Shown: positions 1-64,000, counted from the first letter of the stretch. The stretch is DNA of 64,000 nucleotides from Rickettsiales bacterium (GCA_013214525.1 JABSSG010000001.1:18514-82513); one strand, 5' to 3'. Notes: generated by a model not told the origin, from the letters alone. A program made the numbers and translations.

Positions 1-476
1 CAGTAATGACAGAATTCAATATCACTAGTGCATTAGCAATTATGGCAATTACTTTTTCGCCATTAGCATGGGCTCTATATGATGTAGTAGTTAAAACTCA
101 ATCTAAAGATCACTGGGAAAAACAAACATATCTTAATTTTTTACTGATATCAATACTCACATGTCCCTTTACTTTCATTGATTGGAAACCGTTAGACACT
201 CATATAATTTCTGTAATTATCTTAATAGGGTTCCTATATATTATAATGGAAATTACTTTAGCAAGTGCATTACAAAGAATACCTTTAGTACTTGCTGCCC
301 CCATAGATTTTGTAAGAGTAGTTTTTACAGCTATTCTTGCATATATTTTCTTAGGAGAAACAATTACATTAACTACATCAATAGGATGTATTTTAATTAT
401 AACAGCAATTTTAGTTATATTCCTTAAAACTCCTAGAAAAAAGGAAAACCAATTAAATGTAGAAGAACCTACCTAA
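1..476 (+). CDS. EamA/DMT-family permease, C-terminal half (5' end lies outside the window)
   Basis: ORF 6..476 stays open to the window edge. It has about five hydrophobic helices and a size consistent with a second EamA repeat. Family call is by eye only. Confidence 0.5.
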   Translation, partial: VMTEFNITSALAIMAITFSPLAWALYDVVVKTQSKDHWEKQTYLNFLLISILTCPFTFIDWKPLDTHIISVIILIGFLYIIMEITLASALQRIPLVLAAPIDFVRVVFTAILAYIFLGETITLTTSIGCILIITAILVIFLKTPRKKENQLNVEEPT

Positions 477-1467
477 TTTGCATCTTTATAATAATAAAGT
501 TAGCCACTAAAAAGAGTATATAAACTCCAAATAAAATTAATCCTTCTCTAATATTCATCTCTCTATTACTGTGATAAAAAATAACAAATAATATGAGTAT
601 TATTGCCAAAAATATTGCTAATAAAAAAAAGGAATAATCAATAGGAAACTCAATAGGCTTGATAAGAGCAAGGATTCCCAGCATTAATACATTTGCTAAC
701 GCAGAACCTATCAAACTATTCAAAGAAAGCTCTGGAATTTTTTTATACCATGATGCTATTATAATCGTTATTTCAGGCAAGTTTGTTCCTATTGAAAAAA
801 CTATAATCCCAAGCAATAACTGGTTTATTTTGAGCTGCGTAAGTAAACTAATTGTTATCATAAGAATCCAACTTGAGAGTAATACTATAAGTATTAATCC
901 AACCAAAGAAAGAGATAACACTCTAATTGTTGAATACATTTGTATTTCTTCTCGAATTGTTTTGATAGACTCCGTACTTAAATGTCCACAAGACACATAA
1001 TAAACAACTCCTAGATATAGCCCTATCATTATTACGCCATCCCAAAACCCATATTTACCAGTTAACCCCAGTATTATAGGAGAAAAAATAACTATAGCCT
1101 CAGGAACAACATTTCTTAATCTACCATCAGTAGTAATTTTCTTATTGAGAACTAACCCAAAACCCAATATCACACCAAAAAGTACAGGAATCCCACCAAG
1201 CAAGTTACCAACTGCAATTGGAGCAACATTATTAAAAATAGCATGCACTCCAACAGCAAATTCTGGTAAAGTAGTAATTAAAGCAAGCAAAATCCCCATT
1301 GCAAAAAATTTAATCTGCAATATTGAAGCAAGACGTTTAACGTTTTTAACAGTAATATTTGCAGCTACGCCTAACAACCAAAATAATAATACTAAAGCTA
1401 AACTATTGACAAGAATTGTCACAACTCCCCTCTGTATAATACTCTTATTACACTGAAAAGCTTTCAA
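469..1467 (-). CDS. Ca2+/Na+ antiporter of the CaCA (YrbG-like) family
   Basis: 332-aa polytopic protein with two alpha-repeat-like motifs (GNLLGGIPVLFG and GTNLPEITIIIAS ... GSALANVLMLG). Confidence 0.7.
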   Translation of the reverse strand: MKAFQCNKSIIQRGVVTILVNSLALVLLFWLLGVAANITVKNVKRLASILQIKFFAMGILLALITTLPEFAVGVHAIFNNVAPIAVGNLLGGIPVLFGVILGFGLVLNKKITTDGRLRNVVPEAIVIFSPIILGLTGKYGFWDGVIMIGLYLGVVYYVSCGHLSTESIKTIREEIQMYSTIRVLSLSLVGLILIVLLSSWILMITISLLTQLKINQLLLGIIVFSIGTNLPEITIIIASWYKKIPELSLNSLIGSALANVLMLGILALIKPIEFPIDYSFFLLAIFLAIILILFVIFYHSNREMNIREGLILFGVYILFLVANFIIIKMQIR

Positions 1468-1486
1468 ATGTAATAATTATATTTTA

Positions 1487-2497
1487 TCATACAGTTTCTA
1501 AACATGCCAACGCTTGCTCAACTAATTCTGTTATTATTTCTTCTGTGGACTGCTCTTTGGTGATGAGCCCAACACTCTGTCCTGCCATTAAAGAACCATT
1601 ATCTATATCACCATCAATTACTGCTTTTTTTAGAGCACCTGCCCAAAACTTTTCTATTGCAAGCTGTGCGTCTAGTTTACTTAATTCACCATTTTTATAT
1701 TTTTCAATAGAATCTACTTGAACCTTCAAAAAATCATTTGTAGCTTTATTTGCAATAGCTCTCACAGGTATCACTGGAAAACTAGCGTCAACTTGAATTG
1801 AAGTTACCGCAGCTCTAGAACTTGATTTTATAAAAACTTCTTTAAAATTTGGATGAGCTTTTGATTCATATGCACAAACAAATCTAGTGCCAAGTTGACA
1901 ACCTGCAGCTCCCATTCTTAAATAATTTAAAATAACCTCTCCTCTACCAATACCTCCAGCTACAAACACAGGTATTTGTTTTATATTTAATAAAATTTCC
2001 TGTACTAAAACAGAAGTAGAAACTGGTCCGATATGTCCTCCTGCTTCCATTCCTTCAATAATAAGAGCATCTACACCATTTTTGACGAGCCTTTCTGCTA
2101 GACCTAATGATGGAGCAAAACATAATACCTTAGCTCCACCCAATTTTATTTTTTGAATCATAGAAGCTTTAGGCAACCCTCCAGCAAGAATAATATGTCC
2201 TACATTTTCTTGTAGACACATATCAATTAGCTTTGAGATATCGGGATGCATTGTAATTAAGTTAACTCCAAATGGCTTTGAGGTTTTCTCCTTTGTTTGT
2301 TGAATCTCATTACGTAACTGATCTACATTTAAAGAACCACAAGCAAGAACTCCAAACCCACCAGCATTAGAAACTGCTGAAACTAAATTATGTTCAGACA
2401 CCCACGACATAGCACCACACATTATTGCATATTTAGTACCTAAAAACTTTATTCCTTTTTCCCATAGTTTATCTAGTAAAACAGTTGATGTATTCAT
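1487..2497 (-). CDS. NAD(P)H-dependent flavin oxidoreductase (nitronate monooxygenase / FabK-like)
   Basis: Motifs GGFGVLA, EGMEAGGHIG and FVAGGIGRG fit the TIM-barrel NPD family. The start is moved to the ATG at 2497 because the track's GTG start at 2527 lies inside a repeat. Confidence 0.7.
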   Translation of the reverse strand: MNTSTVLLDKLWEKGIKFLGTKYAIMCGAMSWVSEHNLVSAVSNAGGFGVLACGSLNVDQLRNEIQQTKEKTSKPFGVNLITMHPDISKLIDMCLQENVGHIILAGGLPKASMIQKIKLGGAKVLCFAPSLGLAERLVKNGVDALIIEGMEAGGHIGPVSTSVLVQEILLNIKQIPVFVAGGIGRGEVILNYLRMGAAGCQLGTRFVCAYESKAHPNFKEVFIKSSSRAAVTSIQVDASFPVIPVRAIANKATNDFLKVQVDSIEKYKNGELSKLDAQLAIEKFWAGALKKAVIDGDIDNGSLMAGQSVGLITKEQSTEEIITELVEQALACLETV

Positions 2498-2519
2498 ATA
2501 TATATTCAATTTATTTTGT

Positions 2520-2699
2520 AACCCCACAATGAATTAAAAAAACATTATGCTTGTCCCCATGAAAATGGGGATATAGGCTGTTTTTGCTACAAATTAGCAC
2601 TTTTTTCTTGAAATAGCTAGGCTATTCCATCATAAAAACTACTAATTTTCGCTAAAAATATCCTAAAAATCTAAAATTCTCCTAATTCATTATGGGGTT
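2520..2699. repeat. Palindromic element, family C (full copy with nested CCCCAT-GAAA-ATGGGG hairpin at 2555..2570)
   Basis: Inverted termini AACCCCACAATGAATTA / TAATTCATTATGGGGTT. The internal sequence is shared with 44876..44985, 48777..48937 and 61665..61807. Confidence 0.8.
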
Positions 2700-3907
2700 A
2701 TAAAAAATTTATGTAGAACTTGCATTGCTGTAATTACATCCTTTTTATGCACAAAAATGCTAAGTTTAATTTCTGAGCTGGAAAGCAATAATATCTCAAT
2801 TTTTTTCTCCGCAAGGATTGCTAATGCATTTCTAATAGTTTCAGGATAACTTTGTATGCCACTTCCTATTAACGAAACTCTACTCACTTCTTCATTAACA
2901 GTAATCTTACCACATTCTACAGATTTTTGACACTCTCTAAGTAATTTTTTTAAACTGCTAAGTTTAGAATATAATACAGTAAATGTGAAAGATGTCTGAT
3001 CTTGAGTAAAATTCTTTATAATTAAATCAGTACTTACTTTATTTGTTCCAAATAAAGATATTAAATTTTCTACTTCTTGCAATGTAGAAATCCCAACAAC
3101 AGAAACTAGAGCTTCATTAGTGCTATGTGTTATAGCTGTTATAACATTGTCTTTTGTAACTTCTACTTTTTCTATAAGAGTTGTACCAGAACTTTCAGTA
3201 AAACTTGGCATTATTTTTGTTGGAATCTTATATCTCATAGCAATTTCCACTGCTCTAGAATGTAATACTCTAGCACCGCCCGAAGATAATTCAAGCATTT
3301 CTGCATATGAAATAAAATCAAGCTTTTTTGCTTCTCCTATTATGCACGGATCAGCCGTAAAAATCCCTGTCACTTCTTTAAATAAATCACATCTGGATGC
3401 AGATATAGCAGCAGCAATAGCTAAAGCTGTTACATCAGTTCCCCCTCTCCCTAAAGTTGTTATCCGATTATTCTCATTTATAGACTGAAATCCAGCAACC
3501 ACAGGAATCTCACCTCTATTTAAAGACTCATAAATTCTTTGCGTAGCCACATGTGTTATTCTAGCCTCACCAAATGAAGAATCACTTTTCAGAGGAATTT
3601 GCCATGCTAACCATGACCTTGCCTTAAAACCTAAATCTTGTAATGCTAGTGCAAGCAATGCAGAAGAGATTTGCTCGCCTGCTGAAACCACTGTATCACA
3701 TTCCATTAATTGTGAATCCTGATAAAGACAATTAGTAATCTCTCTTGTTTTTTTTACTAAACTATCTGTTACATGAGCCATCGCAGAAACCACAGCTACC
3801 ACTGCAGATTGTTTCTGCCATTCTTTTGCTATTATAGATGCAACTTGTTTTATACAATCAGCTGTTTTAACAGAAGCACCACCAAATTTTTGTACAACTA
3901 TATCCAT
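2690..3907 (-). CDS. lysC: Aspartate kinase
   Basis: N-terminal VQKFGGASV motif, a kinase core, and two C-terminal ACT-like regions. Confidence 0.9.
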   Translation of the reverse strand: MDIVVQKFGGASVKTADCIKQVASIIAKEWQKQSAVVAVVSAMAHVTDSLVKKTREITNCLYQDSQLMECDTVVSAGEQISSALLALALQDLGFKARSWLAWQIPLKSDSSFGEARITHVATQRIYESLNRGEIPVVAGFQSINENNRITTLGRGGTDVTALAIAAAISASRCDLFKEVTGIFTADPCIIGEAKKLDFISYAEMLELSSGGARVLHSRAVEIAMRYKIPTKIMPSFTESSGTTLIEKVEVTKDNVITAITHSTNEALVSVVGISTLQEVENLISLFGTNKVSTDLIIKNFTQDQTSFTFTVLYSKLSSLKKLLRECQKSVECGKITVNEEVSRVSLIGSGIQSYPETIRNALAILAEKKIEILLLSSSEIKLSIFVHKKDVITAMQVLHKFFITP

Positions 3908-3976
3908 ATATGAAGAAAAGATATCACAAATGAAAAACTAAAGCAATTTTCTTAAATCTATTGAATTTAAATCACT

Positions 3977-5272
3977 TCATATGTCTTCTCCTTGAGAGTG
4001 TTCAGATCCATTGCTATTGTCACCTATCAAAATTGTTTCAGCTTCTTCTATAGAATCTGGTATATTACATTCACCTTCGTTATTAGTATTAATAAACCAT
4101 TCTTTAAATATCTCTTCATTAGATTTTAAGATCGGATAAATAGCTTTCCATCCATTTAGTAGTGCCATCAATCCTATAAAGGCTTTATGGTTAGTTACAG
4201 CTAATGTCACTCCAAATACAGCAGCTACACCTGTCATTGATTCTACCAAATGATCTTCCATAACAAATTTATAACTATCTATCCACATTTCCTCTATCAG
4301 TTCTCTGTAGCTATATATAGTAATAATCCCTATACCCATTGCGGCTCCTATTGCCGATCCTATTAGACCATATCCTAGAGTTCCTGTTGTTATTGCTTGT
4401 ATTACTAATGAGCCTTCTGTTGCTATTTTTGTGACTGCTGTTCCCAGAACTAATGTGTCTACTGCTGATACTCCTGTTGCTATCGTCCCTGTTATTGATG
4501 ATGCTTTAATCGATATAGTTCCTGCTACTGCAGTTACCGTTTCATATATTTGAACTCCAATTCCTGATGCTACTGCTGCTCCTACACCCCCTCCTAACAT
4601 GAAGCCTCCTATTACCACTAAAGAAGCTGTAGGGTTATTTAGAACAAATTCATATGATGAAACTATGGTGTCCCAAGTCCAATTCAGTCCATATTTAATA
4701 TTTGCTGCACCAGAAGAAACTTGATCAGTAATGGACTCTACATATTTCCTAGGATTATTGTAAGCTGCATAACCTGCTGCAAATGTTGTAGCTGCTGCTC
4801 CCCATATTGCTCCAACTACCACCCCACTAATCGCTTGAACTAAAATCCCTCCACCAACACTATGGGACACTCCGACTACTCCCCCCATCATTATTGAAGA
4901 AATAATGTAATGTTCTTTTGCAGCATCCCAAACTGAAGAACTCCAAGACTGTATCTTACCCCAATGATAATGTGCCACACAACCCATCGTACTCGTCAAT
5001 AACCCTGACACTCCACTTACTAATGCAGAATTTACAGGTGAGTAATCGATATTATAACCATAACTTGCTCCTATTACTGCAAATGAAAAAACAGATGCAA
5101 ATACTATTTTAGAATATCCTGAGTGATTTGCTGCAGAATACCCAATTTCATATAATTTACTTTTTGTATCATTCCATGCACTACCATTTACAATATATTC
5201 ATACTCCAAATATACTGTAGATTTTAGTGATTCATAATGAGAAGAACTATAATTGCTAAAAACTTGTGACAT
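3977..5272 (-). CDS. Hypothetical Gly/Ala-rich polytopic membrane protein with acidic C-terminal tail
   Basis: 431-aa ORF with many GxxxG/A glycine-zipper-like hydrophobic segments. I recognised no family. Confidence 0.55.
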   Translation of the reverse strand: MSQVFSNYSSSHYESLKSTVYLEYEYIVNGSAWNDTKSKLYEIGYSAANHSGYSKIVFASVFSFAVIGASYGYNIDYSPVNSALVSGVSGLLTSTMGCVAHYHWGKIQSWSSSVWDAAKEHYIISSIMMGGVVGVSHSVGGGILVQAISGVVVGAIWGAAATTFAAGYAAYNNPRKYVESITDQVSSGAANIKYGLNWTWDTIVSSYEFVLNNPTASLVVIGGFMLGGGVGAAVASGIGVQIYETVTAVAGTISIKASSITGTIATGVSAVDTLVLGTAVTKIATEGSLVIQAITTGTLGYGLIGSAIGAAMGIGIITIYSYRELIEEMWIDSYKFVMEDHLVESMTGVAAVFGVTLAVTNHKAFIGLMALLNGWKAIYPILKSNEEIFKEWFINTNNEGECNIPDSIEEAETILIGDNSNGSEHSQGEDI

Positions 5273-5338
5273 ACCCTCTACCTTAAAATTTTGAATTTAC
5301 TATTCTATCAAAACTTATGCTATACAAAAGTAAAAAAG

Positions 5339-7231
5339 TTAATTATGTCTACTGCTAAATATAATAGCAATATCCTTAAAATTTTTTTCAAGATCCTTTT
5401 TAAACTTTAAAAACTCTGGTGTTTTAATTTCTTCATTAGGGATAATATTTTTATATATAATCAAATTATATTCTATATGTAAATCTTTCCCCTTAATATT
5501 ACATTTACGACTAACATATAACCACGGACTTTTAATTTCTTTATTTAATACCTTTATGTTTTTTACTTTTACATTTTTAATAATAATATTTCTTTGAGAA
5601 GAAAAAGGTCTAGAACTTATAAAAATATCCTGAACATAATATTCTGGTATATCAAAAAATGTTTTCAATACACTAAAAGAAAACAATTCCCATGCAGACC
5701 CAAGGTTAGTTTTTAACAATGCATTTTCAATTTTATATGCATATTTAATTTTTGTATCTTTAACAATACGAGATTTTAAGTTTGGTACATCTATGCTTAA
5801 CTTATTCTGCTCTTCTAAATCTTTACCACTTAACCAACTAAAAATACCATCCTCAATTGTCTTCTTCGTAGCATGTAATCCCATACCTGCAACCATTAAA
5901 GCCCTTTCGTTTCTTAAGGTTAATTGACCCTTTTCCATAATTTCATCACCATCTAAAATATTAATCTTATAGTTTAAAATAGACGATGCGTGTTTAGGGT
6001 CTACATTAGGAATTTTTTCATAACTTGACTTTTTAGTATCAAGCACAAGCACTTTTTTACCTGCAACATCAGGAAAAACACCATCTGCCATACTGACAAA
6101 ATTTGTTGGGTCTATCCAACGTATTTTACCCTGTTTATTGACTACTTTTACCATGGCATGATTAAATGCTCCCATATTTGGCAAGGAATCAGGATAAAAA
6201 TTACCAACTCCTCTTCTAACAAGAACTATTTGTGTTTTATAACCCATCTTAGCTAAAATAGCAGCAGTTGCTGAGGCAAAATCTTTACAATCGCCTAACT
6301 GAGTTTTACTCATTTTAGCAAGACCTCTTGGAAACAATCTTCCTTCCACAGAACGCCAATCTCCTATATATTGAATTTTATCATTTAGTAATGATGTAAC
6401 TATATTTATTTGATCTATTTCATGTTTCTTCTTAGCAGCTTTATCTGCTATTTTTTTAAAAGCTTGAGGTAATTTCTCTTTAAAAATTTTTGTATATCCC
6501 TTAATACTAACACTGTTACCCAAATCAGACCAGTTTTTCAAACTAGAAACAGAAACATAAGTAAGATGTTTATTATTCAAAATATTATTGCTAGGTTCAC
6601 TCATTACCGATGTATACAGCGGTTTAGTCAAACTAATCTCTAATTTATGAAAATCATCATCTCTATCTTTAGTGATTTTTAAGACTTTTTTTGGATCATT
6701 TACTAATATATGAAGAGGTATTTTAGAATATAACTTTACATTTTCCCTTTCTACAAATTCACCAGCACCAAAAGAAAATAATTCCCCATAAAAATCTTTA
6801 AGTTCTGGCTTTATATTATATGTTTTATACTTTAAGTATATTTTTGCACCAATTTCTGGTTTTAGAAAAGCGATTAAAACCTGTCTCTTTTGTGAAAAAC
6901 CATGTGAAGCACTAGCTAAAGGTTTATCTTCTATATGCTCGCTTTTTACTTTATATTCTTTACCTTGATAAGTTGTTTTAGCTTCAATAACTTTTACTTT
7001 AGAATTACCAGCATCATAACTTAAGATATAACGACCAGCAATAGAACGTCCTGACTCCTTTAATATCTCAGCTTCCATTTCAAATATCCCTTCAGCTTTA
7101 CCTTCTTCATCAATATTAATCTCAGCAGACCGTGATAACTTAACTGAAGCATCATCAAAACTAGCCCATCTTGCATATGCAGGATTAATACAAACCAAAA
7201 AAATTATTACAAAAAAAACTAAATTTCTCAT
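5339..7231 (-). CDS. Secreted protein with transglutaminase-like cysteine-protease core (DUF3857-like N-terminal region)
   Basis: Signal peptide MRNLVFFVIIFLVCINPAYA. The LGDCKDFASATAAILAKMGY motif is typical of the transglutaminase-like Cys core, with downstream HAMV and D residues. Confidence 0.6.
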   Translation of the reverse strand: MRNLVFFVIIFLVCINPAYARWASFDDASVKLSRSAEINIDEEGKAEGIFEMEAEILKESGRSIAGRYILSYDAGNSKVKVIEAKTTYQGKEYKVKSEHIEDKPLASASHGFSQKRQVLIAFLKPEIGAKIYLKYKTYNIKPELKDFYGELFSFGAGEFVERENVKLYSKIPLHILVNDPKKVLKITKDRDDDFHKLEISLTKPLYTSVMSEPSNNILNNKHLTYVSVSSLKNWSDLGNSVSIKGYTKIFKEKLPQAFKKIADKAAKKKHEIDQINIVTSLLNDKIQYIGDWRSVEGRLFPRGLAKMSKTQLGDCKDFASATAAILAKMGYKTQIVLVRRGVGNFYPDSLPNMGAFNHAMVKVVNKQGKIRWIDPTNFVSMADGVFPDVAGKKVLVLDTKKSSYEKIPNVDPKHASSILNYKINILDGDEIMEKGQLTLRNERALMVAGMGLHATKKTIEDGIFSWLSGKDLEEQNKLSIDVPNLKSRIVKDTKIKYAYKIENALLKTNLGSAWELFSFSVLKTFFDIPEYYVQDIFISSRPFSSQRNIIIKNVKVKNIKVLNKEIKSPWLYVSRKCNIKGKDLHIEYNLIIYKNIIPNEEIKTPEFLKFKKDLEKNFKDIAIIFSSRHN

Positions 7232-7248
7232 AAGCTAAGCCAATTAAA

Positions 7249-8229
7249 TTAAATATTATTCTTTCTAATATCAAGATAGCTAAAAGCAAGCTCTGTTAAC
7301 ATTCTACCACGAGGAGTACGATGAATAAAACCTTGCTGAATTAAATAAGGCTCGGTAGTTTCTTCAAGCGAGTCTTTATGTTCAGATAAAGCCGTAGCAA
7401 TAGTTTCAATACCCACAGGACCACCTTTATATTTTTCTGCTATAAATTTTAAATATTTATAGTCATTAGCATCAAGACCATATTGATCCACTTCTAATTT
7501 GGAAAGTGCATCACGTGCCATTTCTTGATCAATTAGTTTCTGATTGCTACATTGCGTAAAATCGGCTACACGCCTTAGTAACCGCAATGCTATTCTCGGA
7601 GTACCTCGAGATCGCTTAGCAATCTCCATACTACCTCCGTCATCTAGTTTTATACCTAATGTTTTTACACTATTTTTAAGAATAAATTTAAGATCTTCCA
7701 ATTCATAAAAATTTAATTTCAATGGTATGCCAAATCTTTCACGTAGAGGTTTACTAACTAAACCAATACGAGTAGTAGCACCTATCAAAGTAAACTTAGC
7801 AATATTAATGGTAACAGTTCGTGCAGCAGGACCTTCACCTATTATTAAGTCTAATTTATAATCTTCCATAGCAGGATATAATACTTCTTCAACCGCAATA
7901 TTAAGTCTATGTATTTCATCAATAAAAAATACATCTCCTTTTTGTAAATTTGTAAGGATAGCAGCAACATCAGCAGCTTTGGTAAGTAAAGGACCAGAAC
8001 TAGTTTTAAAATTTACTCCCATCTCTCTTGCTATGATTTGTGCCATTGAGGTTTTACCAAGACCAGCTGGTCCAGATAACAAAACATGATCAAGTGATGA
8101 CCCTCTATTTTTTGCAGCCTTAATAAAAATTTTTAGGTTATTCTTTATCTGTTCTTGACCAATAAATCTCTCCAATGACAAAGGTCTAACAGTATTTTCA
8201 ATAATATTTTCTTGATTTGTATCTTCCAT
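7249..8229 (-). CDS. ruvB: Holliday junction DNA helicase RuvB
   Basis: Walker [18 protein letters not shown] motif, full-length 326 aa. Confidence 0.95.
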
Positions 8230-8238
8230 TATAAAATT

Positions 8239-8850
8239 CTATTTTACTGCCATCTTATTTAATGCTGATTTAATAATTTCATTAAGATTATAATGAGGAA
8301 ATTCTGAAATTATACTAGAAACAAGTTCAAATGCTTCTGACTTCCTAATTCCTAAATTGATAAGAACAGAAACTGCATCATTTCTTATACTCTTAACTTC
8401 ACTAAAATTAGTACCACTATGGTCTTCAGATATTTGTTCAGTAAAATCACTTATAAATTTTCTATCTCTTAACTCAGCAAATATACGATCAACCATTTTA
8501 GGACCAATGCCGCTAATATCACCAAACACTTTTCTATCCTTCATATTAACAGCTATACAAAACTGATCTGGCGTTAATTTACTCAAAATCTGCATAGCCA
8601 TTTTAGGCCCAATACCTTTAACTGTAGTAGCAGCAAGAAAACATTCTTTCTCTTGTTTCGTTGTAAAACCATAAAGAGCAATGGATTCCTCACGAACACA
8701 TGTTTCTATAAATAAAGATATAACATCATCTAATGTAATATTGGATAAAGTTTTAGCAGAACAATGAACTAAATACCCAACTCCATTTACATCTACAATA
8801 ATATGCTCATTCTCAATTGATTCAATCTTACCTTTTAATTTTCCAAACAT
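8239..8850 (-). CDS. ruvA: Holliday junction DNA helicase RuvA
   Basis: 203 aa with GVGY and tandem HhH motifs (GIGPKMA, GIGPKMV); lies directly upstream of ruvB. Confidence 0.9.
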   Translation of the reverse strand: MFGKLKGKIESIENEHIIVDVNGVGYLVHCSAKTLSNITLDDVISLFIETCVREESIALYGFTTKQEKECFLAATTVKGIGPKMAMQILSKLTPDQFCIAVNMKDRKVFGDISGIGPKMVDRIFAELRDRKFISDFTEQISEDHSGTNFSEVKSIRNDAVSVLINLGIRKSEAFELVSSIISEFPHYNLNEIIKSALNKMAVK

Positions 8851-8871
8851 AGAAATTTATCCTTTGTATTC

Positions 8872-9035
8872 TATACTAATAGTACTTGAAGAATCGTAGT
8901 TTTAAAGACAGAAAATGGAATTAATATCAAGTTTAAAAATTCGCAAATATCATTGATATTTAAGACATTTTTAAATGAAGATAGTAGTTTCATTTTCAAA
9001 CTCAAAAACCGGAGGCTTCAGGTATGATTAGTATA
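8872..9035. repeat. Palindromic element, family A (RPE-like, full copy)
   Basis: Inverted arms TATACTAATAGTACTTGAAGAATCGTAGTTTTAAAG / CTCAAAAACCGGAGGCTTCAGGTATGATTAGTATA. The core is shared with 12164..12327, 12893..13060 and 20357..20511. Confidence 0.85.
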
Positions 9036-9116
9036 CCCTAATTTTAAGATAAAAATACCTACATAAGAAGAGATTAATTTAAAAAGATTCATAACTGGGG
9101 TGCAAGATACAAATTA

Positions 9117-9193
9117 TGGGGCGAATGACCGGTTTTGAACCGGCGACCCCCAGATCCACAATCTGGTGCTCTAACCAACTGAGCTACATTCGC
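9117..9193 (-). tRNA. tRNA-His (anticodon GUG), with G-1 and encoded CCA
   Basis: Cloverleaf folded by hand: extra 5' G pairing with the discriminator C, anticodon loop TTGTGGA, T-loop GGTTCAAAACC. Confidence 0.9.
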
Positions 9194-9299
9194 CATATAA
9201 GCAACTAATCTGAACATTATTAGAAAGCACTAAATTAGTCAAGAGGTTGCAAAGATAATAAATTCAGGCTAGTGTACTTAACACAAATAAATTATAGAT

Positions 9300-9914
9300 A
9301 TGTTTAAAGACTTAATAGGACAAACCATAGAAACATTTCAATTGAAAATTCTAACAATCAATCCATGTTATAAAACTCTTTTGAGTCAATATAAACACTC
9401 ATCTTGGAATTTTATTCTTAAAAACCATCAGTATAACATCCTATTATGGGATGAAGAAGACTTAGCAAGAAGAAGAGAAGTCGCAGATAGTGAAATAGCA
9501 AAAAATAAAAGGAACATAGATCAATATAATCAAAAAAGAAATGATTATATTGAAAAAATTGATGAAGCTATTATTGAGTCTATTCCAACAAGTCATAAAT
9601 TTAAAACAAATGCATGGGTAAATAGCGAAACAGCTGGTTCTATCATAGATCGAATGTCTATTAACGCATTACGAATTTTCAACATGAAAAAAAAGATTTA
9701 TGAAGAAGATAACATTATCGCCTCTATCAAGGAAGATTGTAAAATCAAACTAAATACCTTAAACCACCAAAGAACACATTTAAATATATGTTTTGATAAT
9801 CTACTTACAGCTATTGTAAAAGGAGAAGCAATATTTAAAACATACAAACAATTTAAAATGTACAACGATCCTAACTTGAATCCATATTTAAACTTTGATA
9901 AAAAACACGCTTAA
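9300..9914 (+). CDS. Hypothetical protein (possibly DUF4254 family)
   Basis: 204 aa with an HQYNILLWDEEDLARR motif like the LWxxED motif I recall for DUF4254. It overlaps the start of the following GT9 gene by 20 nt. Confidence 0.45.
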   Translation: MFKDLIGQTIETFQLKILTINPCYKTLLSQYKHSSWNFILKNHQYNILLWDEEDLARRREVADSEIAKNKRNIDQYNQKRNDYIEKIDEAIIESIPTSHKFKTNAWVNSETAGSIIDRMSINALRIFNMKKKIYEEDNIIASIKEDCKIKLNTLNHQRTHLNICFDNLLTAIVKGEAIFKTYKQFKMYNDPNLNPYLNFDKKHA

Positions 9915-10836
9915 TCAAAACATATTGGTAATAAAACATGGCAGTCTGGGCGACTGGATTCAGGCCACAGGAGCTTTCAAATTAATCCGCACCAAACACC
10001 CAAAAGCTAAAATAACTGTATTAACACACCCTAACTATTCATCACTTGCTCGTAACTGTAGTTGGTTTAATGAAATTTGTTTAGATAGGCGTTTGCCTGC
10101 ATATAAAATATTTTCAAATTTTAAAATAATAAAACAGCTACGGAATCATAATTACACTCATGTTTATGATTTACAATGCTCTAAACGCACAAACTTATAT
10201 CACCACTTAATAAAAGATAAGGTAAAAAACTGGTATGGTAGAGCGAAAGGATGTTCTCATTATGTTCCTTTCAATAATTCTGCTCACTCAGTAGAATTAT
10301 CATATGATATAATAAAAGCTTCAGGAATAAATGATTTCCCTACTCCAGATATAAATTGGTTAAAAACAGATAAGCTTGATAAAAAAATAAAACATCTAAA
10401 CAATTTTGCTCTTTTTATCCCAGGTTCATCAGCCAAACACTCAGCAAAAAGATGGGTAGCAGAAAGATATGCAAAAGTAATAGATTGGCTACATAATAAA
10501 AAGATTAGATCTGTATTAATAGGAACAGAAATAGACAAACAAATAATCAATGAAATTATATTATATTGCACCGCAACACCTATTAATTTAATAAATCAAG
10601 CTGGGTTTGCAGAAACAGCAGAGCTTGCTCGAGCTTCACGCATAATTATTGGCAGTGATACAGGGCCAACCCATATTGCAAATGCAACTAAAACTCCTAC
10701 CTTAACTTTATTTACAGGAGCTTCTAATCCTAAAAAATCTAGCCCATGGGGAACAAATATATTAAGTGGTAATTCTCCTGAACTACTTTCTACCAACACA
10801 GTTCTAACAAAAATTAGTGAAATACTGAAACTCTAA
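9895..10836 (+). CDS. Glycosyltransferase family 9 (LPS heptosyltransferase-like)
   Basis: N-terminal ILVIKHGSLGDWIQATGAF and C-terminal IGSDTGPTHIA motifs typical of GT9. Confidence 0.75.
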   Translation: MIKNTLNQNILVIKHGSLGDWIQATGAFKLIRTKHPKAKITVLTHPNYSSLARNCSWFNEICLDRRLPAYKIFSNFKIIKQLRNHNYTHVYDLQCSKRTNLYHHLIKDKVKNWYGRAKGCSHYVPFNNSAHSVELSYDIIKASGINDFPTPDINWLKTDKLDKKIKHLNNFALFIPGSSAKHSAKRWVAERYAKVIDWLHNKKIRSVLIGTEIDKQIINEIILYCTATPINLINQAGFAETAELARASRIIIGSDTGPTHIANATKTPTLTLFTGASNPKKSSPWGTNILSGNSPELLSTNTVLTKISEILKL

Positions 10837-10863
10837 AACCTTTCTAATCCATAATTGGAGTTC

Positions 10864-12087
10864 CTAATCCATCAGTGGCGTTGAGATTTTAAGCTTTGCT
10901 GTTGCCTGTGCTATTTTAAGCAATGCTTTTTGTAAAACATCATCCTTTACTGCATAAGACAATCTAAAATGATTTTTGACTCCAAAAACAGAACCAGGTA
11001 TTACAAAAACATTCTGTGTCTCGAGAAGATAATTACAAAAATCTTTATCATCTTTTATAACCATACCATTTGGGGTAGTACTATTTACAAACTTACTACA
11101 ACTTGGAAAAACATAAAAAGCCCCGGAAGGTTTTACACATGTGAAACCTTCTGTTTCTGTAAAAAACTTATAAACTATATCTCTTCTTTTTTTAAGTATT
11201 TGCATATAATCTTGTATGGCTGTTTGATCCCCATCTAATGCTTCTACAGCAGCATACTGACTAATAGAACATGGCCCTGACAAGCTTTGTGATTGCATAA
11301 TTTTTATTGCATTGATTACCTCTTTACAACCAATGCCATAACCTATTCTCCATCCAGTCATGGCATAAGTTTTGGAACAACCATTAACAATAAAGATCCT
11401 CTCACTTAACTCAGGGGCAACATCTATTAAAGAATAAATATCATCATCGTAAGTAAAATCCTCATAAATATCATCAGAAATTATGTATAAATTAGGATAT
11501 TTCTTAACAACTTCTACAATTTCTCTTAATTCACTTCTTGAATACTTAACTCCACTTGGATTATTAGGAGAGTTTATAAGCAATAGCTTTGACTTTTTAG
11601 TGATTGCTTTATCTAATTCTTCAGGATCAAGTTTAAAATTATTTTGTTCTTTGCATTCAACAGAAACTGTTACTCCTTTATTCATTTTTATAGTTGCACT
11701 ATATGAAACCCAATACGGAGTTGGAAGCAATACTTCATCTCCTTTGTTTAAACTTGCCCAAAAAAGCCCGTAAAGTATATATTTAGCACCACTAGACGCA
11801 ATTATGTTGTTTGGCGAAAAATTTTCATATCCTACTCTTTTTAAATACTTCCTATAAATTGCATCTTTGAGCTCTGCTATACCATCTACTGGGGTATAAA
11901 GAGTCCTCTCATCATCAATTGCCTTATGTGCAGCTTTTTTAATATTTTCTGGAGTGCCACAATCTGCTTCACCTATTGATAAATTTAAAACATCTATTCC
12001 TTTGCCTGCTAGTTCTCTTGCTTTCGCAGCAAGCTTAAAAGTTGGTGAAATGCTGTTCCCTTTTGCATGTTCTGCTAATATACCCAT
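10864..12087 (-). CDS. aatA: Aspartate/aromatic aminotransferase (class I PLP enzyme)
   Basis: SKTYAMTGWRIGY PLP-lysine motif and NPSG motif. The start is either ATG 12087 or TTG 12099. Confidence 0.85.
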   Translation of the reverse strand: MGILAEHAKGNSISPTFKLAAKARELAGKGIDVLNLSIGEADCGTPENIKKAAHKAIDDERTLYTPVDGIAELKDAIYRKYLKRVGYENFSPNNIIASSGAKYILYGLFWASLNKGDEVLLPTPYWVSYSATIKMNKGVTVSVECKEQNNFKLDPEELDKAITKKSKLLLINSPNNPSGVKYSRSELREIVEVVKKYPNLYIISDDIYEDFTYDDDIYSLIDVAPELSERIFIVNGCSKTYAMTGWRIGYGIGCKEVINAIKIMQSQSLSGPCSISQYAAVEALDGDQTAIQDYMQILKKRRDIVYKFFTETEGFTCVKPSGAFYVFPSCSKFVNSTTPNGMVIKDDKDFCNYLLETQNVFVIPGSVFGVKNHFRLSYAVKDDVLQKALLKIAQATAKLKISTPLMD

Positions 12088-12111
12088 AAATGCTCCCAAT
12101 ATTAAATTTAA

Positions 12112-12160
12112 CCATACTAATCATACTTGAAGAATCCTAGTTTTAAAGAAAGAAAATAAA
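12112..12160. repeat. Family A element, left arm only
   Basis: CATACTAATCATACTTGAAGAATCCTAGTTTTAAAGAAAGAAAAT matches family A left arms. Confidence 0.7.
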
Positions 12161-12163
12161 TAG

Positions 12164-12327
12164 TATACTCATTACTCTTGAAGAGTCTTAGTTTTAAAGA
12201 CAGAAAATAGAGCTGATATCAAGCTTAAAAATCCGAGAATATTGGCGATATTTGAGGTATTTTTATGCGAAGATAGCGGTTTTATTTTCAAACTTAAAAA
12301 CTGGAGTCTTCATGTGTGATGAGTATA
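12164..12327. repeat. Family A element (full copy), ending on the base before the dksA stop codon
   Basis: Arms TATACTCATTACTCTTGAAGAGTCTTAGTTTTAAAG / CTTAAAAACTGGAGTCTTCATGTGTGATGAGTATA. Confidence 0.85.
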
Positions 12328-12747
12328 TTACTCATCACTAAATGTTTTCTCCTGTCTTTCATGACGTTCTTGTGCATCAATGCATAATGTAGCAACAGGT
12401 CTAGCCTCTAAACGCTTTATCCCAATAGGATCCCCAGTTTCTTCACAATAACCATATGTGCCATTATTAATTCTCTCAAGTGCATGGTCAATTTTAGTTA
12501 AAAGTTTACGATATCTATCACGAGTTCGTAATTCTGATGCTGTTTCTATTTCTGCTGCAGCTTTGTCAATCACATCTGGTTCATTTAATTTTTCTTCCTT
12601 CAAATGATTCATAGTTTCTTGAGCTTCCTGAATTAATTGTTCCTTCCATATCAAAAGTTTATTTTTAAAATATTCTAATTGCTTAGCATTCATATATTCT
12701 TCCTTCTCTGAAGGAACGTATTCTTTCTCAAGTGTTATCTTTGTCAT
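12328..12747 (-). CDS. dksA: RNA polymerase-binding transcription factor DksA
   Basis: Coiled-coil N-terminus and a C4-type zinc-finger region CEETGDPIGIKRLEARPVATLCIDAQ. Confidence 0.9.
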   Translation of the reverse strand: MTKITLEKEYVPSEKEEYMNAKQLEYFKNKLLIWKEQLIQEAQETMNHLKEEKLNEPDVIDKAAAEIETASELRTRDRYRKLLTKIDHALERINNGTYGYCEETGDPIGIKRLEARPVATLCIDAQERHERQEKTFSDE

Positions 12748-12892
12748 AAATTATTTTGTGATGAAATTAGATTTAATAATAATAATTAGATCAGCAAAAT
12801 ATCTTTATCCCAAATAATTTAGTCAACTGATTTAAAGTTATTTTCTATGCTGAAAAAATTGATGTATTTATGCAAAGACACTCTTACTGAAA

Positions 12893-13060
12893 TATATACT
12901 CCTCGCACTTGAAGATTACGATATTTTAAGACAGAAAACAGAGATGATATCAAGCTTAAAAATCCAAGAATATTGGTGATATTTGAGGTGTTTCTAAGCG
13001 AAGATAGTAGCTTTATTTTCAAACTTAAAAATAGGAATGTTCAAGTACGAGGAGTATATA
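12893..13060. repeat. Family A element (full copy)
   Basis: Arms TATATACTCCTCGCACTTGAAG / CTTAAAAATAGGAATGTTCAAGTACGAGGAGTATATA. Track ORF 12819..13022 lies inside it. Confidence 0.85.
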
Positions 13061-13077
13061 TCTATGGTTTTTTAAAG

Positions 13078-14274
13078 TTATATAACCATATTAAATATCT
13101 CAACTGAAATAACTATCATCCCTATAATAATCGATAGCACTATTGGCCATTTATACTTCAGCTCATAATAATAGAACGAAGTTATCTTAGCTTTATATAA
13201 TAAATAAATAGGCAATAAAATTGCTATAACCACTAATATCATTCCAGCAAAACTCAAAGCTGATATGAAAGCATGTGGAATCACAATAGCGACCAAACAA
13301 GCTGGAAACAACGTTAAAACAGAAGCAAATACATTCCGTGAAGCAATATTTGGCACTGATCTAGTAAGCATCTTTCTTAAAGATTCACATAACCCTACGC
13401 TTACTCCCAGAACCGATGTAATAATTGCTAACAAAGAAATCCACCAAATCAATACCTGTACATACCGCCACTTAATCAATATTGTAAGTTCTTTAATTAA
13501 CTCTCCAACGTCTACTTGTCCTGCTATCATCAACTTGTAAAATGCAGGATTTTTATTATACAACACACCTAGTAAACTACATGTCCAAATAATATATGTT
13601 ATTGCTGGAATAAGACTGCCCCAAAAGAAAACTTTTTTTAACATTCTTGAATCTCTATTGCAATAATTAGTGAGTGTATGAAAGATCACTTGGAATCCAA
13701 ACGAGGTAAACACTATTGGTATCGCTACTCTCCAACTTGATATTTCCACATAGCTAGCAGAAACCATAGGTATTTGAGTCCAATTAACAGTAGTAACAAG
13801 ACCCAGTATTAGTATTGCAATAGTTGTAATTGCTCCTACAAATAACAATCTATTAATATAGTCTATCCATTTAATAGGAAATAAAAGCATCAATGTTATA
13901 ATAAATGTATAAATTATTGCTATATTACTCTGAGATAAACTTGTATCGAACATTTTTTGTAATAGAGAAGAACCACCATAGATATAGGCAGAGAGCAAAG
14001 AATACGAAAGTAACTTAATACTAGATACTCCTATCATTTCTGCTATTTTTCCTGAGTAACGCTTCCCTAACTCACCTAAACTTAACCCACGCCCAGCCTG
14101 TAAATTCAATTCAAGATGTATGAGAGACGTATAATACATAACTACCCATATTGATAGCATTAATACTATACTTAAAACTAAACCTAATTTGGCAAGCACC
14201 ATAGGTAATGCTATCATACCACTCCCTATACAAGTACCTGCCACTAACATAATGGAACCAATTTTTTTCTGCAT
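13078..14274 (-). CDS. Aromatic amino acid (Tyr/Trp-type, HAAAP family) permease
   Basis: 398 aa, about 11 TM segments, N-terminal LVAGTCIGSGMIALP motif typical of TyrP/Mtr-like transporters. Confidence 0.7.
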   Translation of the reverse strand: MQKKIGSIMLVAGTCIGSGMIALPMVLAKLGLVLSIVLMLSIWVVMYYTSLIHLELNLQAGRGLSLGELGKRYSGKIAEMIGVSSIKLLSYSLLSAYIYGGSSLLQKMFDTSLSQSNIAIIYTFIITLMLLFPIKWIDYINRLLFVGAITTIAILILGLVTTVNWTQIPMVSASYVEISSWRVAIPIVFTSFGFQVIFHTLTNYCNRDSRMLKKVFFWGSLIPAITYIIWTCSLLGVLYNKNPAFYKLMIAGQVDVGELIKELTILIKWRYVQVLIWWISLLAIITSVLGVSVGLCESLRKMLTRSVPNIASRNVFASVLTLFPACLVAIVIPHAFISALSFAGMILVVIAILLPIYLLYKAKITSFYYYELKYKWPIVLSIIIGMIVISVEIFNMVI

Positions 14275-14628
14275 TTTATAATATGATTAAATTATTTGAT
14301 TAATAAGCCTACTTTTTGTAGTTAGCTTTATAAAAAATTTAGAAATTGTCGTGAGAGTTAATAATAGCGAGCTAGAACCCGCTAAAACAAAAAGAAAAGG
14401 AATTATTATATGCAATTGCACTCAGCCTATCTAAAATAGAGAAAATTAAACCTAGCATATAATTAATAAAATTGTTTACCAATAAGTATAAACACTAACA
14501 AACTCCTTCCCGTTAGTCAATGGAATTTCTAAAATTGCTTGGTTCACAATAGATTCAAGTTAAAAATATGAATTAATTCTTCATAATGACAAAATAGATA
14601 CTTGAAAATTATATATCGCAGTATCATC

Positions 14629-14698
14629 TATACTATATCGATCATACTTGAAAATTCCTATTTTTAAGCATGCCCCTGCGAAAGCAGGGGATTGAAAA
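14629..14698. repeat. Family A arm fragment with nested CCCCTGC-GAAA-GCAGGGG hairpin
   Basis: TATACTATATCGATCATACTTGAAAATTCCTATTTTTAAG followed by the GC-clamped hairpin at 14673..14690. The same arrangement occurs inverted at 23301..23340. Confidence 0.65.
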
Positions 14699-14722
14699 TA
14701 AAAACAATAAATTTTTATAAAC

Positions 14723-17272
14723 ATGAACTTAGAAAAATTTACAGACAAAGCACGTACTATACTACAAACAGCCCATTCCTCAGCTATTGCAGCTGGTCAT
14801 CAAAGAATTCTACCAGAACACATATTAAAGAGCATGCTTGATGACTCAGACAGCATCACATCACAACTTATAACAAATTGTGGTGGAAATATTAATGCTA
14901 TATACAGAGATTTAGAAAATTTTTTAAATAAATTACCTTCTGTAAGTGGCAACCAAGCTGAACAAGTGTTTTTAACTCAAGAAACAGCTAAGGCTTTAGA
15001 GAAAGCAACTTCACTTGCAAAAAAATCAGGAGATGAATTCGTAACAGCTGACAGATTATTGCAAGCAATTACAAGTTTTAGTGAAGTATTAAAATCACAG
15101 AATATAACAGAACAAAAAATAGAAGAAGCTATAAATAAACTAAGGAAAGGAAGAAAGGCAGATAGCAAAACAGCAGAAGTTAGCTATCAAGCTTTAAAGA
15201 AATATTCAAAAGATATTACACAACTCGTCCTAGATGGAAAAATCGACCCAGTGATCGGTAGAGATGAAGAAATTAGAAGAACTGTTCAAGTTCTTTCAAG
15301 AAGAACTAAAAATAATCCTGTTTTAATAGGGGAGCCAGGAGTTGGTAAAACCGCTATAGTAGAAGGGCTTGCTATTCGTGTAACACATGGCGATGTCCCT
15401 GATAACTTAAAAAATGCACGGGTAATTTCCTTAGACCTAGGGGCATTAGTAGCAGGAGCTAAATTTCGTGGAGAATTTGAGGAGCGTTTAAAAGCAGTTT
15501 TACATGAAATAGAGAATTCCCAGGAAGATATAATTTTATTCATAGACGAATTACATATGCTGGTAGGAGCTGGAAAAGTAGAAGGTGCAATGGATGCATC
15601 CAACCTATTAAAACCTGCACTTGCTCGTGGTGAATTACATTGTATAGGTGCTACAACTCTTGATGAATATAGAAAATACATTGAAAAAGATGCAGCACTT
15701 GCAAGAAGATTTCAATCCGTTTATGTAGCAGAACCTACTATTGAAGATACAATCTCCATCTTAAGAGGGATAAAAGAGAAATACGAACTACATCATGGGA
15801 TACGAATTTCTGACACCGCCATAGTAGCAGCAGCAAAACTTTCTCATAGATATATAACTGACCGATTTCTTCCTGATAAAGCAATAGATTTAGTAGATGA
15901 AGCAGCAAGCAGAGTACGCATGGAAGTATTTAGCAAGCCAGAAGACATAGACGAATTGGATAGAAGAATTATTAAATTACGAATGGAAGAATCAGCTTTA
16001 AAAAAAGAAGAAGACAAAGCCTCAAAAGAAAGACTTACTAAAATTCGTAAAGAATTAGTTTCCTTAGAGGAAAAATCACTTGAGCTAACCAGTAAATGGA
16101 AAGCAGAAAAAACAAAATTAGAAAGCATCAATAAATTAAAAGAGCAATTAGATACAGAAAAACATAATCTTGAAACAGCAGAACGATCAGGTAATTTAGC
16201 TAAAGCAAGTGAAATTGCTTACGGCATCATTCCAGAAATTCAAAAAAAAATAAAAGATGCAGAAAAGATAAAAAAGGATGATGGATTATGGAAAAATGTT
16301 GTTAGTGAAGCAGATATAGCCAATGTTGTTTCGCGTGCTACAGGTATTCCTGTACAAAAAATGCTAGAAGGTGAAAAAACAAAACTTCTCACTATGGAAG
16401 AAATTTTAAGCAAATCCGTAGTAGGACAAAAAGATGCAATTATTGCTGTCAGCAACGCAATTAGAAGGTCTAGAGCTGGCATTCATGATGTCAACAAACC
16501 TATTGGCTCCTTCTTATTTTTAGGACCAACTGGAGTAGGTAAAACTGAATTGTCAAAAGCCTTAGCACAATTTATATTTGACGATAGCTCTTGCATGACC
16601 AGAGTAGATATGTCTGAATATATGGAGAAACACTCAGTATCACGCTTAATAGGAGCCCCTCCTGGATATGTAGGATATGAACAAGGTGGAGCATTGACTG
16701 AATCAATTAGAAGAAGATCATATCAAGTAATATTATTCGATGAGATAGAAAAAGCACATCCAGATGTTTTTAATTTGCTGCTACAAGTATTAGATGACGG
16801 TAGACTAACCGACGGTCAAGGGAGAACTGTAGATTTCAGAAATACTATAATTATTCTTACATCAAATATAGGAGCAAATCTTTTAATTGAAAAAGGTAAT
16901 GAAGCTAAAAAAGAAGTTTTAGATTTAGTTAGATCATCTTTCCGCCCAGAATTTATAAACAGATTAGATGAAATAATAATATTTCATAAGCTGTCTATGG
17001 ATGATCTAATAAAAATAGTTGAAATACAAATATCAAATTTTGAGGAATTACTTAGAGATAAAAAACTAAAACTTACCATAACAAATTCTGCAAAAGAATG
17101 GTTAGCAGAAAATGGTTTTGATAATACATATGGTGCACGACCTCTAAAAAGATTAATTCAAAAAGATATCCAAAATACATTAGCTCAAATGATTTTGTCT
17201 GGAGAAATAAAAGAAGACGATAATATTAAAATAGACTCAGATAAAAACGGTATAAAAATATCAAAATTATAA
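14723..17272 (+). CDS. clpB: Chaperone ClpB (AAA+ disaggregase)
   Basis: 849 aa with two Walker A sites ([18 protein letters not shown]), a long middle coiled coil, and the ClpB N-domain. Confidence 0.95.
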
Positions 17273-17298
17273 TATCGTACGATTAGTATAATTTATTC

Positions 17299-17796
17299 TC
17301 AAATCATGCTCTTAACTTCAGAGTTTGAATATTTTTTTAGCTCCCTTGTATTTACAACAACAGTACCAGAAATTAGGTCATGCCAAGCTCTACGTTTTTT
17401 ATTTAAGACCATATAAAATATTCCCAATCCAAGAGGTAAAAAGGAAACCCAGTATGAACATAACCTAACAACTAGCTGAAAAATACTAGGATCTTTAAAA
17501 GTTTTTGCATCTACAATTTTCATTGACAACAGCATTTTGCCAGGAGTTGTATATTTTTTTACCCAAAAAATAAATATAGCAGCACCTAAAAACCCAATCT
17601 GAATAATTTGTTGAACTATTCTCCATTTTAAACTCATCATAAACGATTTACCAACGATTGAATGTATTAAAAAAAATATTGGCATTAATACTAATATAGT
17701 AAGAGTTATATCAACCAATGAAGCAAATAATCGCCCTTGAAAAGACGGGTATAATCTCTTATATGGACTATTATGATCCCATAAAAATTTAAGCAT
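17299..17796 (-). CDS. RDD-family membrane protein
   Basis: 165 aa, 3 TM segments, C-terminal RRAWHDLISGTVVV motif. Confidence 0.65.
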   Translation of the reverse strand: MLKFLWDHNSPYKRLYPSFQGRLFASLVDITLTILVLMPIFFLIHSIVGKSFMMSLKWRIVQQIIQIGFLGAAIFIFWVKKYTTPGKMLLSMKIVDAKTFKDPSIFQLVVRLCSYWVSFLPLGLGIFYMVLNKKRRAWHDLISGTVVVNTRELKKYSNSEVKSMI

Positions 17797-17824
17797 AAGA
17801 ATTTATATATTTTATCGACATAGA

Positions 17825-17874
17825 TATACTCATCACACCTGAAGACTCCGGTTTTTAAGTTTGTAATGAGTATA
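17825..17874. repeat. Family A miniature copy (arms only)
   Basis: TATACTCATCACACCTGAAGACTCCGGTTTTTAAG...TAATGAGTATA. Confidence 0.6.
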
Positions 17875-18061
17875 GGTTAATTTATAAATTGCTCTTGTAA
17901 AGATATTATACTGTTTGATATATAATCTAATAAAATATCTCAAATACTGTGTTATTTAGTTATTTACTGACAAATTTATTCTCTACAGAATTTATATCAT
18001 TTCAACAAACGTCATATTCATGATATTTTAGTAAGAGAAACAAGAAATTCACAAAAAAGAG

Positions 18062-19033
18062 ATGGTAAGGTCAATAGCAATAGAAAAAATAGGCACCCCT
18101 GAAGTACTTTCTCTTACAGAAAAACCATTACGTAAACCTCAAGGAAGCGAAGTATTAATTAAGCATGAAGCAATTGGACTTAATTTTATTGATATCCAAT
18201 ATCGCAGAGGAACTCGTCCTTTAAAAACACCTAATGTTTTAGGTTGTGAGGCAGCAGGATATATTGAGGAAGTAGGAGAAAATGCAACTGAATTCAATAT
18301 TGGTGATAGAGTTGCATATGCTACTGCACCATATGGTGCATATTCTGAAAAAAGAATTATCAATCAACAATATTTAGTCCCCCTACCTGATTATATTAGT
18401 TTTACTGATGCTGCTGCCATGCTTAATAAAGGTATTACAGCTCATTATCTACTAAGACGAACTTTTTTTGTTGCAGATAAAAACATTATTATGATAAACG
18501 CAGCCAGCAGTGGAGTTGGACAACTTCTTTGCCAACTTGCTCAACATTATGGTGCTAAAGTAATTGCTATTGCTGAATCAGAAGAAAAATATAATAAGCT
18601 AAACTCATTAGGTATAAATACCATAATCAACTCCGAAAAAAATGATATGCTATCTTCAGTAATGTCACATACTTCAAAAAATGGTGTACATGTTGTATAT
18701 GATTCCATTGGAAAAGATAGTTTTGAAACATCTATAAAATGTCTAGGAAATTTTGGATTAATGGTAAATTTCATTAACAGTTCTGGAGATATTCCACCTA
18801 TAGAGCCAAAAACGTTACGAGAAAAATGTTTATTTTTTACTTCCACAGATTTATTTACTTATCAAAAAGAGAGGGCTGAACTATTGCTCACTTCAAATGA
18901 AGTTTTTTCTTTAATCAAACAAAAAGCTATAAAGTCAAATATTTATAAGCAATACTTATTTTCTGAAATAAAAGAAGCACATTCTGACCTAGAAAATCAT
19001 AAAGTAATTGGTCAATGTATTTTAATACCTTAA
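18062..19033 (+). CDS. qor: NADPH:quinone oxidoreductase (zeta-crystallin / MDR family)
   Basis: 323 aa with a GroES-like N-domain and an AASSGVGQ Rossmann motif. Confidence 0.8.
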   Translation: MVRSIAIEKIGTPEVLSLTEKPLRKPQGSEVLIKHEAIGLNFIDIQYRRGTRPLKTPNVLGCEAAGYIEEVGENATEFNIGDRVAYATAPYGAYSEKRIINQQYLVPLPDYISFTDAAAMLNKGITAHYLLRRTFFVADKNIIMINAASSGVGQLLCQLAQHYGAKVIAIAESEEKYNKLNSLGINTIINSEKNDMLSSVMSHTSKNGVHVVYDSIGKDSFETSIKCLGNFGLMVNFINSSGDIPPIEPKTLREKCLFFTSTDLFTYQKERAELLLTSNEVFSLIKQKAIKSNIYKQYLFSEIKEAHSDLENHKVIGQCILIP

Positions 19034-19038
19034 TTGAA

Positions 19039-20277
19039 TTACTTAGAGTAATAAAGCTTCTTATTTAAAGTACCTTCCCATTTATCAACAATTAAAGTTA
19101 TTGTCGCATCTCCTGTGATATTTAATGTGGTACGAGTCATATCTAATATTCTATCAATACCAACTATAAGAGCAATTCCATCTATTGGAATATTTACAGC
19201 CGAAAGCACCATTGGCAACATTATTATACTCCCTGAAGGAATACCTGCTCCCCCTATTGAACCTAATGTTGAGGTAAATATTATCATTATGTAGTCCATA
19301 ACGCTTAAATCTATTTGATAAACCTGTGCAAAAAATAAAACACAAATTCCAAGATAAATCGCTAAACCATCCATATTTACAGCAGCACCTAATGGCAATA
19401 CAAAAGAAGTACTTACTGGTGAAACGCCAAGCTTCCTACAAACTTTCATAGTTGTTGCAAGTGTAGCTTTACTGCTACTAGTAGAAAGAGCTATAAGTTG
19501 GTATTCTACACTTTTTTTGTAAAACGGCATTGGTGAAAGACCGGTGAACATAATCATTACACCAAAAATGATATATTGAACAAGAATTGCCAAAAAAAAT
19601 ACTAGAATTAATGCACCTAAACTCTGTAATACAGCTATCCCTTGTGTGCCGACAACTGCTGCAGAAAAACCAAAGGCACCATAAGGAGCTAGTTTCAATA
19701 TCACTTCTATCATCTTAAAGACAATTTTGAAACCTACATCAAATACTTTTACTAAATCTTCCCTTTGTTCTCGTAACAAATTTATGACAAAGCCAGTGAA
19801 GAATGAGAAAAATACGACTTGCAAGAATTTTCCAGATACTAAAGCATTTAAAGCATTATCCGGAATTATATCCTTCATTATTTTAGTAATATTAAATGTA
19901 TTGGTAGATGCTTCTCTATGAAGTTCCTTCAACCCTAAAGATTCTAGCTCTAACCCTGAACCAGGTTTTAGAAAATGACTAAGTAGTAATCCTAACGCTA
20001 CTGCAAAAGTTGTAGTAACCAAAAAAAGCACCACAGCTTTACCAGTAATTCTGGTTAATTTTGATGTATCCTCTACATTTATTATTGCCGTTACAATCGA
20101 GATATAAATCAAAGGCACTATCACCATCTTGATTAATCTCATAAACAATTCACCAATTGGCTGTAAATGAACCGCTTTCTCCTGAAAAATTAACCCTGTA
20201 ACTATACCAAGAACAAGACCGATCATTACTTGTTGCCAAAGCAAAGCTTTTGTCCAAAATTTAACTATACGTTGCAT
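19039..20277 (-). CDS. Dicarboxylate/amino acid:cation symporter (GltP-like), tandem copy 1
   Basis: 412 aa with DAACS motifs (SSSKATLATT, NMDGLAI, DRILDMTRTTLNITGDA). Confidence 0.85.
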   Translation of the reverse strand: MQRIVKFWTKALLWQQVMIGLVLGIVTGLIFQEKAVHLQPIGELFMRLIKMVIVPLIYISIVTAIINVEDTSKLTRITGKAVVLFLVTTTFAVALGLLLSHFLKPGSGLELESLGLKELHREASTNTFNITKIMKDIIPDNALNALVSGKFLQVVFFSFFTGFVINLLREQREDLVKVFDVGFKIVFKMIEVILKLAPYGAFGFSAAVVGTQGIAVLQSLGALILVFFLAILVQYIIFGVMIMFTGLSPMPFYKKSVEYQLIALSTSSSKATLATTMKVCRKLGVSPVSTSFVLPLGAAVNMDGLAIYLGICVLFFAQVYQIDLSVMDYIMIIFTSTLGSIGGAGIPSGSIIMLPMVLSAVNIPIDGIALIVGIDRILDMTRTTLNITGDATITLIVDKWEGTLNKKLYYSK

Positions 20278-20356
20278 CAGATTCTTACCTCCAAATTTTC
20301 TTCAAAAGTATAAATTTAATGGAATACACCTCAACTATCAAGGAATTTATAAAAAA

Positions 20357-20511
20357 TATACTTATCGCACCTGAAGAGTCCGATATTTTAAGACAGAAAA
20401 TAGAGTTAATATCGAGTCCAAAAATCCTGGACGTATTTGAGAGATTTTTTGACGAAGATAGTAGCTCTATTTTCAAACTAAAAATAGGGATGTTCAGGTA
20501 CGATAAGTATA
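20357..20511. repeat. Family A element (full copy) at the junction of the symporter duplication
   Basis: Arms TATACTTATCGCACCTGAAGAGTCCGATATTTTAAG / CTAAAAATAGGGATGTTCAGGTACGATAAGTATA. Confidence 0.85.
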
Positions 20512-20519
20512 TATGTTGC

Positions 20520-20592
20520 TATACTTGAAAATTACTATTTCCCAACAAAGATAATAAATTTATTTTTATACTCAAAAATAGTAATGAGTATA
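20520..20592. repeat. Family A miniature copy, ending on the base before the symporter-2 stop codon
   Basis: TATACTTGAAAATTACTATTT ... CTCAAAAATAGTAATGAGTATA. Confidence 0.6.
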
Positions 20593-21834
20593 TTATTTAG
20601 CATAATAAAGTTTTTTATTTAAAGTGCCTTCCCATCTATCCACAATTAAAGTTATTGTAGCATCTCCTGTAATATTTAATGTGGTACGAGTCATATCCAA
20701 TATCTTTTCAATACCAATGATAAGGGCAATTCCATCTATTGGAATATTTACTGATGCAAGAACCATTGGCAACATTATTATTCCTCCTGACGGAATGCCT
20801 GCTCCTCCCATCGAACCCAATGTTGAAGTAAATATTATCATTATGTAATCCATAACACTTAAATCAACCTGATAAATTTGTGCAAAAAACAATGCACAAA
20901 CTCCGAAAAAAATTGCCAACCCATCCATATTAATAGCAGCACCTAATGGCAATACAAAAGAAGTATTCACTGGTGAAATACCTAGCTTTCTACACACACG
21001 CATAGTAGTTGCAAGAGTTGCTTTACTGCTACTTGTAGAAATAGCTATAACTTGGTATTCAAGACTTTTTCTATAAAAAGGTAATGGCGAAAGACCAGTA
21101 AACATAATCATTATACCAAAGATGATATATTGAACAAAAATTGCCAAGAAAAACACCAGAATTAATGCACCTAAGCTCTGTAACACAGCTATTCCTTGTG
21201 TACCGACAACTGCTGCAGAAAAACCAAAGGCACCATAAGGAGCTAGTTTCAATATCACTTCTATCATTTTAAAAACAATTTTGAAACCTACATCAAATAC
21301 TTTTACTAAATCTTCCCTTTGTTCTCGTAACAAATTTATGACAAAACCAGTGAAGAATGAGAAAAACACAACTTGTAGCAACTTTCCAGACACTAAGGCA
21401 TTCAACGCATTATCTGGAATAATATCCTTTATAATTTTGGAAACATTAAAAGCACTAGCAGACGCCTCTTTATGAACTTCTTTTAATCCCAAAGCTTCTA
21501 ACTCTAATCCCGAACCAGGTTTTAGAAAATAACTAAACAACAAGCCTAACGCTACTGCAAAAGTTGTGGTAACAAAGAAAAGAGCTATTGCTTTACCAGT
21601 AATCCTAGTTAATTTTGATGTATCTTCTACATTTATTATTGCTGTTACAATCGAGATATAAATCAAAGGCACTATCACCATCTTGATTAATCTCATAAAT
21701 AACTCCCCAATTGGCTGTAAGTGAACCGCTTTATCCTGAAAAATTAACCCTGTAATTATACCAAGAACAAGACCGATCATTACTTGTTGCCAAAGCAAAG
21801 CTTTTGTCCAAAATTTAATTATAGCCCTCATCAC
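20593..21834 (-). CDS. Dicarboxylate/amino acid:cation symporter (GltP-like), tandem copy 2
   Basis: 413 aa, collinear with copy 1; roughly nine in ten residues identical by eye. Confidence 0.85.
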   Translation of the reverse strand: MMRAIIKFWTKALLWQQVMIGLVLGIITGLIFQDKAVHLQPIGELFMRLIKMVIVPLIYISIVTAIINVEDTSKLTRITGKAIALFFVTTTFAVALGLLFSYFLKPGSGLELEALGLKEVHKEASASAFNVSKIIKDIIPDNALNALVSGKLLQVVFFSFFTGFVINLLREQREDLVKVFDVGFKIVFKMIEVILKLAPYGAFGFSAAVVGTQGIAVLQSLGALILVFFLAIFVQYIIFGIMIMFTGLSPLPFYRKSLEYQVIAISTSSSKATLATTMRVCRKLGISPVNTSFVLPLGAAINMDGLAIFFGVCALFFAQIYQVDLSVMDYIMIIFTSTLGSMGGAGIPSGGIIMLPMVLASVNIPIDGIALIIGIEKILDMTRTTLNITGDATITLIVDRWEGTLNKKLYYAK

Positions 21835-21870
21835 TCTCTTATGATAAAATTTGCTTCAGGAATAAATCTA

Positions 21871-22347
21871 ATGGAATATAATTTAACTATCAAGAAATTT
21901 ATTAATAATATAAGCACACAAGGCTCGCTGCTTGGCGTTGACTATGGGAAAAGACGTATAGGTCTTAGCATAAGTGATATTACACGAAAATTCGTTTCTC
22001 CTGTAGGAACATTAGATAACAAAAATATAGAAGATTCATTATTAGCAATAATAGAGTTAATTAAAAATAAAAATATTTCTGGTGTTATTATAGGATACCC
22101 ATTGCAACTTGATGGTACAGAAGGTCAGCAATGTCAAGAAGTTAAAAAATTTGCTAAATCTCTGTTGCAAAAACAGCCTATCCCAATATTTTTTCAAGAT
22201 GAAAGATTTTCAACCAGAGAAGCACAAACAATATTAAAGAATTTAAATATGAAAAGAAAACGCCGCGATCAAAAAGATAATGAAGTAGCAGCGTATAATA
22301 TATTAAAAACAGCTTTACAATTATTGAATAATCATCTTAACTTCTAG
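21871..22347 (+). CDS. ruvX: Putative pre-16S rRNA nuclease / Holliday junction resolvase-like RuvX (YqgF)
   Basis: LLGVDYGKRRIGLSISD N-terminal motif and DERFST motif. The start is set at ATG 21871 because the track ORF begins further upstream, inside the divergent symporter gene. Confidence 0.8.
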   Translation: MEYNLTIKKFINNISTQGSLLGVDYGKRRIGLSISDITRKFVSPVGTLDNKNIEDSLLAIIELIKNKNISGVIIGYPLQLDGTEGQQCQEVKKFAKSLLQKQPIPIFFQDERFSTREAQTILKNLNMKRKRRDQKDNEVAAYNILKTALQLLNNHLNF

Positions 22348-22942
22348 TTCTGCTCTTATCTGCGTCTTTTTTTATTGAAACTTTTATTTGCTTTTTCCCA
22401 ACATTTGATAATGCCTGTCTCATCCTTTTGACAACTCCTTTTAAACCCTTTATTTTTGAAAATTCTTTTCCTTTCAAAATTTCTTTACTTTTTATAAGTG
22501 CTTTTTCAGAATTATCAATATCACGCCATAATTTATAATCTTCTCCTTTGCTAAACATCATTTTCAACTTAGAAGGCTTACCTCCTAACTGCTCCTCTAG
22601 CTGTTTCTTATAATTTCTGATTTCATATAAATTTCCATCTATAGCTTTCTCTTCTATTTGTCTCAAATATTCATTCTCTCTATTACGCATTAAATCCTGT
22701 GCTGACAAAGATGTTTTTTTAATATTTTTAAGCGTTTTACCAATTTTATCACGTAATAATGGCATTCTTTGCTCTTTTAATTTTTTCTCAGTTCCCTCAA
22801 ACTTCTTTAAAAATCTATCTACATCTTTTATTTGTCTCTCTTTTGCTCCACTTGCCGTTAGTGCTGTTTTATACGCTTGGATATATGTTTTATATGGCTT
22901 CATATCTTCCAGTTTGCCATTGATATCCTCTAACGAAGGCAA
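22337..22942 (-). CDS. Hypothetical Lys-rich coiled-coil protein (probably the 3' part of a frameshifted gene starting at 23079)
   Basis: 201-aa ORF from a TTG start. An upstream 39-codon ORF (22960..23079) joins it by a 1-nt shift in a T6 run. Confidence 0.5.
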   Translation of the reverse strand: MPSLEDINGKLEDMKPYKTYIQAYKTALTASGAKERQIKDVDRFLKKFEGTEKKLKEQRMPLLRDKIGKTLKNIKKTSLSAQDLMRNRENEYLRQIEEKAIDGNLYEIRNYKKQLEEQLGGKPSKLKMMFSKGEDYKLWRDIDNSEKALIKSKEILKGKEFSKIKGLKGVVKRMRQALSNVGKKQIKVSIKKDADKSRTRS

Positions 22943-23180
22943 ACTATCATCATCTATTCCTACAAAAAATCCATATTACTCATTAATAGCCCTTCGGCGA
23001 TTGGAAGAACACGTTCCTGAGCCTTTCTATATTGTAACGCTAATCTTCTAATATACCCTTTAGATGGTTTTTCTTTCATATTTTTATCCCTAAAATTGAG
23101 TATATTTTAAAATATAAACATTAAAAAGAAGTTAAGGGAATAGGCGGTTATACAGAGTTATAAGCTACAGGTTTAGAAGT

Positions 23181-23366
23181 TATACCCATCGGACTTGGAA
23201 AGTCCTAGATTTTAAGAAAGAAAATGAAGTCAATATCAAACATGAAAATTCAAGAATATTGGTGATATTCAAAACATTTTCATGTGAAAATAGTGGCTTT
23301 ATTTTCACACCCCTGTCTTCACAGGGGCATGCTTAAAAATCGGAGTCTTCAAGTTCGATGGGTATA
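23181..23366. repeat. Family A element (subfamily with nested CCCCTG/CAGGGG hairpin), overlapping the tsaB 3' end
   Basis: Arms TATACCCATCGGACTTGGAAAGTCCTAGATTTTAAG / CTTAAAAATCGGAGTCTTCAAGTTCGATGGGTATA. Near-identical core to 48125..48290. Confidence 0.85.
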
Positions 23367-23988
23367 CATTCGGTTCTTTCAAATACATAGGCTGCAAATT
23401 TTCATATAGACTCTCTTTTCCATTTGAAATTACTTCACTTACATATTTGAGTAAGTCTTGAGCTGTAATATCAACTTTAACACTATGCTCACAACTAAAA
23501 GAACTACTCTCTGTTAATAATAAAGTATTATCTGCATGTTCAGATAATAATGATTCTTGCGATATTAAATATGCTACACCTAATGACTTACCAGATGAAT
23601 TAAATTCTTGTGCATATAAATCCCCAGAAGTAGCATTTAACACTGCTAATATTTTCTTCTCAGACACTGAAAAATTAAGCTTTCTTACCATAAGCTCAAG
23701 AGTTGATACACCTAACAGCTGTACATTATTTAGAACTTTTTTCATTCCATAAATAGCTGCTAAACCAATACGAATGCCTGTAAAACTACCAGGCCCTATA
23801 GTACAACTCATTACATCAATATCTTTAAAACTACACTGATTTTTCTTCAGAATATCTATTATCAAAACAAATAACTGTTCACTTTGAACAAATTTCTGCT
23901 CTGATTCTGCATGATCTACAGCATTATCATAGTTAAGTGCTACAGAACACTTACCGATAGAAGTTTCTATACATAATATATTAGGCAT
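23305..23988 (-). CDS. tsaB: tRNA t6A37 threonylcarbamoyl-transfer protein TsaB (YeaZ)
   Basis: N-terminal ILCIETSIGKCSVAL and GPGSFTGIRIG motifs. The start is set at ATG 23988, 2 nt after the infC stop. The last ~20 codons lie inside the repeat. Confidence 0.75.
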   Translation of the reverse strand: MPNILCIETSIGKCSVALNYDNAVDHAESEQKFVQSEQLFVLIIDILKKNQCSFKDIDVMSCTIGPGSFTGIRIGLAAIYGMKKVLNNVQLLGVSTLELMVRKLNFSVSEKKILAVLNATSGDLYAQEFNSSGKSLGVAYLISQESLLSEHADNTLLLTESSSFSCEHSVKVDITAQDLLKYVSEVISNGKESLYENLQPMYLKEPNVYPSNLKTPIFKHAPVKTGV

Positions 23989-24520
23989 TTTCCTTAGCAA
24001 TTAATGTCACCACTAATCTATATCCTTCTCTTTTAGGTGGATATTCAGGAGCAGCAATATCTGCAGTAGCAGCTATAATTTTATCAATAGCTGTTTCGCC
24101 AGATCCATGATGCACTGTTTCACGTCCTTTAAATCTTAAAACTACTTTAACTTTATCACCTTTAGCAATAAAATTTTTAATCCGATTAATTTTGACATTT
24201 AAGTCATGTTCACCTGTTGTAGGTCTTATCCGTATTTCTTTTGTTACTGTAACTTTTTGTTTTTTCTTGGCTTGCTGAAGTGTCTTTTTTAGTTCATATT
24301 TATACTTACCAAAATCCATTATCTTACAAACTGGTGGGGAAATTTTCGGTGAGATCTCGACTAAATCAAGACCAGCAATATCCGCCTTATTAAGTGCAAC
24401 ATCTAAAGACACCACACCAACCATATCTCCTCTTTCATCTATTAATCTGACTGATTGAGCAGAAATTTGTCTATTAGTTTTAGGTAACTTTAATTTTTTA
24501 GTATCATTATTGTAAGCTAT
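23981..24520 (-). CDS. infC: Translation initiation factor IF-3, non-AUG start (ATA at 24520 or ATT at 24523)
   Basis: The frame is open for 32 to 33 codons upstream of the track ATG. These encode ...KTNRQISAQSVRLIDERGDMVGV, the conserved IF-3 N-domain. An AGGAGG box lies 6 nt before the ATA. Confidence 0.85.
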   Translation of the reverse strand: MAYNNDTKKLKLPKTNRQISAQSVRLIDERGDMVGVVSLDVALNKADIAGLDLVEISPKISPPVCKIMDFGKYKYELKKTLQQAKKKQKVTVTKEIRIRPTTGEHDLNVKINRIKNFIAKGDKVKVVLRFKGRETVHHGSGETAIDKIIAATADIAAPEYPPKREGYRLVVTLIAKENA

Positions 24521-24535
24521 AATCTTCCTCCTTAT

Positions 24536-26431
24536 TTATAATTTAGTAACATAACTGTAAAAGTCATCTTTATTATATACCATCTGTTCTTCTTTACCAA
24601 GAACACGAAGCACAACAGAGTTGTTTTCTTTTTCTTTATTGCCAATAACTAACAACATAGGAATCTTCTGCAAAGAATGAACTCTTATTTTATAGTTTAT
24701 TTTATCATTCGAATCATCAAAAATAGCTCTTATGCCTTGTTTTTTTAAATCTTCAAGAATTTCCTGACCATATTCCTTAACACTGTCTGTAATAGAAAGA
24801 ATTGCAACTTGTACTGGAGCAAGCCAAAGTGGAAATTTTCCTTCATAATGCTCTATCAAAATACCAATAAATCTCTCGAGCGAACCCAATATAGCTCTAT
24901 GCAACATTACTGGAGTACTCCGCTTACCTTCCTTATTTATGTAAGTTGCCCCCAACCGCTCTGGCAATACAAAATCAACTTGAAAAGTACCACATTGCCA
25001 TTGCCTACCTATTGCATCTTTAAGCACAAATTCCAGCTTAGGTCCGTAGAAAGCACCCTCACCACGATTAAGTTCATATTCCAATCCTGTAGCTTCAACA
25101 GCTTTTTTTAAAGAAGCTTCAGACTTATCCCAAATTTCATCAGAACCAGCTCGTTTTTCAGGCCTATCAGAAAATTTTACATTAATTTCTGTAAAACCAA
25201 AATCCTTATAAACCTCCTGTAATAATTTTGTAAAGGCAACCGTTTCACTAACAATCTGATCTTCTGTACAGAAAATATGGGCATCATCTATTGCAAAACC
25301 ACGAACTCTCATTAATCCATGTAAGGAGCCAGAAGGTTCTTTTCTATGGCAACTACCAAACTCAGCCATTCTTAAAGGAAGATTACGATAGCTCTTCAAA
25401 TTAGTTTTAAAAATCTCAACATGAAGAGGACAATTCATAGGCTTAAGAGCCATAACTCTATTTTCAATCTCTTCTGTAATAAACATATTTTCTTGGAACT
25501 TATCCCAATGACCGGACTTTTCCCAAAGAGATCTATCAGCTAAAATTGGAGTTTTTACTTCTGTATAACCATTAGCTCTTATTTTATCTCTAATATAATT
25601 TTCTAATATTCTATATAAAGTATAACCTCTATCATGCCAAAAAATCATCCCTGGAGCTTCTTCTTGTAGATGAAAAAGGTCTAGCTGTTTGCCAAGTTTT
25701 CTGTGATTACGTTTCTCTGCTTCTTCAATTCTATATAGATATTGATCAAGTCCCTCCTTAGTTGCCCAAGCTGTACCATAAATACGCTGAAGCATGATAT
25801 TTTTAGAATCCCCTTTCCAATATGCCCCTGCAATCTTTGTAAGTTTAAAATATTTTACAGATTTTGTTGATGGTGCGTGAGGCCCTCTACATAAGTCTAA
25901 AAAATCTCCATGTTTATAAACTGTAATGGTTTCGCCTTCTGGTATATCCGTTATTAGCTCTGCTTTAAAACTTTCTCCTGTTTTTTTAAAAAAATCTATA
26001 GCGTCCTTCCTGTTCCAAGTTTCTTTTTGAGTGAGATAATTTGCTTCGCAAATTCTTTTCATTTCTTTCTCTATTTTTGGTAAATCTTTTTCAGAAAGAG
26101 GTTCACTTGGCAAAATATCATAATAAAATCCATCTTCTATTACAGGACCTATTGTAATTTGTGTATCAGGGAAAAGATTTTTGATTGCATATGCAAGAAC
26201 ATGTGCAGCATCATGTCTAATAATTTCTAAACCCTCTTTATCTTTAGCAGTAATTATTTCTATGGATGCATCCTGTTCTATCAGATCAGATAAATCAACA
26301 AGCTTATCGTTTACTTTCATTGCTAATGCAGCTTTAGATAGGCTTATACTTATATCTTTAGCAAGTTGCATACCATCAACAGGTTTATCATACACTAGCT
26401 CTTTGCCATTTGGTAAAGTTACTCTTATCAT
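24536..26431 (-). CDS. thrS: Threonine--tRNA ligase
   Basis: 631 aa with TGS, editing, class II core (FRHEPSG-like [18 protein letters not shown]) and anticodon-binding regions. Confidence 0.95.
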
Positions 26432-26435
26432 TAAT

Positions 26436-26804
26436 TTATTTCTTTTTAGAAGGTTTAATTTGTATTATTTTTTGATCTACTGACTCAGATTCTTCTTTAT
26501 CTGTCTTATCAAAGTCATCTATTGTTTTAATAGTAGGAATCTTTATTAACATCCCAGGCTTTAAACTATAAGGTCTTTTTAAATTATTCATTAAAATAAT
26601 AGTATCTGCTGTTGTACCATATCTTCTAGCAATAGAAGCTAATGAATCTGAACTGGTAACCTCATATAAAGATTGTTTATTATAATCAATGACTTTTCCT
26701 TGAGCTAAATTTTCTTCTTGTATCTCTTCCTCATTTGAAAAATAACCGATATTACTACAAGAAACGATAAAAAATAGCAATGTTATAAGAAGTATTTTTT
26801 TCAT
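26436..26804 (-). CDS. LysM-domain lipoprotein
   Basis: Lipobox LLFFIVSC and LysM segment [29 protein letters not shown]...GMLIKIP. Confidence 0.7.
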
Positions 26805-26953
26805 CTTTATTTTATTTTTTTGCTCATTATATCTCAGTAATGGATTTGGGGTATTATACCTAAACTTTATTTTTCTACAAGTATACTGTATAAAATCATC
26901 ATAATTAGATTGATTATAGAAGGCAGTTCATCTATCATTATCTGGACAACAAC

Positions 26954-27044
26954 GCCCAGATGGCGGAATTGGTAGACGCACTAGCTTCAGGTGCTAGAGA
27001 CTTGAAATATAGTCGTGGAAGTTCAAATCTTCTTCTGGGCACCA
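26954..27044 (+). tRNA. tRNA-Leu (anticodon CAG), long variable arm, encoded CCA
   Basis: Hand-folded cloverleaf: acceptor GCCCAGA/TCTGGGC, anticodon stem CTAGC/GCTAG with loop TTCAGGT, T-loop GTTCAAATC. Confidence 0.9.
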
Positions 27045-27066
27045 GCTAAATTAAATTATAAAAGAC

Positions 27067-27690
27067 ATGACAATTCAACTACATAATGGCGATCTTCCTG
27101 ATAATTTAAAATTATCAGGTTCTTTAGCAATCGACACAGAAACAACAGGGCTACATTTGGGAAGAGACAGATTATGCCTTATACAAATTGCTACTGAAAA
27201 TAAAGAAGTACATATGGTACATTTTCCTGATGGTAACTATAATGCCCCTAATTTAAAAAGCTTGCTAAAAGATAGTAATATTTTAAAAATTTTTCATTAT
27301 GCTAGATTTGACATGGCTATTATTTACAAATATTTAGATGTTATGTTAAAAAATGTTTATTGCACCAAAATAGCTTCCAAAATTGCTCGTACATACACAG
27401 ACAATCATGGCTTAAAAGATATTTGCAAAGAACTCTTGAACGTGCAAATTTCGAAACAACAACAATCCTCATACTGGGGTAATAACAAATTATCAAAAGA
27501 TCAGCTACAATACGCAGCAAATGATGTAATCTATTTACATAATCTTAAACATTCCCTTGATGAAATATTAAAAAGAGAACACCGAAAAGCTCTTTTTGAT
27601 GAATGTTTAAATTCCATTGAATTAATAGTAAAATTAGATTTAAAAGGATGGAATGGATCAGAAATATTTGCACATAGAACTATTCAATAA
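27067..27690 (+). CDS. rnd: 3'-5' exonuclease, short RNase D-like
   Basis: DEDD motifs AIDTETTGL, FHYARFDM and YAANDVIYL. Confidence 0.7.
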   Translation: MTIQLHNGDLPDNLKLSGSLAIDTETTGLHLGRDRLCLIQIATENKEVHMVHFPDGNYNAPNLKSLLKDSNILKIFHYARFDMAIIYKYLDVMLKNVYCTKIASKIARTYTDNHGLKDICKELLNVQISKQQQSSYWGNNKLSKDQLQYAANDVIYLHNLKHSLDEILKREHRKALFDECLNSIELIVKLDLKGWNGSEIFAHRTIQ

Positions 27691-27693
27691 ATA

Positions 27694-28656
27694 ATGTCTA
27701 TAGATTATTCAACCATAGCAAAGTCAGTCTTAAAAACTGAAATTAAATATTTAAATTCTCTAACAGAAACTTTCAATGATCAATTCAATAAGGCTGTTCA
27801 ACTTATATGTAATAAAACTGGCAAGATCATAATTGCTGGAATTGGTAAAAGTGGCATTGCCGCTAGAAAAATTGCCACTTCACTTTCCTCTGTAGGAGCA
27901 TCTTCTATTTTCCTAAATGCAGGAGAAGCAAACCATGGAGATTTAGGGACAATCTCTACTAAAGACATTGTTATTATCATTTCAAATAGCGGTATCTCCC
28001 CTGAACTTATTGGTATTATTGAATATTGCAAAAACATTTCTGCTCCTGTTATCTCTATCACTGGCAACAAGAACTCACTTTTATATAAAGAGTCAAATAT
28101 CCAGCTATTATTACCACAATTTTCTGAAGTAGCACTAAAAGTCCCTTCAACATCTTTTACTTTAACTTCAGTTATTGGCGATGCATTTGTAGCTTGTGTA
28201 GTAGAACATAACAAAGTAACCCCAGAACAATATAAACAATATCATCCAGGTGGTAAAATAGGAATATCACTAACAAAAGTTGAAGAAATTATGAGAACTG
28301 GCTCTAATCTACCATTAATTAGAACTGGAGCTTTAATGTCTGAAGCTCTAATTTTAATGACTTTAAAATCACTTGGATGTATAGTGGTTGTAAATAACAT
28401 TGAAAATATACTTGGTATAATCACTGATGGTGACTTAAGACGACATATGTCATCTAACCTAGTAGATGCACAAGTAGATCAGGTAATGACACATAGCCCC
28501 AAAACAATTAAGTCTGACACTCTTATATCCGAAGCACTTGACTATATGAACAAGAAAAAAATCACTAATTTAATAGTTACAAAAAATCAAAAAGTAGTTG
28601 GAATTGTCCACATACATGACTGTCTAAAATTAGGATTAGAAACTGTCGAATCTTAA
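27694..28656 (+). CDS. kdsD: Arabinose-5-phosphate isomerase (KdsD/KpsF; SIS + tandem CBS)
   Basis: SIS motif GIGKSGIAARKIA, then HPGGKIG, then two CBS-like repeats. Confidence 0.85.
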   Translation: MSIDYSTIAKSVLKTEIKYLNSLTETFNDQFNKAVQLICNKTGKIIIAGIGKSGIAARKIATSLSSVGASSIFLNAGEANHGDLGTISTKDIVIIISNSGISPELIGIIEYCKNISAPVISITGNKNSLLYKESNIQLLLPQFSEVALKVPSTSFTLTSVIGDAFVACVVEHNKVTPEQYKQYHPGGKIGISLTKVEEIMRTGSNLPLIRTGALMSEALILMTLKSLGCIVVVNNIENILGIITDGDLRRHMSSNLVDAQVDQVMTHSPKTIKSDTLISEALDYMNKKKITNLIVTKNQKVVGIVHIHDCLKLGLETVES

Positions 28657-28680
28657 AACCCTAATAACTGTAACCTAACA

Positions 28681-29232
28681 ATGCTTAGAAAGAACATATT
28701 TTTAACACTATCCATTGGCATATTATCAATAATTCTATCATGGCATGGCTACAGCTATATTCAAAATAAAAAAAAATCAAACTTTCACGGATATGATATA
28801 GAAAGTGGTGATTTTTTTAGTACAAGTAGCCATGGACAAGCCTATAATTTAAAAGCTAACTATATTACAAACATAGGAAAAAATTTATATAAATTAAATA
28901 AAGTCTATGCAAGATATTGTATAGATAAAGAAAACGACAAATACACTGAAGCTGTATCTAAAACAGGTATGTTTGATGAATCAAAAAACTTTCTATCCTT
29001 AACTGGTGATGTAGAATTTATTTTAAGCCAAGGGTATAGAATGACTACAAATCTTTTTTTCATAGACATGAAAAAAAATATAGCATTCACAAAAGAAGAA
29101 GTGCTGATAAGCGGCATTCAAGGCAAAATTTTATCTAAAAATGGTATAACAGTATATATGAAAAAAGAGCATATTATACTTCATGGACCAATACAAAGCG
29201 TATTTATAGAAAATAATACAAAAAACAGATGA
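28681..29232 (+). CDS. lptC: LPS export protein LptC-like (membrane anchored)
   Basis: 183 aa with an N-terminal TM anchor. The call rests mainly on its position between kdsD and lptA/lptB. Its TGA stop overlaps the lptA ATG (ATGA). Confidence 0.5.
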   Translation: MLRKNIFLTLSIGILSIILSWHGYSYIQNKKKSNFHGYDIESGDFFSTSSHGQAYNLKANYITNIGKNLYKLNKVYARYCIDKENDKYTEAVSKTGMFDESKNFLSLTGDVEFILSQGYRMTTNLFFIDMKKNIAFTKEEVLISGIQGKILSKNGITVYMKKEHIILHGPIQSVFIENNTKNR

Positions 29233-29777
29233 TACGAATTATTATTAGTATATTACTAGTTACACTTCTTGCTAGAGAATGTTTCAGTTTACCTACAAAT
29301 CAGAACTTAGATGAAAAAATCTACATAAATTCTGATACTTTGGAAGTGGACTATAAAAAAAATACTGCTGAATATAAATCCAATGTCTTTATACAAAAAA
29401 AAGGAAATTTTGATTTATATTGTGACAAAGCAAAAATTTTCTCTGCTCCTAAAGAATCTCAAAAAAAGAAAGCTAGCTCATACACAAATGATATAAAACA
29501 CATTGAACTTTATGATAATATAACTATCGTAAAAGAAGAAAAGATAGCAAAAGGAGATTTTGGCGTTATTTACCCCAAAAAGAATTTAATCGTATTAACT
29601 GGTAAAGTAAAATTAAAAGAAAAAACTGAAACCAAAGAAAGTTATTTAGAAGGACATAAAATTAAATATTATATGGATAAAGAAATTTTCGAAGTAACTA
29701 ATAATATTTCAAAAAATAACTCTCGAAAAGGTAAGGTCAAAATCATCTTATCCAAATCAGAAAATAAAAATGATTAA
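29229..29777 (+). CDS. lptA: LPS export periplasmic protein LptA (OstA-like)
   Basis: Signal peptide, an INSDTLEVDYKKNTAEYKSNVFIQ OstA-like beta-jellyroll motif, and position upstream of lptB. Confidence 0.6.
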   Translation: MIRIIISILLVTLLARECFSLPTNQNLDEKIYINSDTLEVDYKKNTAEYKSNVFIQKKGNFDLYCDKAKIFSAPKESQKKKASSYTNDIKHIELYDNITIVKEEKIAKGDFGVIYPKKNLIVLTGKVKLKEKTETKESYLEGHKIKYYMDKEIFEVTNNISKNNSRKGKVKIILSKSENKND

Positions 29778-30486
29778 AGTACAAGGAATACATAAAAACT
29801 ATAAAGATAAACAAGTTTTAAAAGGTATTAATTTATCTGTGTCACAAGGGCAAATAGTTGCATTGCTTGGCCCAAACGGTGCAGGAAAAACCACTTGCTT
29901 CTATACAATAATTGGCTTAGTAAAACCAGATTCAGGATCAGTCTATTTAGGTAATACAGAGATTACTAATTTATCGTTATGTAAACGTGCACAAATGGGA
30001 ATATCCTACCTACCTCAAGAACCATCTATCTTTAGAGGTCTTACAGTAGAAGAAAATATTCTGGCAATATTAGAAATAATTGAAGACGATCATAAAAAAC
30101 AAATACAATTATTAGAAGACTTACTTGCAAAATTTTCTATCACCCACTTAAGATCTGAAAAAGCCATAAAATTATCAGGTGGAGAACGTAGACGCTTAGA
30201 GATTGCAAGAACTCTAGCTATGTCACCGGATTTTATTTTTCTTGATGAACCCCTTGCAGGCATTGATCCTATAGCAATACAAGGCATGAAAGAATTAATC
30301 CATAAATTAAAAAATGATGGTATAGGAATAGTAATCACAGACCATAATGTAAGGGAAGCACTTGATATATCAGACAGAATTTACGTACTTAACCAAGGGA
30401 ATATTATTGTAGAAGGAGAAAAACAAGATATCCTCAATGATAAAACAGTAAGACAAATCTACTTAGGAGAGTCATTTAAATTATAA
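29770..30486 (+). CDS. lptB: LPS export ABC transporter ATP-binding protein LptB
   Basis: Walker A GPNGAGKTT, signature LSGGERRRLEIAR, Walker B FIFLDEP. Confidence 0.9.
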   Translation: MIKVQGIHKNYKDKQVLKGINLSVSQGQIVALLGPNGAGKTTCFYTIIGLVKPDSGSVYLGNTEITNLSLCKRAQMGISYLPQEPSIFRGLTVEENILAILEIIEDDHKKQIQLLEDLLAKFSITHLRSEKAIKLSGGERRRLEIARTLAMSPDFIFLDEPLAGIDPIAIQGMKELIHKLKNDGIGIVITDHNVREALDISDRIYVLNQGNIIVEGEKQDILNDKTVRQIYLGESFKL

Positions 30487-30520
30487 TTTTAGAGACATAC
30501 CAATCAGATTTTTTTATAAA

Positions 30521-32671
30521 TTAATTGTTTTGCTTAGCTAAATCTTCAACTTGCTTTTGCTCTTTATCTTTCTCATCTGTTAATTCGTCTGTTACCCAAG
30601 TTCTAGGATCATACCATTTCCTCTTTACAAGAGCCTTAGGTTTACTTGTCTTATCTATGGTAGATTTCCTACGAATAGTTGGCTTGGTTATAATTTCTTG
30701 CCTTTTTCTCAATCTCTCTCTCGGTTCATATCCTCTGATTGCAGGCTTCCTTTGCTTTTTATCTCTCAATCTATCTTTACCAAACTTCTTCTGCTTTTCT
30801 AAACCTTGTTCTTCTTTCTTTTCTTCTTTCTTTTCTTCTTTCTTTTCTTCTTCTTCTCCATCTTTGCCATCATGTTTTTTCTTTGCAGCTATCATTTCAT
30901 CTTGTAACTCTTTTAAGTTACTTTCAACATCTGTGCCTGCTAAATCTGCAATTAATTGATTAATTTGATCAATTCGACTATTATAGTTCCCTTCATCTGT
31001 ATTACCAAAAGCATCTATACTATCGTATGTTATATCTGTCTTATAATACTGCGCTAATGATTTAACTAAATCATCTTTCAATTTTGTATTATGTTTTAGC
31101 TGATTTATATATTTCTTCACATTCTTAACTTCATCAAGTCTTAAATCATAAATCATATTGAGTTCTATCATATCATAAGTACCTTTTGGATCAAAACTCA
31201 TTAACATCTGCACTTTTTGAGGAGAAGTTTCTGCAGATATATTACTTATAAATTCTCTCATTTTTTGATTTGTCTTCCTTGAATCAAGTCTATCACCTAC
31301 TTGTCGAACAAAACTAGCCGCATCAACCTTATCATTGTTATATAAATCTTCAAATACATCTAATACACTCCCTAAAGCTGCACTCTCAAATGTACTCTTC
31401 CGCTTTGGCCCTATAGCCCGCACAACTTTATCATACTCTGATATAAAATCCTCTATAGCTTTTTGTTTAGCTTCCGAAGTTAGACCTCTTGCTTCCTCTA
31501 TAGCAAGATCATTTGCCATTTCGCTACTTTTAGTAGCCAACTCTGCAGAAGTAAATAAATATGGTATCACTTCATTTAACTTACTCTTATCTTTCGCACT
31601 CTCAGACCCTTCCACTAACTTCTCTGCAATACCTTTTACTTTTGCAATATTACCATCATTACCAAATGCATCACTTCTATTGATCTCTTGAAGTTTTGTT
31701 ACTATTGAATCTGTTAATCCTAAATCCTGCAATGGATCTACTCTTTTCTTATCATGACATTTACTTGAATCTTTACAAAGAGCTCTAATATATGAAGCAT
31801 CAGGAGCTGCTTTGCCTTCTGTATTATAATGCAAATCACTATGAAATCCTCCATCTGGTGTAAAATGTAATAGATGAAGTGTAGTATCAGGCTTTTCTTC
31901 GCCATATGGCTGCGTTGCTATTAAATATGAGTCTCCTATATTAGAGCCTATCTTAAATGTCCCATACTGCTGCAACAATCCATCCACTATATCATCTTCG
32001 GTATATGGTTTAGATGTTATCCCACCAGTTATCCTGCTCTTCTTTTTTGCAATTTCTCTAACATCTTCTATTTTTAATTCAGAATTAGGAATTTCAAATT
32101 CCTTACCTTTAAGCAGCTTCCTAATTGTTTTTTTGCCACCATCTCTTTGGGGTGTTTCCATATCAATCATTTCCAATTTGCCATCCTTATTTTGCATAAT
32201 TTTTGCAATATCCGTTACTTTCCACTCTTCTTTTGGCATGGTACCCCTATTTATTTCCCTAAGATTACCAGACTCATCCATTTGATAATGAGCGTGGCTT
32301 GTACTACCATCATGATGCATTTTTACATAATTCACTACACCATCATCTGTTCCCATCACACGCATCTCTTTAATGCTAGAATCTTTATCTCTATATATTA
32401 TATCATTTGCCGTATCTAAAACTGCTTCTCTCTTGGGAGCTTCCCAATCTGTAGTCTTGCTTACATCTGGTCTCTCATCTCTAAATGAAAGCGATTCTTC
32501 TTGGTCTTCTTCTGCTTGTCTCTCTGCTTCTTCACCTTCCTCATCACCAGCATCCAAAGCACTAGAAACCTGAGTTATATTAATTAATAGTAGTAAAATC
32601 ACGAGCATTTTTAGAAAATGCTGTAAATAAGTCTTATAGCTACTCATAATTGTTTGTTGTTCATTATTCAT
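30521..32671 (-). CDS. Large acidic secreted/surface protein, candidate cargo of the adjacent TpsB-like transporter (module 1)
   Basis: 716 aa. Signal-like N-terminus ...LLLLINITQVSSA/LD, an acidic stretch, His/Gly-rich beta-like N-region, one DLGLT motif, an (EEKK)n tract and a basic C-terminus with KRKWYDPRTW. It starts 16 nt downstream of tpsB-like gene 1. Confidence 0.6.
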   Translation of the reverse strand: MNNEQQTIMSSYKTYLQHFLKMLVILLLLINITQVSSALDAGDEEGEEAERQAEEDQEESLSFRDERPDVSKTTDWEAPKREAVLDTANDIIYRDKDSSIKEMRVMGTDDGVVNYVKMHHDGSTSHAHYQMDESGNLREINRGTMPKEEWKVTDIAKIMQNKDGKLEMIDMETPQRDGGKKTIRKLLKGKEFEIPNSELKIEDVREIAKKKSRITGGITSKPYTEDDIVDGLLQQYGTFKIGSNIGDSYLIATQPYGEEKPDTTLHLLHFTPDGGFHSDLHYNTEGKAAPDASYIRALCKDSSKCHDKKRVDPLQDLGLTDSIVTKLQEINRSDAFGNDGNIAKVKGIAEKLVEGSESAKDKSKLNEVIPYLFTSAELATKSSEMANDLAIEEARGLTSEAKQKAIEDFISEYDKVVRAIGPKRKSTFESAALGSVLDVFEDLYNNDKVDAASFVRQVGDRLDSRKTNQKMREFISNISAETSPQKVQMLMSFDPKGTYDMIELNMIYDLRLDEVKNVKKYINQLKHNTKLKDDLVKSLAQYYKTDITYDSIDAFGNTDEGNYNSRIDQINQLIADLAGTDVESNLKELQDEMIAAKKKHDGKDGEEEEKKEEKKEEKKEEQGLEKQKKFGKDRLRDKKQRKPAIRGYEPRERLRKRQEIITKPTIRRKSTIDKTSKPKALVKRKWYDPRTWVTDELTDEKDKEQKQVEDLAKQNN

Positions 32672-32687
32672 ATCAAAACCCTAATCA

Positions 32688-34457
32688 TTACCAACTGAAC
32701 TCTTTACTAATTAGAAACCTAAAAATACTACTGTTATTATTCTTATCTCCATTTACCTTAATACTTCTAACTGTTGGAAATTCAACTGTACTCTCAGCAT
32801 AAAATCCATAAGGGAAAAACAGTCTCACACCAACACCTAATGCTGGCAATGTAGATTTATTAAAATAAATTATATCACGATGCTCTTTTCTTGCAGATGT
32901 AGTATTGTGGTTGATAAAATGTGTTATATCAAAAAAACCAAAAAATTGTCCTAAGTTAAGAAATTTTTTAATTTTTGGTTTCTCAAACTCTTTACTATAT
33001 CTAAGCTCTACCTTACCTGAAATACCTTGGTCTGCTGATACAAGCCCAGTCTTATAACCACGAGCTGTATTAGAGGTATTAATTGAATATCTATGCTCAC
33101 TAGGCAATAATTTTCCTGTATATTGATATGACGCCTTCAAGAACAATGAAAAATTGTTAGGTAAAGGCTGATCTCTATACCAATCAATTATAAAATAATT
33201 AAAACTTTTATCAAAATCTATCCTGTCTGTACTATCTTTATCATAAGAAACTCTATTTAAAGTCCAATTGAAATATGGGAAAAACCAGTTCTCAACATTT
33301 AATGGGTCTACTATCTTTATTTTACCACCCAATGACCCCATCACATAGTCATAACCCCTTGTCTTACTAGTGCCAGAATAATGCTCCGTATCACGTCTTT
33401 CTGCAGCTAATTCTAATTTTACACTACGGTTATTATTTAATACTGCGTATTGATCAAGCCTTCCTTTAACAATGTTAGTTTTATTATCCTTTGAACTCTC
33501 TGCAAGATTAGGATCATCTTTTAAATGAGAGAAAAATATACTTGCCGAAGTACCATATGTATTCAACCTCTTTAAATACCCCAACGTTATCAATTGAAAT
33601 CTACTCGGCTTATCTGAAGTACCAGCACTTACCATTACAGAATCATTTGATAGAACATTATAAAATTGTGAAAAAGCCTCAAATTGATGTTTTCCTAAAT
33701 CAGAAGTACCATGATTATTTACTGAAACACTAGCTTGACCTCTTTCTGTACTGACATGCATAAGTAAATCTGCTACTTTATTACTCTCTATTTCTCCAAG
33801 CTGTTCAATTTCATATTCTGTGTTATAACCATGTATTTTGTTTATAAGAAGCAAATATCTTTGCAAATCTTTGGTTTTTAAAGGGTTTGCCTTCTCAATT
33901 TTTTCTACCAATTTTAAGAAAAGCTTATTTTTCAATATTTTCTTATCTCTTTTGTCATCAACCAAGCCAATAACAACTGTTCTAAGTTTACCTTCAATAA
34001 TCTTCACTCTTAGCTCAGGTTCAACTACTTCAACATACGCCACCGGTAAAGCATAACCTTCCTTGTGATAGTATTTTTCAATATCCTCAACAATTTGCCT
34101 TGCTTCATTCTCACCAATCTTTTTCTTCAAATAGGGCTTGATTACAGAACGTATTTTACCAGTCTTAATTGCTTTATTGCCACTAATTATAATTTTACTT
34201 ATCTTGTTATGTTGTTGCCAAGAAACTTTTGATTCTTTTCTACTTGAATGCTCTGGCACTGGCTTTTGTTCAGATTGTTTACGCCTATGAAGTTCTGATA
34301 TAATCTGCTTATCTATAAATGTTCTTTTCTGGTTATGATGTGCGGCTACAGAATTTCTTGCATCTGCTGCATTTTCTATTGCTATAGCTGATTTAACCGT
34401 GAAAATATTTCCAAATAATACCAAAGCTATACTTAAACTTGTCAAAAACTTTTTCAT
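32688..34457 (-). CDS. ShlB/FhaC/HecB-family (TpsB-type, Omp85 superfamily) outer-membrane transporter, copy 1
   Basis: Signal peptide MKKFLTSLSIALVLFGNIFTVKSAIA. POTRA_2-like segment IIISGNKAIKTGKIRSVIKPYL...YYHKEGYALPVAYVEV...IIEGKLRTVVIG. DN-like NNHGTSDLGK segment, an L6-type ARGY motif, and a terminal ...KEFSW beta-signal. Confidence 0.75.
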   Translation of the reverse strand: MKKFLTSLSIALVLFGNIFTVKSAIAIENAADARNSVAAHHNQKRTFIDKQIISELHRRKQSEQKPVPEHSSRKESKVSWQQHNKISKIIISGNKAIKTGKIRSVIKPYLKKKIGENEARQIVEDIEKYYHKEGYALPVAYVEVVEPELRVKIIEGKLRTVVIGLVDDKRDKKILKNKLFLKLVEKIEKANPLKTKDLQRYLLLINKIHGYNTEYEIEQLGEIESNKVADLLMHVSTERGQASVSVNNHGTSDLGKHQFEAFSQFYNVLSNDSVMVSAGTSDKPSRFQLITLGYLKRLNTYGTSASIFFSHLKDDPNLAESSKDNKTNIVKGRLDQYAVLNNNRSVKLELAAERRDTEHYSGTSKTRGYDYVMGSLGGKIKIVDPLNVENWFFPYFNWTLNRVSYDKDSTDRIDFDKSFNYFIIDWYRDQPLPNNFSLFLKASYQYTGKLLPSEHRYSINTSNTARGYKTGLVSADQGISGKVELRYSKEFEKPKIKKFLNLGQFFGFFDITHFINHNTTSARKEHRDIIYFNKSTLPALGVGVRLFFPYGFYAESTVEFPTVRSIKVNGDKNNNSSIFRFLISKEFSW

Positions 34458-34609
34458 AACCGCATCTATTACTATTTTCACTTAATTATAACAGTTCTTT
34501 AACAAAATAAAAAACTTCCCCCCTCTTATGTATAAAAATAATAATTGTGTTAATAATGTTGTGACTCAAATGCCATATTTATTAACCTCAATTAGGATTA
34601 TTAATATTT

Positions 34610-34720
34610 AAAACCTAAACAATGGATTAGCAAGATCTTAGAACTTTAGAATGTTTTTAGCGAAAATAATAGCCTTGCTTTCAAGATTAAAACATAGCAA
34701 ATACAATAAGATATACCCCT
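34610..34720. repeat. Family C element, left arm plus core (right arm missing)
   Basis: AAACCTAAACAATGGATTAGCAAGATCTTAGAACTTTAGAATGTTTTTAGCGAAAAT... is collinear with the other family C copies. Confidence 0.6.
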
Positions 34721-34769
34721 CGTTTTTACGGAAAGAAACTAAAAATCAGCACTTTTAAAGAGATGTCTT

Positions 34770-34933
34770 ATACCATTTTTCGTAAATAATTGATATTTTA
34801 GGGTTCGAGATTTAATGATAGAATCAAGTTTCAAAAATCCTGCATAGCCATTGCTATACAAGACTTTTTTAAACGATAATAATGGCGTAAAGATCGAAAT
34901 GATAAAAGGTCAATTATTTACGAAAAATGGTAT
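34770..34933. repeat. Palindromic element, family B (MITE-like, perfect 24-bp terminal inverted repeats)
   Basis: TIR ATACCATTTTTCGTAAATAATTGA at both ends. The whole element recurs at 45051..45213. Its last base is shared with the trxA stop codon. Confidence 0.85.
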
Positions 34934-35253
34934 TATTTATTATGATCTTTTATCCAGTCTATGAGAACATTCTTCGGATGCACTCCTAGCTTAGTAGAAA
35001 AAGTTGCCCCTTCTTTAAAAATCATTAAAGTTGGAATGCTTCGAATCCCATATTTAGATGCAGTTTCTGGACTTTCATCAACATTCATTTTAAAAATTTT
35101 AACAGAGTCACCAACCTCTTTAGCAACTTCATCAATTACAGGACCCAGTTGCTTACATGGACCACACCATGGAGCCCAAAAATCTACAAGAACTAGTTTT
35201 TCAGATTTTAGAACTTCTTCTTCAAAATTTTTATCTGTAATCTCTTTTATCAT
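34933..35253 (-). CDS. trxA: Thioredoxin
   Basis: 106 aa with the WAPWCGPCK active site. Confidence 0.9.
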   Translation of the reverse strand: MIKEITDKNFEEEVLKSEKLVLVDFWAPWCGPCKQLGPVIDEVAKEVGDSVKIFKMNVDESPETASKYGIRSIPTLMIFKEGATFSTKLGVHPKNVLIDWIKDHNK

Positions 35254-35282
35254 AGCCTACCTCATTTAATTAGGGTTAATAG

Positions 35283-36989
35283 TTAATTTGTTTCATTCTT
35301 TTCATGCAAAAACTTAATGCTATATTGTTGAGCAATTGAAAGCATATTACTCCAAGCCCAATAAATTACAAGCCCTGCTGGAAATGATGCAAACATAAAT
35401 AAGAAAAATAATGGTAAGAACTTCATAACTTTTGCTTGAATAGGATCTGCTGGTGCTGGCGAAAAGGATTGCTGAAAGAACATTGTTACAGCCATAATTA
35501 TCGGCCAAGCTCCAATCATTAAAAAACTTGGTGGAGCAAAAGGAATTAATCCAAATAAATTAAAAATAGTAGTAGGGTCTGGAGCAGATAAATCTTTTAT
35601 CCATCCATAAAACGGAGCATGTCGCATTTCAATAGTGATAAACAATACTTTATATAATGAAAAGAAAATAGGTATCTGAATAAGTAAAGGCAAACATCCA
35701 GAAAGAGGGCTTACTTTTTCTTTTTTATAGAGCTGAAGAATTTCCTGATTCTGCCTCATTTTGTCATCAGCATAAAGTTCCTTAATACTATTAATTTGAG
35801 GCTGAAGCACCTTCATCCTATTCATGGACTTATAAGATTTATTGGCAAGTGGGAACAAAAATATTTTTATTATTATAGTAACTACTAATATACTGATACC
35901 AAAATTACCAAAAAGATTATAGAAATATTTGAGAGCATTAAACATCGGTTTTGTTATAAAATAGAACCAACCAAAATCTATTGCTCTATCAAATAATGAT
36001 ATATTATATTTTCTTTCATATGCGTCTAATACAGATAATACTTTAGCACCTGCAAAAAAATTAACCTTTTTACTAAGCTTATTTCCTGGCTTCAAAATTT
36101 GCGTATCTGAAAGATAATCTACCTGAAATTTGTTTTTGCCAAGATGATTTACATGTTGAAACTTAGTATTAAAGTTTTTCCCTTCCAAATTTTGAGGAAT
36201 AATAGCAGTTAGCCAATATTTATCAGATATACCAAACCAACTTCCAGATGCATTATTATTAAATATGCTTATTTTGTCAGACTCTAAATCTTTATATGAT
36301 ACTTCTTTTAAAACATTATTAAAAACTCCTATTGGTCCATCATACGCCACTCTAGATTTTTCAACTTTGTCCACTATACGATTTATCAGCCCATAATTTC
36401 TTAAAGTTATAATATTGCTTCCCTTATTTTTCACGGTTTGTGTTATCGTAAACATATAATCATTATCTAAGGCTATATTTATATTAAATGCCATGCCTTT
36501 AGAATTCTTCCAAGTTAAGTTAACACTATCACCTTCTTTAAGAGTTTTTTTGTCTACAGACCAAATGGTATTCGAATTAGGAATTTCAACTTCAGTATCA
36601 GACAACCACCCAAATTCAGCAAAATAAGCATTCTCATACCTCGATGGAGAAAGCAATGTAGTAGCAGGACTATTCTTATTAAGAGCAGCTTTATATTTTG
36701 ATAAAACTAAATCATCAATCCTTGCACCACGCAAAGAAATAGACCCTTTCAACTTAGAAGAATTTATGCTTACCCTACCAGCTTTAGTTTTTTTTATGGC
36801 TTCATCACGATTTGTAAAAAACTTTTCATCAACCTTATTATTAGGGATTTGTTGCTTTGATATAGTTTGAGTATTAGTAACCTGTTTTTGCTTAGACTTT
36901 GACCTCGGTTTATCATAAAAAAATTGCCATCCAAAAATGATAGCAACTGTTAAAATTATAGCTGTTAATGTATTTTTTAAATCTGACAT
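35283..36989 (-). CDS. yidC: Membrane protein insertase YidC
   Basis: 568 aa with an N-terminal anchor, a large periplasmic domain and a conserved C-terminal 5-TM core (GCLPLLIQIPIFFSLY). Confidence 0.9.
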   Translation of the reverse strand: MSDLKNTLTAIILTVAIIFGWQFFYDKPRSKSKQKQVTNTQTISKQQIPNNKVDEKFFTNRDEAIKKTKAGRVSINSSKLKGSISLRGARIDDLVLSKYKAALNKNSPATTLLSPSRYENAYFAEFGWLSDTEVEIPNSNTIWSVDKKTLKEGDSVNLTWKNSKGMAFNINIALDNDYMFTITQTVKNKGSNIITLRNYGLINRIVDKVEKSRVAYDGPIGVFNNVLKEVSYKDLESDKISIFNNNASGSWFGISDKYWLTAIIPQNLEGKNFNTKFQHVNHLGKNKFQVDYLSDTQILKPGNKLSKKVNFFAGAKVLSVLDAYERKYNISLFDRAIDFGWFYFITKPMFNALKYFYNLFGNFGISILVVTIIIKIFLFPLANKSYKSMNRMKVLQPQINSIKELYADDKMRQNQEILQLYKKEKVSPLSGCLPLLIQIPIFFSLYKVLFITIEMRHAPFYGWIKDLSAPDPTTIFNLFGLIPFAPPSFLMIGAWPIIMAVTMFFQQSFSPAPADPIQAKVMKFLPLFFLFMFASFPAGLVIYWAWSNMLSIAQQYSIKFLHEKNETN

Positions 36990-36990
36990 T

Positions 36991-37245
36991 CTAATTTTTT
37001 CTAATTTTTTTGACGGGATCTAAACCATGTCCTCCAAACGGATGGCATCTAATTATTCTATAAAAACCAAGCTTTATACCTTTAAAAAAACCATAAAACT
37101 TTATAGCATCCAAAGCATAATCTGAACAGGTGGGTAAATATCTACAAGAACTTGGCAACACAGGTGAAATCAAATATTTATAAAGTTTTATAGCTATTAT
37201 AGATATAGCTTTTAAAATGTCATTTATTATTTTTATAATTACCAT
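36991..37245 (-). CDS. yidD: Membrane protein insertion efficiency factor YidD
   Basis: YKYLISPVLPSSCRYLPTCSDYA and RCHPFGGHGLDPV motifs. Confidence 0.85.
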   Translation of the reverse strand: MVIIKIINDILKAISIIAIKLYKYLISPVLPSSCRYLPTCSDYALDAIKFYGFFKGIKLGFYRIIRCHPFGGHGLDPVKKIRKN

Positions 37246-37288
37246 CTCTTATTAACTCCTATAACCTTTTCTAAGGCTTGTTCGATTT

Positions 37289-37615
37289 CTAGGTGAATTT
37301 GTTTAAAAGAAATATCAAGAATTTTTTAGATGGCAATATAGCAATTAATATTGTTTTAGCTGATATTTCATTTTTTAAAGTTATTTTAGCTAAAATTTGT
37401 CGCATAGCTGCTCTCATTCTTCTTTTTATTTTATTTCTTATGACAGCTTTAGCAGAAATTTTCTTTGAAACAATATAAGCAATCTTTAAATTGCTAACCT
37501 CTACATCGCTATTTAAAGAAAGATAAGCTACGGTAAGATGGCTTTTAAAAACTCTTTTTCCTTTACTAAATAAAACATCAAAATCTTTCTTTTTAGTAAG
37601 TGAGAGAAGTTTCAC
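37289..37615 (-). CDS. rnpA: RNase P protein component RnpA; apparent 1-nt frameshift in an A6 run (coding strand; 37322..37327), probable true end at 37239
   Basis: AVIRNKIKRRMR RNR-type motif. After the A6 run, the -1 frame encodes ILDISFKQIHLEIEQALEKVIGVNKRW and stops in an ATGGTAA overlap with the yidD start. Confidence 0.8.
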   Translation of the reverse strand: MKLLSLTKKKDFDVLFSKGKRVFKSHLTVAYLSLNSDVEVSNLKIAYIVSKKISAKAVIRNKIKRRMRAAMRQILAKITLKNEISAKTILIAILPSKKFLIFLLNKFT

Positions 37616-37634
37616 AAATATCTTTATATATAAT

Positions 37635-37769
37635 CTATGCAGAAAGCTTTACTCTGCCTTGTCTTCTTCTAGCATTAAGAATTTTCCTCCCGCTTTTTGT
37701 TTCCATACGAGATCTGAAACCATGTCTTCTTTTACGCACCAAATTGCTTGGTTGATATGTCCGTTTCAT
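37635..37769 (-). CDS. rpmH: 50S ribosomal protein L34
   Basis: Not in the ORF track (44 aa). Translation is [44 protein letters not shown]. Confidence 0.9.
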
Positions 37770-37954
37770 AAATAAGCCAGTTTAAATTGTGTCTCCATAA
37801 TATAATAAAATACTTCTTGGTCAATAAAATTTTCAATTTCGATCTTTACATGAACTATTGTTATCTTTTTGCTATGCTATTGTCATTAATGTTAACCCAA
37901 ACTTAATAAATTATTTTCTATACTATAAGAATAGAAAATTTTTAAGGAAAAAAT

Positions 37955-40534
37955 ATGGAAGGGTTAACAACCAAGCAAGCACGTAACTTACTTAATACAC
38001 ATGGGCATAACATATTACCTAGAGCCACTCCTCCTAGCTTATTATGGATATTTATAAAACAATTCTTCAATCCTTTAATTTATATTCTAATAGTTGCTGC
38101 TATTATTTCCATATTCTTAGGAGAAGTCCCAACTGGTATTTTTATATTTATTTTACTTTGCATTAACTCAACGATTGGTGCAATACAAGAACGCTCTGCT
38201 CAAAAAGCTGTGATTTCTTTACAAAATTTCATGCCTAACTATACTCAAGTATTAAGAGATGGAACAGTATCTCGCATCAACTCAGAAGAATTAGTTCCTG
38301 GTGACATAATATTTTTAGAATCAGGAAATAAAATACCAGCAGATGCAATCTTGCTTGAAGCAAATAACCTAAATATCAATGAATCTCTTTTAACTGGTGA
38401 ATCTATGCCAGTCTCTAAAGATATAACCAAAAAAAATAATAAATTATTTGCAGGAACTTTAGTTGCTAAAGGAAGAGCAAAAGCACAAATATTATCTACT
38501 GGGTTAAATACTAAACTTGGCGAAATCGCTCAATCTGTTACTAAATCAAATATAGTGCAATCTCCATTAATAAAAAGAATTGAGAAATTCACAATTTATC
38601 TATCTACTGCTACAGTAATTTTTATAATAGTATTTTCAATTTTTGCTTTAATGAGCGGTGAAGAGTTTGCACAGATTTTTACTCTTGCAATCGCATTAGC
38701 AGTCGCTGCAATTCCTGAAGGATTACCAACTTCTATTACTGTTGTGCTTGCCGTAGGAGTATATAGAATGGCTAAGTCAAATGTAATTGTTAGAAAACTT
38801 CTTGCAGTAGAATCTTTAGGATCTTGTACATATATTGTTTCAGATAAAACAGGAACACTCACCAAAAACAAATTAACAATTGAAACTATAATATTACCAG
38901 ATAACAAAGAATTTTCTAACCATAGCCACAATTCTTCTGAGAAAGATGAGAGTAGTTTTAGAAATCCTAACAAAGCATTACAAGATTTAATCTTAGCAGG
39001 AAGTTTAGCTAATGAAGCACATCAAAATGCTGAAGAAGTCTCTGGAGATGTTGTTGATGTTGCCTTTCTGACTTTAGGAAAAAAAATAAACATATCAAAA
39101 AACAATTTATCAACACAATATAAGCTTTATAAATTCATTCCCTATGAATCAGAAAACAAATTTTCTGCTGGCATCTATACTACAAACAACAAAAAAATAA
39201 TATTCGCAAAAGGTGGTTATGAAACTATTTTACAAATGTGTAAGAATATGAAAATAGGAAATAAAACATTGAAACTAGATAAAAAACAGATAGTAAATCA
39301 AGTAGAAAAACTAGCTAAACTAGGCTATAAAGTCATTGCTCTCGCACAAGGAGAATATACTCATAAAGAGAAAACTCACTCAAAAAAACTTAAAAACCTA
39401 TCATTCCTTGGTATTGTAGGAATAACAGACCCTCTCCGCCCTGAAGCAAAAAATTCAATAGACCAAATAGCAAAAGCTGGAGTAAAAACCGTTATGGTTA
39501 CAGGAGATCACCCAATCACAGCTTTTACTATAGCACAACGCTTAGGCATGAATATTAACAAAAAAGATATAGTAACAGGTGCAGATTTAAAATCAGCAAC
39601 CCAAAAAGGAGAACAAGCAGTAAAAAAACTTATTGAAAATAAAAAAGTATTCGCTCATATAGAACCTTTACAAAAACAAGTTATAGTTCAAGCATTAATG
39701 GATATGGGCCATTACGTCGCTGTAACTGGAGATGGCGTAAATGATGCACCTGCTCTAAAATACGCAAATATTGGTGTAGCTATGGGAAAAAATGGTACAG
39801 ATATAGCCAGAGATAGTGCAGATATAATTTTGACCGATGATAACTTTGCTTCCATAGTAAAAGGGATTATGCATGGTCGAGTTGTGTATAATAATATTAG
39901 AAAGGTTATATTTGTTCTTCTTTCAACTGGTATTGCCGAGATTTTCCTATTCCTTTTAGCTTTATTGTTTAATACCCCAATGCCATTGCTTGCAATACAA
40001 CTGCTTTGGCTCAACATAATAATACATGGCATACAAGATGAAGCATTTGGCTTTGAACCAGTTGAAGGAGATGAGTTAACTTCTTCCCCTCGTAAACCAG
40101 ATGAGCAAATCTTCGATAGATTTATGACAGGAAGAATATTTTCTGCAAGTATATATATAGGTGGCATATGTTTCTTAGCTTTTTATTTTTTTCTAAATAA
40201 CGGATATGGCATCGAAAAAGCTAGGAGTTTTACTTTATTACTAATGGTATTATTCGGTAATATACAAGCTCTAATAAGTAAATCTGAAACCAAATTTATT
40301 ACTAAAATAAATCTACTTGACAATAAAGTATTATTTTTCAGCATAATAATATCACAAATGATACATATCACATCTATGTATACCCCATATTTGCAAGGGT
40401 TATTTCATGTTCATCCTGTTGGAATAAAAGAATGGACTATATTATTAGCTATAGCTTCTAGTTTATTTTTTGCAGAAGCAATTTATAGAAAGCTCTATCA
40501 TAAATTTTTCAACTATACTACTTCTCAGGAGTAG
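37955..40534 (+). CDS. P-type cation-transporting ATPase (type II, Ca2+/Mg2+-like)
   Basis: TGES, DKTGTLT, TGDHP and TGDGVNDAPALK motifs; about 10 TM segments. Confidence 0.85.
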   Translation: MEGLTTKQARNLLNTHGHNILPRATPPSLLWIFIKQFFNPLIYILIVAAIISIFLGEVPTGIFIFILLCINSTIGAIQERSAQKAVISLQNFMPNYTQVLRDGTVSRINSEELVPGDIIFLESGNKIPADAILLEANNLNINESLLTGESMPVSKDITKKNNKLFAGTLVAKGRAKAQILSTGLNTKLGEIAQSVTKSNIVQSPLIKRIEKFTIYLSTATVIFIIVFSIFALMSGEEFAQIFTLAIALAVAAIPEGLPTSITVVLAVGVYRMAKSNVIVRKLLAVESLGSCTYIVSDKTGTLTKNKLTIETIILPDNKEFSNHSHNSSEKDESSFRNPNKALQDLILAGSLANEAHQNAEEVSGDVVDVAFLTLGKKINISKNNLSTQYKLYKFIPYESENKFSAGIYTTNNKKIIFAKGGYETILQMCKNMKIGNKTLKLDKKQIVNQVEKLAKLGYKVIALAQGEYTHKEKTHSKKLKNLSFLGIVGITDPLRPEAKNSIDQIAKAGVKTVMVTGDHPITAFTIAQRLGMNINKKDIVTGADLKSATQKGEQAVKKLIENKKVFAHIEPLQKQVIVQALMDMGHYVAVTGDGVNDAPALKYANIGVAMGKNGTDIARDSADIILTDDNFASIVKGIMHGRVVYNNIRKVIFVLLSTGIAEIFLFLLALLFNTPMPLLAIQLLWLNIIIHGIQDEAFGFEPVEGDELTSSPRKPDEQIFDRFMTGRIFSASIYIGGICFLAFYFFLNNGYGIEKARSFTLLLMVLFGNIQALISKSETKFITKINLLDNKVLFFSIIISQMIHITSMYTPYLQGLFHVHPVGIKEWTILLAIASSLFFAEAIYRKLYHKFFNYTTSQE

Positions 40535-41615
40535 GTTTTGATTGATCAATTAGCTCCTTAAATTTTTCATAGCTCATCGCTCCTGAAATAAACTTACCGT
40601 TTATTACAAAAGAAGGAACACCCTGTACACCAGATTTTTGAGCTAAATTTAAATTTTCTTTAATTAAATCATCTACTCTTTTTGAATTTGCCTCTTGAAC
40701 AAGCTTGTCCTTATCAAGATTATATTTACTTATCAAAGTAAATATTGTTCCTTCGTTAATTGAATTAGATTTAATTAAATCAGAATGAAATGCATAAAAT
40801 TTATCTGGATACAAATTATTCACAGCTAATGAAAATCTAGTAGCTTTTGTTGAATCAGCTCCCATAAAAGGTAATGGCACCAATGATATCTTTAAATTAG
40901 GATATTCATTAATTAGCTTTACAAGCTGAGGATATACCTTATGGCAATGTATGCATTTGTAATCAAAAAATTCAATTATATTACTAGTGCCATTTTTATT
41001 TCCTATAAAAGGCTTTCCTTCGGTTAGAGAACCACCACTTTTACTCAAAAATTCTTCCGATTTTTTAGCTTTTTCCTCGCTAGCTTTCTTCTCAAGTCTA
41101 GCTACAGACTCCATAATAACCTCAGGATTATTAAGAATAAAATCTTTAGTAATATTTTTTACATCATCTTCAGTTAAAGATTTCTGTTGTATAATTTGAG
41201 CTGGCTTATCTTGTGCTTTAGTAGCAGCTGGAACAACTGGACTTGGAGTTGGGCTTGGCAGTTTATTCCTAACCACTTTTGGTGCTTTAGTTTTTGACTC
41301 CCCAGAAAAATACCTTAAAAATTTTCCTCTAACTCCAAACAATACTACTGCTGCAACCACCACTATTAATGCTATATAGCTCCATCTCATTTTTTTACTA
41401 TTACCACCAGTATCATTTTGAGGAGCTGATCCTTCATGCTGAAATCCTTGGTTATCTTCTGTGTCTTGCTGCATATCATCTTCGTGCGAATATTCAGTAG
41501 TTTCTTCAGCACCCTCCTTTGAATCATTTTCATCATCTCCTTCAGAAGAACCTTTAAACTCTTCTTCAAGTGCATTTTTATTCTCTGTATCTTTATCAGG
41601 GTTATCTTTGCTCAT
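40518..41615 (-). CDS. DsbA/Com1-like thiol:disulfide oxidoreductase with long acidic N-terminal extension
   Basis: C-terminal thioredoxin fold with FFDYKCIHCHK (CxxC) and GVQGVPSFVING. Preceded by about 80 acidic residues, one TM segment and a Pro-rich linker. Confidence 0.7.
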   Translation of the reverse strand: MSKDNPDKDTENKNALEEEFKGSSEGDDENDSKEGAEETTEYSHEDDMQQDTEDNQGFQHEGSAPQNDTGGNSKKMRWSYIALIVVVAAVVLFGVRGKFLRYFSGESKTKAPKVVRNKLPSPTPSPVVPAATKAQDKPAQIIQQKSLTEDDVKNITKDFILNNPEVIMESVARLEKKASEEKAKKSEEFLSKSGGSLTEGKPFIGNKNGTSNIIEFFDYKCIHCHKVYPQLVKLINEYPNLKISLVPLPFMGADSTKATRFSLAVNNLYPDKFYAFHSDLIKSNSINEGTIFTLISKYNLDKDKLVQEANSKRVDDLIKENLNLAQKSGVQGVPSFVINGKFISGAMSYEKFKELIDQSKPTPEK

Positions 41616-41624
41616 ATTGAAAAT

Positions 41625-42989
41625 CTATTTATTAATGAATTTACTAACATCTTCTATTTTTAACTTCAATTTATCATCTTTGCCAACATATTTTTTCGCA
41701 ATCCTAATAAATTTTTTCGCATCTTTATATCTATGAAGCAAAATAGCCTCTTCTGCGAGCATTAAATTACTATATCCTAACTCTCCCAAACTTCCATAAG
41801 CTATTGCCAAATTTCTATATATATATGGACTTTTTTGATACGGTATACTTAAAATTTTATTTAAAATAACAATAGACCTATTCAGAACAGATTTTTTTTG
41901 ATTCTGATCCTTGTAGAGTTTACTAGCATGTATTAATACTATAGCATAATCTATTTCAGAAGTAGGGTTCTTCCCTAATAACGAAATAGCCTTTTCATAG
42001 GCTTCAACGGACTGTAATATTTGTCTAGTTTCAAATAAAAACTGTCCTTTAAGTTCATATAAATAACCATCTCTTTGATTATGCTCAATCAAATCATCAA
42101 GAATCTTAAAAGATTTTGTAAATTGTGAGGTTTTATAAAAAGCTATAGCATCTCCATAACTCCTAGCAAATCCTGTTAAATCTTTTTTCGTATTCTTTAA
42201 ATAGTTATCCGTATCAAGAAAAGCACTAAGTTTTGCTACAACTCTTGCATAAGCTTCCTTATCATGCTCCTCTGATTTACCAAATAAAGAATTACGTTTT
42301 TCATTAAGAAAATATTCACGCACTCTTTTTAGCCTTTCTTTACTTAATGGATGAGTAAGCATATACGGACTAACAGTATCACTATTTAAATATAGCTCCG
42401 TACTATTAAAATACTCTAATAACTCAACAAAACCCTTTGTGGTATTACCAGAGTTATGTAAATACTTAACTGCCAGAGTATCTGCAACTGTTTCCTGTTC
42501 ACGAGAGTATTTTGTGTAACTTCTTTCTGCTGCGTGATGACCTCCCAATATAACAGCTGTACCTAAATCAGGACTACCAGCAATCACCGCAGAAACTCCT
42601 AATAAAGTAGTTAATAAACTCTGTTGTAAAATCTTTTCAACTTTACCATGACGTAATAATACATGACCGCTTGCTAAATGAGCTAATTCATGTGCAACTA
42701 CCCCCTCCAGAATATTTGGATCATTAAACGCAGTAATCAATCCTGTATGGATAAAAAGTCTATTCCCTTGTGTAACAAACGCATTAATACTTGGATCAAT
42801 AATTACATAAATTTTTAATTTTTCACTTGAAATACCCGCTGCCTTACAGAGTGGTGTTACAAGACGACGTATTGTTTTTAGAGTTTCTGTATCACTTAAC
42901 AACTCCATACGTCTCTGTTGTGCTAATACGCTTTTGGTATCTATAAACAAAAACAAAAATAATATAACAAATATGAATAACTTACGCAT
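41625..42989 (-). CDS. M48-family metalloprotease with C-terminal TPR region (BepA-like)
   Basis: HELAHLASGH HExxH motif and signal peptide MRKLFIFVILFLFLFIDTKSVLA. The start is set at ATG 42989. Confidence 0.75.
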   Translation of the reverse strand: MRKLFIFVILFLFLFIDTKSVLAQQRRMELLSDTETLKTIRRLVTPLCKAAGISSEKLKIYVIIDPSINAFVTQGNRLFIHTGLITAFNDPNILEGVVAHELAHLASGHVLLRHGKVEKILQQSLLTTLLGVSAVIAGSPDLGTAVILGGHHAAERSYTKYSREQETVADTLAVKYLHNSGNTTKGFVELLEYFNSTELYLNSDTVSPYMLTHPLSKERLKRVREYFLNEKRNSLFGKSEEHDKEAYARVVAKLSAFLDTDNYLKNTKKDLTGFARSYGDAIAFYKTSQFTKSFKILDDLIEHNQRDGYLYELKGQFLFETRQILQSVEAYEKAISLLGKNPTSEIDYAIVLIHASKLYKDQNQKKSVLNRSIVILNKILSIPYQKSPYIYRNLAIAYGSLGELGYSNLMLAEEAILLHRYKDAKKFIRIAKKYVGKDDKLKLKIEDVSKFINK

Positions 42990-43024
42990 GTTTTTTAACC
43001 CATAACTGAGGTTTAAATGTAAAA

Positions 43025-43765
43025 TCACTTTAAACCAATAAAAGATAAATTATATCCTTCTAGTTTTTTTTGTGAGAGACAAGCTTGTCTATAACTAAAA
43101 AAATCAGGATATGTAAGAGTATCTATCTTCATATCATAAATTTTTTTAATGAACGCTTTATTAAGTAAGTTTTTTACATACTCAGGTAAATCAAAAAAAT
43201 ATTTTTCTTTATTCTCTGTATTACTCTGAAAAAACTTTGTGTTCTTCATATCTTTCAATAAAAATTTATTCCTAAAATTTTTATCAACTTCATATGAGGA
43301 TTGCCTTATACAAGGGCCAATTATAGCAACCATATTATCCTTATCAGCACCAGCCTTCTGCATTGCTTGTAATGTTGAATTAATTACCCCACTAAAAGCA
43401 CCCTTCCAACCCGCATGGACAGCTCCTACAATACCTATATTTTGATCTACTAATAATATTGGAACACAATCTGCAGTATGAACCGCTAGAATTACTTTAT
43501 TATTTCTTGTAACTTGTGCATCTCCTTCATAATTATAATTTATATCTTCAAACGACTCAATCTCAGCACAATTTATACCATGCACCTGTTTCAAAAGCGA
43601 CATAGATATATGATCACTACCAAGAATCTTTATAACTTTCTTTCTATTCTCAACAGCATCTTCATGATCTCTATATTTATGAATAAAAATATCTGGATGA
43701 CTACCTAAAAATCCATATATCAGATTATTAGGTAAAAAATCTTTATGTTGAATTATATGTTGCAT
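43025..43765 (-). CDS. pgeF: Peptidoglycan editing factor PgeF (YfiH / laccase-domain protein)
   Basis: HTADCVPILL and HAGWKG motifs plus a C-terminal FSYR motif. Confidence 0.8.
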   Translation of the reverse strand: MQHIIQHKDFLPNNLIYGFLGSHPDIFIHKYRDHEDAVENRKKVIKILGSDHISMSLLKQVHGINCAEIESFEDINYNYEGDAQVTRNNKVILAVHTADCVPILLVDQNIGIVGAVHAGWKGAFSGVINSTLQAMQKAGADKDNMVAIIGPCIRQSSYEVDKNFRNKFLLKDMKNTKFFQSNTENKEKYFFDLPEYVKNLLNKAFIKKIYDMKIDTLTYPDFFSYRQACLSQKKLEGYNLSFIGLK

Positions 43766-43796
43766 GATCGATTGTATTTACGTTACCATTTAAACG

Positions 43797-44630
43797 ATGG
43801 ACTTTAAAAAAATACTACAATTTTATAAAGAAAAACTCTACAGGGAATTTAATTTAATTCCTGTCTTAGGCTATGAACTAGAATTCTATATTACACTTAA
43901 GGATCATCAAGAAAGTTCTTATTTATCATCTATGATAATAAAAAATTGGCTTTCAGAAATCATCTCCTACAAATGGAATATTGTCAAAGAATGTGGGTTT
44001 AATCAATTTGAAATACAGCTAAACCCTACAACAAACATACTTTTTTTATTTGAAGTTGATAAACTCATAAAAGAAAAAATTATAAAAGCATTAAAACATC
44101 ATAAAGCTAAAATATCATTTGCAGCAAAGCCATTCAACAATCAACCAAGCAGTGCTTTACATACTCACTTAAATTTTATAAAAAAAATAGATAATAATTA
44201 TATCAATATAAAAGATCTTAAATTTGTAATTGGCGGTCTTTTACACACACTTGCTGATTTCATGATTTGTTTTGCTCCGAATATAGACTCATATAAACGT
44301 TATTCCCTTAAATCAATGACTACACCTAAAAATATTTCTTGGGGATATAATAATAGAACCACAGCACTTAGAATTCTTCATGATTCTGAAGGAAATCCTA
44401 GGATAGAACATCGTGTTGCAGGCTCTGATGCAGAATTATCAGAAATAATTGCAGCTATTTTATGTGGTTCTTACTTCGGATTAAAACAAAAAATTTTACC
44501 AATACCTCCCACTTATGGTCTAGCATTTGACTCTCAATATAATTTAACTCCATTACCTACAAATTTAATTGAGGCAAAGAAAAATTTTACAAAAAGTCAA
44601 TTTTGGGATATGTTTAACGCACTTATTTAA
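43797..44630 (+). CDS. Glutamine synthetase catalytic-domain-like protein (short form, no N-terminal beta-grasp)
   Basis: GYELEFY, SALHTHLNF and NRTTALRI...RIEHRVAGSDA motifs from the GS catalytic domain, in only 277 aa. Confidence 0.6.
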   Translation: MDFKKILQFYKEKLYREFNLIPVLGYELEFYITLKDHQESSYLSSMIIKNWLSEIISYKWNIVKECGFNQFEIQLNPTTNILFLFEVDKLIKEKIIKALKHHKAKISFAAKPFNNQPSSALHTHLNFIKKIDNNYINIKDLKFVIGGLLHTLADFMICFAPNIDSYKRYSLKSMTTPKNISWGYNNRTTALRILHDSEGNPRIEHRVAGSDAELSEIIAAILCGSYFGLKQKILPIPPTYGLAFDSQYNLTPLPTNLIEAKKNFTKSQFWDMFNALI

Positions 44631-44663
44631 AAATAGGAATGTTCAAGTACAAGTGAGTATATA
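44621..44663. repeat. Family A right arm only, overlapping the stop of the GS-like gene
   Basis: ACTTATTTAAAAATAGGAATGTTCAAGTACAAGTGAGTATA matches the right arm of 12893..13060. Confidence 0.65.
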
Positions 44664-44682
44664 CATAATTGTACTTGTAAAT

Positions 44683-44770
44683 GGAAGGGTGGCCGAGTGG
44701 TCGAAGGCGCACGCCTGGAAAGCGTGTAGGCAGCAATGTCTCGAGGGTTCGAATCCCTCTCCTTCCGCCA
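44683..44770 (+). tRNA. tRNA-Ser (anticodon GGA), long variable arm, encoded CCA
   Basis: Hand-folded: acceptor GGAAGGG/CTCCTTC (G-U pairs allowed), anticodon stem CACGC/GCGTG with loop CTGGAAA, T-loop GGTTCGAATCC. Confidence 0.9.
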
Positions 44771-44875
44771 TCTATCTTCGCTAATTTTACAAAAATAAAA
44801 TTTAACTACGACGTAATAACATCGGAACATGCGGAATGAATGCCATGCCGAAGCTCCTTGCGTAGGTGATCTTTA

Positions 44876-44985
44876 TAACCCTAGTTATGGATTAGAAAGA
44901 TTTTAGATTCTTAAGATATTTTTAGTGAAAATTAGCAATTTTTATGCAGGAATAGCAATGTTTTTGTAATCCATAATTGGGGTTT
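44876..44985. repeat. Family C element (short full copy)
   Basis: Termini AACCCTAGTTATGGATTAGAAAG / TGTAATCCATAATTGGGGTT. Confidence 0.8.
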
Positions 44986-44989
44986 ATAA

Positions 44990-45037
44990 TATACTCCTAG
45001 TACTTGAAGATCCCTGTTCTTAAGTACGATTAGTATA
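44990..45037. repeat. Family A miniature copy
   Basis: TATACTCCTAGTACTTGAAGATCCCTGTTCTTAAGTACGATTAGTATA. Confidence 0.6.
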
Positions 45038-45050
45038 AAACAAACTACTT

Positions 45051-45213
45051 ATACCATTTTTTGTAAATAATTGATGTTTTAGGGTTCGAGATTTAATGAC
45101 AGAATCAAGTTTCAAAAATCTTGTACAACATTGCTATACAAGACTTTTTTAAACGATGATAATGGCATAAAGGTCGAAATGATAAAAGGTCAATTATTTA
45201 CGAAAAATGGTAT
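45051..45213. repeat. Palindromic element, family B (second copy)
   Basis: Collinear with 34770..34933 along its whole length, with one mismatch between its TIRs. It ends 2 nt before the mlaC-like stop codon. Confidence 0.85.
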
Positions 45214-45215
45214 TA

Positions 45216-45857
45216 TCATTCTTTCTGGTCAACTCTATTTCGCTTCGCTCTTAATTGCTGTAAAAGATTTTGTACTCCTGATCTTTGAACAATTGATGAA
45301 AATTCAGCACGTTGAGAAATTAAAGTACTTACTCCTTCAACTATCATATCCAAACATTTATATCCTGTATTTGTACGTCTAATTCTATATTTCAACATAA
45401 CTGGATTTTGACTTTCATTTGTTGTCAGCCTGATTCTTACATCATAATCCTGCTTATCAATCGACTGAATTTTAAGTATTTCATAAGAGTCATCACTATC
45501 GTATTTTATCAAAATAGGAAAATAATTACCAACAAGATAGTCTAAATACAAAGACTCATATTCCCCTTTTTGATTACTAGATAGTTTTCTATAATTTACT
45601 CCTAGTGCAAATCGAGACATCCATGCAATATCAAAACTTTCTTCAACAATAGCTTTTACTTTGATTCGCTTATTCTTTAATGAAGTATTAGGGTGCTTCA
45701 CAGCATCAATTAAGTTCTGTGCAACTTTATCTACAAATGATTTAACACCTTCTTCACCAGCAAAAGATAATAAAGAAACGGCTGGCGTAAAAACCATAGT
45801 TAATATCACCGCAAAAAATAATATTCTAAAATATCTCTTCTTAAACATTTTAGTCAT
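45216..45857 (-). CDS. mlaC: MlaC/Ttg2D-like phospholipid-binding periplasmic protein
   Basis: Signal peptide, an FDIAWMSRFALGVNYRKLS toluene-tolerance-family motif, and an 8-nt overlap with mlaA. Confidence 0.6.
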   Translation of the reverse strand: MTKMFKKRYFRILFFAVILTMVFTPAVSLLSFAGEEGVKSFVDKVAQNLIDAVKHPNTSLKNKRIKVKAIVEESFDIAWMSRFALGVNYRKLSSNQKGEYESLYLDYLVGNYFPILIKYDSDDSYEILKIQSIDKQDYDVRIRLTTNESQNPVMLKYRIRRTNTGYKCLDMIVEGVSTLISQRAEFSSIVQRSGVQNLLQQLRAKRNRVDQKE

Positions 45858-46611
45858 AATTTATTACTTCCTCTTCTTGTTCACATACTGGATTTCTTCC
45901 AGCTAACAATTGTATATACAAGCTTCTAGTCTTACTATATGAATCTATAGATGTATCTTCTATATCGTCCAAAATTTGATCATTTTTTACTCTTGATTGA
46001 ACAGCTGTTGCTGCCCCGTATTCTAAACGAATACCATCATATTGGTAAACAAAAACCGCACTAACTGGATCTGTAAATGTATCGATAACTTTTCCGTAAA
46101 GTTCCCGAGTTGTAAATGGTCCAAGCAACGGCATTACCATATACATTCCGTAATTATGTCCGTAGTGAGTAAGAGTTTTACTAAATGTCTGCTGTTCAAC
46201 ATTCAAATCAAACTTTGAAGCAAAATCAAATAGTCCTCCTATACCAAAAATCGTATTTACAAAAAATCTCCAAAAAGTTCTATTAGCTTGTTTAGGATTA
46301 CCTTGAATAATATAATTCACGAAAGATAATGGTTCTTTAATATTATAGAAAAAGCTGTTTACACGCTGTTTTCCCCATTCTGGCACAACTTTATGATACC
46401 CTTTTACAAGAGGTCTAATAAAAGATCTATCAACCGCTCTATTAAACCTAAATACTTTCCTGTTAAAATTTTCATGAGGATCATAAATTTTATAACATCT
46501 ACCACCTTCCCCCAGAGCAGACAAACTATAGCAAATAATTGCTGTTACTATTGAAATCCTAAAAATCATAATTTCTTTATTCTTCCACATATATCTCAAT
46601 ATAACACCCAA
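45850..46611 (-). CDS. mlaA: MlaA/VacJ-family outer-membrane lipid asymmetry protein
   Basis: DPHENFNRKVFRFNRAVDRSFIRPLVKGY and NTIFGIGGLFD motifs. Confidence 0.75.
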   Translation of the reverse strand: MGVILRYMWKNKEIMIFRISIVTAIICYSLSALGEGGRCYKIYDPHENFNRKVFRFNRAVDRSFIRPLVKGYHKVVPEWGKQRVNSFFYNIKEPLSFVNYIIQGNPKQANRTFWRFFVNTIFGIGGLFDFASKFDLNVEQQTFSKTLTHYGHNYGMYMVMPLLGPFTTRELYGKVIDTFTDPVSAVFVYQYDGIRLEYGAATAVQSRVKNDQILDDIEDTSIDSYSKTRSLYIQLLAGRNPVCEQEEEVINYD

Positions 46612-46673
46612 TTATTAATATTTAATTAATATTAAAAAAATATGATAATTTTCAGTAACATTATTCAGATAGA

Positions 46674-46780
46674 TATATACTATATTGTATTGTACTTGAA
46701 AACTCCAAAATTTTAAGCAATAAATAACAATCTTATTTTTAAACTCAAAAATAGGACTTCTCAAATGCAATGGGTGTGTC
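46674..46780. repeat. Family A shortened copy
   Basis: TATATACTATATTGTATTGTACTTGAAAACTCCAAAATTTTAAG ... CTCAAAAATAGGACTTCTCAAATGCAATGGGTGTG. Confidence 0.6.
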
Positions 46781-46871
46781 ATTAATATAATTATAGACCA
46801 ATATATTTATTGACATAAAATAGTTATGTGCAATAATAAGCCAAGTTATTTATAGGTTTGACTTATTTAAT

Positions 46872-46997
46872 ATGAAAATATTCAGTTCATTAAAAGCTTC
46901 AAAGACACGTGATAAAAATTGCATTCTAGTAAAAAGAAAGCGCAAGATTTATGTCATCAATAAAACAAATCCTCGCATGAAAGCACGTCAAGGTTAA
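46872..46997 (+). CDS. rpmJ: 50S ribosomal protein L36 (non-zinc type)
   Basis: Not in the ORF track (41 aa). Translation is [41 protein letters not shown]. Confidence 0.85.
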
Positions 46998-47009
46998 TAC
47001 CCCCTGATT

Positions 47010-48107
47010 ATGAGTGCCGCTATCACCTTATCTAATTTATCTGATGATATATTTGGTTTAACCAAATCAGAAATTATAGAAATCCTATCTAAACTAGAAG
47101 AAAAATCTTTTAGAGCTAAACAAATTTGGCGATGGATATATTGTGAGTCTGTTTTTGATTACGCCAAAATGACTGATCTATCAAAAGCTACTCGTCAAAA
47201 ACTTACTGAGCATTTAAAATTTCAATTACCAGATATAGATACATCTCTTACCTCTTGTGATGGAACTGTCAAATTTGTATTAAAATTCGCAGATAATAAA
47301 AAAGTAGAAACCGTTTATATTCCTGAAACTAAACGAGTTACTATTTGCGTATCTTCACAGGTAGGATGTGCTTTAAAATGCAAATTTTGTCATACTGGCA
47401 CTCAAAAACTTATGAGGAATCTTTCAGCCGCTGAAATTGTCAAACAAGTTATATTAGTACATAACTTTGCTCAAAAAAAAGCACAAGAAGCGGGCGAAAA
47501 AATAAAACCTATTAATATTGTTTTCATGGGCATGGGAGAACCTTTTTATAACTATAATAATGTTGCTAAAGCTATCAAAATTATCATGGATAATGAAGGG
47601 CTAGCAATCTCTCGCAGAAGAATTACTATTTCCACCTCAGGCATCATACCAATAATAAAAAAATGTGCTGAAGAACTAAGAGTAAACCTAGCAATCTCTC
47701 TCCACGCTCCTTCTAATGAAGTCAGAAATAAAATTATGCCTATTAATAGAAGATACCCTATAGAACAACTAATTGAGACTTGTAGAAAATATCAAAAAAT
47801 AGCAAACTCTAGACGTATAACTTTCGAATACGTAATGCTTAAATCTTTAAATGATTCTGTAAACCAAGCAAGAAGTTTGATTCAGCTAATTAAAGGAATT
47901 CCATGTATTGTAAATTTACTACCATTTAATAAATGGCCTGGGTCATCATATGAATGCTCAGATAAATCTGCTATAAGTGATTTTGCTCAAATAATTAAAA
48001 ACTCAGGCTACCAAGCTACTATTAGAACTCCACGTGGGCAAGATATACTTGCTGCTTGCGGTCAATTAAAATCCGAAACAACAAAAAAAATTTTTAGTGA
48101 AAATTAG
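47010..48107 (+). CDS. rlmN: Dual-specificity RNA methyltransferase RlmN (radical SAM)
   Basis: CALKCKFCHTG radical-SAM cluster motif, an FRAKQIWRW N-terminus, and a C-terminal ACGQL motif. Confidence 0.9.
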   Translation: MSAAITLSNLSDDIFGLTKSEIIEILSKLEEKSFRAKQIWRWIYCESVFDYAKMTDLSKATRQKLTEHLKFQLPDIDTSLTSCDGTVKFVLKFADNKKVETVYIPETKRVTICVSSQVGCALKCKFCHTGTQKLMRNLSAAEIVKQVILVHNFAQKKAQEAGEKIKPINIVFMGMGEPFYNYNNVAKAIKIIMDNEGLAISRRRITISTSGIIPIIKKCAEELRVNLAISLHAPSNEVRNKIMPINRRYPIEQLIETCRKYQKIANSRRITFEYVMLKSLNDSVNQARSLIQLIKGIPCIVNLLPFNKWPGSSYECSDKSAISDFAQIIKNSGYQATIRTPRGQDILAACGQLKSETTKKIFSEN

Positions 48108-48124
48108 TAGTTTTTATGATGAAA

Positions 48125-48290
48125 TATACCCATCGGACTTAAAAAGTCCGAGAGTTTAAGAAAGAAAATAAAGTCAATATCAAAATGAAAATTCAAGAAT
48201 ATTAGCTATATTCAAGACATTTTCATGCGAAAATAGTGGCTTTATTTTCAGACTTAAAAACCGGAATCTTCAAGTCTGATGGGCATTATA
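48125..48290. repeat. Family A element (full copy, same subfamily as 23181..23366 but without the nested hairpin)
   Basis: TATACCCATCGGACTTAAAAAGTCCGAGAGTTTAAG ... CTTAAAAACCGGAATCTTCAAGTCTGATGGGCAT. Confidence 0.8.
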
Positions 48291-48380
48291 ATCGCTGTGC
48301 TTGAAAAGCCCTAGATTTTAAGAAAAAACTGCTAATTTGTAGCAAAATATAATTCTTTTTCAATCCATTATTGGAGTTAT
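48291..48380. repeat. Chimeric repeat: family A left arm fused to family C right half
   Basis: CGCTGTGCTTGAAAAGCCCTAGATTTTAAG followed by CTGCTAATTTGTAGCAAAATATAATTCTTTTTCAATCCATTATTGGAGTT. Confidence 0.6.
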
Positions 48381-48381
48381 T

Positions 48382-48777
48382 ATGCATATAGATAAAGAAA
48401 AACGCATTTGGTTTTCTAAAGAAGAAATGAAGGTAATCACTGCAGTCTTACATGTATTATCTTATGAAATGTGGAAGTTCGAAAAATCAAAAGAATTCAG
48501 AAGCATTAAGATCAAATTTTCATGTTCTCTTGAAGATCTTAAATATGTTAAAGATTGGTTTGCCAGTCTTTACAGTGAATGTAAAGACAATACTTATATA
48601 TTTCTTTTCGAGAGTGCTTCCAAAAGACTTGAAGTTATACATATTGCTTTAGAAAAATGTTTTAAAAACTTCAAAGAATATGAGGTATCAGATTTAGGAC
48701 ATATAACTAAAAAAGAACTTAACAATGTTTTAAAAAGCTTCAAAAAACTTTCTTTGGAGCTAGAAAAAGTTGAATAA
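48382..48777 (+). CDS. Hypothetical protein (orphan, bracketed by repeats)
   Basis: 131-aa ORF with no family recognised. The GGAG 5 nt upstream of its ATG lies in the family C arm. Confidence 0.4.
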   Translation: MHIDKEKRIWFSKEEMKVITAVLHVLSYEMWKFEKSKEFRSIKIKFSCSLEDLKYVKDWFASLYSECKDNTYIFLFESASKRLEVIHIALEKCFKNFKEYEVSDLGHITKKELNNVLKSFKKLSLELEKVE

Positions 48778-48937
48778 TCCCAGTTATGGCTTAGAAAGAT
48801 TTTAGAGTTTTAGGATATTTTTGAGCTACAATTAACAATTTTTATTGATGAGAATAGCGAGGCTATTTCAAAAAAAATTGCTGATTTGTAGCAAAAATAG
48901 ACAAGAATATAATATCTTTTAATCCATAGTTGGGTTT
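48777..48937. repeat. Family C element (full copy)
   Basis: Termini AATCCCAGTTATGGCTTAGAAAG / TTTAATCCATAGTTGGGTTT. Confidence 0.8.
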
Positions 48938-48944
48938 GGTAGGG

Positions 48945-49817
48945 CTATAAACCCTCACCAACTTGATATCTTGCAAAATCTTTTAATTCTACTTTCCCAC
49001 CATGTTCTTTTTCAAAGTCCTTTATAACATCAATAATTTTAGTCTTAGGATCTATAATAAAACCTTGTTGAAGCAATACAACTTCTTGATAGTATTTTTG
49101 CATTTTTCCTGCAACCATTTTATCTATTACATTATCTGGCTTACCAGTAACCTTTGCTTGCTCTCTGAAAATTTCTTCCTCTCTGCGTAAAAGCTCTTCA
49201 TCTATATCTTCAGTTACAAGGAATTCAGGTTTAGCTGCAGCAACATGCATAGCAAGTTGTTTAGCAAATGGTTGTAAAACTGACTGTGCAAGATCAGATT
49301 CAAGCACAACCAATACAGCTATCTTACCACCATTATCCATTAAAGAATTATGAATATATCCCCCTATAACTCCTCTATGAACATGAAATCTTTCTATTCT
49401 ACGTAAAGTTATATTTTCACCCATAACTGAAATAGCAGATAAGATTTCCTCTTCAACTGTTTTATTGCCATCTAAATAATGTGCTTTTTTCAATTCTTCT
49501 ACTGAATTAAACTTCAAAGCCATTTTCCTAATACCATCCACCAAAGAATGAAACTTTTCATTACGTGCTACAAAATCTGTCTCACTATTAACCTCTATAA
49601 TAGCCGCATTAAAATCATCAATTAAAATTGCAGCAATACCTTCAGCAGCCATTCTACCAGTTTTCCCAGATGCAGAAGCCTGACCTTTTTTTCTAAGATA
49701 AGCAATAGCTTCATTAAAATCTCCCTCTGTTTCTACAAGTGCTTTTTTACAATCCATCATGCCAGCACCTGTTTTATCTCTAAGTTGTTTTATTAATTTT
49801 GCATCAATATGTTTCAT
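48945..49817 (-). CDS. tsf: Elongation factor Ts
   Basis: LRDKTGAGMMDCKKAL UBA-like N-terminus, 290 aa, downstream of rpsB. Confidence 0.95.
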   Translation of the reverse strand: MKHIDAKLIKQLRDKTGAGMMDCKKALVETEGDFNEAIAYLRKKGQASASGKTGRMAAEGIAAILIDDFNAAIIEVNSETDFVARNEKFHSLVDGIRKMALKFNSVEELKKAHYLDGNKTVEEEILSAISVMGENITLRRIERFHVHRGVIGGYIHNSLMDNGGKIAVLVVLESDLAQSVLQPFAKQLAMHVAAAKPEFLVTEDIDEELLRREEEIFREQAKVTGKPDNVIDKMVAGKMQKYYQEVVLLQQGFIIDPKTKIIDVIKDFEKEHGGKVELKDFARYQVGEGL

Positions 49818-49835
49818 AACAATACCTTTTTAAAA

Positions 49836-50900
49836 TTATTTTAACTCTGCTTTCTTTTGCTGCTTATCTGCAGTGACCTTATCATCAGATATAGTTTCAG
49901 CTTTTTTCTTATTAGAGATCAACTTCTTATCTTCTGCTGCTTTAACTTCTTCCGTTACTTTCTTAGCACTCTCTTCCTTGTCAACTACATCTTTTTTAGC
50001 ATCTTTTGCTTTCTCCAGTTTCTGTGATGTTTTAACCTCTCCAACAGAATTAGAGCTTTTTGACTTAGCTTTTGTCCCTTTTTCTTTGCTTGTATCCTTT
50101 GTTTTATCCTTTGCAGGAGTAGATTTATTCAAAGCATGTTGTACAACTTCCTCTTCTTTTATCTTCTCTAAAGAAATACCAGAACTTTCTAGATACTTAC
50201 CCAAAGCATATAAAACAACATCAGAAAATAAATTACAATAAAATTTAATTGCTTTTCTAGAATCATCATTGCCTGGAATCATATAATCAATGCCATCTGG
50301 ATCTGAGTTAGTATCAACAATAGCAATTATTGGAATACCAAGTTTTTGAGCTTCTTTAATAGCAATATGTTCCTTATTGGTATCAATTACAAAAAGCAAA
50401 TCTGGTTTGCCTCTCATCTTTCTAATTCCACCTAATACTTTTTCTAATTTATCTCTTTTACGAGTGAAATCTAAAATTTCTTTTTTACTATATCTAACAT
50501 CATCTGTATCTTCTGTAGATTTAATTTTCTTTTCAAGATCCTCAAGAGTAGTAATTGACTTAGATATAGTAGACCAATTAGTTAACATTCCTCCAAGCCA
50601 TCTATGATTTACATAAAATTGCCCACATCTTGTCGCAAATTCTTTTATATACTCAGATGCTTGCCTTTTGGTTCCTACAAACAATATTTGTGCATTCTGC
50701 TTATTTTGAATTAAAGAATCTATAATTTTTAATGATTTAAATAAAGGTGGAACTGTCTTTTGTAAGTTTATAACGTGAAGACCATTTCTAGAGTCATAAA
50801 TAAATGGAGCCATTTTAGGATTCCACATTTTAGTTTTATGACCAAAATGTACACCACTCTCCAGCATTTCTTCCATTGTGAATTTAGGAAAATCAACCAT
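49836..50900 (-). CDS. rpsB: 30S ribosomal protein S2 with Lys-rich C-terminal extension of about 100 aa
   Basis: Conserved S2 core ([21 protein letters not shown]...A..EA.KLGIP), then a low-complexity K/E/A/S tail. Confidence 0.95.
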
Positions 50901-51072
50901 ATATTATTACCTATTTTAGTTAAACCTCCACAAGCTTAACTCTATTTTAAGAGCACCAAAACAAACGCTTGTGTGTGAAATACGAACCTTTAAAAGTAAA
51001 TACTTTTTCTAAGTAATCGATTCATTACAACATAACTTATACAAAAACTTATAAATATGCAAGCACGATTCG

Positions 51073-51167
51073 TATATACGAATCATACTTGAAGAATCCT
51101 AGTTTTAAAGAAAGAAAGTTTTATTTTCAAACTTAAAAACCGGAGGCTTCAGGCATGATTGTATATA
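51073..51167. repeat. Family A shortened copy (arms without core), ending on the base before the stop of the DUF1013 gene
   Basis: TATATACGAATCATACTTGAAGAATCCTAGTTTTAAAG ... CTTAAAAACCGGAGGCTTCAGGCATGATTGTATATA. Confidence 0.75.
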
Positions 51168-51719
51168 CTATATATCATCTTCTCTTTTAGCTACTACTTC
51201 TTCCAGCTGCTTAACAACTTTATCTAAATCCACCTGAGAGCATAATCCCAACAATACAGGATCCCTTGGTTTAATCTTTGCGATATTCCAATGTGTTCTG
51301 CTCCTAATTGCTAATATTGTTTTTTTTGTTGTTCCTAATAATTTGATAATCTTAGAATCCTCTATATCAGGATATTTTCTTATAAGCCATAAAACTCCAT
51401 CAGGCTTATCCTGTCTTCTAGCAACAGGAATATATTTAGGCTCTTTCCTAGTCTTTTTCATACCCCTTAAAGCATTAGACATTTCTACCAACTTTAGCTT
51501 TGCATTCGGATCTTGTTCACATCTTTTAATTTCTTCCCTAGTAAGCTGACCGCTAATTATAGGATCGTCCCCAACAATTCCACTAGCAACATCACCATCC
51601 GCAATACCTTGTATTTCAAGAGGATGAAGTCCACAAAAATCAGCAATTTGATCAAAGGTCAGACTAGTATTGCTAACTAACCATACAGCAGTAGCTTTGG
51701 GCATTAATGGTAAATTCAT
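51168..51719 (-). CDS. DUF1013-family protein (conserved alphaproteobacterial)
   Basis: The N-terminus MPKATAVWLVSNTSLTFDQIADFCGLHPLEIQGIADG matches my recollection of the DUF1013 family. Confidence 0.65.
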   Translation of the reverse strand: MNLPLMPKATAVWLVSNTSLTFDQIADFCGLHPLEIQGIADGDVASGIVGDDPIISGQLTREEIKRCEQDPNAKLKLVEMSNALRGMKKTRKEPKYIPVARRQDKPDGVLWLIRKYPDIEDSKIIKLLGTTKKTILAIRSRTHWNIAKIKPRDPVLLGLCSQVDLDKVVKQLEEVVAKREDDI

Positions 51720-51788
51720 TGCTATAAATAATTCATTGGATCTTAAAATATATTATATTCCCAAAATTATTCAATAATTTTATATATA

Positions 51789-51833
51789 TATACTACTCAT
51801 ACCTGAAGAATCCTAGTTTTAAAGACAGAAAAT
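51789..51833. repeat. Family A left arm only
   Basis: TATACTACTCATACCTGAAGAATCCTAGTTTTAAAGACAGAAAAT. Confidence 0.65.
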
Positions 51834-51923
51834 ATAGAATTTAGAAATATCTAAAATAAATAAGCGCATTAATCATTTGTTTATCTTTTTATAGCAAAAT
51901 ATTATATGTAATCAAAGAGAACT

Positions 51924-53711
51924 ATGCATAATAATTATATCACAAGAAAGCTTTCAGTTAACCTGACCTTAAGCTTTCTATTACTCAGCAATATTTTCTT
52001 TACTAAAATAACTATAGCGGTAGAAAATGCAAATGACGTTCAAAATGCTACTGCAGCACATCACAGCCAGAGAAAAACATTTATTGATAAACAAATAACC
52101 TCTGAATTTCACCGTTATAAACAAGCCAAGAAAAAAGCTACAACAAAATATTTAAAGAAGAAAATGTCTGACACTTCCTGGCAACAACATAAAAAAATTA
52201 TGAAAATTTTTGTTACAGGAAATAAAAACATAAAAACAGCTAATATCAAAGCTATTATAAAACCTTATCTACGCAAAGGAGTAACTGAAAAGGAAACAAA
52301 ACTTATTTCAGATGATATTGAAAATTATTATCGCAAACAAGGATATTTCCTACCAGTTGCACATGTTGAAATCATTGACTCAACTCTTAAAATAACAATC
52401 ATAGAAGGTAAGATAAACACCGTTGTAATTGGTTTTGCTGACCCTAAAAGAGATAAAAAAGTTTTAAAAAATAAACGATTTTTAGATTTAATACAAAAAA
52501 TTGAAATAGCATCCCCACTTAAAACAAAATACTTAGAAAAAAACTTATTATTAATAAACAAAATTCATGGCTACACTGTTAATTATGAATTAAGACCAGT
52601 AGAACAACTAGAAGGTAATAATGTTGCAGACCTAATTATAGAAATCTCAACTAAAAAAGGGACGGCTAGCATTTCAGCAAATAACCATGGCACTTCCGAC
52701 TTAGGAAAACATCAACTCACTGTTTCTGCACAAGCATTTAATGTCACCTCTAATGATTCCTTACTCCTCACAGCTGGAACTTCAGATAAACCAAAAAAAT
52801 TTCAACTAATAACAGGAGGGTATCTAAAACGACTAAATTCTTACGGCACTTCAGCAAGTATATTTCTTTCACATTTGAAAGATGATCCTCAAACTACTTC
52901 TGACTCAAAAGATAACATAAGCAATATTATAAAAGGTCGTTTAGATCAATATGTAGTTTTAAATAATGCCCATCAACTTAAATTAGAGCTAAGTGCTGAA
53001 CAACGTGATGTAGAACATTACTCTGGTAGCGTTAAAACCAGTGAATATAAATATGCAATGGGATCATTTGGTGGAAAAATTAAATTAACTGATCCGCTAG
53101 AAGTAGAAAACTGGTTTTTCCCATATTTTCACCAAGTTTTAAATAAAGTCTCCTATGAAAAAGATAGTACAGAAAAAAGAAACTTCGATAGAGATTTTAA
53201 TTATTTTACTATTGACTATAACAGAACTCAACCTCTACCAAAAGACTTTGCTTTATTCGTACAAGCCTCATATCAATATACAAATAAATTACTTCCTAGC
53301 GAACATCGCTATTCAATCAATTCATCTAATACTGCAAGAGGATATATAGCTGGGCTTGTATCAGCAGACCAAGGAATCTCAGGAAAACTAGAGTTAAGAT
53401 ATACTAGAAAGATTAGCAAAAATAAAATCAAAAAATTCCTTGAAGATGCACAAATCTTCGCTTTCTATGATGTCACCCATTTTATTAAGCACAACAAAAC
53501 AATAGATAGAAAAGAACATCAAGATGCAATGTATTTCAATAAATCCACTCTTTCAGGTGTTGGTGTAGGTTTTCGATTATTTTTTCAAAATGAATTTTTT
53601 GCCGAAGGAACTGCAGAATTTCCAACTGTTAAAAATATTATGATAAATGGATCAAAAGAAAAGAATAATCCTCTCTATAGATTCTCAATAACTAAGGAAT
53701 TTAATTGGTAA
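51924..53711 (+). CDS. ShlB/FhaC/HecB-family (TpsB-type, Omp85 superfamily) outer-membrane transporter, copy 2
   Basis: 595 aa, collinear with the 597-aa copy; well over half of residues identical by eye. POTRA_2-like IFVTGNKNIKTANIKAIIKPYL...YYRKQGYFLPVAHVEI...IIEGKINTVVIG, an ARGY L6-type motif, and a terminal ...KEFNW. Confidence 0.75.
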   Translation: MHNNYITRKLSVNLTLSFLLLSNIFFTKITIAVENANDVQNATAAHHSQRKTFIDKQITSEFHRYKQAKKKATTKYLKKKMSDTSWQQHKKIMKIFVTGNKNIKTANIKAIIKPYLRKGVTEKETKLISDDIENYYRKQGYFLPVAHVEIIDSTLKITIIEGKINTVVIGFADPKRDKKVLKNKRFLDLIQKIEIASPLKTKYLEKNLLLINKIHGYTVNYELRPVEQLEGNNVADLIIEISTKKGTASISANNHGTSDLGKHQLTVSAQAFNVTSNDSLLLTAGTSDKPKKFQLITGGYLKRLNSYGTSASIFLSHLKDDPQTTSDSKDNISNIIKGRLDQYVVLNNAHQLKLELSAEQRDVEHYSGSVKTSEYKYAMGSFGGKIKLTDPLEVENWFFPYFHQVLNKVSYEKDSTEKRNFDRDFNYFTIDYNRTQPLPKDFALFVQASYQYTNKLLPSEHRYSINSSNTARGYIAGLVSADQGISGKLELRYTRKISKNKIKKFLEDAQIFAFYDVTHFIKHNKTIDRKEHQDAMYFNKSTLSGVGVGFRLFFQNEFFAEGTAEFPTVKNIMINGSKEKNNPLYRFSITKEFNW

Positions 53712-53717
53712 ATTTTT

Positions 53718-56700
53718 ATGTATCAATTTTTAAAAAATAAACATCCTAAAACTACCTCACGACATATTCTGCATATTCTTTTAATGTTAATTTTAGTAGC
53801 TTTACTAACTATATATAATACATCTTATACTGAAACCTCAGACGATAGTGAAACCGAAGCAGAAGAGATAGAAACCGAAGAAGCTACTGATAATATAGAG
53901 GAAAACATCAATGGTACTATAGAAGCTGCAAAAGAACACTTCTTAGACCCAAATGCCAAAGTTAAAGTAGACCTAACAAAGCACGAAATTAAACTTTATA
54001 CCTCACATGACAAAAATACAAATACATATTATACCTATGCAACAGTAGTAGATGAAAATGGCAATGTTATGGACCACATAAATTTCACACAAAATAAGAA
54101 AGGAGATGTAACTAAATCTTCTGTTGGAGTAAAACCAAAAAATAGTTGGTGGAAAAACCATATATCTATAACGAAGTCCAGCCCTATTGCAGATGCCAAA
54201 ACAACCTATATCACAGGAGTGCTACCACGAGATAATCCCAACGCACGTTTTATAATGCATAGCTCTGAAGAAAAACATATAGATGCTGTAAAAAAGAATA
54301 AATCTGAAAACCTACTTAAAAATATACTTGCTAAAGATGTAAACTCTGTGAAAGCTATCGTTACAACCAACTTAAACGAAGATGAAGATAAAATTGATGT
54401 GCATTACATCCATAATCAAAAAGATGGATCACAACATAGCACACATTCATCCCAATCTGGAGAAGCAATTTCTAAACCAAGTTATTTCGATGAGTTATTT
54501 GAAAATTATGCTAAAGGAAAAACAGCTACTGTATCAAAGCTAGTAACATCTGAGAATGAGATCTGGAATACATATTTAGATTTAGAAAATACTAGTGCTT
54601 CTGATACCACACATGTAAAAAAATTATACATAAAGGCAGGAGGAACAGAAACAGACCTAACCCAAAAAGCTCTTAAAGAATTCAAGAAAACTTCAAGTAA
54701 AATCGATGCAAATCAAGCAGCAACATTAGGACTAACTGCAACTAACATTATTAATGATACAAATTTTGATCAAACCAAAGTACAAAATTTATACAATGCT
54801 CAACCTAAACCAAAAACTGGTACTAAACCTTCTTTTGATGAATTTCTAATCTCTTCATATAAAGATAATACAATCACTACCCCTGCAAGAGCAGTTGCTC
54901 TAGGACTAACTGCAACTAACATTGTTAATGATGCAAATTTTAATCAAACCAAAGTAAACGATCTATATGATGCCGAAACTTATACAGGATCTGGTAAAAA
55001 ACCAACTTTTAACAAATTTGTAGCTAGTAAATATAAAGATTACACAGTTAATGCTACAAGAGCAGTTGCTCTAGGATTAACTGCAATTAACATTGTTAAT
55101 GATGCAAATTTTAATCAAATTAAAGTACAAAATTTATATAATGCTCAACCTAAACCAAAAACTGGTATTAAACCTTCTTTTGATGAATTTCTAATCTCTT
55201 CATATAAAGATGATAAAATCACTACTGCCGCAAGAGCTACTGATCTAGGATTAACTGTGGATGACACCCTCAACTCAACTCTTAGCAAAGGTAAAGTAGA
55301 AGATTTATATATAAGTGAACAAAAATTTACATTTCTCAAAAGTGAGGAAACTACACAAACATTTGAAGCTTTTGTAACTGACTCTTTTGAAAATAACAAT
55401 ATCAAAACCACAGAAAGGGCTGCTGATCTAGGACTAACTTCAGCTAACACTGTCGGGACAACTCTTACTAAAGACAAAGTAAAGGATCTACATACTTTTG
55501 AACAAAAAGGTAAAAAAACTAAACAAACTTTCAATGCATTTCTAATCTCTTCATATAAAGATAATACAATCACTACCCCTGCAAGAGCAGTTGCTCTAGG
55601 ACTAACTGCAACTAACATTATTAATGATGCAAATTTTGATCAAACCAAAGTACAAAATTTATATAATGCTCAACCTAAACCAAAAAATGGTACTAAACCT
55701 TCTTTTGATGAATTTCTAATCTCTTCATACAAAGATGATAAAATCACTACTGCCACAAGAGCTGCTGATCTAGGATTAACTGCAGCTAACATTGTTAATG
55801 ATGCAAATTTTGATCAAGCTAAAGTACAAGGTTTATACAACGCTGAAATTGGACCTAAACTACCATTTATTCAGTTTGTAATTAACGCTTATGAAGGTGG
55901 CGAAATTACAAATGCTGCAAGAGCTACTGATCTAGGACTAACCGCAGAAAAGTCTCTTGTTGCATTCAGAGAAGATAACCTTAGTGCTACTAAAGCAAAA
56001 CAATTAGTTACTACTGATAAAATAATAACTGCTTTTCAAGATGGTAACCTTAATAAAGATAAGGCTGGAGAGCTACTTACAATTGAAGAGGTATTTAACG
56101 CATTCCTAGCAAAACAACTCAATGCACTACAAACTAAATATTTACACCTAGCAACCGGCGGTTCTCTATCCCAATTAACTCAAGAAGCACTGATCCAGTT
56201 TGCTGGCAACCGTATCACTCCAAAACAGGCTAAAAATTTAGGCGTTAACGAAGACCTAGCTATTGACCAATTCAAAGCTGGGAAACTTAATAAAGACAAA
56301 ACTAAATTATTAGTAACTCCTCAACAAGCATTTAAGGCATTTGAAAGTAACACAATAGATTCAAATCAAGCTCAAGCATTAGGCGTCACTTCTCAACAAG
56401 CTCTTGAGTCATATAACCAACTTGGAGGAATTAATCTAGCTCAAGCTAAAGCTTTAGGAGTGCAGAATAAAGATGTAATTGAATATTATAAAAATAAACT
56501 TACTAGCACAATAATAAAGGATTTCAATATAACAAACCAAGAATTACTTACTGCTGTTGGCAAAGAGATTATTGACACAGCTCAAGCTGTAAAACTAGGA
56601 ATAACATCACAACAGGCATTTAAGGCATTTGAAAGTAACACAATAGATTCAAATCAAGCTAAAGCTTTAGGAGTGCAGAATAAAGATGTAATTGAATATT

Positions 56701-57947
56701 ATAAAAATAAACTTACTAGCACAATAATAAAGGATTTCAATATAACAAACCTAGAATTACTTACTGCTGTTGGTAAAGATATTATTGATGCAGCTCAAGC
56801 TGTAAAACTAGGAGTAAAACCGCAACAAGCCCTCGAGGCATTTAAAAATAACACCATAGATTCAAATCAAGCTCAAGCATTAGGTGTCACTCCCCAAGAA
56901 GCCCTCAATTCATTCCTAAAAAATTCAGGTGGCATTACTGCAACAGCAGCAAAAACATTGGGAGTAAATCAACCAATGATCGATTCCCAAGTAAATACTT
57001 GGCTAAGTAACCCATCTTCTGCTAAATCAGAAGATATAAATAAGTGGGCAAAATTACAAACAGCTGTTAATGATAAGATAAATCTAAAAACCACTCTCCA
57101 ACAAAAAGCATTGGGCAAATTAGACTCAACTACTGACATCCCTTCAGCAAAAACAATAAAGGATGCAAAAGCTTTATATCAAGCTGCAGGTGGAACAGAA
57201 TCTGATCCAACTTACAAAAGAAAAATGAGATTAATACAAAGAGAAATACTAAAAGACTTAGGAAATTCTAACAATGCTAATGATTTCAATGAATTAAAGG
57301 AGATATATCAAGCAGCCAATGGTTCTCTTACTCAAAGTCGTTTTAAAAATGCACAAGATAAAATTCAAGAAAATATAAAAAACGATATAAATAATATGTT
57401 AAAGGAAAAAGATATTAACATTAAAAATGCTCGTGAAACAATAAATAGGCTTGCTGCATTATCTGATGCTGCTGGCGGAAATAACACGGCTGAATTTAAA
57501 ACAAAACTACGTAAGCAAATCACAACTAGAATTAATACTAACCCAGAAAACAAAATAGATTTACTAACTCTATATGAAGCAGCTGGTGGAAAGAAAGCAG
57601 ACTTTCAACCAAAATCAAGAGCTAAAAAATCAAAGGCTGGAGAAACTGCTATAATTATACAGAAAAAATTGACCCCAAGCATTCAATCAAGAAAGAAACA
57701 AGAAATACGAGGAACATCAACAACAACTGGTGTACCTACTAAATTAAAAAAATCTTCTAAAACTACACCTAAGAAGTGGTATGATCTGACGAGATGGTTT
57801 ACAAAAGATTCTACAGTAAAACAAGCACCAGATACTAAAGATCAACCTTCTATAAAATCAGAAAGAACTTCTAAAAAAGATAAGCAAAAATCTAAAATTA
57901 AGGATGATTACAAAAAACTAGAAGAGGAAGACGTAGAGGTAGAGTAA
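53718..57947 (+). CDS. Giant repeat-rich secreted/surface protein, candidate cargo of the adjacent TpsB-like transporter (module 2)
   Basis: 1409 aa, starting 6 nt after tpsB-like gene 2. N-terminal hydrophobic anchor/signal, an acidic stretch, a His-rich N-domain related to the 716-aa protein, seven units of about 58 aa, an array of about 30-aa units, and a basic C-terminus with KKWYDLTRW. Confidence 0.65.
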   Translation: MYQFLKNKHPKTTSRHILHILLMLILVALLTIYNTSYTETSDDSETEAEEIETEEATDNIEENINGTIEAAKEHFLDPNAKVKVDLTKHEIKLYTSHDKNTNTYYTYATVVDENGNVMDHINFTQNKKGDVTKSSVGVKPKNSWWKNHISITKSSPIADAKTTYITGVLPRDNPNARFIMHSSEEKHIDAVKKNKSENLLKNILAKDVNSVKAIVTTNLNEDEDKIDVHYIHNQKDGSQHSTHSSQSGEAISKPSYFDELFENYAKGKTATVSKLVTSENEIWNTYLDLENTSASDTTHVKKLYIKAGGTETDLTQKALKEFKKTSSKIDANQAATLGLTATNIINDTNFDQTKVQNLYNAQPKPKTGTKPSFDEFLISSYKDNTITTPARAVALGLTATNIVNDANFNQTKVNDLYDAETYTGSGKKPTFNKFVASKYKDYTVNATRAVALGLTAINIVNDANFNQIKVQNLYNAQPKPKTGIKPSFDEFLISSYKDDKITTAARATDLGLTVDDTLNSTLSKGKVEDLYISEQKFTFLKSEETTQTFEAFVTDSFENNNIKTTERAADLGLTSANTVGTTLTKDKVKDLHTFEQKGKKTKQTFNAFLISSYKDNTITTPARAVALGLTATNIINDANFDQTKVQNLYNAQPKPKNGTKPSFDEFLISSYKDDKITTATRAADLGLTAANIVNDANFDQAKVQGLYNAEIGPKLPFIQFVINAYEGGEITNAARATDLGLTAEKSLVAFREDNLSATKAKQLVTTDKIITAFQDGNLNKDKAGELLTIEEVFNAFLAKQLNALQTKYLHLATGGSLSQLTQEALIQFAGNRITPKQAKNLGVNEDLAIDQFKAGKLNKDKTKLLVTPQQAFKAFESNTIDSNQAQALGVTSQQALESYNQLGGINLAQAKALGVQNKDVIEYYKNKLTSTIIKDFNITNQELLTAVGKEIIDTAQAVKLGITSQQAFKAFESNTIDSNQAKALGVQNKDVIEYYKNKLTSTIIKDFNITNLELLTAVGKDIIDAAQAVKLGVKPQQALEAFKNNTIDSNQAQALGVTPQEALNSFLKNSGGITATAAKTLGVNQPMIDSQVNTWLSNPSSAKSEDINKWAKLQTAVNDKINLKTTLQQKALGKLDSTTDIPSAKTIKDAKALYQAAGGTESDPTYKRKMRLIQREILKDLGNSNNANDFNELKEIYQAANGSLTQSRFKNAQDKIQENIKNDINNMLKEKDINIKNARETINRLAALSDAAGGNNTAEFKTKLRKQITTRINTNPENKIDLLTLYEAAGGKKADFQPKSRAKKSKAGETAIIIQKKLTPSIQSRKKQEIRGTSTTTGVPTKLKKSSKTTPKKWYDLTRWFTKDSTVKQAPDTKDQPSIKSERTSKKDKQKSKIKDDYKKLEEEDVEVE

Positions 57948-57994
57948 AAATTAAAATTAGTTGTTTGTAACCACCTATACTCAACAACCCATCA

Positions 57995-59992
57995 CTAAAT
58001 ATTAAAATATTTTTTCTTAGATGGTGTTTGTTCTTCCCCACCACTTTTATCTGTATTATCTCTAAATCCTTGTTTTCTTTGCCTATAAGGTCTTGATTTT
58101 CTTGCGTCTCCAGATTTATCTCCACCACGATGCCAAGAACCTTGTGTATTGTCTCTATTATTATTTCTACTTTTCCCTCTAGGTTTTTTCTTAAATCTAG
58201 GCGGCTTAGGACTTCTACTTTCGTATGAAGTACCTTCTCTATTGTAATTAATCTCATCCTCTTCTTCAAAATCAGCTACTTCTTCATTTGAGGAAATATC
58301 TTTTTTACTTTCAAGATCGTCTTTATCATTCTTTTCAGAAGATTCTTCCATGCTCTTTATGCTAAGCCTATATTTCCCTTTATATTGATCCATTTCAACC
58401 AGCTTAACTTGAATTTTTTCATCTACCTTCAATACATCATGGATATTTTTTATCCTCTTATGCGAAATTTCACTTATATGAAGCAATCCTTCCCTATTAA
58501 GAAATCTGACTACAGCACCAAAATCTAAAATCTCTTTTATCACTCCTTCATATATATTACCTAACTCTGGATCTGTTGTAATATCTATAATCATTTTTGT
58601 TGCTGCATCTCCAGATTCTTTATCTGTAGCAGTAATTGAAACTATTCCTTCATCAGTAATATCTATTTTAGCTCCTGTTTTAGCACAAATTTCTTTGATC
58701 ATTTTACCACCAGGACCTACCACACTGCCTATCTTCTCTTTATTTATTGGCATCTTGACAATAGAAGGAGCAAACTTACTTACTTCTTCTCTAGGGTTAG
58801 CAAGTGCTTTTGAAATATCTTTTAAAATAGAAAGCCTACCTTTCTGAGCCTGTTTTAAAGCTACATCCATAATTTCTTTGGTAATACCAGGAATTTTTAT
58901 ATCCATCTGTAATGCAGTAATACCTTCTGCTGTTCCAGCAACTTTAAAGTCCATATCACCTAAACTATCTTCATCTCCTAATATATCAGATAAAACTTTA
59001 AATTTACTTCCTTCCTTAACAAGCCCCATTGCAATACCAGCAACTGGTCTTTTTAGAGGAACTCCTGCGTCCATAAGAGCTAAAGTAGTTCCACAAACTG
59101 TAGCCATTGAAGATGACCCGTTTGATTCGGTAATTTCAGATACAACTCTTATTGTATAAGGAAAATCTTCTTTTGAAGGTAACATAGGATAAATAGCTTT
59201 CCATGCTAATTTTCCATGACCAATTTCTCTTCTACCAGGAGGTCTCATAAAACCTGTCTCACCTACTGAATAAGGTGGAAAATTATAATGTAGTAAGAAA
59301 TGTTCCTTAGTGTCTTGATCCATTGAATCAATAATCTGTTCATCTTGTGGGCCACCTAGTGTTGTTACAACCAAAGCTTGAGTTTCCCCACGAGTAAATA
59401 ATGCAGAACCATGCGTTCTAGGTAAGATTGATGCTTCAGAACTGATTGGTCTAATTTTTGTCATATTACGACCATCAATACGTGACCCTTTTAAAATATT
59501 CTTTCTAACAATTTTTTCTTTAAGAGACTTAAATATAGAAGAAACAGTTTGTTTTAATTCAGGTTCTGGATCAATCTGATCAAAAACTTTTGACCTTAAC
59601 AATTTCACTTTTTCTTCTCTTTCTTTCTTATCTGCTATTTTAAGTAATTTTGTAAGCTCTTTATCTGCAATAGTTTTAATTTTCTTTTCTAATGCATTAT
59701 CAAATGCATCAAGTTTAGCTTCCAAAGTAGGTTTACCAGCAGCTTTCTTGAAAGACTCTATTAACTTAATAACTGGTTGAAAACTTTTATGAGCAAAATC
59801 TATTGCTTTAATCATCTGATCTTCAGGAACTTCGTTTGCTACTGCTTCCACCATTAAAATAGAATCTTTAGTACCAGCTACAACTAAATCCAAGTCTAAA
59901 ACTTCTTTTTCTTCTCCTAAAACCGGATTTAAAATAAGCTTACCATTATTCTGACTCACTCTAACAGCACCAATCGTGTTTGTAACTGGCAC
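57995..59992 (-). CDS. pnp: Polyribonucleotide nucleotidyltransferase (PNPase), major part downstream of an in-frame TGA; carries a basic low-complexity tail of about 115 aa
   Basis: Second RNase PH domain, KH (GPGGKMIKEI) and S1 (GVIKEILDFGAVVRF) domains. The reading frame is continuous with 60074..60421 except for one TGA. Confidence 0.9.
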   Translation of the reverse strand: MPVTNTIGAVRVSQNNGKLILNPVLGEEKEVLDLDLVVAGTKDSILMVEAVANEVPEDQMIKAIDFAHKSFQPVIKLIESFKKAAGKPTLEAKLDAFDNALEKKIKTIADKELTKLLKIADKKEREEKVKLLRSKVFDQIDPEPELKQTVSSIFKSLKEKIVRKNILKGSRIDGRNMTKIRPISSEASILPRTHGSALFTRGETQALVVTTLGGPQDEQIIDSMDQDTKEHFLLHYNFPPYSVGETGFMRPPGRREIGHGKLAWKAIYPMLPSKEDFPYTIRVVSEITESNGSSSMATVCGTTLALMDAGVPLKRPVAGIAMGLVKEGSKFKVLSDILGDEDSLGDMDFKVAGTAEGITALQMDIKIPGITKEIMDVALKQAQKGRLSILKDISKALANPREEVSKFAPSIVKMPINKEKIGSVVGPGGKMIKEICAKTGAKIDITDEGIVSITATDKESGDAATKMIIDITTDPELGNIYEGVIKEILDFGAVVRFLNREGLLHISEISHKRIKNIHDVLKVDEKIQVKLVEMDQYKGKYRLSIKSMEESSEKNDKDDLESKKDISSNEEVADFEEEDEINYNREGTSYESRSPKPPRFKKKPRGKSRNNNRDNTQGSWHRGGDKSGDARKSRPYRQRKQGFRDNTDKSGGEEQTPSKKKYFNI

Positions 59993-60073
59993 ACCTGAAA
60001 TAGCAAGAGCAGCAGAAACACCAATTAGTGCTGGAATATCAGGATTATTTTTTCCGTCATAAGATAAAACTGA

Positions 60074-60421
60074 TCAAATAATTTGTACGTCATGATGAAA
60101 ACCCTTAGGAAATAAAGGCCTGATAGGACGATCAATCAACCTAGAAGTTACTGTTTCTCGGTCAGATGATTTTCCTTCTCTTTTAAGAAAGCCCCCAGGG
60201 ATCTTACCAGTGGCAAAAAACATTTCCTTGTAATGCACATTTAAAGGAAAAAAATCTGCTCCTTCTACTACATCTCTACACATTACTACTGTGCAAAGCA
60301 ATTTTGTTTCACCATACGAAACTAATACTGCCCCATCTGCTTGTTTTGCTATCCTACCTGTTTCTAAAGTTAGTACTTGATCGCACCATTTTAGTTCTTT
60401 TTTTATTACTTTATTCGCCAT
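60074..60421 (-). CDS. pnp: PNPase N-terminal fragment (first 115 codons), ended by an in-frame TGA at 60074..60076
   Basis: [26 protein letters not shown] and [13 protein letters not shown] are typical of the PNPase N-terminal RNase PH domain. Confidence 0.9.
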
Positions 60422-60422
60422 A

Positions 60423-60704
60423 TTATTTTACTACACTCCTAATATTCAGTTCTTTTATTAATTTATGATATTCATCTGGATTCTTTTTATATAAGTATTT
60501 TAACAATTTTTTTCTCCTTCCAACAAGAATTATCAAACCATATCTACAATGATTATCCTTTTTATGAATTTTTAAATGAGCTGTAAGATTATTAATCCTC
60601 TCAGTTAAAATGGCTACTTGCACTGATGTAGAACCAGCGTCATGTCCTTCTTTTTTAAATTTTTCAATTATTTCCTTTTTCTTTTCTTTTAAAATCGACA
60701 TCAA
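60423..60704 (-). CDS. rpsO: 30S ribosomal protein S15
   Basis: [34 protein letters not shown] motif, immediately upstream of pnp. Confidence 0.9.
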
Positions 60705-60715
60705 AACCTCCTTAT

Positions 60716-61606
60716 TTAAAAGTTAAAAATTGTTGTTGGCTTAAAATATTGCCCATCAATTTTTCCTATACCAATTGGGATTCCATCAGCTCTTGCAAGA
60801 ACGCAATCTTTATCAGTTAAAGCTTCATACTTGGGCAATAATACTGCATTTCCATGAATAATCTTTTCTGCTTCCTTAGAAGAAAAATTAAGGGCCAAGA
60901 TGTCGTCCAGCACCTTCCATGTAAGCAATACTGCTCTTTCAAGTTGGTCATTATGCACTATTTTTTTAAACTTTTCCAGAGGAATTATATTTTTATTATC
61001 AAATATACCCACTTTAGTTCTTCTTAATGCTACTACATGACCACAAGAATGAAGGTTTTTTGCTAAATCGTGAGCTATAGAACGCACATAAGTGCCCTTT
61101 CCACATAACATTCTTAAAGTAAGCTCATAATTTAGCACATCGTAAGACTCTATTTGAATAGTTTTTATGTTTACTACCCTAGAGGGTAAAACCACAGATT
61201 TATTTGCCCGAGCTAGATTATAAGCTCGCTTCCCACCAACTTTAACAGCAGAATAAATAGGAGGTGTTTGCTCTATTTCTCCTACAAAATTTTTTAACGC
61301 AGACTTTATTTGTGGAAGAGTTGGATAATTAGCACTAGTTGCAATAACTTTTCCTGTTCTATCATAGCTATCAGTTGCTTCACCAAATTTTAATGTAAAA
61401 ACATATTCTTTATCATGACCTTGGACAAATCGCATAGTTTTTGTAGCTTTGCCAAAAGCAATTGGCAAAATACCTGTAGCCATAGGGTCTAACGTACCAG
61501 CATGACCAACTCTTTTTGCTTTTAATAATTTTTTAACTATCGCTACTGCTTGTGCAGACGACATCCCCTCTGGCTTATCTATGTTAATCCAACCATGTTC
61601 AAGCAT
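60716..61606 (-). CDS. truB: tRNA pseudouridine-55 synthase TruB
   Basis: GWINIDKPEGMSS and HAGTLDPMATGILPI catalytic-Asp motifs. Confidence 0.9.
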   Translation of the reverse strand: MLEHGWINIDKPEGMSSAQAVAIVKKLLKAKRVGHAGTLDPMATGILPIAFGKATKTMRFVQGHDKEYVFTLKFGEATDSYDRTGKVIATSANYPTLPQIKSALKNFVGEIEQTPPIYSAVKVGGKRAYNLARANKSVVLPSRVVNIKTIQIESYDVLNYELTLRMLCGKGTYVRSIAHDLAKNLHSCGHVVALRRTKVGIFDNKNIIPLEKFKKIVHNDQLERAVLLTWKVLDDILALNFSSKEAEKIIHGNAVLLPKYEALTDKDCVLARADGIPIGIGKIDGQYFKPTTIFNF

Positions 61607-61630
61607 TTACGTTTCTAACTATTAATTAAT

Positions 61631-61807
61631 ACACATACTCATCTTCCTGGAAACCACGGTTTTTAAATCCCAGTTATGGACTAGAAAAACTTTAGAATGT
61701 TTTTAAGCAAAAATTAGTATTTATTTTGAAGGAATAGCAGAGCTATTTCAAGAAAAAAGTACTAATTTACAACAAAAATATAATATTTTTTTAATCCATA
61801 ACTGGGG
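61631..61807. repeat. Family A left-arm fragment (61631..61666) fused to a full family C element (61665..61807)
   Basis: ACACATACTCATCTTCCTGGAAACCACGGTTTTTAA, then AAATCCCAGTTATGGACTAGAAAA ... TTAATCCATAACTGGGGG. Confidence 0.75.
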
Positions 61808-61850
61808 GCATACGCACTTTATAAAATTATATCTTTATAAAATTATATTT

Positions 61851-63473
61851 TTATAACTCACTCTTCTCATCAACCTCGTGTGCCGCTCCAAGCATAGGAA
61901 TAGAATCTCTTGTATTTGTGTTGGGCAAGAGATCATGTGCATTATCTTCACAACTTTCTGCAACAACATCTTCATATTCCTTGATTTCAAAAACCGATTC
62001 TAACATTATTGAAAATAATACCTCATCATTATGCACTCTGAAAAGCCCCGTATCAGCATCAAAAGAAATATCTTGAGATTGCTTTAATGCTTCAGATATT
62101 TTTCCATCAGCTATAGTGGTCATCTTAAAAAGATTAGAACAAAACTCTAAAGAAACTTTAAAATATGTATTTGCCATCTTACATTCCTCAGGAGTTTCTT
62201 TCCATTGATTAGCACGAATATTACAGCTCGATACTAACCTTAGATATTTTATTGGATAAGAAAAACACATTGATTTAGTAAATGCTATATATCTAGTTGT
62301 ACCCTCCTGAAAACCACGATCAATATATGCTTCAAAATCTGATTGAGATACATCCAATACTATAGTAGAGATTGCTGTAGTTTCTGAATTTTTTGAAACA
62401 TCATTTTCTTTAGTCGAGCTATAATCGTTACCCTCATCTACAGCACCAGTACTACGCTCAAAAAAAGTATTCATTAAGCTTTGCACCGTATTACTGAAAA
62501 AATTACTTGTACCCGATGCTTCTTCTTCAAAAGTCTCTTCCTCTTTACCCTGAGCTTTATATACTATGCTAATAACACTTTCAAAAGCATTTTTTAAAAA
62601 ATCTATTCCTGATAATGAAAAAGTCTTTTTTTTATCTACCTGATCTACTTGATCACTTTCCACTCTAGAATCCATATTACGAATTTGATTATATATAGCA
62701 ACAACATTATCTGGACTATCTGAAATTACAAATTCTTGTGGATTGATCACCGCTTTCACTAATATAGGAAGAATTCCCTTAGTTACACCATCCATATGGT
62801 CAATACATATCGAACTTTTTTGTGTTGCTGAGTATAGATTAACTAAGAATCCAAGTGCTAAATCTATTGAACTTCCGACTTTTAAAGCACTTAGAGAAGA
62901 TATTGGGTAATAACAATAGAGCGATAAATATATAATAGAAGATAATATTCCTATATCAGAAAATACCCCTATTGGATTTTCAACAATATTACCTAGAACA
63001 GCAAAAACAGAACTCACTGAACCATACATAATCTTATCTGGTAATGGGATATACACAGGACTATATGTAGTATTGAGCAATTCTGCTAACAACGTCTGGT
63101 TTAAGAATAAATCTTTAGCACCAACATCTCCTATCAGTTCTTGTATTGACCTTTTAGCATAATTTGTAATTCTATCACTTGTATCATCTTGTACTGCCCA
63201 TTTTTGAAGAGAATTAATTTTTTCTGAAAATAAATTTAAAGAGAGCTTATTTTGTATATTGGAAGAAATTGAAATATCAAAACCAAATGACCCTGTAATA
63301 TTCTTATCATTTAAAAGTCTATTCTCCAAAACTTCTAAAGCAATTTGAGTTGCATTTTGAAGTGCATTAAATTTATTTTGATATTCTTGAATTTTATGCA
63401 ATTGCTTTTCGTTAAGTTGTTGTTTTTTTATTATTTCTTCTATGTTTAATTTAGTTTCCTTTGCTTTACTCAT
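61851..63473 (-). CDS. Hypothetical protein (orphan; central hydrophobic region, acidic tail)
   Basis: 540-aa ORF with no signal peptide or family recognised. It has a coiled-coil-like N-terminus and a hydrophobic stretch around residues 150 to 215. Confidence 0.5.
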   Translation of the reverse strand: MSKAKETKLNIEEIIKKQQLNEKQLHKIQEYQNKFNALQNATQIALEVLENRLLNDKNITGSFGFDISISSNIQNKLSLNLFSEKINSLQKWAVQDDTSDRITNYAKRSIQELIGDVGAKDLFLNQTLLAELLNTTYSPVYIPLPDKIMYGSVSSVFAVLGNIVENPIGVFSDIGILSSIIYLSLYCYYPISSLSALKVGSSIDLALGFLVNLYSATQKSSICIDHMDGVTKGILPILVKAVINPQEFVISDSPDNVVAIYNQIRNMDSRVESDQVDQVDKKKTFSLSGIDFLKNAFESVISIVYKAQGKEEETFEEEASGTSNFFSNTVQSLMNTFFERSTGAVDEGNDYSSTKENDVSKNSETTAISTIVLDVSQSDFEAYIDRGFQEGTTRYIAFTKSMCFSYPIKYLRLVSSCNIRANQWKETPEECKMANTYFKVSLEFCSNLFKMTTIADGKISEALKQSQDISFDADTGLFRVHNDEVLFSIMLESVFEIKEYEDVVAESCEDNAHDLLPNTNTRDSIPMLGAAHEVDEKSEL

Positions 63474-63669
63474 ACTATTCCTTTAATTAAATAAATTGAT
63501 TTTTGACTTTACCCCTTCAAACTCGAATAATGTTTTTTTAATCCATTACCCAGGATTCAAATATTTAATAATCGTAAAAATTTTAAAAATCAACTTAAGA
63601 TTTATAAAGCTTAATGTGGCTTACATCTAAATAATCAGATATTTTAAAGAAGAAAACAGAGAGGCACAC

Positions 63670-64000
63670 CTATGAAACAGAAGTAACAATTTTATTTACT
63701 ACAGCAAACAACCCATTACTTCTGGTTGGAGTTAAATGATTGTTTAAATCTAGCTTCTCAAATAATTCTTGAAAATTAGTATTTATAATCTGTTCTTTAG
63801 TTTTGCCAGAAAATACTCTCAATACAATAGCAAGCAAACCCTTGACTATCAAGGCATCACTATCTGCATTAAAGTAGTATTTATTTCCTGCTCGAGAAAA
63901 AATCAACCAAACTTGACTTACACATCCACTTACTTTATTAGCATCAATTTTTTGTGATTCATCTAATTCAGGAAGCTTTTTCCCTATATCTATTATATAA
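63670..64000 (-). CDS. sufE: Cysteine desulfuration protein SufE (5' end outside the window)
   Basis: The frame is open from the window edge. It has the active-site motif VSGCVSQVWL, plus ADSDALIVKGLLAI and HLTPTRSNGL. The track ORF start (TTG at 63906) is internal. Confidence 0.75.
   Translation of the reverse strand, partial: YIIDIGKKLPELDESQKIDANKVSGCVSQVWLIFSRAGNKYYFNADSDALIVKGLLAIVLRVFSGKTKEQIINTNFQELFEKLDLNNHLTPTRSNGLFAVVNKIVTSVS

Follow-up and report, generated by a model that had tools for sequence, protein, structure and literature searches.

The window, i.e., the whole 64 kb stretch of DNA analysed here, encodes two two-gene modules on opposite strands (Table 1). In module 1, ORF calling places a gene for a 597-aa outer-membrane transporter (tpsB1) and one for a 716-aa partner (cargo1) exactly 16 nt apart (TAA-tgattagggttttgat-ATG), which are the ORFs and the spacing given in a preliminary description of this DNA. 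No terminator-like site was found in the 16-nt junction, and tpsB1 and cargo1 are presumed from the sequence to be co-transcribed. In module 2, a paralogous transporter gene (tpsB2) is followed, after a gap of 6 nt, by the gene for a 1409-aa partner (cargo2). The GC content of both modules equals the genome background and the gene order trx-tpsB-cargo is kept at a related locus (L025), which supports the view that the modules are resident genes. The contig comes from a marine metagenome and the bacterium is uncultured; its assignment to the Rickettsiales is pointed to only by the labels of homologues and not by the content of the window, within which nothing shows the intracellular lifestyle that the preliminary description ascribed to it.

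Table 1. Coordinates of the two modules and of their component features within the window.
Feature	Coordinates	Strand	Description
tpsB1	32688..34481	-	TpsB (ShlB/FhaC/CdiB-type) outer-membrane transporter, 597 aa from GTG
tpsB1-cargo1 junction	32672..32687	-	AGGG Shine-Dalgarno-like element present
cargo1	30521..32671	-	716-aa partner ORF, putative non-canonical TpsA, Pfam-less
cargo1 leader (aa 1-38)	32558..32671	-	long n-region, hydrophobic core, VSSA/LD
cargo1 acidic tract (aa 39-75)	32447..32557	-	pI 4.05
cargo1 N-domain (aa ~80-325)	31697..32434	-	β-rich, two His/Gly-rich halves, ends at DLGLT
cargo1 central region (aa 326-600)	30872..31696	-	unique
cargo1 (EEKK)n tract and basic tail	30524..30865	-	pI 10.3 (tail); from composition and DNA repeat
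RKWYDPRTWVTD motif, cargo1 tail	30587..30622	-	from BLAST
tpsB2	51924..53711	+	paralogous TpsB, 595 aa, ShlB and POTRA_2 Pfam matches
cargo2	53718..57947	+	1409-aa partner ORF, 6 nt after tpsB2
cargo2 N-domain (aa ~75-290)	53940..54587	+	homologous to cargo1 N-domain
cargo2 repeats	54723..56102	+	eight of ~57 aa, each headed by (A/D/T)LGLT
KKWYDLTRWFTK motif, cargo2 basic tail	57771..57806	+	from BLAST

By its Pfam matches, profile searches of the PDB and predicted fold, which all agree, TpsB1 is a genuine TpsB of the ShlB/FhaC/CdiB type, as had been proposed. Both transporters, which share 62% sequence identity, score above the Pfam cut-offs for ShlB (PF03865; 34.4 bits for TpsB1 and 42.0 bits for TpsB2, cut-off 22.7) and POTRA_2 (PF08479; 31.7 and 32.4 bits, cut-off 24), and a profile of their clade has CdiB (6WIM) as its best PDB match, nearly full length (E=4.5e-10), while BamA is matched over one POTRA only. 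The AF2 model of TpsB1 (pLDDT 83, pTM 0.78) predicts, in this order, a leader, an H1 helix, a basic linker, two POTRAs and a β-barrel, with helices at residues 38-54 and 56-71 ahead of POTRA1 and two β-α-α-β-β units, the POTRAs, between residues ~95 and ~245. When this model is searched with Foldseek, the first four ranks are taken by 6WIM, 4QL0, 6WIL and 4QKY (CdiB, FhaC, CdiB and FhaC, respectively; TM 0.69/0.76 for the top matches), followed from rank 5 by BamA with lower TM scores and, at rank 40, by TamA. With CdiB as the best match in the profile search, CdiB and FhaC on top in the fold search and TamA this far down, we rejected a BamA/TamA-type identity. In type Vd (PlpD-like) systems, a patatin passenger is fused to the POTRA-barrel protein; this identity was also rejected, as Pfam finds no patatin domain in the 597-aa and 595-aa proteins and the passenger is a separate gene. 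The GTG start of tpsB1 at 34481 is uncertain because the database version of the protein (P0001, 589 aa) begins at an ATG (34457) 8 codons downstream.

In the TpsB family, the Asp of an F/GxDxG motif on strand β13 pairs with the Arg of loop L6. The ARGY motif and terminal aromatic residue noted earlier correspond in TpsB1 to residues 473-476, at the predicted L6 tip, and to W597, and (A/G)RGY at the L6 tip, FxDx(T/S) and the terminal W are conserved across 17 TpsB homologues. The L6 tip reads xRGY, a motif as defined in PMC5422565, in 14 of these 17 members, KGY in two and RTY in one. On β13, the clade carries Thr/Ser in place of the final Gly of F/GxDxG, the segment that corresponds to residues 516-520 of TpsB1 being F-(F/Y)-D-(I/V)-(T/S), with the Asp kept in 13 of 16 members. 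The charge of the POTRAs differs widely between clade members, from -9 up to +11, and a simple charge complementarity between POTRAs and cargo is therefore not general.

For cargo1, neither a Pfam or NCBIfam family nor a PDB relative was found. All the features attributed to it beforehand are seen, namely a cleavable-looking signal, an acidic stretch, a His/Gly-rich region, one DLGLT (aa 316), an (EEKK)n tract, which at the DNA level forms a tandem repeat (30805..30865), and a basic tail; the motifs VSSA/LD, VNYVKMHHDGSTSHAHYQMDESG and LHLLHFTPDGGFHSDLHYNTEG are present in the translation. The central region, for which no relatives were detected in the exhaustive library or the PDB, is presumably helical, judging only from its composition. 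In cargo2, looser (A/K)LG(V/I) repeats come after the LGLT array, among them a 213-nt unit present in 2.1 copies (56441..56884), and a variant of the protein (P0021) has one extra repeat unit. No clear AxA cleavage site is seen in the leader of cargo2, which could for this reason be a membrane anchor.

Module 2 had been described as a diverged form of the same two-gene arrangement, which holds for the paralogous transporters, whereas the homology of the cargos is confined to their N-terminal ~250 aa. This homology is detectable by profile methods only, the one patch aligned between cargo1 and cargo2 by BLAST being the RKWYDPRTWVTD/KKWYDLTRWFTK motif in their tails. The two N-domains align in hhalign with a probability of 96% (E=1.2e-9) and a score of 52, against 13.5 ± 2.9 for shuffled sequences (n=40). 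The two His/Gly-rich stretches of cargo1 are the two β-rich halves of a domain common to cargo2, and its single DLGLT corresponds to the start of the 57-aa repeat present eight times in the latter. Homologues of the cargo1 N-domain occur in partners from the cargo2 module and from three other loci (L001, L011 and L025): the L025 partner is matched by the cargo1 N-domain (phmmer, 3e-12) and positions 6309-7064 of L001 by that of cargo2 (phmmer, 9e-15, with an iterated profile in agreement). An exhaustive search of 1.84 billion protein representatives returned, as relative of the N-domain, only cargo2 itself (P0020). An AF2 model built from the two-sequence alignment has low confidence (pLDDT 38) and tentatively points to two meanders of four strands each, with helices between them.

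Across other genomes, each locus with usable flanks (L001-L005, L007, L009-L013, L019, L020, L023 and L025; TpsB homologues of 27-66% identity) has at least one Pfam-less, leader-bearing partner ORF adjacent to the transporter gene, and this conserved adjacency, together with the paralogous second module, supports the earlier suggestion of a recurring functional unit. Some loci have two or three candidate partners. The partners are hypervariable and repeat-rich and range from 212 to 1422 aa. With leaders removed, they sort into about 12 families that show no similarity to one another at the profile level, so no single conserved recognition domain can be named. The only features common to partners across the clade are the leader and the acidic tract that follows it, the latter in most partners but with exceptions, such as the coiled-coil partners L010_802 and L011_932. 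In line with this, the mean net charge of partners is -5.8 vs +0.5 for other leader-bearing ORFs (Mann-Whitney p=4e-6). The window and L025 share 85% identity in thioredoxin, 66% in TpsB and 48% in the leaders of cargo1 and its orthologue, while the mature cargos cannot be aligned by BLAST. This TpsB pair goes with the cargo1/L025 partner pair, just as the transporters P0003/P0007 (65%) go with L001_1373/L011_601 and P0004/P0006 (73%) with L003_659/L010_802. On these sequence comparisons, the partners change much more rapidly than the transporter but still track its relationships.

To our knowledge, every known cargo of FhaC/CdiB-type channels carries a TPS recognition domain. By Pfam, profile-profile and HMM searches, the cargos studied here are without a detectable one: Haemagg_act (PF05860) has no match in cargo1 or cargo2 at E<=1, nor in ten partners from other loci at E<=0.01; hhalign against the TPS profile gives a probability of at most 0.5% for all 19 ORFs scanned, 17 of which are partners; and a TPS HMM that recovers a betaproteobacterial TpsA at 1.7e-64 as positive control finds nothing at E<=10. 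The motif NPN[LGI] is absent from the same 19 ORFs, in agreement with the preliminary description, which saw no NPNL or NPNGI in the 716-aa protein; NPNG is present in both control TpsA proteins. Among TpsA proteins, NPNG is strongly conserved and of crucial importance to folding and secretion (PMC5422565). The analysis covered 64 kb of the genome, and the remainder could hold a gene for a canonical TpsA.

The closest comparison is with the canonical type Vb systems FhaC/FHA of Bordetella pertussis and CdiB/CdiA of E. coli and Acinetobacter, whose transporters have the same fold. TpsB1 shares with FhaC and CdiB the H1 helix, the linker, two POTRAs, a 16-strand barrel, the xRGY L6 tip and the C-terminal aromatic residue, and differs from them in the FxDx(T/S) form of the β13 motif and in overall sequence, with only 14-15% identity to the solved TpsBs. 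The cargos resemble TpsA proteins in their putative hydrophobic, Sec-type leaders and in being encoded adjacent to and co-oriented with tpsB; they are large and modular or repetitive, as are FHA and CdiA, and the operon-like order of tpsB and then cargo is that of canonical alphaproteobacterial TPS loci. Unlike FHA and CdiA, they have neither a toxin/immunity cassette nor filamentous-haemagglutinin repeats, and no TPS domain or NPNG/NPNL is detectable in them. That the recognition domain of a TpsA can deviate from the FHA type has a precedent in HMW1 of Haemophilus influenzae, the partner of HMW1B, which represents a second TPS subfamily where the NPNL hairpin is missing but which still has a β-helical TPS domain with NPNG (PMC5422565); compared with HMW1 as described there, the window cargos are set apart by having neither TPS homology nor NPNG. 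A genome survey of Rickettsiales reports TPS transporters from aquatic or basal lineages as well as a few crown members, with a tentative link to attachment or toxicity (Castelli et al., 2024; PMC10847448). One member of the TpsB clade is labelled 'Rickettsiales bacterium'. Unlike the FhaB/FhaC homologue pairs of that study, the window has orphan proteins in place of the FhaB-like partner, and we found no description of TPS-less TpsB partners in the literature. There is also a likeness to TamA/TamB, where a large gene, encoding a protein with a hydrophobic segment near its N-terminus, likewise comes after an Omp85-family gene. TamA has three POTRAs and TpsB1 two, and the partners, unlike TamB, are not conserved and have no DUF490/AsmA-like domain; on this basis, and with TamA only at rank 40 in the fold search, we rejected a TamA/TamB identity for the modules.

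Three other readings need to be weighed. The partner may not be a substrate at all, but an accessory protein located in the periplasm or anchored in the inner membrane, or a surface protein with an export route of its own, encoded beside an Omp85-family gene whose TpsB-like product exports something else or has a role in assembly, in a TamA/TamB-like pairing. The lack of an obvious signal-peptidase site in the cargo2 leader, a possible signal anchor as in TamB, would fit this, as would the lack of a domain common to all partners, the multiple candidates at some loci and the fact that export of the cargo is deduced from sequence. However, the transporter is TpsB-type in fold and profile, with two POTRAs; the partners carry no DUF490, AsmA-like or other known domain; and an accessory would be expected to be conserved, while the variability in sequence, repeats and size seen here is typical of exposed passengers. 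Across the surveyed loci, moreover, partner and transporter genes stay closely linked in an operon-like manner and diverge together. We consider this reading unlikely, if worth keeping in mind. Alternatively, the N-domain could be a TPS β-helix diverged past recognition, in which case the system would be a standard two-partner one from a lineage that evolves fast and is AT-rich. Its position directly after the leader, its size of ~250 aa and its β-rich character agree with this, the cargos do evolve extremely fast, as the comparison with L025 illustrates, and the HMW1-type subfamily already lacks NPNL (PMC5422565). Yet NPNG, so conserved in TpsA (PMC5422565), occurs in no partner, none of the Pfam, hhalign and HMM searches described above recovers a TPS domain, the low-confidence model suggests meanders and helices rather than a continuous β-helix, and the N-termini of the other partner families are unrelated to the N-domain, which leaves this reading with a rather small probability.

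That the cargo ORFs are decaying, non-functional remnants next to a conserved transporter appears highly improbable to us. They are orphans, for which the search of 1.84 billion representatives gave cargo2 alone; the exact 716-aa translation of cargo1 was not found in the protein collection; and L001 has fragmentary copies of both the N-domain and the TpsB. Against this, both frames (716 and 1409 aa) run uninterrupted through DNA of 31% GC, where chance stops are frequent, an independent Logan contig carries the same cargo1 sequence up to the point where the contig ends, a near-identical full-length variant of cargo2 recurs in another assembly, an orthologue of cargo1 with a conserved leader lies on a TARA scaffold, and the domain architecture is consistent across relatives.

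On balance, we favour with moderate confidence the reading of each module as a two-gene, probably co-transcribed, lineage-specific type Vb unit with a non-canonical cargo, which we infer from sequence to be exported through its TpsB. The cargo would cross the inner membrane via Sec, using its long leader, and arrive in the periplasm largely unfolded, where the acidic tract and the β-rich ~250-aa N-domain would replace the TPS domain as the element engaged by the two POTRAs of the cognate TpsB. By analogy with FhaC and CdiB, it would then thread through the 16-stranded barrel once the H1 plug helix is displaced, so that the variable passenger (the unique region in cargo1, the DLGLT repeats in cargo2) would be displayed or released outside. 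More speculatively, the C-terminal tail, rich in Lys/Arg and bearing the WYD..RW motif, may tether the protein to the anionic surface of the cell or interact with a target, and a role of the cargo as host-interaction factor, as raised in the preliminary description, is likewise speculation. If true, the proposed arrangement may represent a novel route by which proteins enter a well-known secretion pathway.

The operon-like linkage of transporter and partner gene is evident in both modules. The 597- and 716-aa ORFs of module 1 and the 16 nt between them lie where the preliminary description had placed them, and its diverged second pair is indeed present at 51924..57947. The gap of module 1 (TAA-tgattagggttttgat-ATG) includes an AGGG Shine-Dalgarno-like element and no terminator-like site, and that of module 2 is 6 nt long. 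Across the window, a promoter/terminator scan returned no terminators or distinctive promoters, with promoter-like matches at shuffle expectation. The database copy of TpsB1 (P0001, 589 aa) begins at an ATG eight codons further in. All the motifs read earlier by eye in cargo1, the partner of TpsB1, are found in its translation: VSSA/LD, two His/Gly-rich stretches, a single DLGLT at aa 316, an (EEKK)n tract, visible in the DNA as a tandem repeat (30805..30865), and a basic tail with a pI of 10.3.

Genes of the two transporter-partner modules, in window coordinates
Gene	Product (aa)	Coordinates	Strand	Source
tpsB1	597	32688..34481	(-)	ORF listing
cargo1	716	30521..32671	(-)	ORF listing
tpsB2	595	51924..53711		ORF listing
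cargo2	1409	53718..57947		ORF listing

TpsB1 is a genuine TpsB, an ordinary member of the known family. Both transporters exceed the curated Pfam cut-offs for ShlB (34.4 bits for TpsB1 and 42.0 for TpsB2; cut-off 22.7) and POTRA_2 (31.7 and 32.4 bits; cut-off 24), and are 62% identical to each other with zero gaps. Of the TpsB family motifs listed in a review (PMC5422565), that of the L6 tip is present in the clade as (A/G)RGY and that of β13 occurs in a variant form, FxDx(T/S) rather than F/GxDxG; the C-terminal residue of TpsB1 is W, a conserved aromatic. When the PDB was searched with a profile of 17 TpsB clade members (A1), the best solved relative was E. coli CdiB (6WIM, E=4.5e-10), aligned over nearly the full length, whereas the match to BamA was restricted to a POTRA segment. 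The AlphaFold2 model of TpsB1 built from the A1 alignment is confident (pLDDT 83, pTM 0.78) and comprises the leader, two helices (38-54 and 56-71, corresponding to H1 and the linker), two POTRA units and a large β-barrel. Its closest solved folds in Foldseek are CdiB 6WIM (TM 0.69/0.76), FhaC 4QL0, CdiB 6WIL and FhaC 4QKY, in that order; BamA entries come next, at lower TM scores, and TamA is at rank 40; between the ShlB type proposed earlier and a BamA/TamA-type protein, the fold search thus decides for the former.

In two-partner secretion, a TpsB channel is paired with a cargo that bears a TPS β-helix domain, and the models of recognition (POTRA binding of the unfolded TPS domain, folding-driven export) depend on this domain. 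Within the reach of sequence methods, it is established that the two cargos lack detectable TPS homology. Haemagg_act was found in neither of them, even at E<=1, and Pfam and NCBIfam offered no credible family for either. We built a TPS-domain profile from canonical TpsA proteins adjoining TpsB genes on Azospirillum and Thalassospira plasmids and set it against the cargo profile and 19 ORFs adjoining TpsB genes in hhalign (17 of them partners, that is, Pfam-less ORFs bearing a leader); the probability was <=0.5% in every case. Neither NPNL nor NPNG occurs in any of these 19 ORFs, in keeping with the lack of such motifs remarked on previously for cargo1, and NPNG is present in both control TpsA proteins. 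An HMM made from these two controls found a Burkholderia TpsA at 1.7e-64, as a positive control, and gave no match at E<=10 across the window and all related loci. Sequence and profile searches of the PDB with the cargos gave nothing meaningful, nor did Pfam assign a credible domain to ten partner ORFs from other loci; a CdiI_2 match in L001_1373, one of these partners, was rejected, as it sits in repeats and no single stretch passes alone.

A word-indexed search returned no matches for full-length cargo1, the query itself included, nor for a five-sequence alignment of the cargo N-domain (the β-rich N-terminal part of both cargos), so that the cargos are seemingly outside the reach of that index. 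When 1.84 billion cluster representatives were searched exhaustively with HMMER and a cargo1+cargo2 profile, the only match was cargo2 itself, and neither type of search returned any version of cargo1. Its exact 716-aa translation is missing from a 15-billion-protein collection in which the neighbouring genes and cargo2 are present; cargo1 may be uncalled or differently called in the public record.

Profile comparison establishes cargo1 and cargo2 as NEVERTHELESS paralogous over the ~250 aa at their N-termini. By BLAST, the two can be aligned solely along a short stretch of the C-terminal tail (RKWYDPRTWVTD versus KKWYDLTRWFTK). The N-terminus of cargo2 matches an ORF of locus L001 (9e-15), which connects in turn to partners L001_1373 and L011_601, and a profile of these cargo2, L001 and L011 sequences, built without cargo1, finds cargo1 at aa 122-325 (probability 96%, E=1.2e-9). 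Rerun on the segment after trimming, the comparison scored 52, against 13.5 +/- 2.9 (maximum 22.5) for 40 shuffles. The two His/Gly-rich stretches correspond to two β-rich halves of the N-domain, at whose end lies DLGLT, a motif that also heads a 57-aa repeat present in eight copies in cargo2 (54723..56102). A cargo2 variant from a second assembly (P0021, 1465 aa, on a 97.8-kb ENA contig) is identical except for one additional ~57-aa DLGLT unit, a difference due either to polymorphism in repeat number or to repeats having collapsed in the assembly. A second repeat block of cargo2 (56441..56884, aa ~908-1055; unit of 213 nt with 91% matches) marginally passes the Pfam HTH_ParB cut-off (23.9 bits, cut-off 22.6); it may be a repeated helix-hairpin and not a domain that binds DNA. 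The otherwise unrelated Lys/Arg-rich C-terminal tails of the cargos have (R/K)KWYD..(T)RW.T in common (30587..30622 and 57771..57806). By inspection, the tails of other partners carry short W/F-rich motifs after Pro/Lys/Gln-rich linkers, such as KSFxDRxxEIL (L001, L003, L010) and QSxWW (L007, L012, L023).

Only about 19 relatives of the transporter were found in a 5.8-billion-protein collection, all derived from metagenomes or MAGs and one labelled 'Rickettsiales bacterium'; among GTDB species representatives there are two, and in JGI metagenomes seven. At every locus with usable flanks (L001-L005, L007, L009-L013, L019, L020, L023 and L025), tpsB adjoins one or more ORFs that lack a Pfam match and have a hydrophobic leader, in most loci immediately downstream, as in the window; one more contig, for which no DNA was listed, likewise carries an ORF directly after its TpsB. 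The partners themselves fall into about a dozen families. With leaders removed, the multi-member families A, B and C show no profile-level similarity to each other or to all the rest (probability <=2% in every tested pair), and a common N-terminal domain across all families was rejected; a β-hairpin pattern noticed in most partners on visual inspection (a strand, a D/N-G turn and a second strand, with His or aromatic residues) had no statistical support.

What the partners have in common is a leader and, behind it, an acidic tract, with a mean net charge over 35 aa of -5.8, compared with +0.5 for 28 other ORFs of the same DNA that also carry a leader (Mann-Whitney p=4e-6); the exceptions are the coiled-coil partners L010_802 and L011_932. 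Among the leader-bearing control ORFs of the window, the sole outlier is a 630-aa DUF3857 protein (5339..7231, minus strand), which has an acidic stretch behind its leader (net charge -6 across 35 aa) and no adjoining TpsB. Charge complementarity between POTRA domains and cargo was discarded as a general rule, the net charge of the POTRA region ranging from -9 to +11.

Adjacency is conserved and the two genes co-diverge: TpsB1 pairs with the TpsB of L025 as cargo1 does with the L025 partner, and the same holds for P0003 and P0007 with partners L001_1373 and L011_601, and for P0004 and P0006 with L003_659 and L010_802. L025 is a TARA scaffold that keeps the trx-tpsB-cargo synteny, with 85% identity to the window in thioredoxin and 66% in TpsB. 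Between cargo1 and its L025 counterpart, BLAST aligns the 40-aa leader alone, at 48% identity (78% similar; window 32558..32671, L025 2268..2387). As the leader is better conserved than the mature N-terminus, it may do more than direct the protein to Sec, much as an extended signal peptide does.

Individual loci depart from the two-gene layout. L001 (4463..7749 and 14273..15580) carries a POTRA_2-only ORF (313 aa) and two fragmentary N-domain copies upstream of an intact TpsB, as well as two more ORFs with leader and acidic tract downstream of the cargo, and looks like a decayed duplicate module with extra partners, reminiscent of orphan cassettes. An Ala/Lys/Glu-rich, apparently coiled-coil ORF directly follows TpsB in L001 (9797..10060; just 87 aa), L003 (9828..11807), L010 (2965..5373) and L011 (3318..6116), preceding an N-domain protein in L001 and L011 and, in L010, a large partner whose N-terminus is unrelated; the window modules have no such middle gene. 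In a clade at 35-40% identity (L004, L007, L009, L013, L019, L020, L023, L024), the fixed order uvrC-pgsA-murA-tpsB-partner points to vertical inheritance; in L007 and L023 it runs on into a 17-kDa antigen gene and a cation-efflux gene. In L023, two ORFs (6758..7642 and 7900..8505) make up the TpsB, which may be a pseudogene or carry a sequencing error.

The window is rich in housekeeping genes (ruvAB, clpB, thrS, kpsF, lptCAB, yidC, trx, mlaAC, rpsB-tsf, pnp and truB, among others), with three tRNAs and a GC content of 31%. Given these surroundings and their background GC, both modules look like resident genes, and recent horizontal acquisition was rejected. Also encoded are tandem sodium:dicarboxylate symporters (SDF, GltP-type; 19039..20277 and 20593..21834, minus strand), a Trp/Tyr permease (13078..14274) and three Pfam-less ORFs on the minus strand (3977..5272, 431 aa; 22337..22942, 201 aa; 61851..63473, 540 aa). 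The contig turns up in a metagenome run of marine origin. No feature of the window demonstrates the intracellular lifestyle assumed in the preliminary description, and its assignment to Rickettsiales rests only on homologue labels and the 17-kDa antigen gene beside the module in a related clade.

The best-supported reading, which we hold with moderate confidence, is that each module is a lineage-specific two-partner secretion unit, for which we infer recognition, export, localisation and any host role. The core of the earlier interpretation is supported, but not its lifestyle or host role. The cargo would cross the inner membrane via Sec, the POTRA domains of its cognate TpsB would bind its N-proximal part (acidic tract and β-rich N-domain), and it would then pass through the TpsB barrel, with the variable passenger displayed or released. 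The basic tail, which carries the conserved WYD..RW patch, may keep the cargo on the anionic surface or interact with a target. That the partner is instead no substrate at all, being for example TamB-like or independently exported, is unlikely, and is disfavoured by both the fold of the transporter and the hypervariability of the partners. We consider it highly improbable that the cargo ORFs are decaying, as their frames are long and intact in 31%-GC DNA and recur in independent assemblies. The sole AF2 model of the N-domain comes from a two-sequence input and reaches a pLDDT of 38, which leaves some room for a cryptic β-helical TPS domain, an option we regard as improbable.

More tentatively, and with less than even confidence, this TpsB clade may have no need of a TPS domain and may recognise a minimal, degenerate N-proximal signal. 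Such a signal would consist of an extended conserved leader, an acidic, probably disordered tract, and lineage-specific β-strands that augment the POTRA sheet. It would allow unrelated passengers to be plugged in or swapped, and hence account for about a dozen fast-evolving partner families beside one conserved transporter.

FhaBC-type TPS homologues have been described in basal families of the Rickettsiales, in Deianiraeaceae and Gamibacteraceae, and, among the other crown families, in very few members (Castelli et al., 2024; PMC10847448), and we found no account in the literature of TpsB transporters paired with TPS-less cargos. What is unusual here is the class of the cargos and how extremely diverse they are next to a transporter that is itself conserved. 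Surveys in which two-partner secretion is scored through homology to FhaB/FhaC will register these transporters but overlook the cargos. A conserved TpsB clade with uniformly TPS-less partners would widen the recognition known for Omp85-family translocases, would be a natural system for locating the minimal export signal, and would flag orphan, rapidly diversifying exported proteins as the likely interface of these poorly known aquatic bacteria with their hosts or prey. If recognition is indeed TPS-independent, this would be the first type Vb pathway independent of a TPS domain and would supply aquatic Rickettsiales-like bacteria with lineage-specific proteins for the cell surface or for host interaction.

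What the first reader, a model, noticed from the sequence alone, without database searches (positions are those of the whole stretch)
51924..57947. Module 2: TpsB-like transporter plus 1409-aa repeat-rich cargo; with module 1, a candidate undescribed type Vb-like secretion family
The 595-aa protein is a clear paralogue of the 597-aa TpsB-like protein, with the same architecture from the AAHH(S/N)Q..TFIDKQI N-terminal helix to the ARGY motif and terminal F-x-W. Six nt downstream starts a 1409-aa ORF. Its ends resemble the module 1 partner: an N-terminal hydrophobic segment, an acidic run (TSDDSETEAEEIETEEATD versus AGDEEGEEAERQAEEDQEE), a His-rich beta-like region (IDVHYIHNQKDGSQHSTHSSQSGEA), DLGLT motifs and a basic tail with the KKWYD motif. 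The middle has expanded into repeat arrays. Only a lone DNPNA resembles the TPS-domain NPNL/NPNGI signature. The two modules lie about 17 kb apart on opposite strands, and repeat elements lie near both. Two diverged copies that keep gene order and tight spacing are the strongest evidence in this window for a dedicated transporter-cargo system not described for this group, as far as I know.
Basis: partly seen in the sequence, partly recalled or inferred. Interest (0 to 1): 0.85.

Follow-up and report, generated by a model that had tools for sequence, protein, structure and literature searches.

The report
Divergent two-partner secretion pair, non-TPS cargo
A marine Rickettsiales-like bacterium carries an outer-membrane export channel of the known FhaC/CdiB type. 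The giant repeat protein encoded right after it lacks the usual "TPS" secretion domain, so this is probably a new variant of a known secretion system, though export has not been shown.

Summary
tpsB2 (51924-53711, 595 aa) is a real TpsB. It scores above the Pfam cut-offs for ShlB and POTRA_2. Its AlphaFold model (two POTRA domains plus a 16-strand barrel) matches CdiB and FhaC best, and it has the L6 ARGY motif. It is 62% identical to the module-1 transporter.

Six nucleotides downstream starts an intact 1409-aa ORF. It has an export segment, an acidic linker, a ~200-aa N-domain, 16 "I-x4-A-x2-L-G-[LV]" helical-looking repeats, AAGG repeats and a basic tail containing KKWYDLTRWF.

No TPS domain was detectable in this cargo or in 18 other partner proteins from 12 related loci. 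This held for Pfam, a profile search against PDB sequences, and a profile-profile comparison with real TPS domains (probability 0.07%). Canonical TpsA controls scored E about 1e-36 to 1e-40.

The N-domain is a small clade-specific family that includes both window cargos. The transporters form a separate clade at most 23% identical to canonical TpsBs, and a partner gene is always adjacent.

Caveats: the structure model of the N-domain failed (pLDDT 37), export is untested, and FhaBC homologues have already been reported in some Rickettsiales.

Verdict: new variant of type Vb secretion; interest about 0.6.

The parts
51764..51859 (+). Partial copy of a dispersed intergenic repeat (family A), 65 nt upstream of the tpsB2 start codon
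   Evidence: the repeat finder families D4/D5. Other copies lie at 8867-9036, 12159-12328, 12890-13059, 20352-20478, 23176-23345, 48100-48286 and 51050-51160.
51924..53711 (+). tpsB2: 595-aa TpsB-type (ShlB/FhaC/CdiB) outer-membrane transporter
   Evidence: Pfam ShlB E=1e-10 and POTRA_2 E=8.6e-8, both above the curated cut-offs. AlphaFold pLDDT 76.5. Foldseek best hits are CdiB 6wim (E=7.6e-26, TM 0.71) and FhaC. 62% identical to tpsB1.
51924..52031 (+). Probable Sec signal peptide of TpsB2 (about aa 1-32/36). The conserved AAHHSQRKTFIDKQI segment that follows may be the H1 helix.
   Evidence: Read directly from the sequence: a basic n-region and then the hydrophobic stretch LTLSFLLLSNIFF. The model shows a helix at aa 37-75, but pLDDT is below 50 there.
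52197..52652 (+). Two POTRA domains (aa 92-162 and 163-243)
   Evidence: Pfam POTRA_2 covers aa 92-162. The model shows two beta-alpha-alpha-beta-beta units with pLDDT 81-92.
52653..53708 (+). 16-stranded beta-barrel (aa 244-595) ending in F-N-W
   Evidence: Pfam ShlB covers aa 244-551. I counted 16 long strands in the DSSP output of the model.
53334..53345 (+). ARGY: the loop-6 (V)RG(Y/F) motif of Omp85/TpsB proteins
   Evidence: Translation. It aligns with SVRGF of E. coli CdiB in the profile alignment. R472, G473 and Y474 are invariant or nearly invariant among 13 clade members.
53712..53717 (+). 6-nt intergenic spacer (AATTTT) between the tpsB2 stop and the cargo2 ATG. No obvious Shine-Dalgarno sequence.
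   Evidence: Sequence read.
53718..57947 (+). cargo2: 1409-aa repeat-rich putative exoprotein (1465 aa in the other assembly)
   Evidence: ORF. No homologue other than itself among 5.8 billion proteins. The ENA assembly version has one extra repeat.
53718..53906 (+). N-terminal export segment (aa 1-38: basic n-region plus ILHILLMLILVALLTI) and acidic linker (aa 39-63)
   Evidence: Read from the sequence. The same layout is seen in partner proteins of all related loci.
53907..54503 (+). Clade-specific N-domain (aa 64-262), occupying the place of a TPS domain
   Evidence: BLAST to the L001 cargo fragment E=1e-15. A local iterative HMM links it to L001_c, L001_frag, L010_c2 and cargo1. No TPS hit with Pfam, PDB sequences or hhalign (probability 0.07%).
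54705..55952 (+). Eight (nine in the other assembly) repeats of about 57 aa, each starting with the motif x-A-R-A-x-x-LGLT
   Evidence: Tandem Repeats Finder period 171/174, coordinates 54727-55844. The repeat finder D1/D3. Unit list.
55953..57017 (+). Eight further units of 24 or 47 aa with the core I-D-x-x-Q-A-x-x-L-G-V-T-x-Q-Q-A-x-x-A-F. These include a 213-nt unit present twice at 91-92% identity (56441-56866).
   Evidence: TRF period 213. The repeat finder D8/D9. Unit list. Weak Pfam HTH_ParB hit at aa 931-986, E=4.8e-5. No PDB sequence relative.
57135..57602 (+). C-terminal region with four (L/I)Y-x-AAGG-type repeats (aa 1153, 1196, 1248, 1285). A fifth copy lies at aa 303.
   Evidence: Motif positions. 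Similar AAGG...FK.K motifs appear in L001_c and L010_c2 by reading their sequences.
57603..57944 (+). Basic tail (30 K/R in the last 110 aa) ending in an acidic tip
   Evidence: Charge count.
57771..57800 (+). KKWYDLTRWF tail motif, shared with cargo1 (RKWYDPRTWV). It resembles PKK(S)(W/F)xD...F motifs in partner proteins of other loci.
   Evidence: Translation. BLAST tail hit E=0.002. Tails listed. Only weak statistical support beyond the cargo1/cargo2 pair.
32688..34481 (-). tpsB1: 597-aa paralogous transporter (module 1)
   Evidence: Pfam ShlB E=2.1e-8 and POTRA_2 E=1.4e-7. 62% identity to tpsB2.
30521..32671 (-). cargo1: 716-aa partner of module 1, with the same end architecture and a divergent middle
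   Evidence: ORF. N-domain HMM E=1.3e-5. BLAST to L001_frag E=9e-7. No TPS hit.

Best explanation
Module 2 is a two-partner (type Vb) secretion pair of a divergent, Rickettsiales-associated clade.

Proposed mechanism:
1. TpsB2 is made with a signal peptide and inserted in the outer membrane as a 16-strand barrel with two periplasmic POTRA domains. This architecture is shown.
2. The downstream 1409-aa protein is probably co-transcribed and is sent to the periplasm by its N-terminal hydrophobic segment. This is inferred.
3. Its conserved ~200-aa N-domain sits exactly where the TPS domain sits in FhaB or CdiA but is unrelated to it in sequence. It is proposed to be the element that the POTRA domains recognise to start translocation through the barrel. 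This is inferred.
4. The passenger is not a Gly/Asn/Val-rich beta-helix. It is built from 16 helical-looking LG[LV] repeats plus AAGG repeats.
5. The strongly basic tail with the conserved KKWYD..W motif probably stays with, or anchors the protein to, the bacterial surface, or acts as a second recognition element. This is speculative.

If the bacterium lives inside a host cell, crossing the outer membrane would put the protein on the bacterial surface or into the host compartment. The repeats, which evolve fast and vary in copy number, would then meet host molecules.

The modules have duplicated within the genome: two intact copies in the window and a third, broken copy on another scaffold. 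The cargos diverge far faster than the transporters.
For: Transporter identity:
- Pfam ShlB and POTRA_2 above the cut-offs for both paralogues.
- AlphaFold model with confident POTRA domains and barrel.
- Foldseek top hits are CdiB and FhaC, ahead of BamA and TamA.
- The clade profile aligns to CdiB, including the L6 RGY/RGF motif.

Pairing:
- The gaps are 6 nt and 16 nt in the window.
- Every relative with enough flanking sequence has a same-strand partner with an export segment and an acidic run next to tpsB: L001, L002, L004, L008, L009, L010, L011, L019, L021. In L005 and L018 the partner lies upstream, and L011 has one on each side.
- These transporters are only 26-62% identical to one another. 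The closest annotated TpsBs (Azospirillum, Thalassospira, Caballeronia) use the same tpsB-then-tpsA order with 16-225 nt gaps.

Non-TPS cargo:
- No Pfam TPS hit at E<=1 in 19 partner proteins, whereas canonical partners score 1e-36 to 1e-40.
- The N-domain profile finds no solved TPS domain.
- hhalign against a TPS profile gives probability 0.07%.
- Reciprocal HMM searches do not cross-hit.
- Composition differs: K 10-14% and H 3-7% in the N-domains, against K 1.5-7% and H about 1% in TPS domains.

N-domain as a real family.

Separate clade: at most 23% identity to canonical TpsBs, on a long branch. Only 14 relatives were found among 5.8 billion proteins.
Against: - No experiment or expression data. 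Export by TpsB2 rests on adjacency and analogy.
- The N-domain structure prediction failed (pLDDT 36.7 with a 2-sequence alignment), so a beta-helix diverged beyond recognition is not excluded.
- Several relatives have a coiled-coil partner without the N-domain directly after tpsB (L008, L009, L010), so the N-domain cannot be a universal recognition signal.
- An eyeballed beta-unit shared by all partners failed a leave-one-out HMM test.
- One relative contig (L008) also encodes a classical Fil_haemagg_2 protein about 10 kb upstream. Canonical cargos may therefore coexist, and the rest of this MAG could not be searched for them.
- Copies decay: the third tpsB in this MAG and a tandem module in L001 are broken.
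Confidence: 0.55

Rival explanations
1. This is an ordinary two-partner system. The N-domain is a canonical TPS beta-helix that has diverged beyond sequence recognition in a fast-evolving, AT-rich endosymbiont genome.
For: The position (directly after the signal peptide), the size (about 200-260 aa) and the predicted beta-rich character of the region (low-confidence DSSP) fit a secretion domain. The transporter is a normal TpsB. Cargos in this clade evolve very fast: cargo1 and cargo2 are barely alignable while their transporters are 62% identical.
Against: Pfam TPS, a profile search against PDB sequences, hhalign against real TPS domains and reciprocal HMMs all gave nothing. The NPNL/NPNGI motifs are absent, and the single DNPNA is not conserved in homologues. 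The composition is Lys/His/Asp-rich rather than Gly/Ala/Val/Asn-rich. The HMM core is about 180 positions, with signs of an internal duplication into two short beta units (L010_c2 hits the same HMM region twice).
Confidence: 0.2
2. The downstream protein is not the substrate of TpsB2. It could be a co-regulated envelope or surface protein exported by another route, or a periplasmic or accessory factor, while the transporter serves another substrate encoded elsewhere, for example a classical FhaB-like protein.
For: A Fil_haemagg_2 protein lies on the same contig as one clade member but is not adjacent to it (L008). The basic C-terminal tails recall C-terminal signals of other secretion systems (my own knowledge, not tested). 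Partner types vary between loci: coiled-coil proteins, N-domain proteins and small secreted proteins.
Against: An adjacent partner with an export segment is found next to tpsB in every locus that has flanking sequence, even though the transporters are only 26-62% identical to one another. This is the arrangement of known TPS operons. An N-terminal Sec-type segment argues against one-step systems that take cytoplasmic substrates. Transporter and partner duplicated together within this genome.
Confidence: 0.15
3. The module is a decaying remnant. The cargo ORF is a rapidly drifting, functionless repeat array kept open by chance or by assembly artefacts.
For: A third copy in the same MAG and a tandem copy in L001 are broken. 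The repeat number differs between two assemblies of the same sample. No homologue of the full-length cargo exists in the databases.
Against: A 1409-codon ORF free of stops in 31% G+C DNA is not compatible with drift. The N-domain and tail motif are conserved across genomes. Both transporters are full length with all conserved motifs.
Confidence: 0.05

Closest known systems
FhaC/FhaB of Bordetella and CdiB/CdiA of E. coli and Acinetobacter (classical two-partner, type Vb secretion)
   Same: The transporter has a signal peptide, two POTRA domains, a 16-strand barrel and the L6 RG(Y/F) motif. CdiB (6wim) and FhaC (4ql0, 4qky) are the best structural matches. The gene order is tpsB then cargo with a tiny gap. 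The cargo is large, repeat-rich and has an N-terminal export segment.
   Different: The cargo has no TPS domain (PF05860), no NPNL/NPNGI motifs and no Fil_haemagg repeats. The passenger looks helical rather than beta-helical. Transporter identity to canonical TpsBs is only 18-23%. No toxin/immunity module is present.
FhaBC homologues reported in Rickettsiales (basal families, Deianiraeaceae, Gamibacteraceae; PMC10847448)
   Same: The same order of bacteria and the same transporter superfamily. They have been proposed to act in host attachment or toxicity.
   Different: Those were scored as homologues of FhaB plus FhaC, that is, with a haemagglutinin-type cargo. Here the cargo has no detectable FhaB similarity. 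I could not check whether this clade was counted in that survey.
HMW1B/HMW1 of Haemophilus influenzae (TPS subtype with an atypical TPS domain)
   Same: A precedent for TPS systems whose secretion domain departs from the FHA-type motif set (my own knowledge).
   Different: HMW1-PP is still a beta-helix. It should be among the solved chains searched, and the N-domain profile matched no solved chain at E<=10.
Tandem-repeat effectors of Anaplasmataceae (e.g. Ehrlichia TRPs)
   Same: Fast-evolving proteins with variable tandem repeats in obligate intracellular Rickettsiales (my own knowledge). This is a conceptual analogue for a host-facing repeat protein.
   Different: They are exported by type I secretion, have no adjacent Omp85-type transporter and show no sequence similarity here. 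This is an analogy only and was not tested.

Membership tests
TpsB transporters (ShlB/FhaC/CdiB branch of Omp85) | ShlB-type barrel domain detected above the curated threshold | tested here: met
   PF03865 E=1e-10 (42 bits, cut-off 22.7) for TpsB2 and E=2.1e-8 for TpsB1.
TpsB transporters (ShlB/FhaC/CdiB branch of Omp85) | Two periplasmic POTRA domains N-terminal to the barrel | tested here: met
   PF08479 POTRA_2 E=8.6e-8, above the cut-off. The model shows two beta-alpha-alpha-beta-beta units at aa 94-161 and 163-243 with pLDDT above 80.
TpsB transporters (ShlB/FhaC/CdiB branch of Omp85) | 16-strand barrel whose closest structural relatives are solved TpsBs | tested here: met
   Foldseek hits: 6wim CdiB E=7.6e-26 (TM 0.71), 4ql0 and 4qky FhaC, 6wil CdiB, all ahead of BamA and TamA. 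I counted 16 long strands in the model.
TpsB transporters (ShlB/FhaC/CdiB branch of Omp85) | Conserved loop-6 (V)RG(Y/F) tetrad | tested here: met
   ARGY at aa 471-474 aligns with SVRGF of CdiB and is conserved in the clade.
TpsB transporters (ShlB/FhaC/CdiB branch of Omp85) | N-terminal H1 plug helix and linker | tested here: inconclusive
   A helix is predicted at aa 37-75 and the segment AAHH.Q..TFIDKQI is conserved, but pLDDT is below 50 over aa 1-88.
TpsB transporters (ShlB/FhaC/CdiB branch of Omp85) | Translocates a partner protein across the outer membrane | not testable with these tools
   Needs a secretion assay.
TpsA exoproteins (two-partner cargo) | N-proximal TPS secretion domain (PF05860; NPNL/NPNGI motifs; beta-helix) | tested here: not met
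   No Pfam hit at E<=1 for cargo2, cargo1 or 17 other partner proteins. Positive controls scored 1e-36 to 1e-40. Profile search against PDB sequences found nothing. hhalign probability 0.07%. HMMs do not cross-hit. The fold itself is undetermined.
TpsA exoproteins (two-partner cargo) | N-terminal Sec export signal | tested here: met
   A basic n-region followed by a 16-residue hydrophobic stretch (aa 16-31), read from the sequence. The same layout is seen in all partners. Cleavage was not predicted because no signal-peptide tool was available.
TpsA exoproteins (two-partner cargo) | Encoded next to its tpsB on the same strand | tested here: met
   The gap is 6 nt. Partner adjacency recurs in 12 related loci.
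TpsA exoproteins (two-partner cargo) | Beta-helical passenger built of haemagglutinin-type repeats | tested here: not met
   No Fil_haemagg or Fil_haemagg_2 hit. The repeats are LG[LV]-type units of 24-58 aa with only a weak HTH_ParB resemblance. This is tested at sequence level only; no structure model of the passenger was made.
TALE-like or other known helical repeat families (considered for the 24-aa repeats) | Sequence similarity to a solved repeat protein | tested here: not met
   phmmer of both repeat regions against all PDB sequences gave nothing better than E=0.0046 (a phage capsid protein) and no repeat protein.

The most novel reading that the evidence does not exclude
This clade would be a distinct subclass of type V secretion. 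In it, a TpsB-type channel recognises a non-beta-helical N-domain, and perhaps also the conserved basic PKK(W/F)xD tail motif. It would export alpha-helical, helix-turn-helix-like tandem-repeat proteins. That would challenge the view that beta-helix folding at the surface drives two-partner secretion. In an intracellular bacterium these cargos, with their nuclear-localisation-like basic tails, could act as host-directed effectors delivered without a type IV system.
Probability: 0.2. Interest if true: 0.8.

Novelty: new variant of a known kind. Interest (0 to 1): 0.6.

Why it matters
Two-partner secretion is defined by the match between a TpsB channel and the TPS beta-helix domain of its cargo. 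Folding of the beta-helix outside the cell is thought to power export.

A coherent clade of TpsB channels whose adjacent partners lack that domain, and look helical, would show one of two things. Either the channel can be retargeted to a different recognition domain and a different passenger type, or TPS domains can diverge far beyond what current profiles detect. Either result is useful for annotating secretomes of uncultured endosymbionts.

It would also add a secretion route and a set of fast-evolving, repeat-variable surface or host-facing proteins to Rickettsiales-like bacteria. Type IV secretion and autotransporters dominate current thinking for that group, and published surveys disagree on whether TpsB genes occur there at all.

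Tried and rejected
1. Full-length cargo2 against 5.8 billion proteins returned only itself.
2. A 7-sequence profile of the N-domain in the same database returned nothing, not even its members, so that search was wasted.
3. An exhaustive HMMER search with the cargo2+cargo1 N-terminal alignment against 1.84 billion representatives returned only cargo2 itself plus three unrelated repeat proteins whose scores were inflated by 6-15 summed stretches. I rejected those three as spurious.
4. AlphaFold of cargo2 aa 36-300 with a 2-sequence alignment gave pLDDT 36.7 and is uninterpretable.
5. I thought I saw a short beta-hairpin unit (V-x-V ... Y-x-V ... DG ...) shared by all partner proteins, including the small secreted ones in L001 and L005. 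A leave-one-out HMM test failed: the left-out partners scored E of 3.9 or worse or were not detected. I dropped the idea.
6. I considered that the 24-aa repeats might be TALE-like or related to another solved repeat family. There was no significant PDB sequence match. Only a borderline Pfam HTH_ParB hit remains.
7. The lone DNPNA as a relic of NPNL/NPNGI: it is not conserved in homologues, so it is chance.
8. NCBIfam gave no named family for any of the four proteins.
9. The promoter and terminator scans found fewer sites than shuffled controls and were not informative.
10. An in-frame TGA in pnp raised the question of an alternative genetic code. I rejected this because TGA ends 7 of 43 ORFs and genes are otherwise intact under table 11.

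Full report
**What is there.**
The two ORFs exist exactly as described: 51924-53711 (+, 595 aa) and 53718-57947 (+, 1409 aa), separated by six nucleotides. Module 1 is 32688-34481 (-, 597 aa) followed by 30521-32671 (-, 716 aa) after 16 nt. The modules point away from each other, with 17.4 kb between their start codons. The surrounding genes are housekeeping: trcR, rpsB and tsf upstream of module 2; pnp and truB downstream; yidC and lptCAB around module 1; also clpB, thrS and a P-type ATPase. The window is 31% G+C. An exact-sequence look-up places it on scaffold_6 of a marine metagenome bin (ERZ23489196 / SRR7648327), which NCBI names 'Rickettsiales bacterium'.

**The transporter.**
- Both paralogues score above the Pfam curated cut-offs for the ShlB barrel and the ShlB-type POTRA domain. 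They are 62% identical without gaps.
- An AlphaFold model built on 13 clade members has mean pLDDT 76.5. It shows two confident POTRA domains and, by my count of the DSSP strands, a 16-strand barrel. Only residues 1-88 are unreliable.
- Foldseek ranks E. coli CdiB first (E=7.6e-26, TM 0.71), then FhaC and Acinetobacter CdiB, ahead of BamA and TamA.
- A clade profile aligns with CdiB from the N-terminal helix region through loop 6. There ARGY (aa 471-474) matches SVRGF.

Membership in the TpsB family is therefore secure. The H1 plug helix is the only feature left open.

**The clade.**
- Only 14 relatives were found among 5.8 billion proteins. Scans of species-representative genomes and JGI metagenomes added a handful more.
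- In a neighbour-joining tree these proteins form a long-branch clade. Identity to the closest annotated TpsBs (Azospirillum, Thalassospira, Caballeronia) is only 18-23%.
- TpsB1 and TpsB2 group together with one metagenomic protein (P0002), which is the closer relative of TpsB1. The duplication therefore predates that split.
- A third paralogue lies on scaffold_2 of the same bin. It is split into a 467-aa ORF and a 53-aa ORF.

**The partner genes.**
Wherever flanking DNA is available, a same-strand gene encoding a protein with an N-terminal hydrophobic segment followed by an acidic run sits next to tpsB.
- Downstream: L001, L002, L004, L008, L009, L010, L011, L019, L021.
- Upstream: L005 and L018. 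L011 has one on each side.

- In L009 and L010 a coiled-coil, Ala/Lys/Glu-rich protein comes first and a large N-domain protein second. L001 keeps an 87-aa remnant of the first type. L008 has only the first type.
- A subclade (L004, L011, L019, L021) sits in a conserved uvrC-pgsA-murA context, which argues for vertical inheritance.

**Anatomy of cargo2**.

| Residues | Feature |
|---|---|
| 1-38 | Export segment |
| 39-63 | Acidic linker |
| 64-262 | N-domain |
| ~330-745 | Eight ~57-aa units, each beginning x-A-R-A-x-x-LGLT |
| ~746-1100 | Eight further 24- or 47-aa units with the core I-D-x-x-Q-A-x-x-L-G-V-T-x-Q-Q-A-x-x-A-F |
| 303 and 1153-1289 | Five (L/I)Y-x-AAGG motifs |
| 1296-1409 | Basic tail (30 K/R in the last 110 residues), containing KKWYDLTRWF (aa 1352-1361) |

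- The repeats are visible at DNA level with periods of 171/174 and 213 nt, the latter at 91-92% identity.
- The other assembly of the same sample has one extra 56-aa LGLT unit after residue 589 and is otherwise identical. The copy number is therefore either variable in the population or collapsed in one assembly.
- The only Pfam hit is a borderline HTH_ParB match inside the 24-aa repeats.
- Neither repeat region has a significant relative among PDB sequences.

**Is the N-terminus a TPS domain?** At sequence and profile level, no.
- Pfam PF05860 gives no hit at E<=1 for cargo2, cargo1 or 17 other partner proteins.
- The TpsA proteins next to the closest annotated TpsBs score 1e-36 to 1e-40 in the same test.
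- A 7-sequence profile of the N-domain finds no solved chain at E<=10. That library should contain the solved TPS domains I know of.
- Profile-profile comparison with an alignment of real TPS domains gives probability 0.07%.
- Reciprocal local HMM searches do not cross-hit.
- The composition is Lys/His/Asp-rich rather than Gly/Ala/Val-rich.
- The single DNPNA is not conserved in homologues.

The structural test failed. With only two admissible sequences the AlphaFold model had pLDDT 36.7, so an unrecognisably diverged beta-helix cannot be excluded.

**Is the N-domain real?** Yes, as a small family.
- Cargo2 matches a cargo fragment in L001 at E=1e-15 over 257 colinear residues. Cargo1 matches the same fragment at E=9e-7.
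- An iterative local HMM joins cargo2, two L001 proteins and L010_c2.
- With filters off, that HMM picks cargo1, which was not used to build it, as the only other significant ORF among 1471 (E=1.3e-5).
- L010_c2 hits the same HMM region twice, which hints at two similar beta-rich halves.
- The tail motif (KKWYDLTRWF and RKWYDPRTWV) resembles PKK(S)(W/F)xD...F motifs near the C-termini of partners in L001, L008, L009 and L011. That wider resemblance rests on reading only.

**Interpretation.**
The best-supported reading (about 0.55) is a two-partner secretion pair of a divergent clade, in which a lineage-specific N-domain replaces the TPS domain and the passenger is a helical-looking repeat array.
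- Shown: the transporter family and fold, the adjacency and its conservation, the absence of a detectable TPS domain, the reality of the N-domain family, and the repeat anatomy.
- Inferred: Sec export of the cargo, recognition by the POTRA domains, passage through the barrel, and a surface or host-facing role.

Rivals:
- A canonical TPS domain diverged beyond detection (0.2).
- A partner that is not the substrate (0.15). One reason is that a classical Fil_haemagg_2 protein lies on the same contig as one clade member. Another is that coiled-coil partners lack the N-domain.
- A decaying remnant (0.05).

**Comparison with what is known.**
Two-partner systems are textbook. FhaBC homologues have already been listed for basal Rickettsiales, Deianiraeaceae, Gamibacteraceae and a few crown members (PMC10847448). 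Another survey states that Rickettsiales genomes lack CdiB genes (PMC11077975). The claim that such a system is undescribed for the group is therefore overstated. I found no report of TpsB partners lacking a TPS domain in full-text searches, although those searches cover open-access papers only. I rate this a new variant of a known kind.

**Dead ends.**
These were the wasted profile search, spurious repeat hits in the exhaustive search, a rejected 'universal beta-unit', the rejected TALE-like idea, no NCBIfam names and uninformative promoter scans.

Noticed in passing
window 8867-9036, 12159-12328, 12890-13059, 20352-20478, 23176-23345, 48100-48286, 51050-51160, 51764-51859; inverted partial copy at 17824-17866: A dispersed intergenic repeat family of about 165-200 nt (61-93% identity between copies), reminiscent of the palindromic or MITE-like elements of Rickettsia. 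One partial copy lies 65 nt upstream of tpsB2.
   Followed up: partly
window 34600-34940, 44875-45216, 48760-48822, 61695-61778; inverted copies at 2581-2716: A second dispersed repeat family. The copies at 34767-34936 and 45048-45216 are 95-97% identical. One copy lies directly upstream of tpsB1.
   Followed up: no
window 60074-60076 (- strand): An in-frame TGA splits pnp into a 115-aa ORF and a 665-aa ORF in the same frame (...DVQII*SVLSYDG...). The other assembly calls an intact 808-aa PNPase. TGA is a normal stop in 7 of 43 ORFs, so this is a point error or a real nonsense mutation, not an alternative genetic code.
   Followed up: partly
window about 55484 (after cargo2 aa 589); locus L012 7795-12192: The ENA assembly of the same sample has a 1465-aa cargo2 with one extra 56-aa LGLT repeat. 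This is either repeat copy-number heterogeneity or an assembly collapse.
   Followed up: yes
L002 10001-12857 (scaffold_2 of the same metagenome bin): A third tpsB-partner module in the same genome. The tpsB is split into a 467-aa ORF and a 53-aa C-terminal ORF. The partner (more than 371 aa, running off the contig end) has a Pro/Thr-rich repeat region.
   Followed up: partly
L001 6439-9749 and 16273-18906: In a related 340-kb contig, a broken tpsB plus cargo fragments lie in tandem upstream of the intact module. Four small genes (169-260 aa), each with an N-terminal hydrophobic segment, follow it. This suggests local expansion and decay of secreted-protein genes.
   Followed up: partly
L008 1-204: A classical 2174-aa Fil_haemagg_2 protein ends about 9.8 kb upstream of a clade TpsB on the same JGI contig. 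At least one relative therefore also encodes a haemagglutinin-type protein.
   Followed up: no
window 49836-50900 (-) and 57995-59992 (-): Ribosomal protein S2 and PNPase both carry long Lys-rich or basic C-terminal extensions of about 100 aa that are absent from typical homologues.
   Followed up: no
window 19038-19337 and 20592-20891: A 300-nt direct repeat at 87% identity lies at the 3' ends of two adjacent genes of 412 and 413 aa on the minus strand (19039-20277 and 20593-21834). This looks like a tandem gene duplication.
   Followed up: no
L015 401-4389 and L016 509-4392: Among canonical plasmid-borne TpsBs, one is preceded by a CHAT-domain protein. Another is preceded by an adenylate/guanylate cyclase and has no adjacent TpsA.
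   Followed up: no
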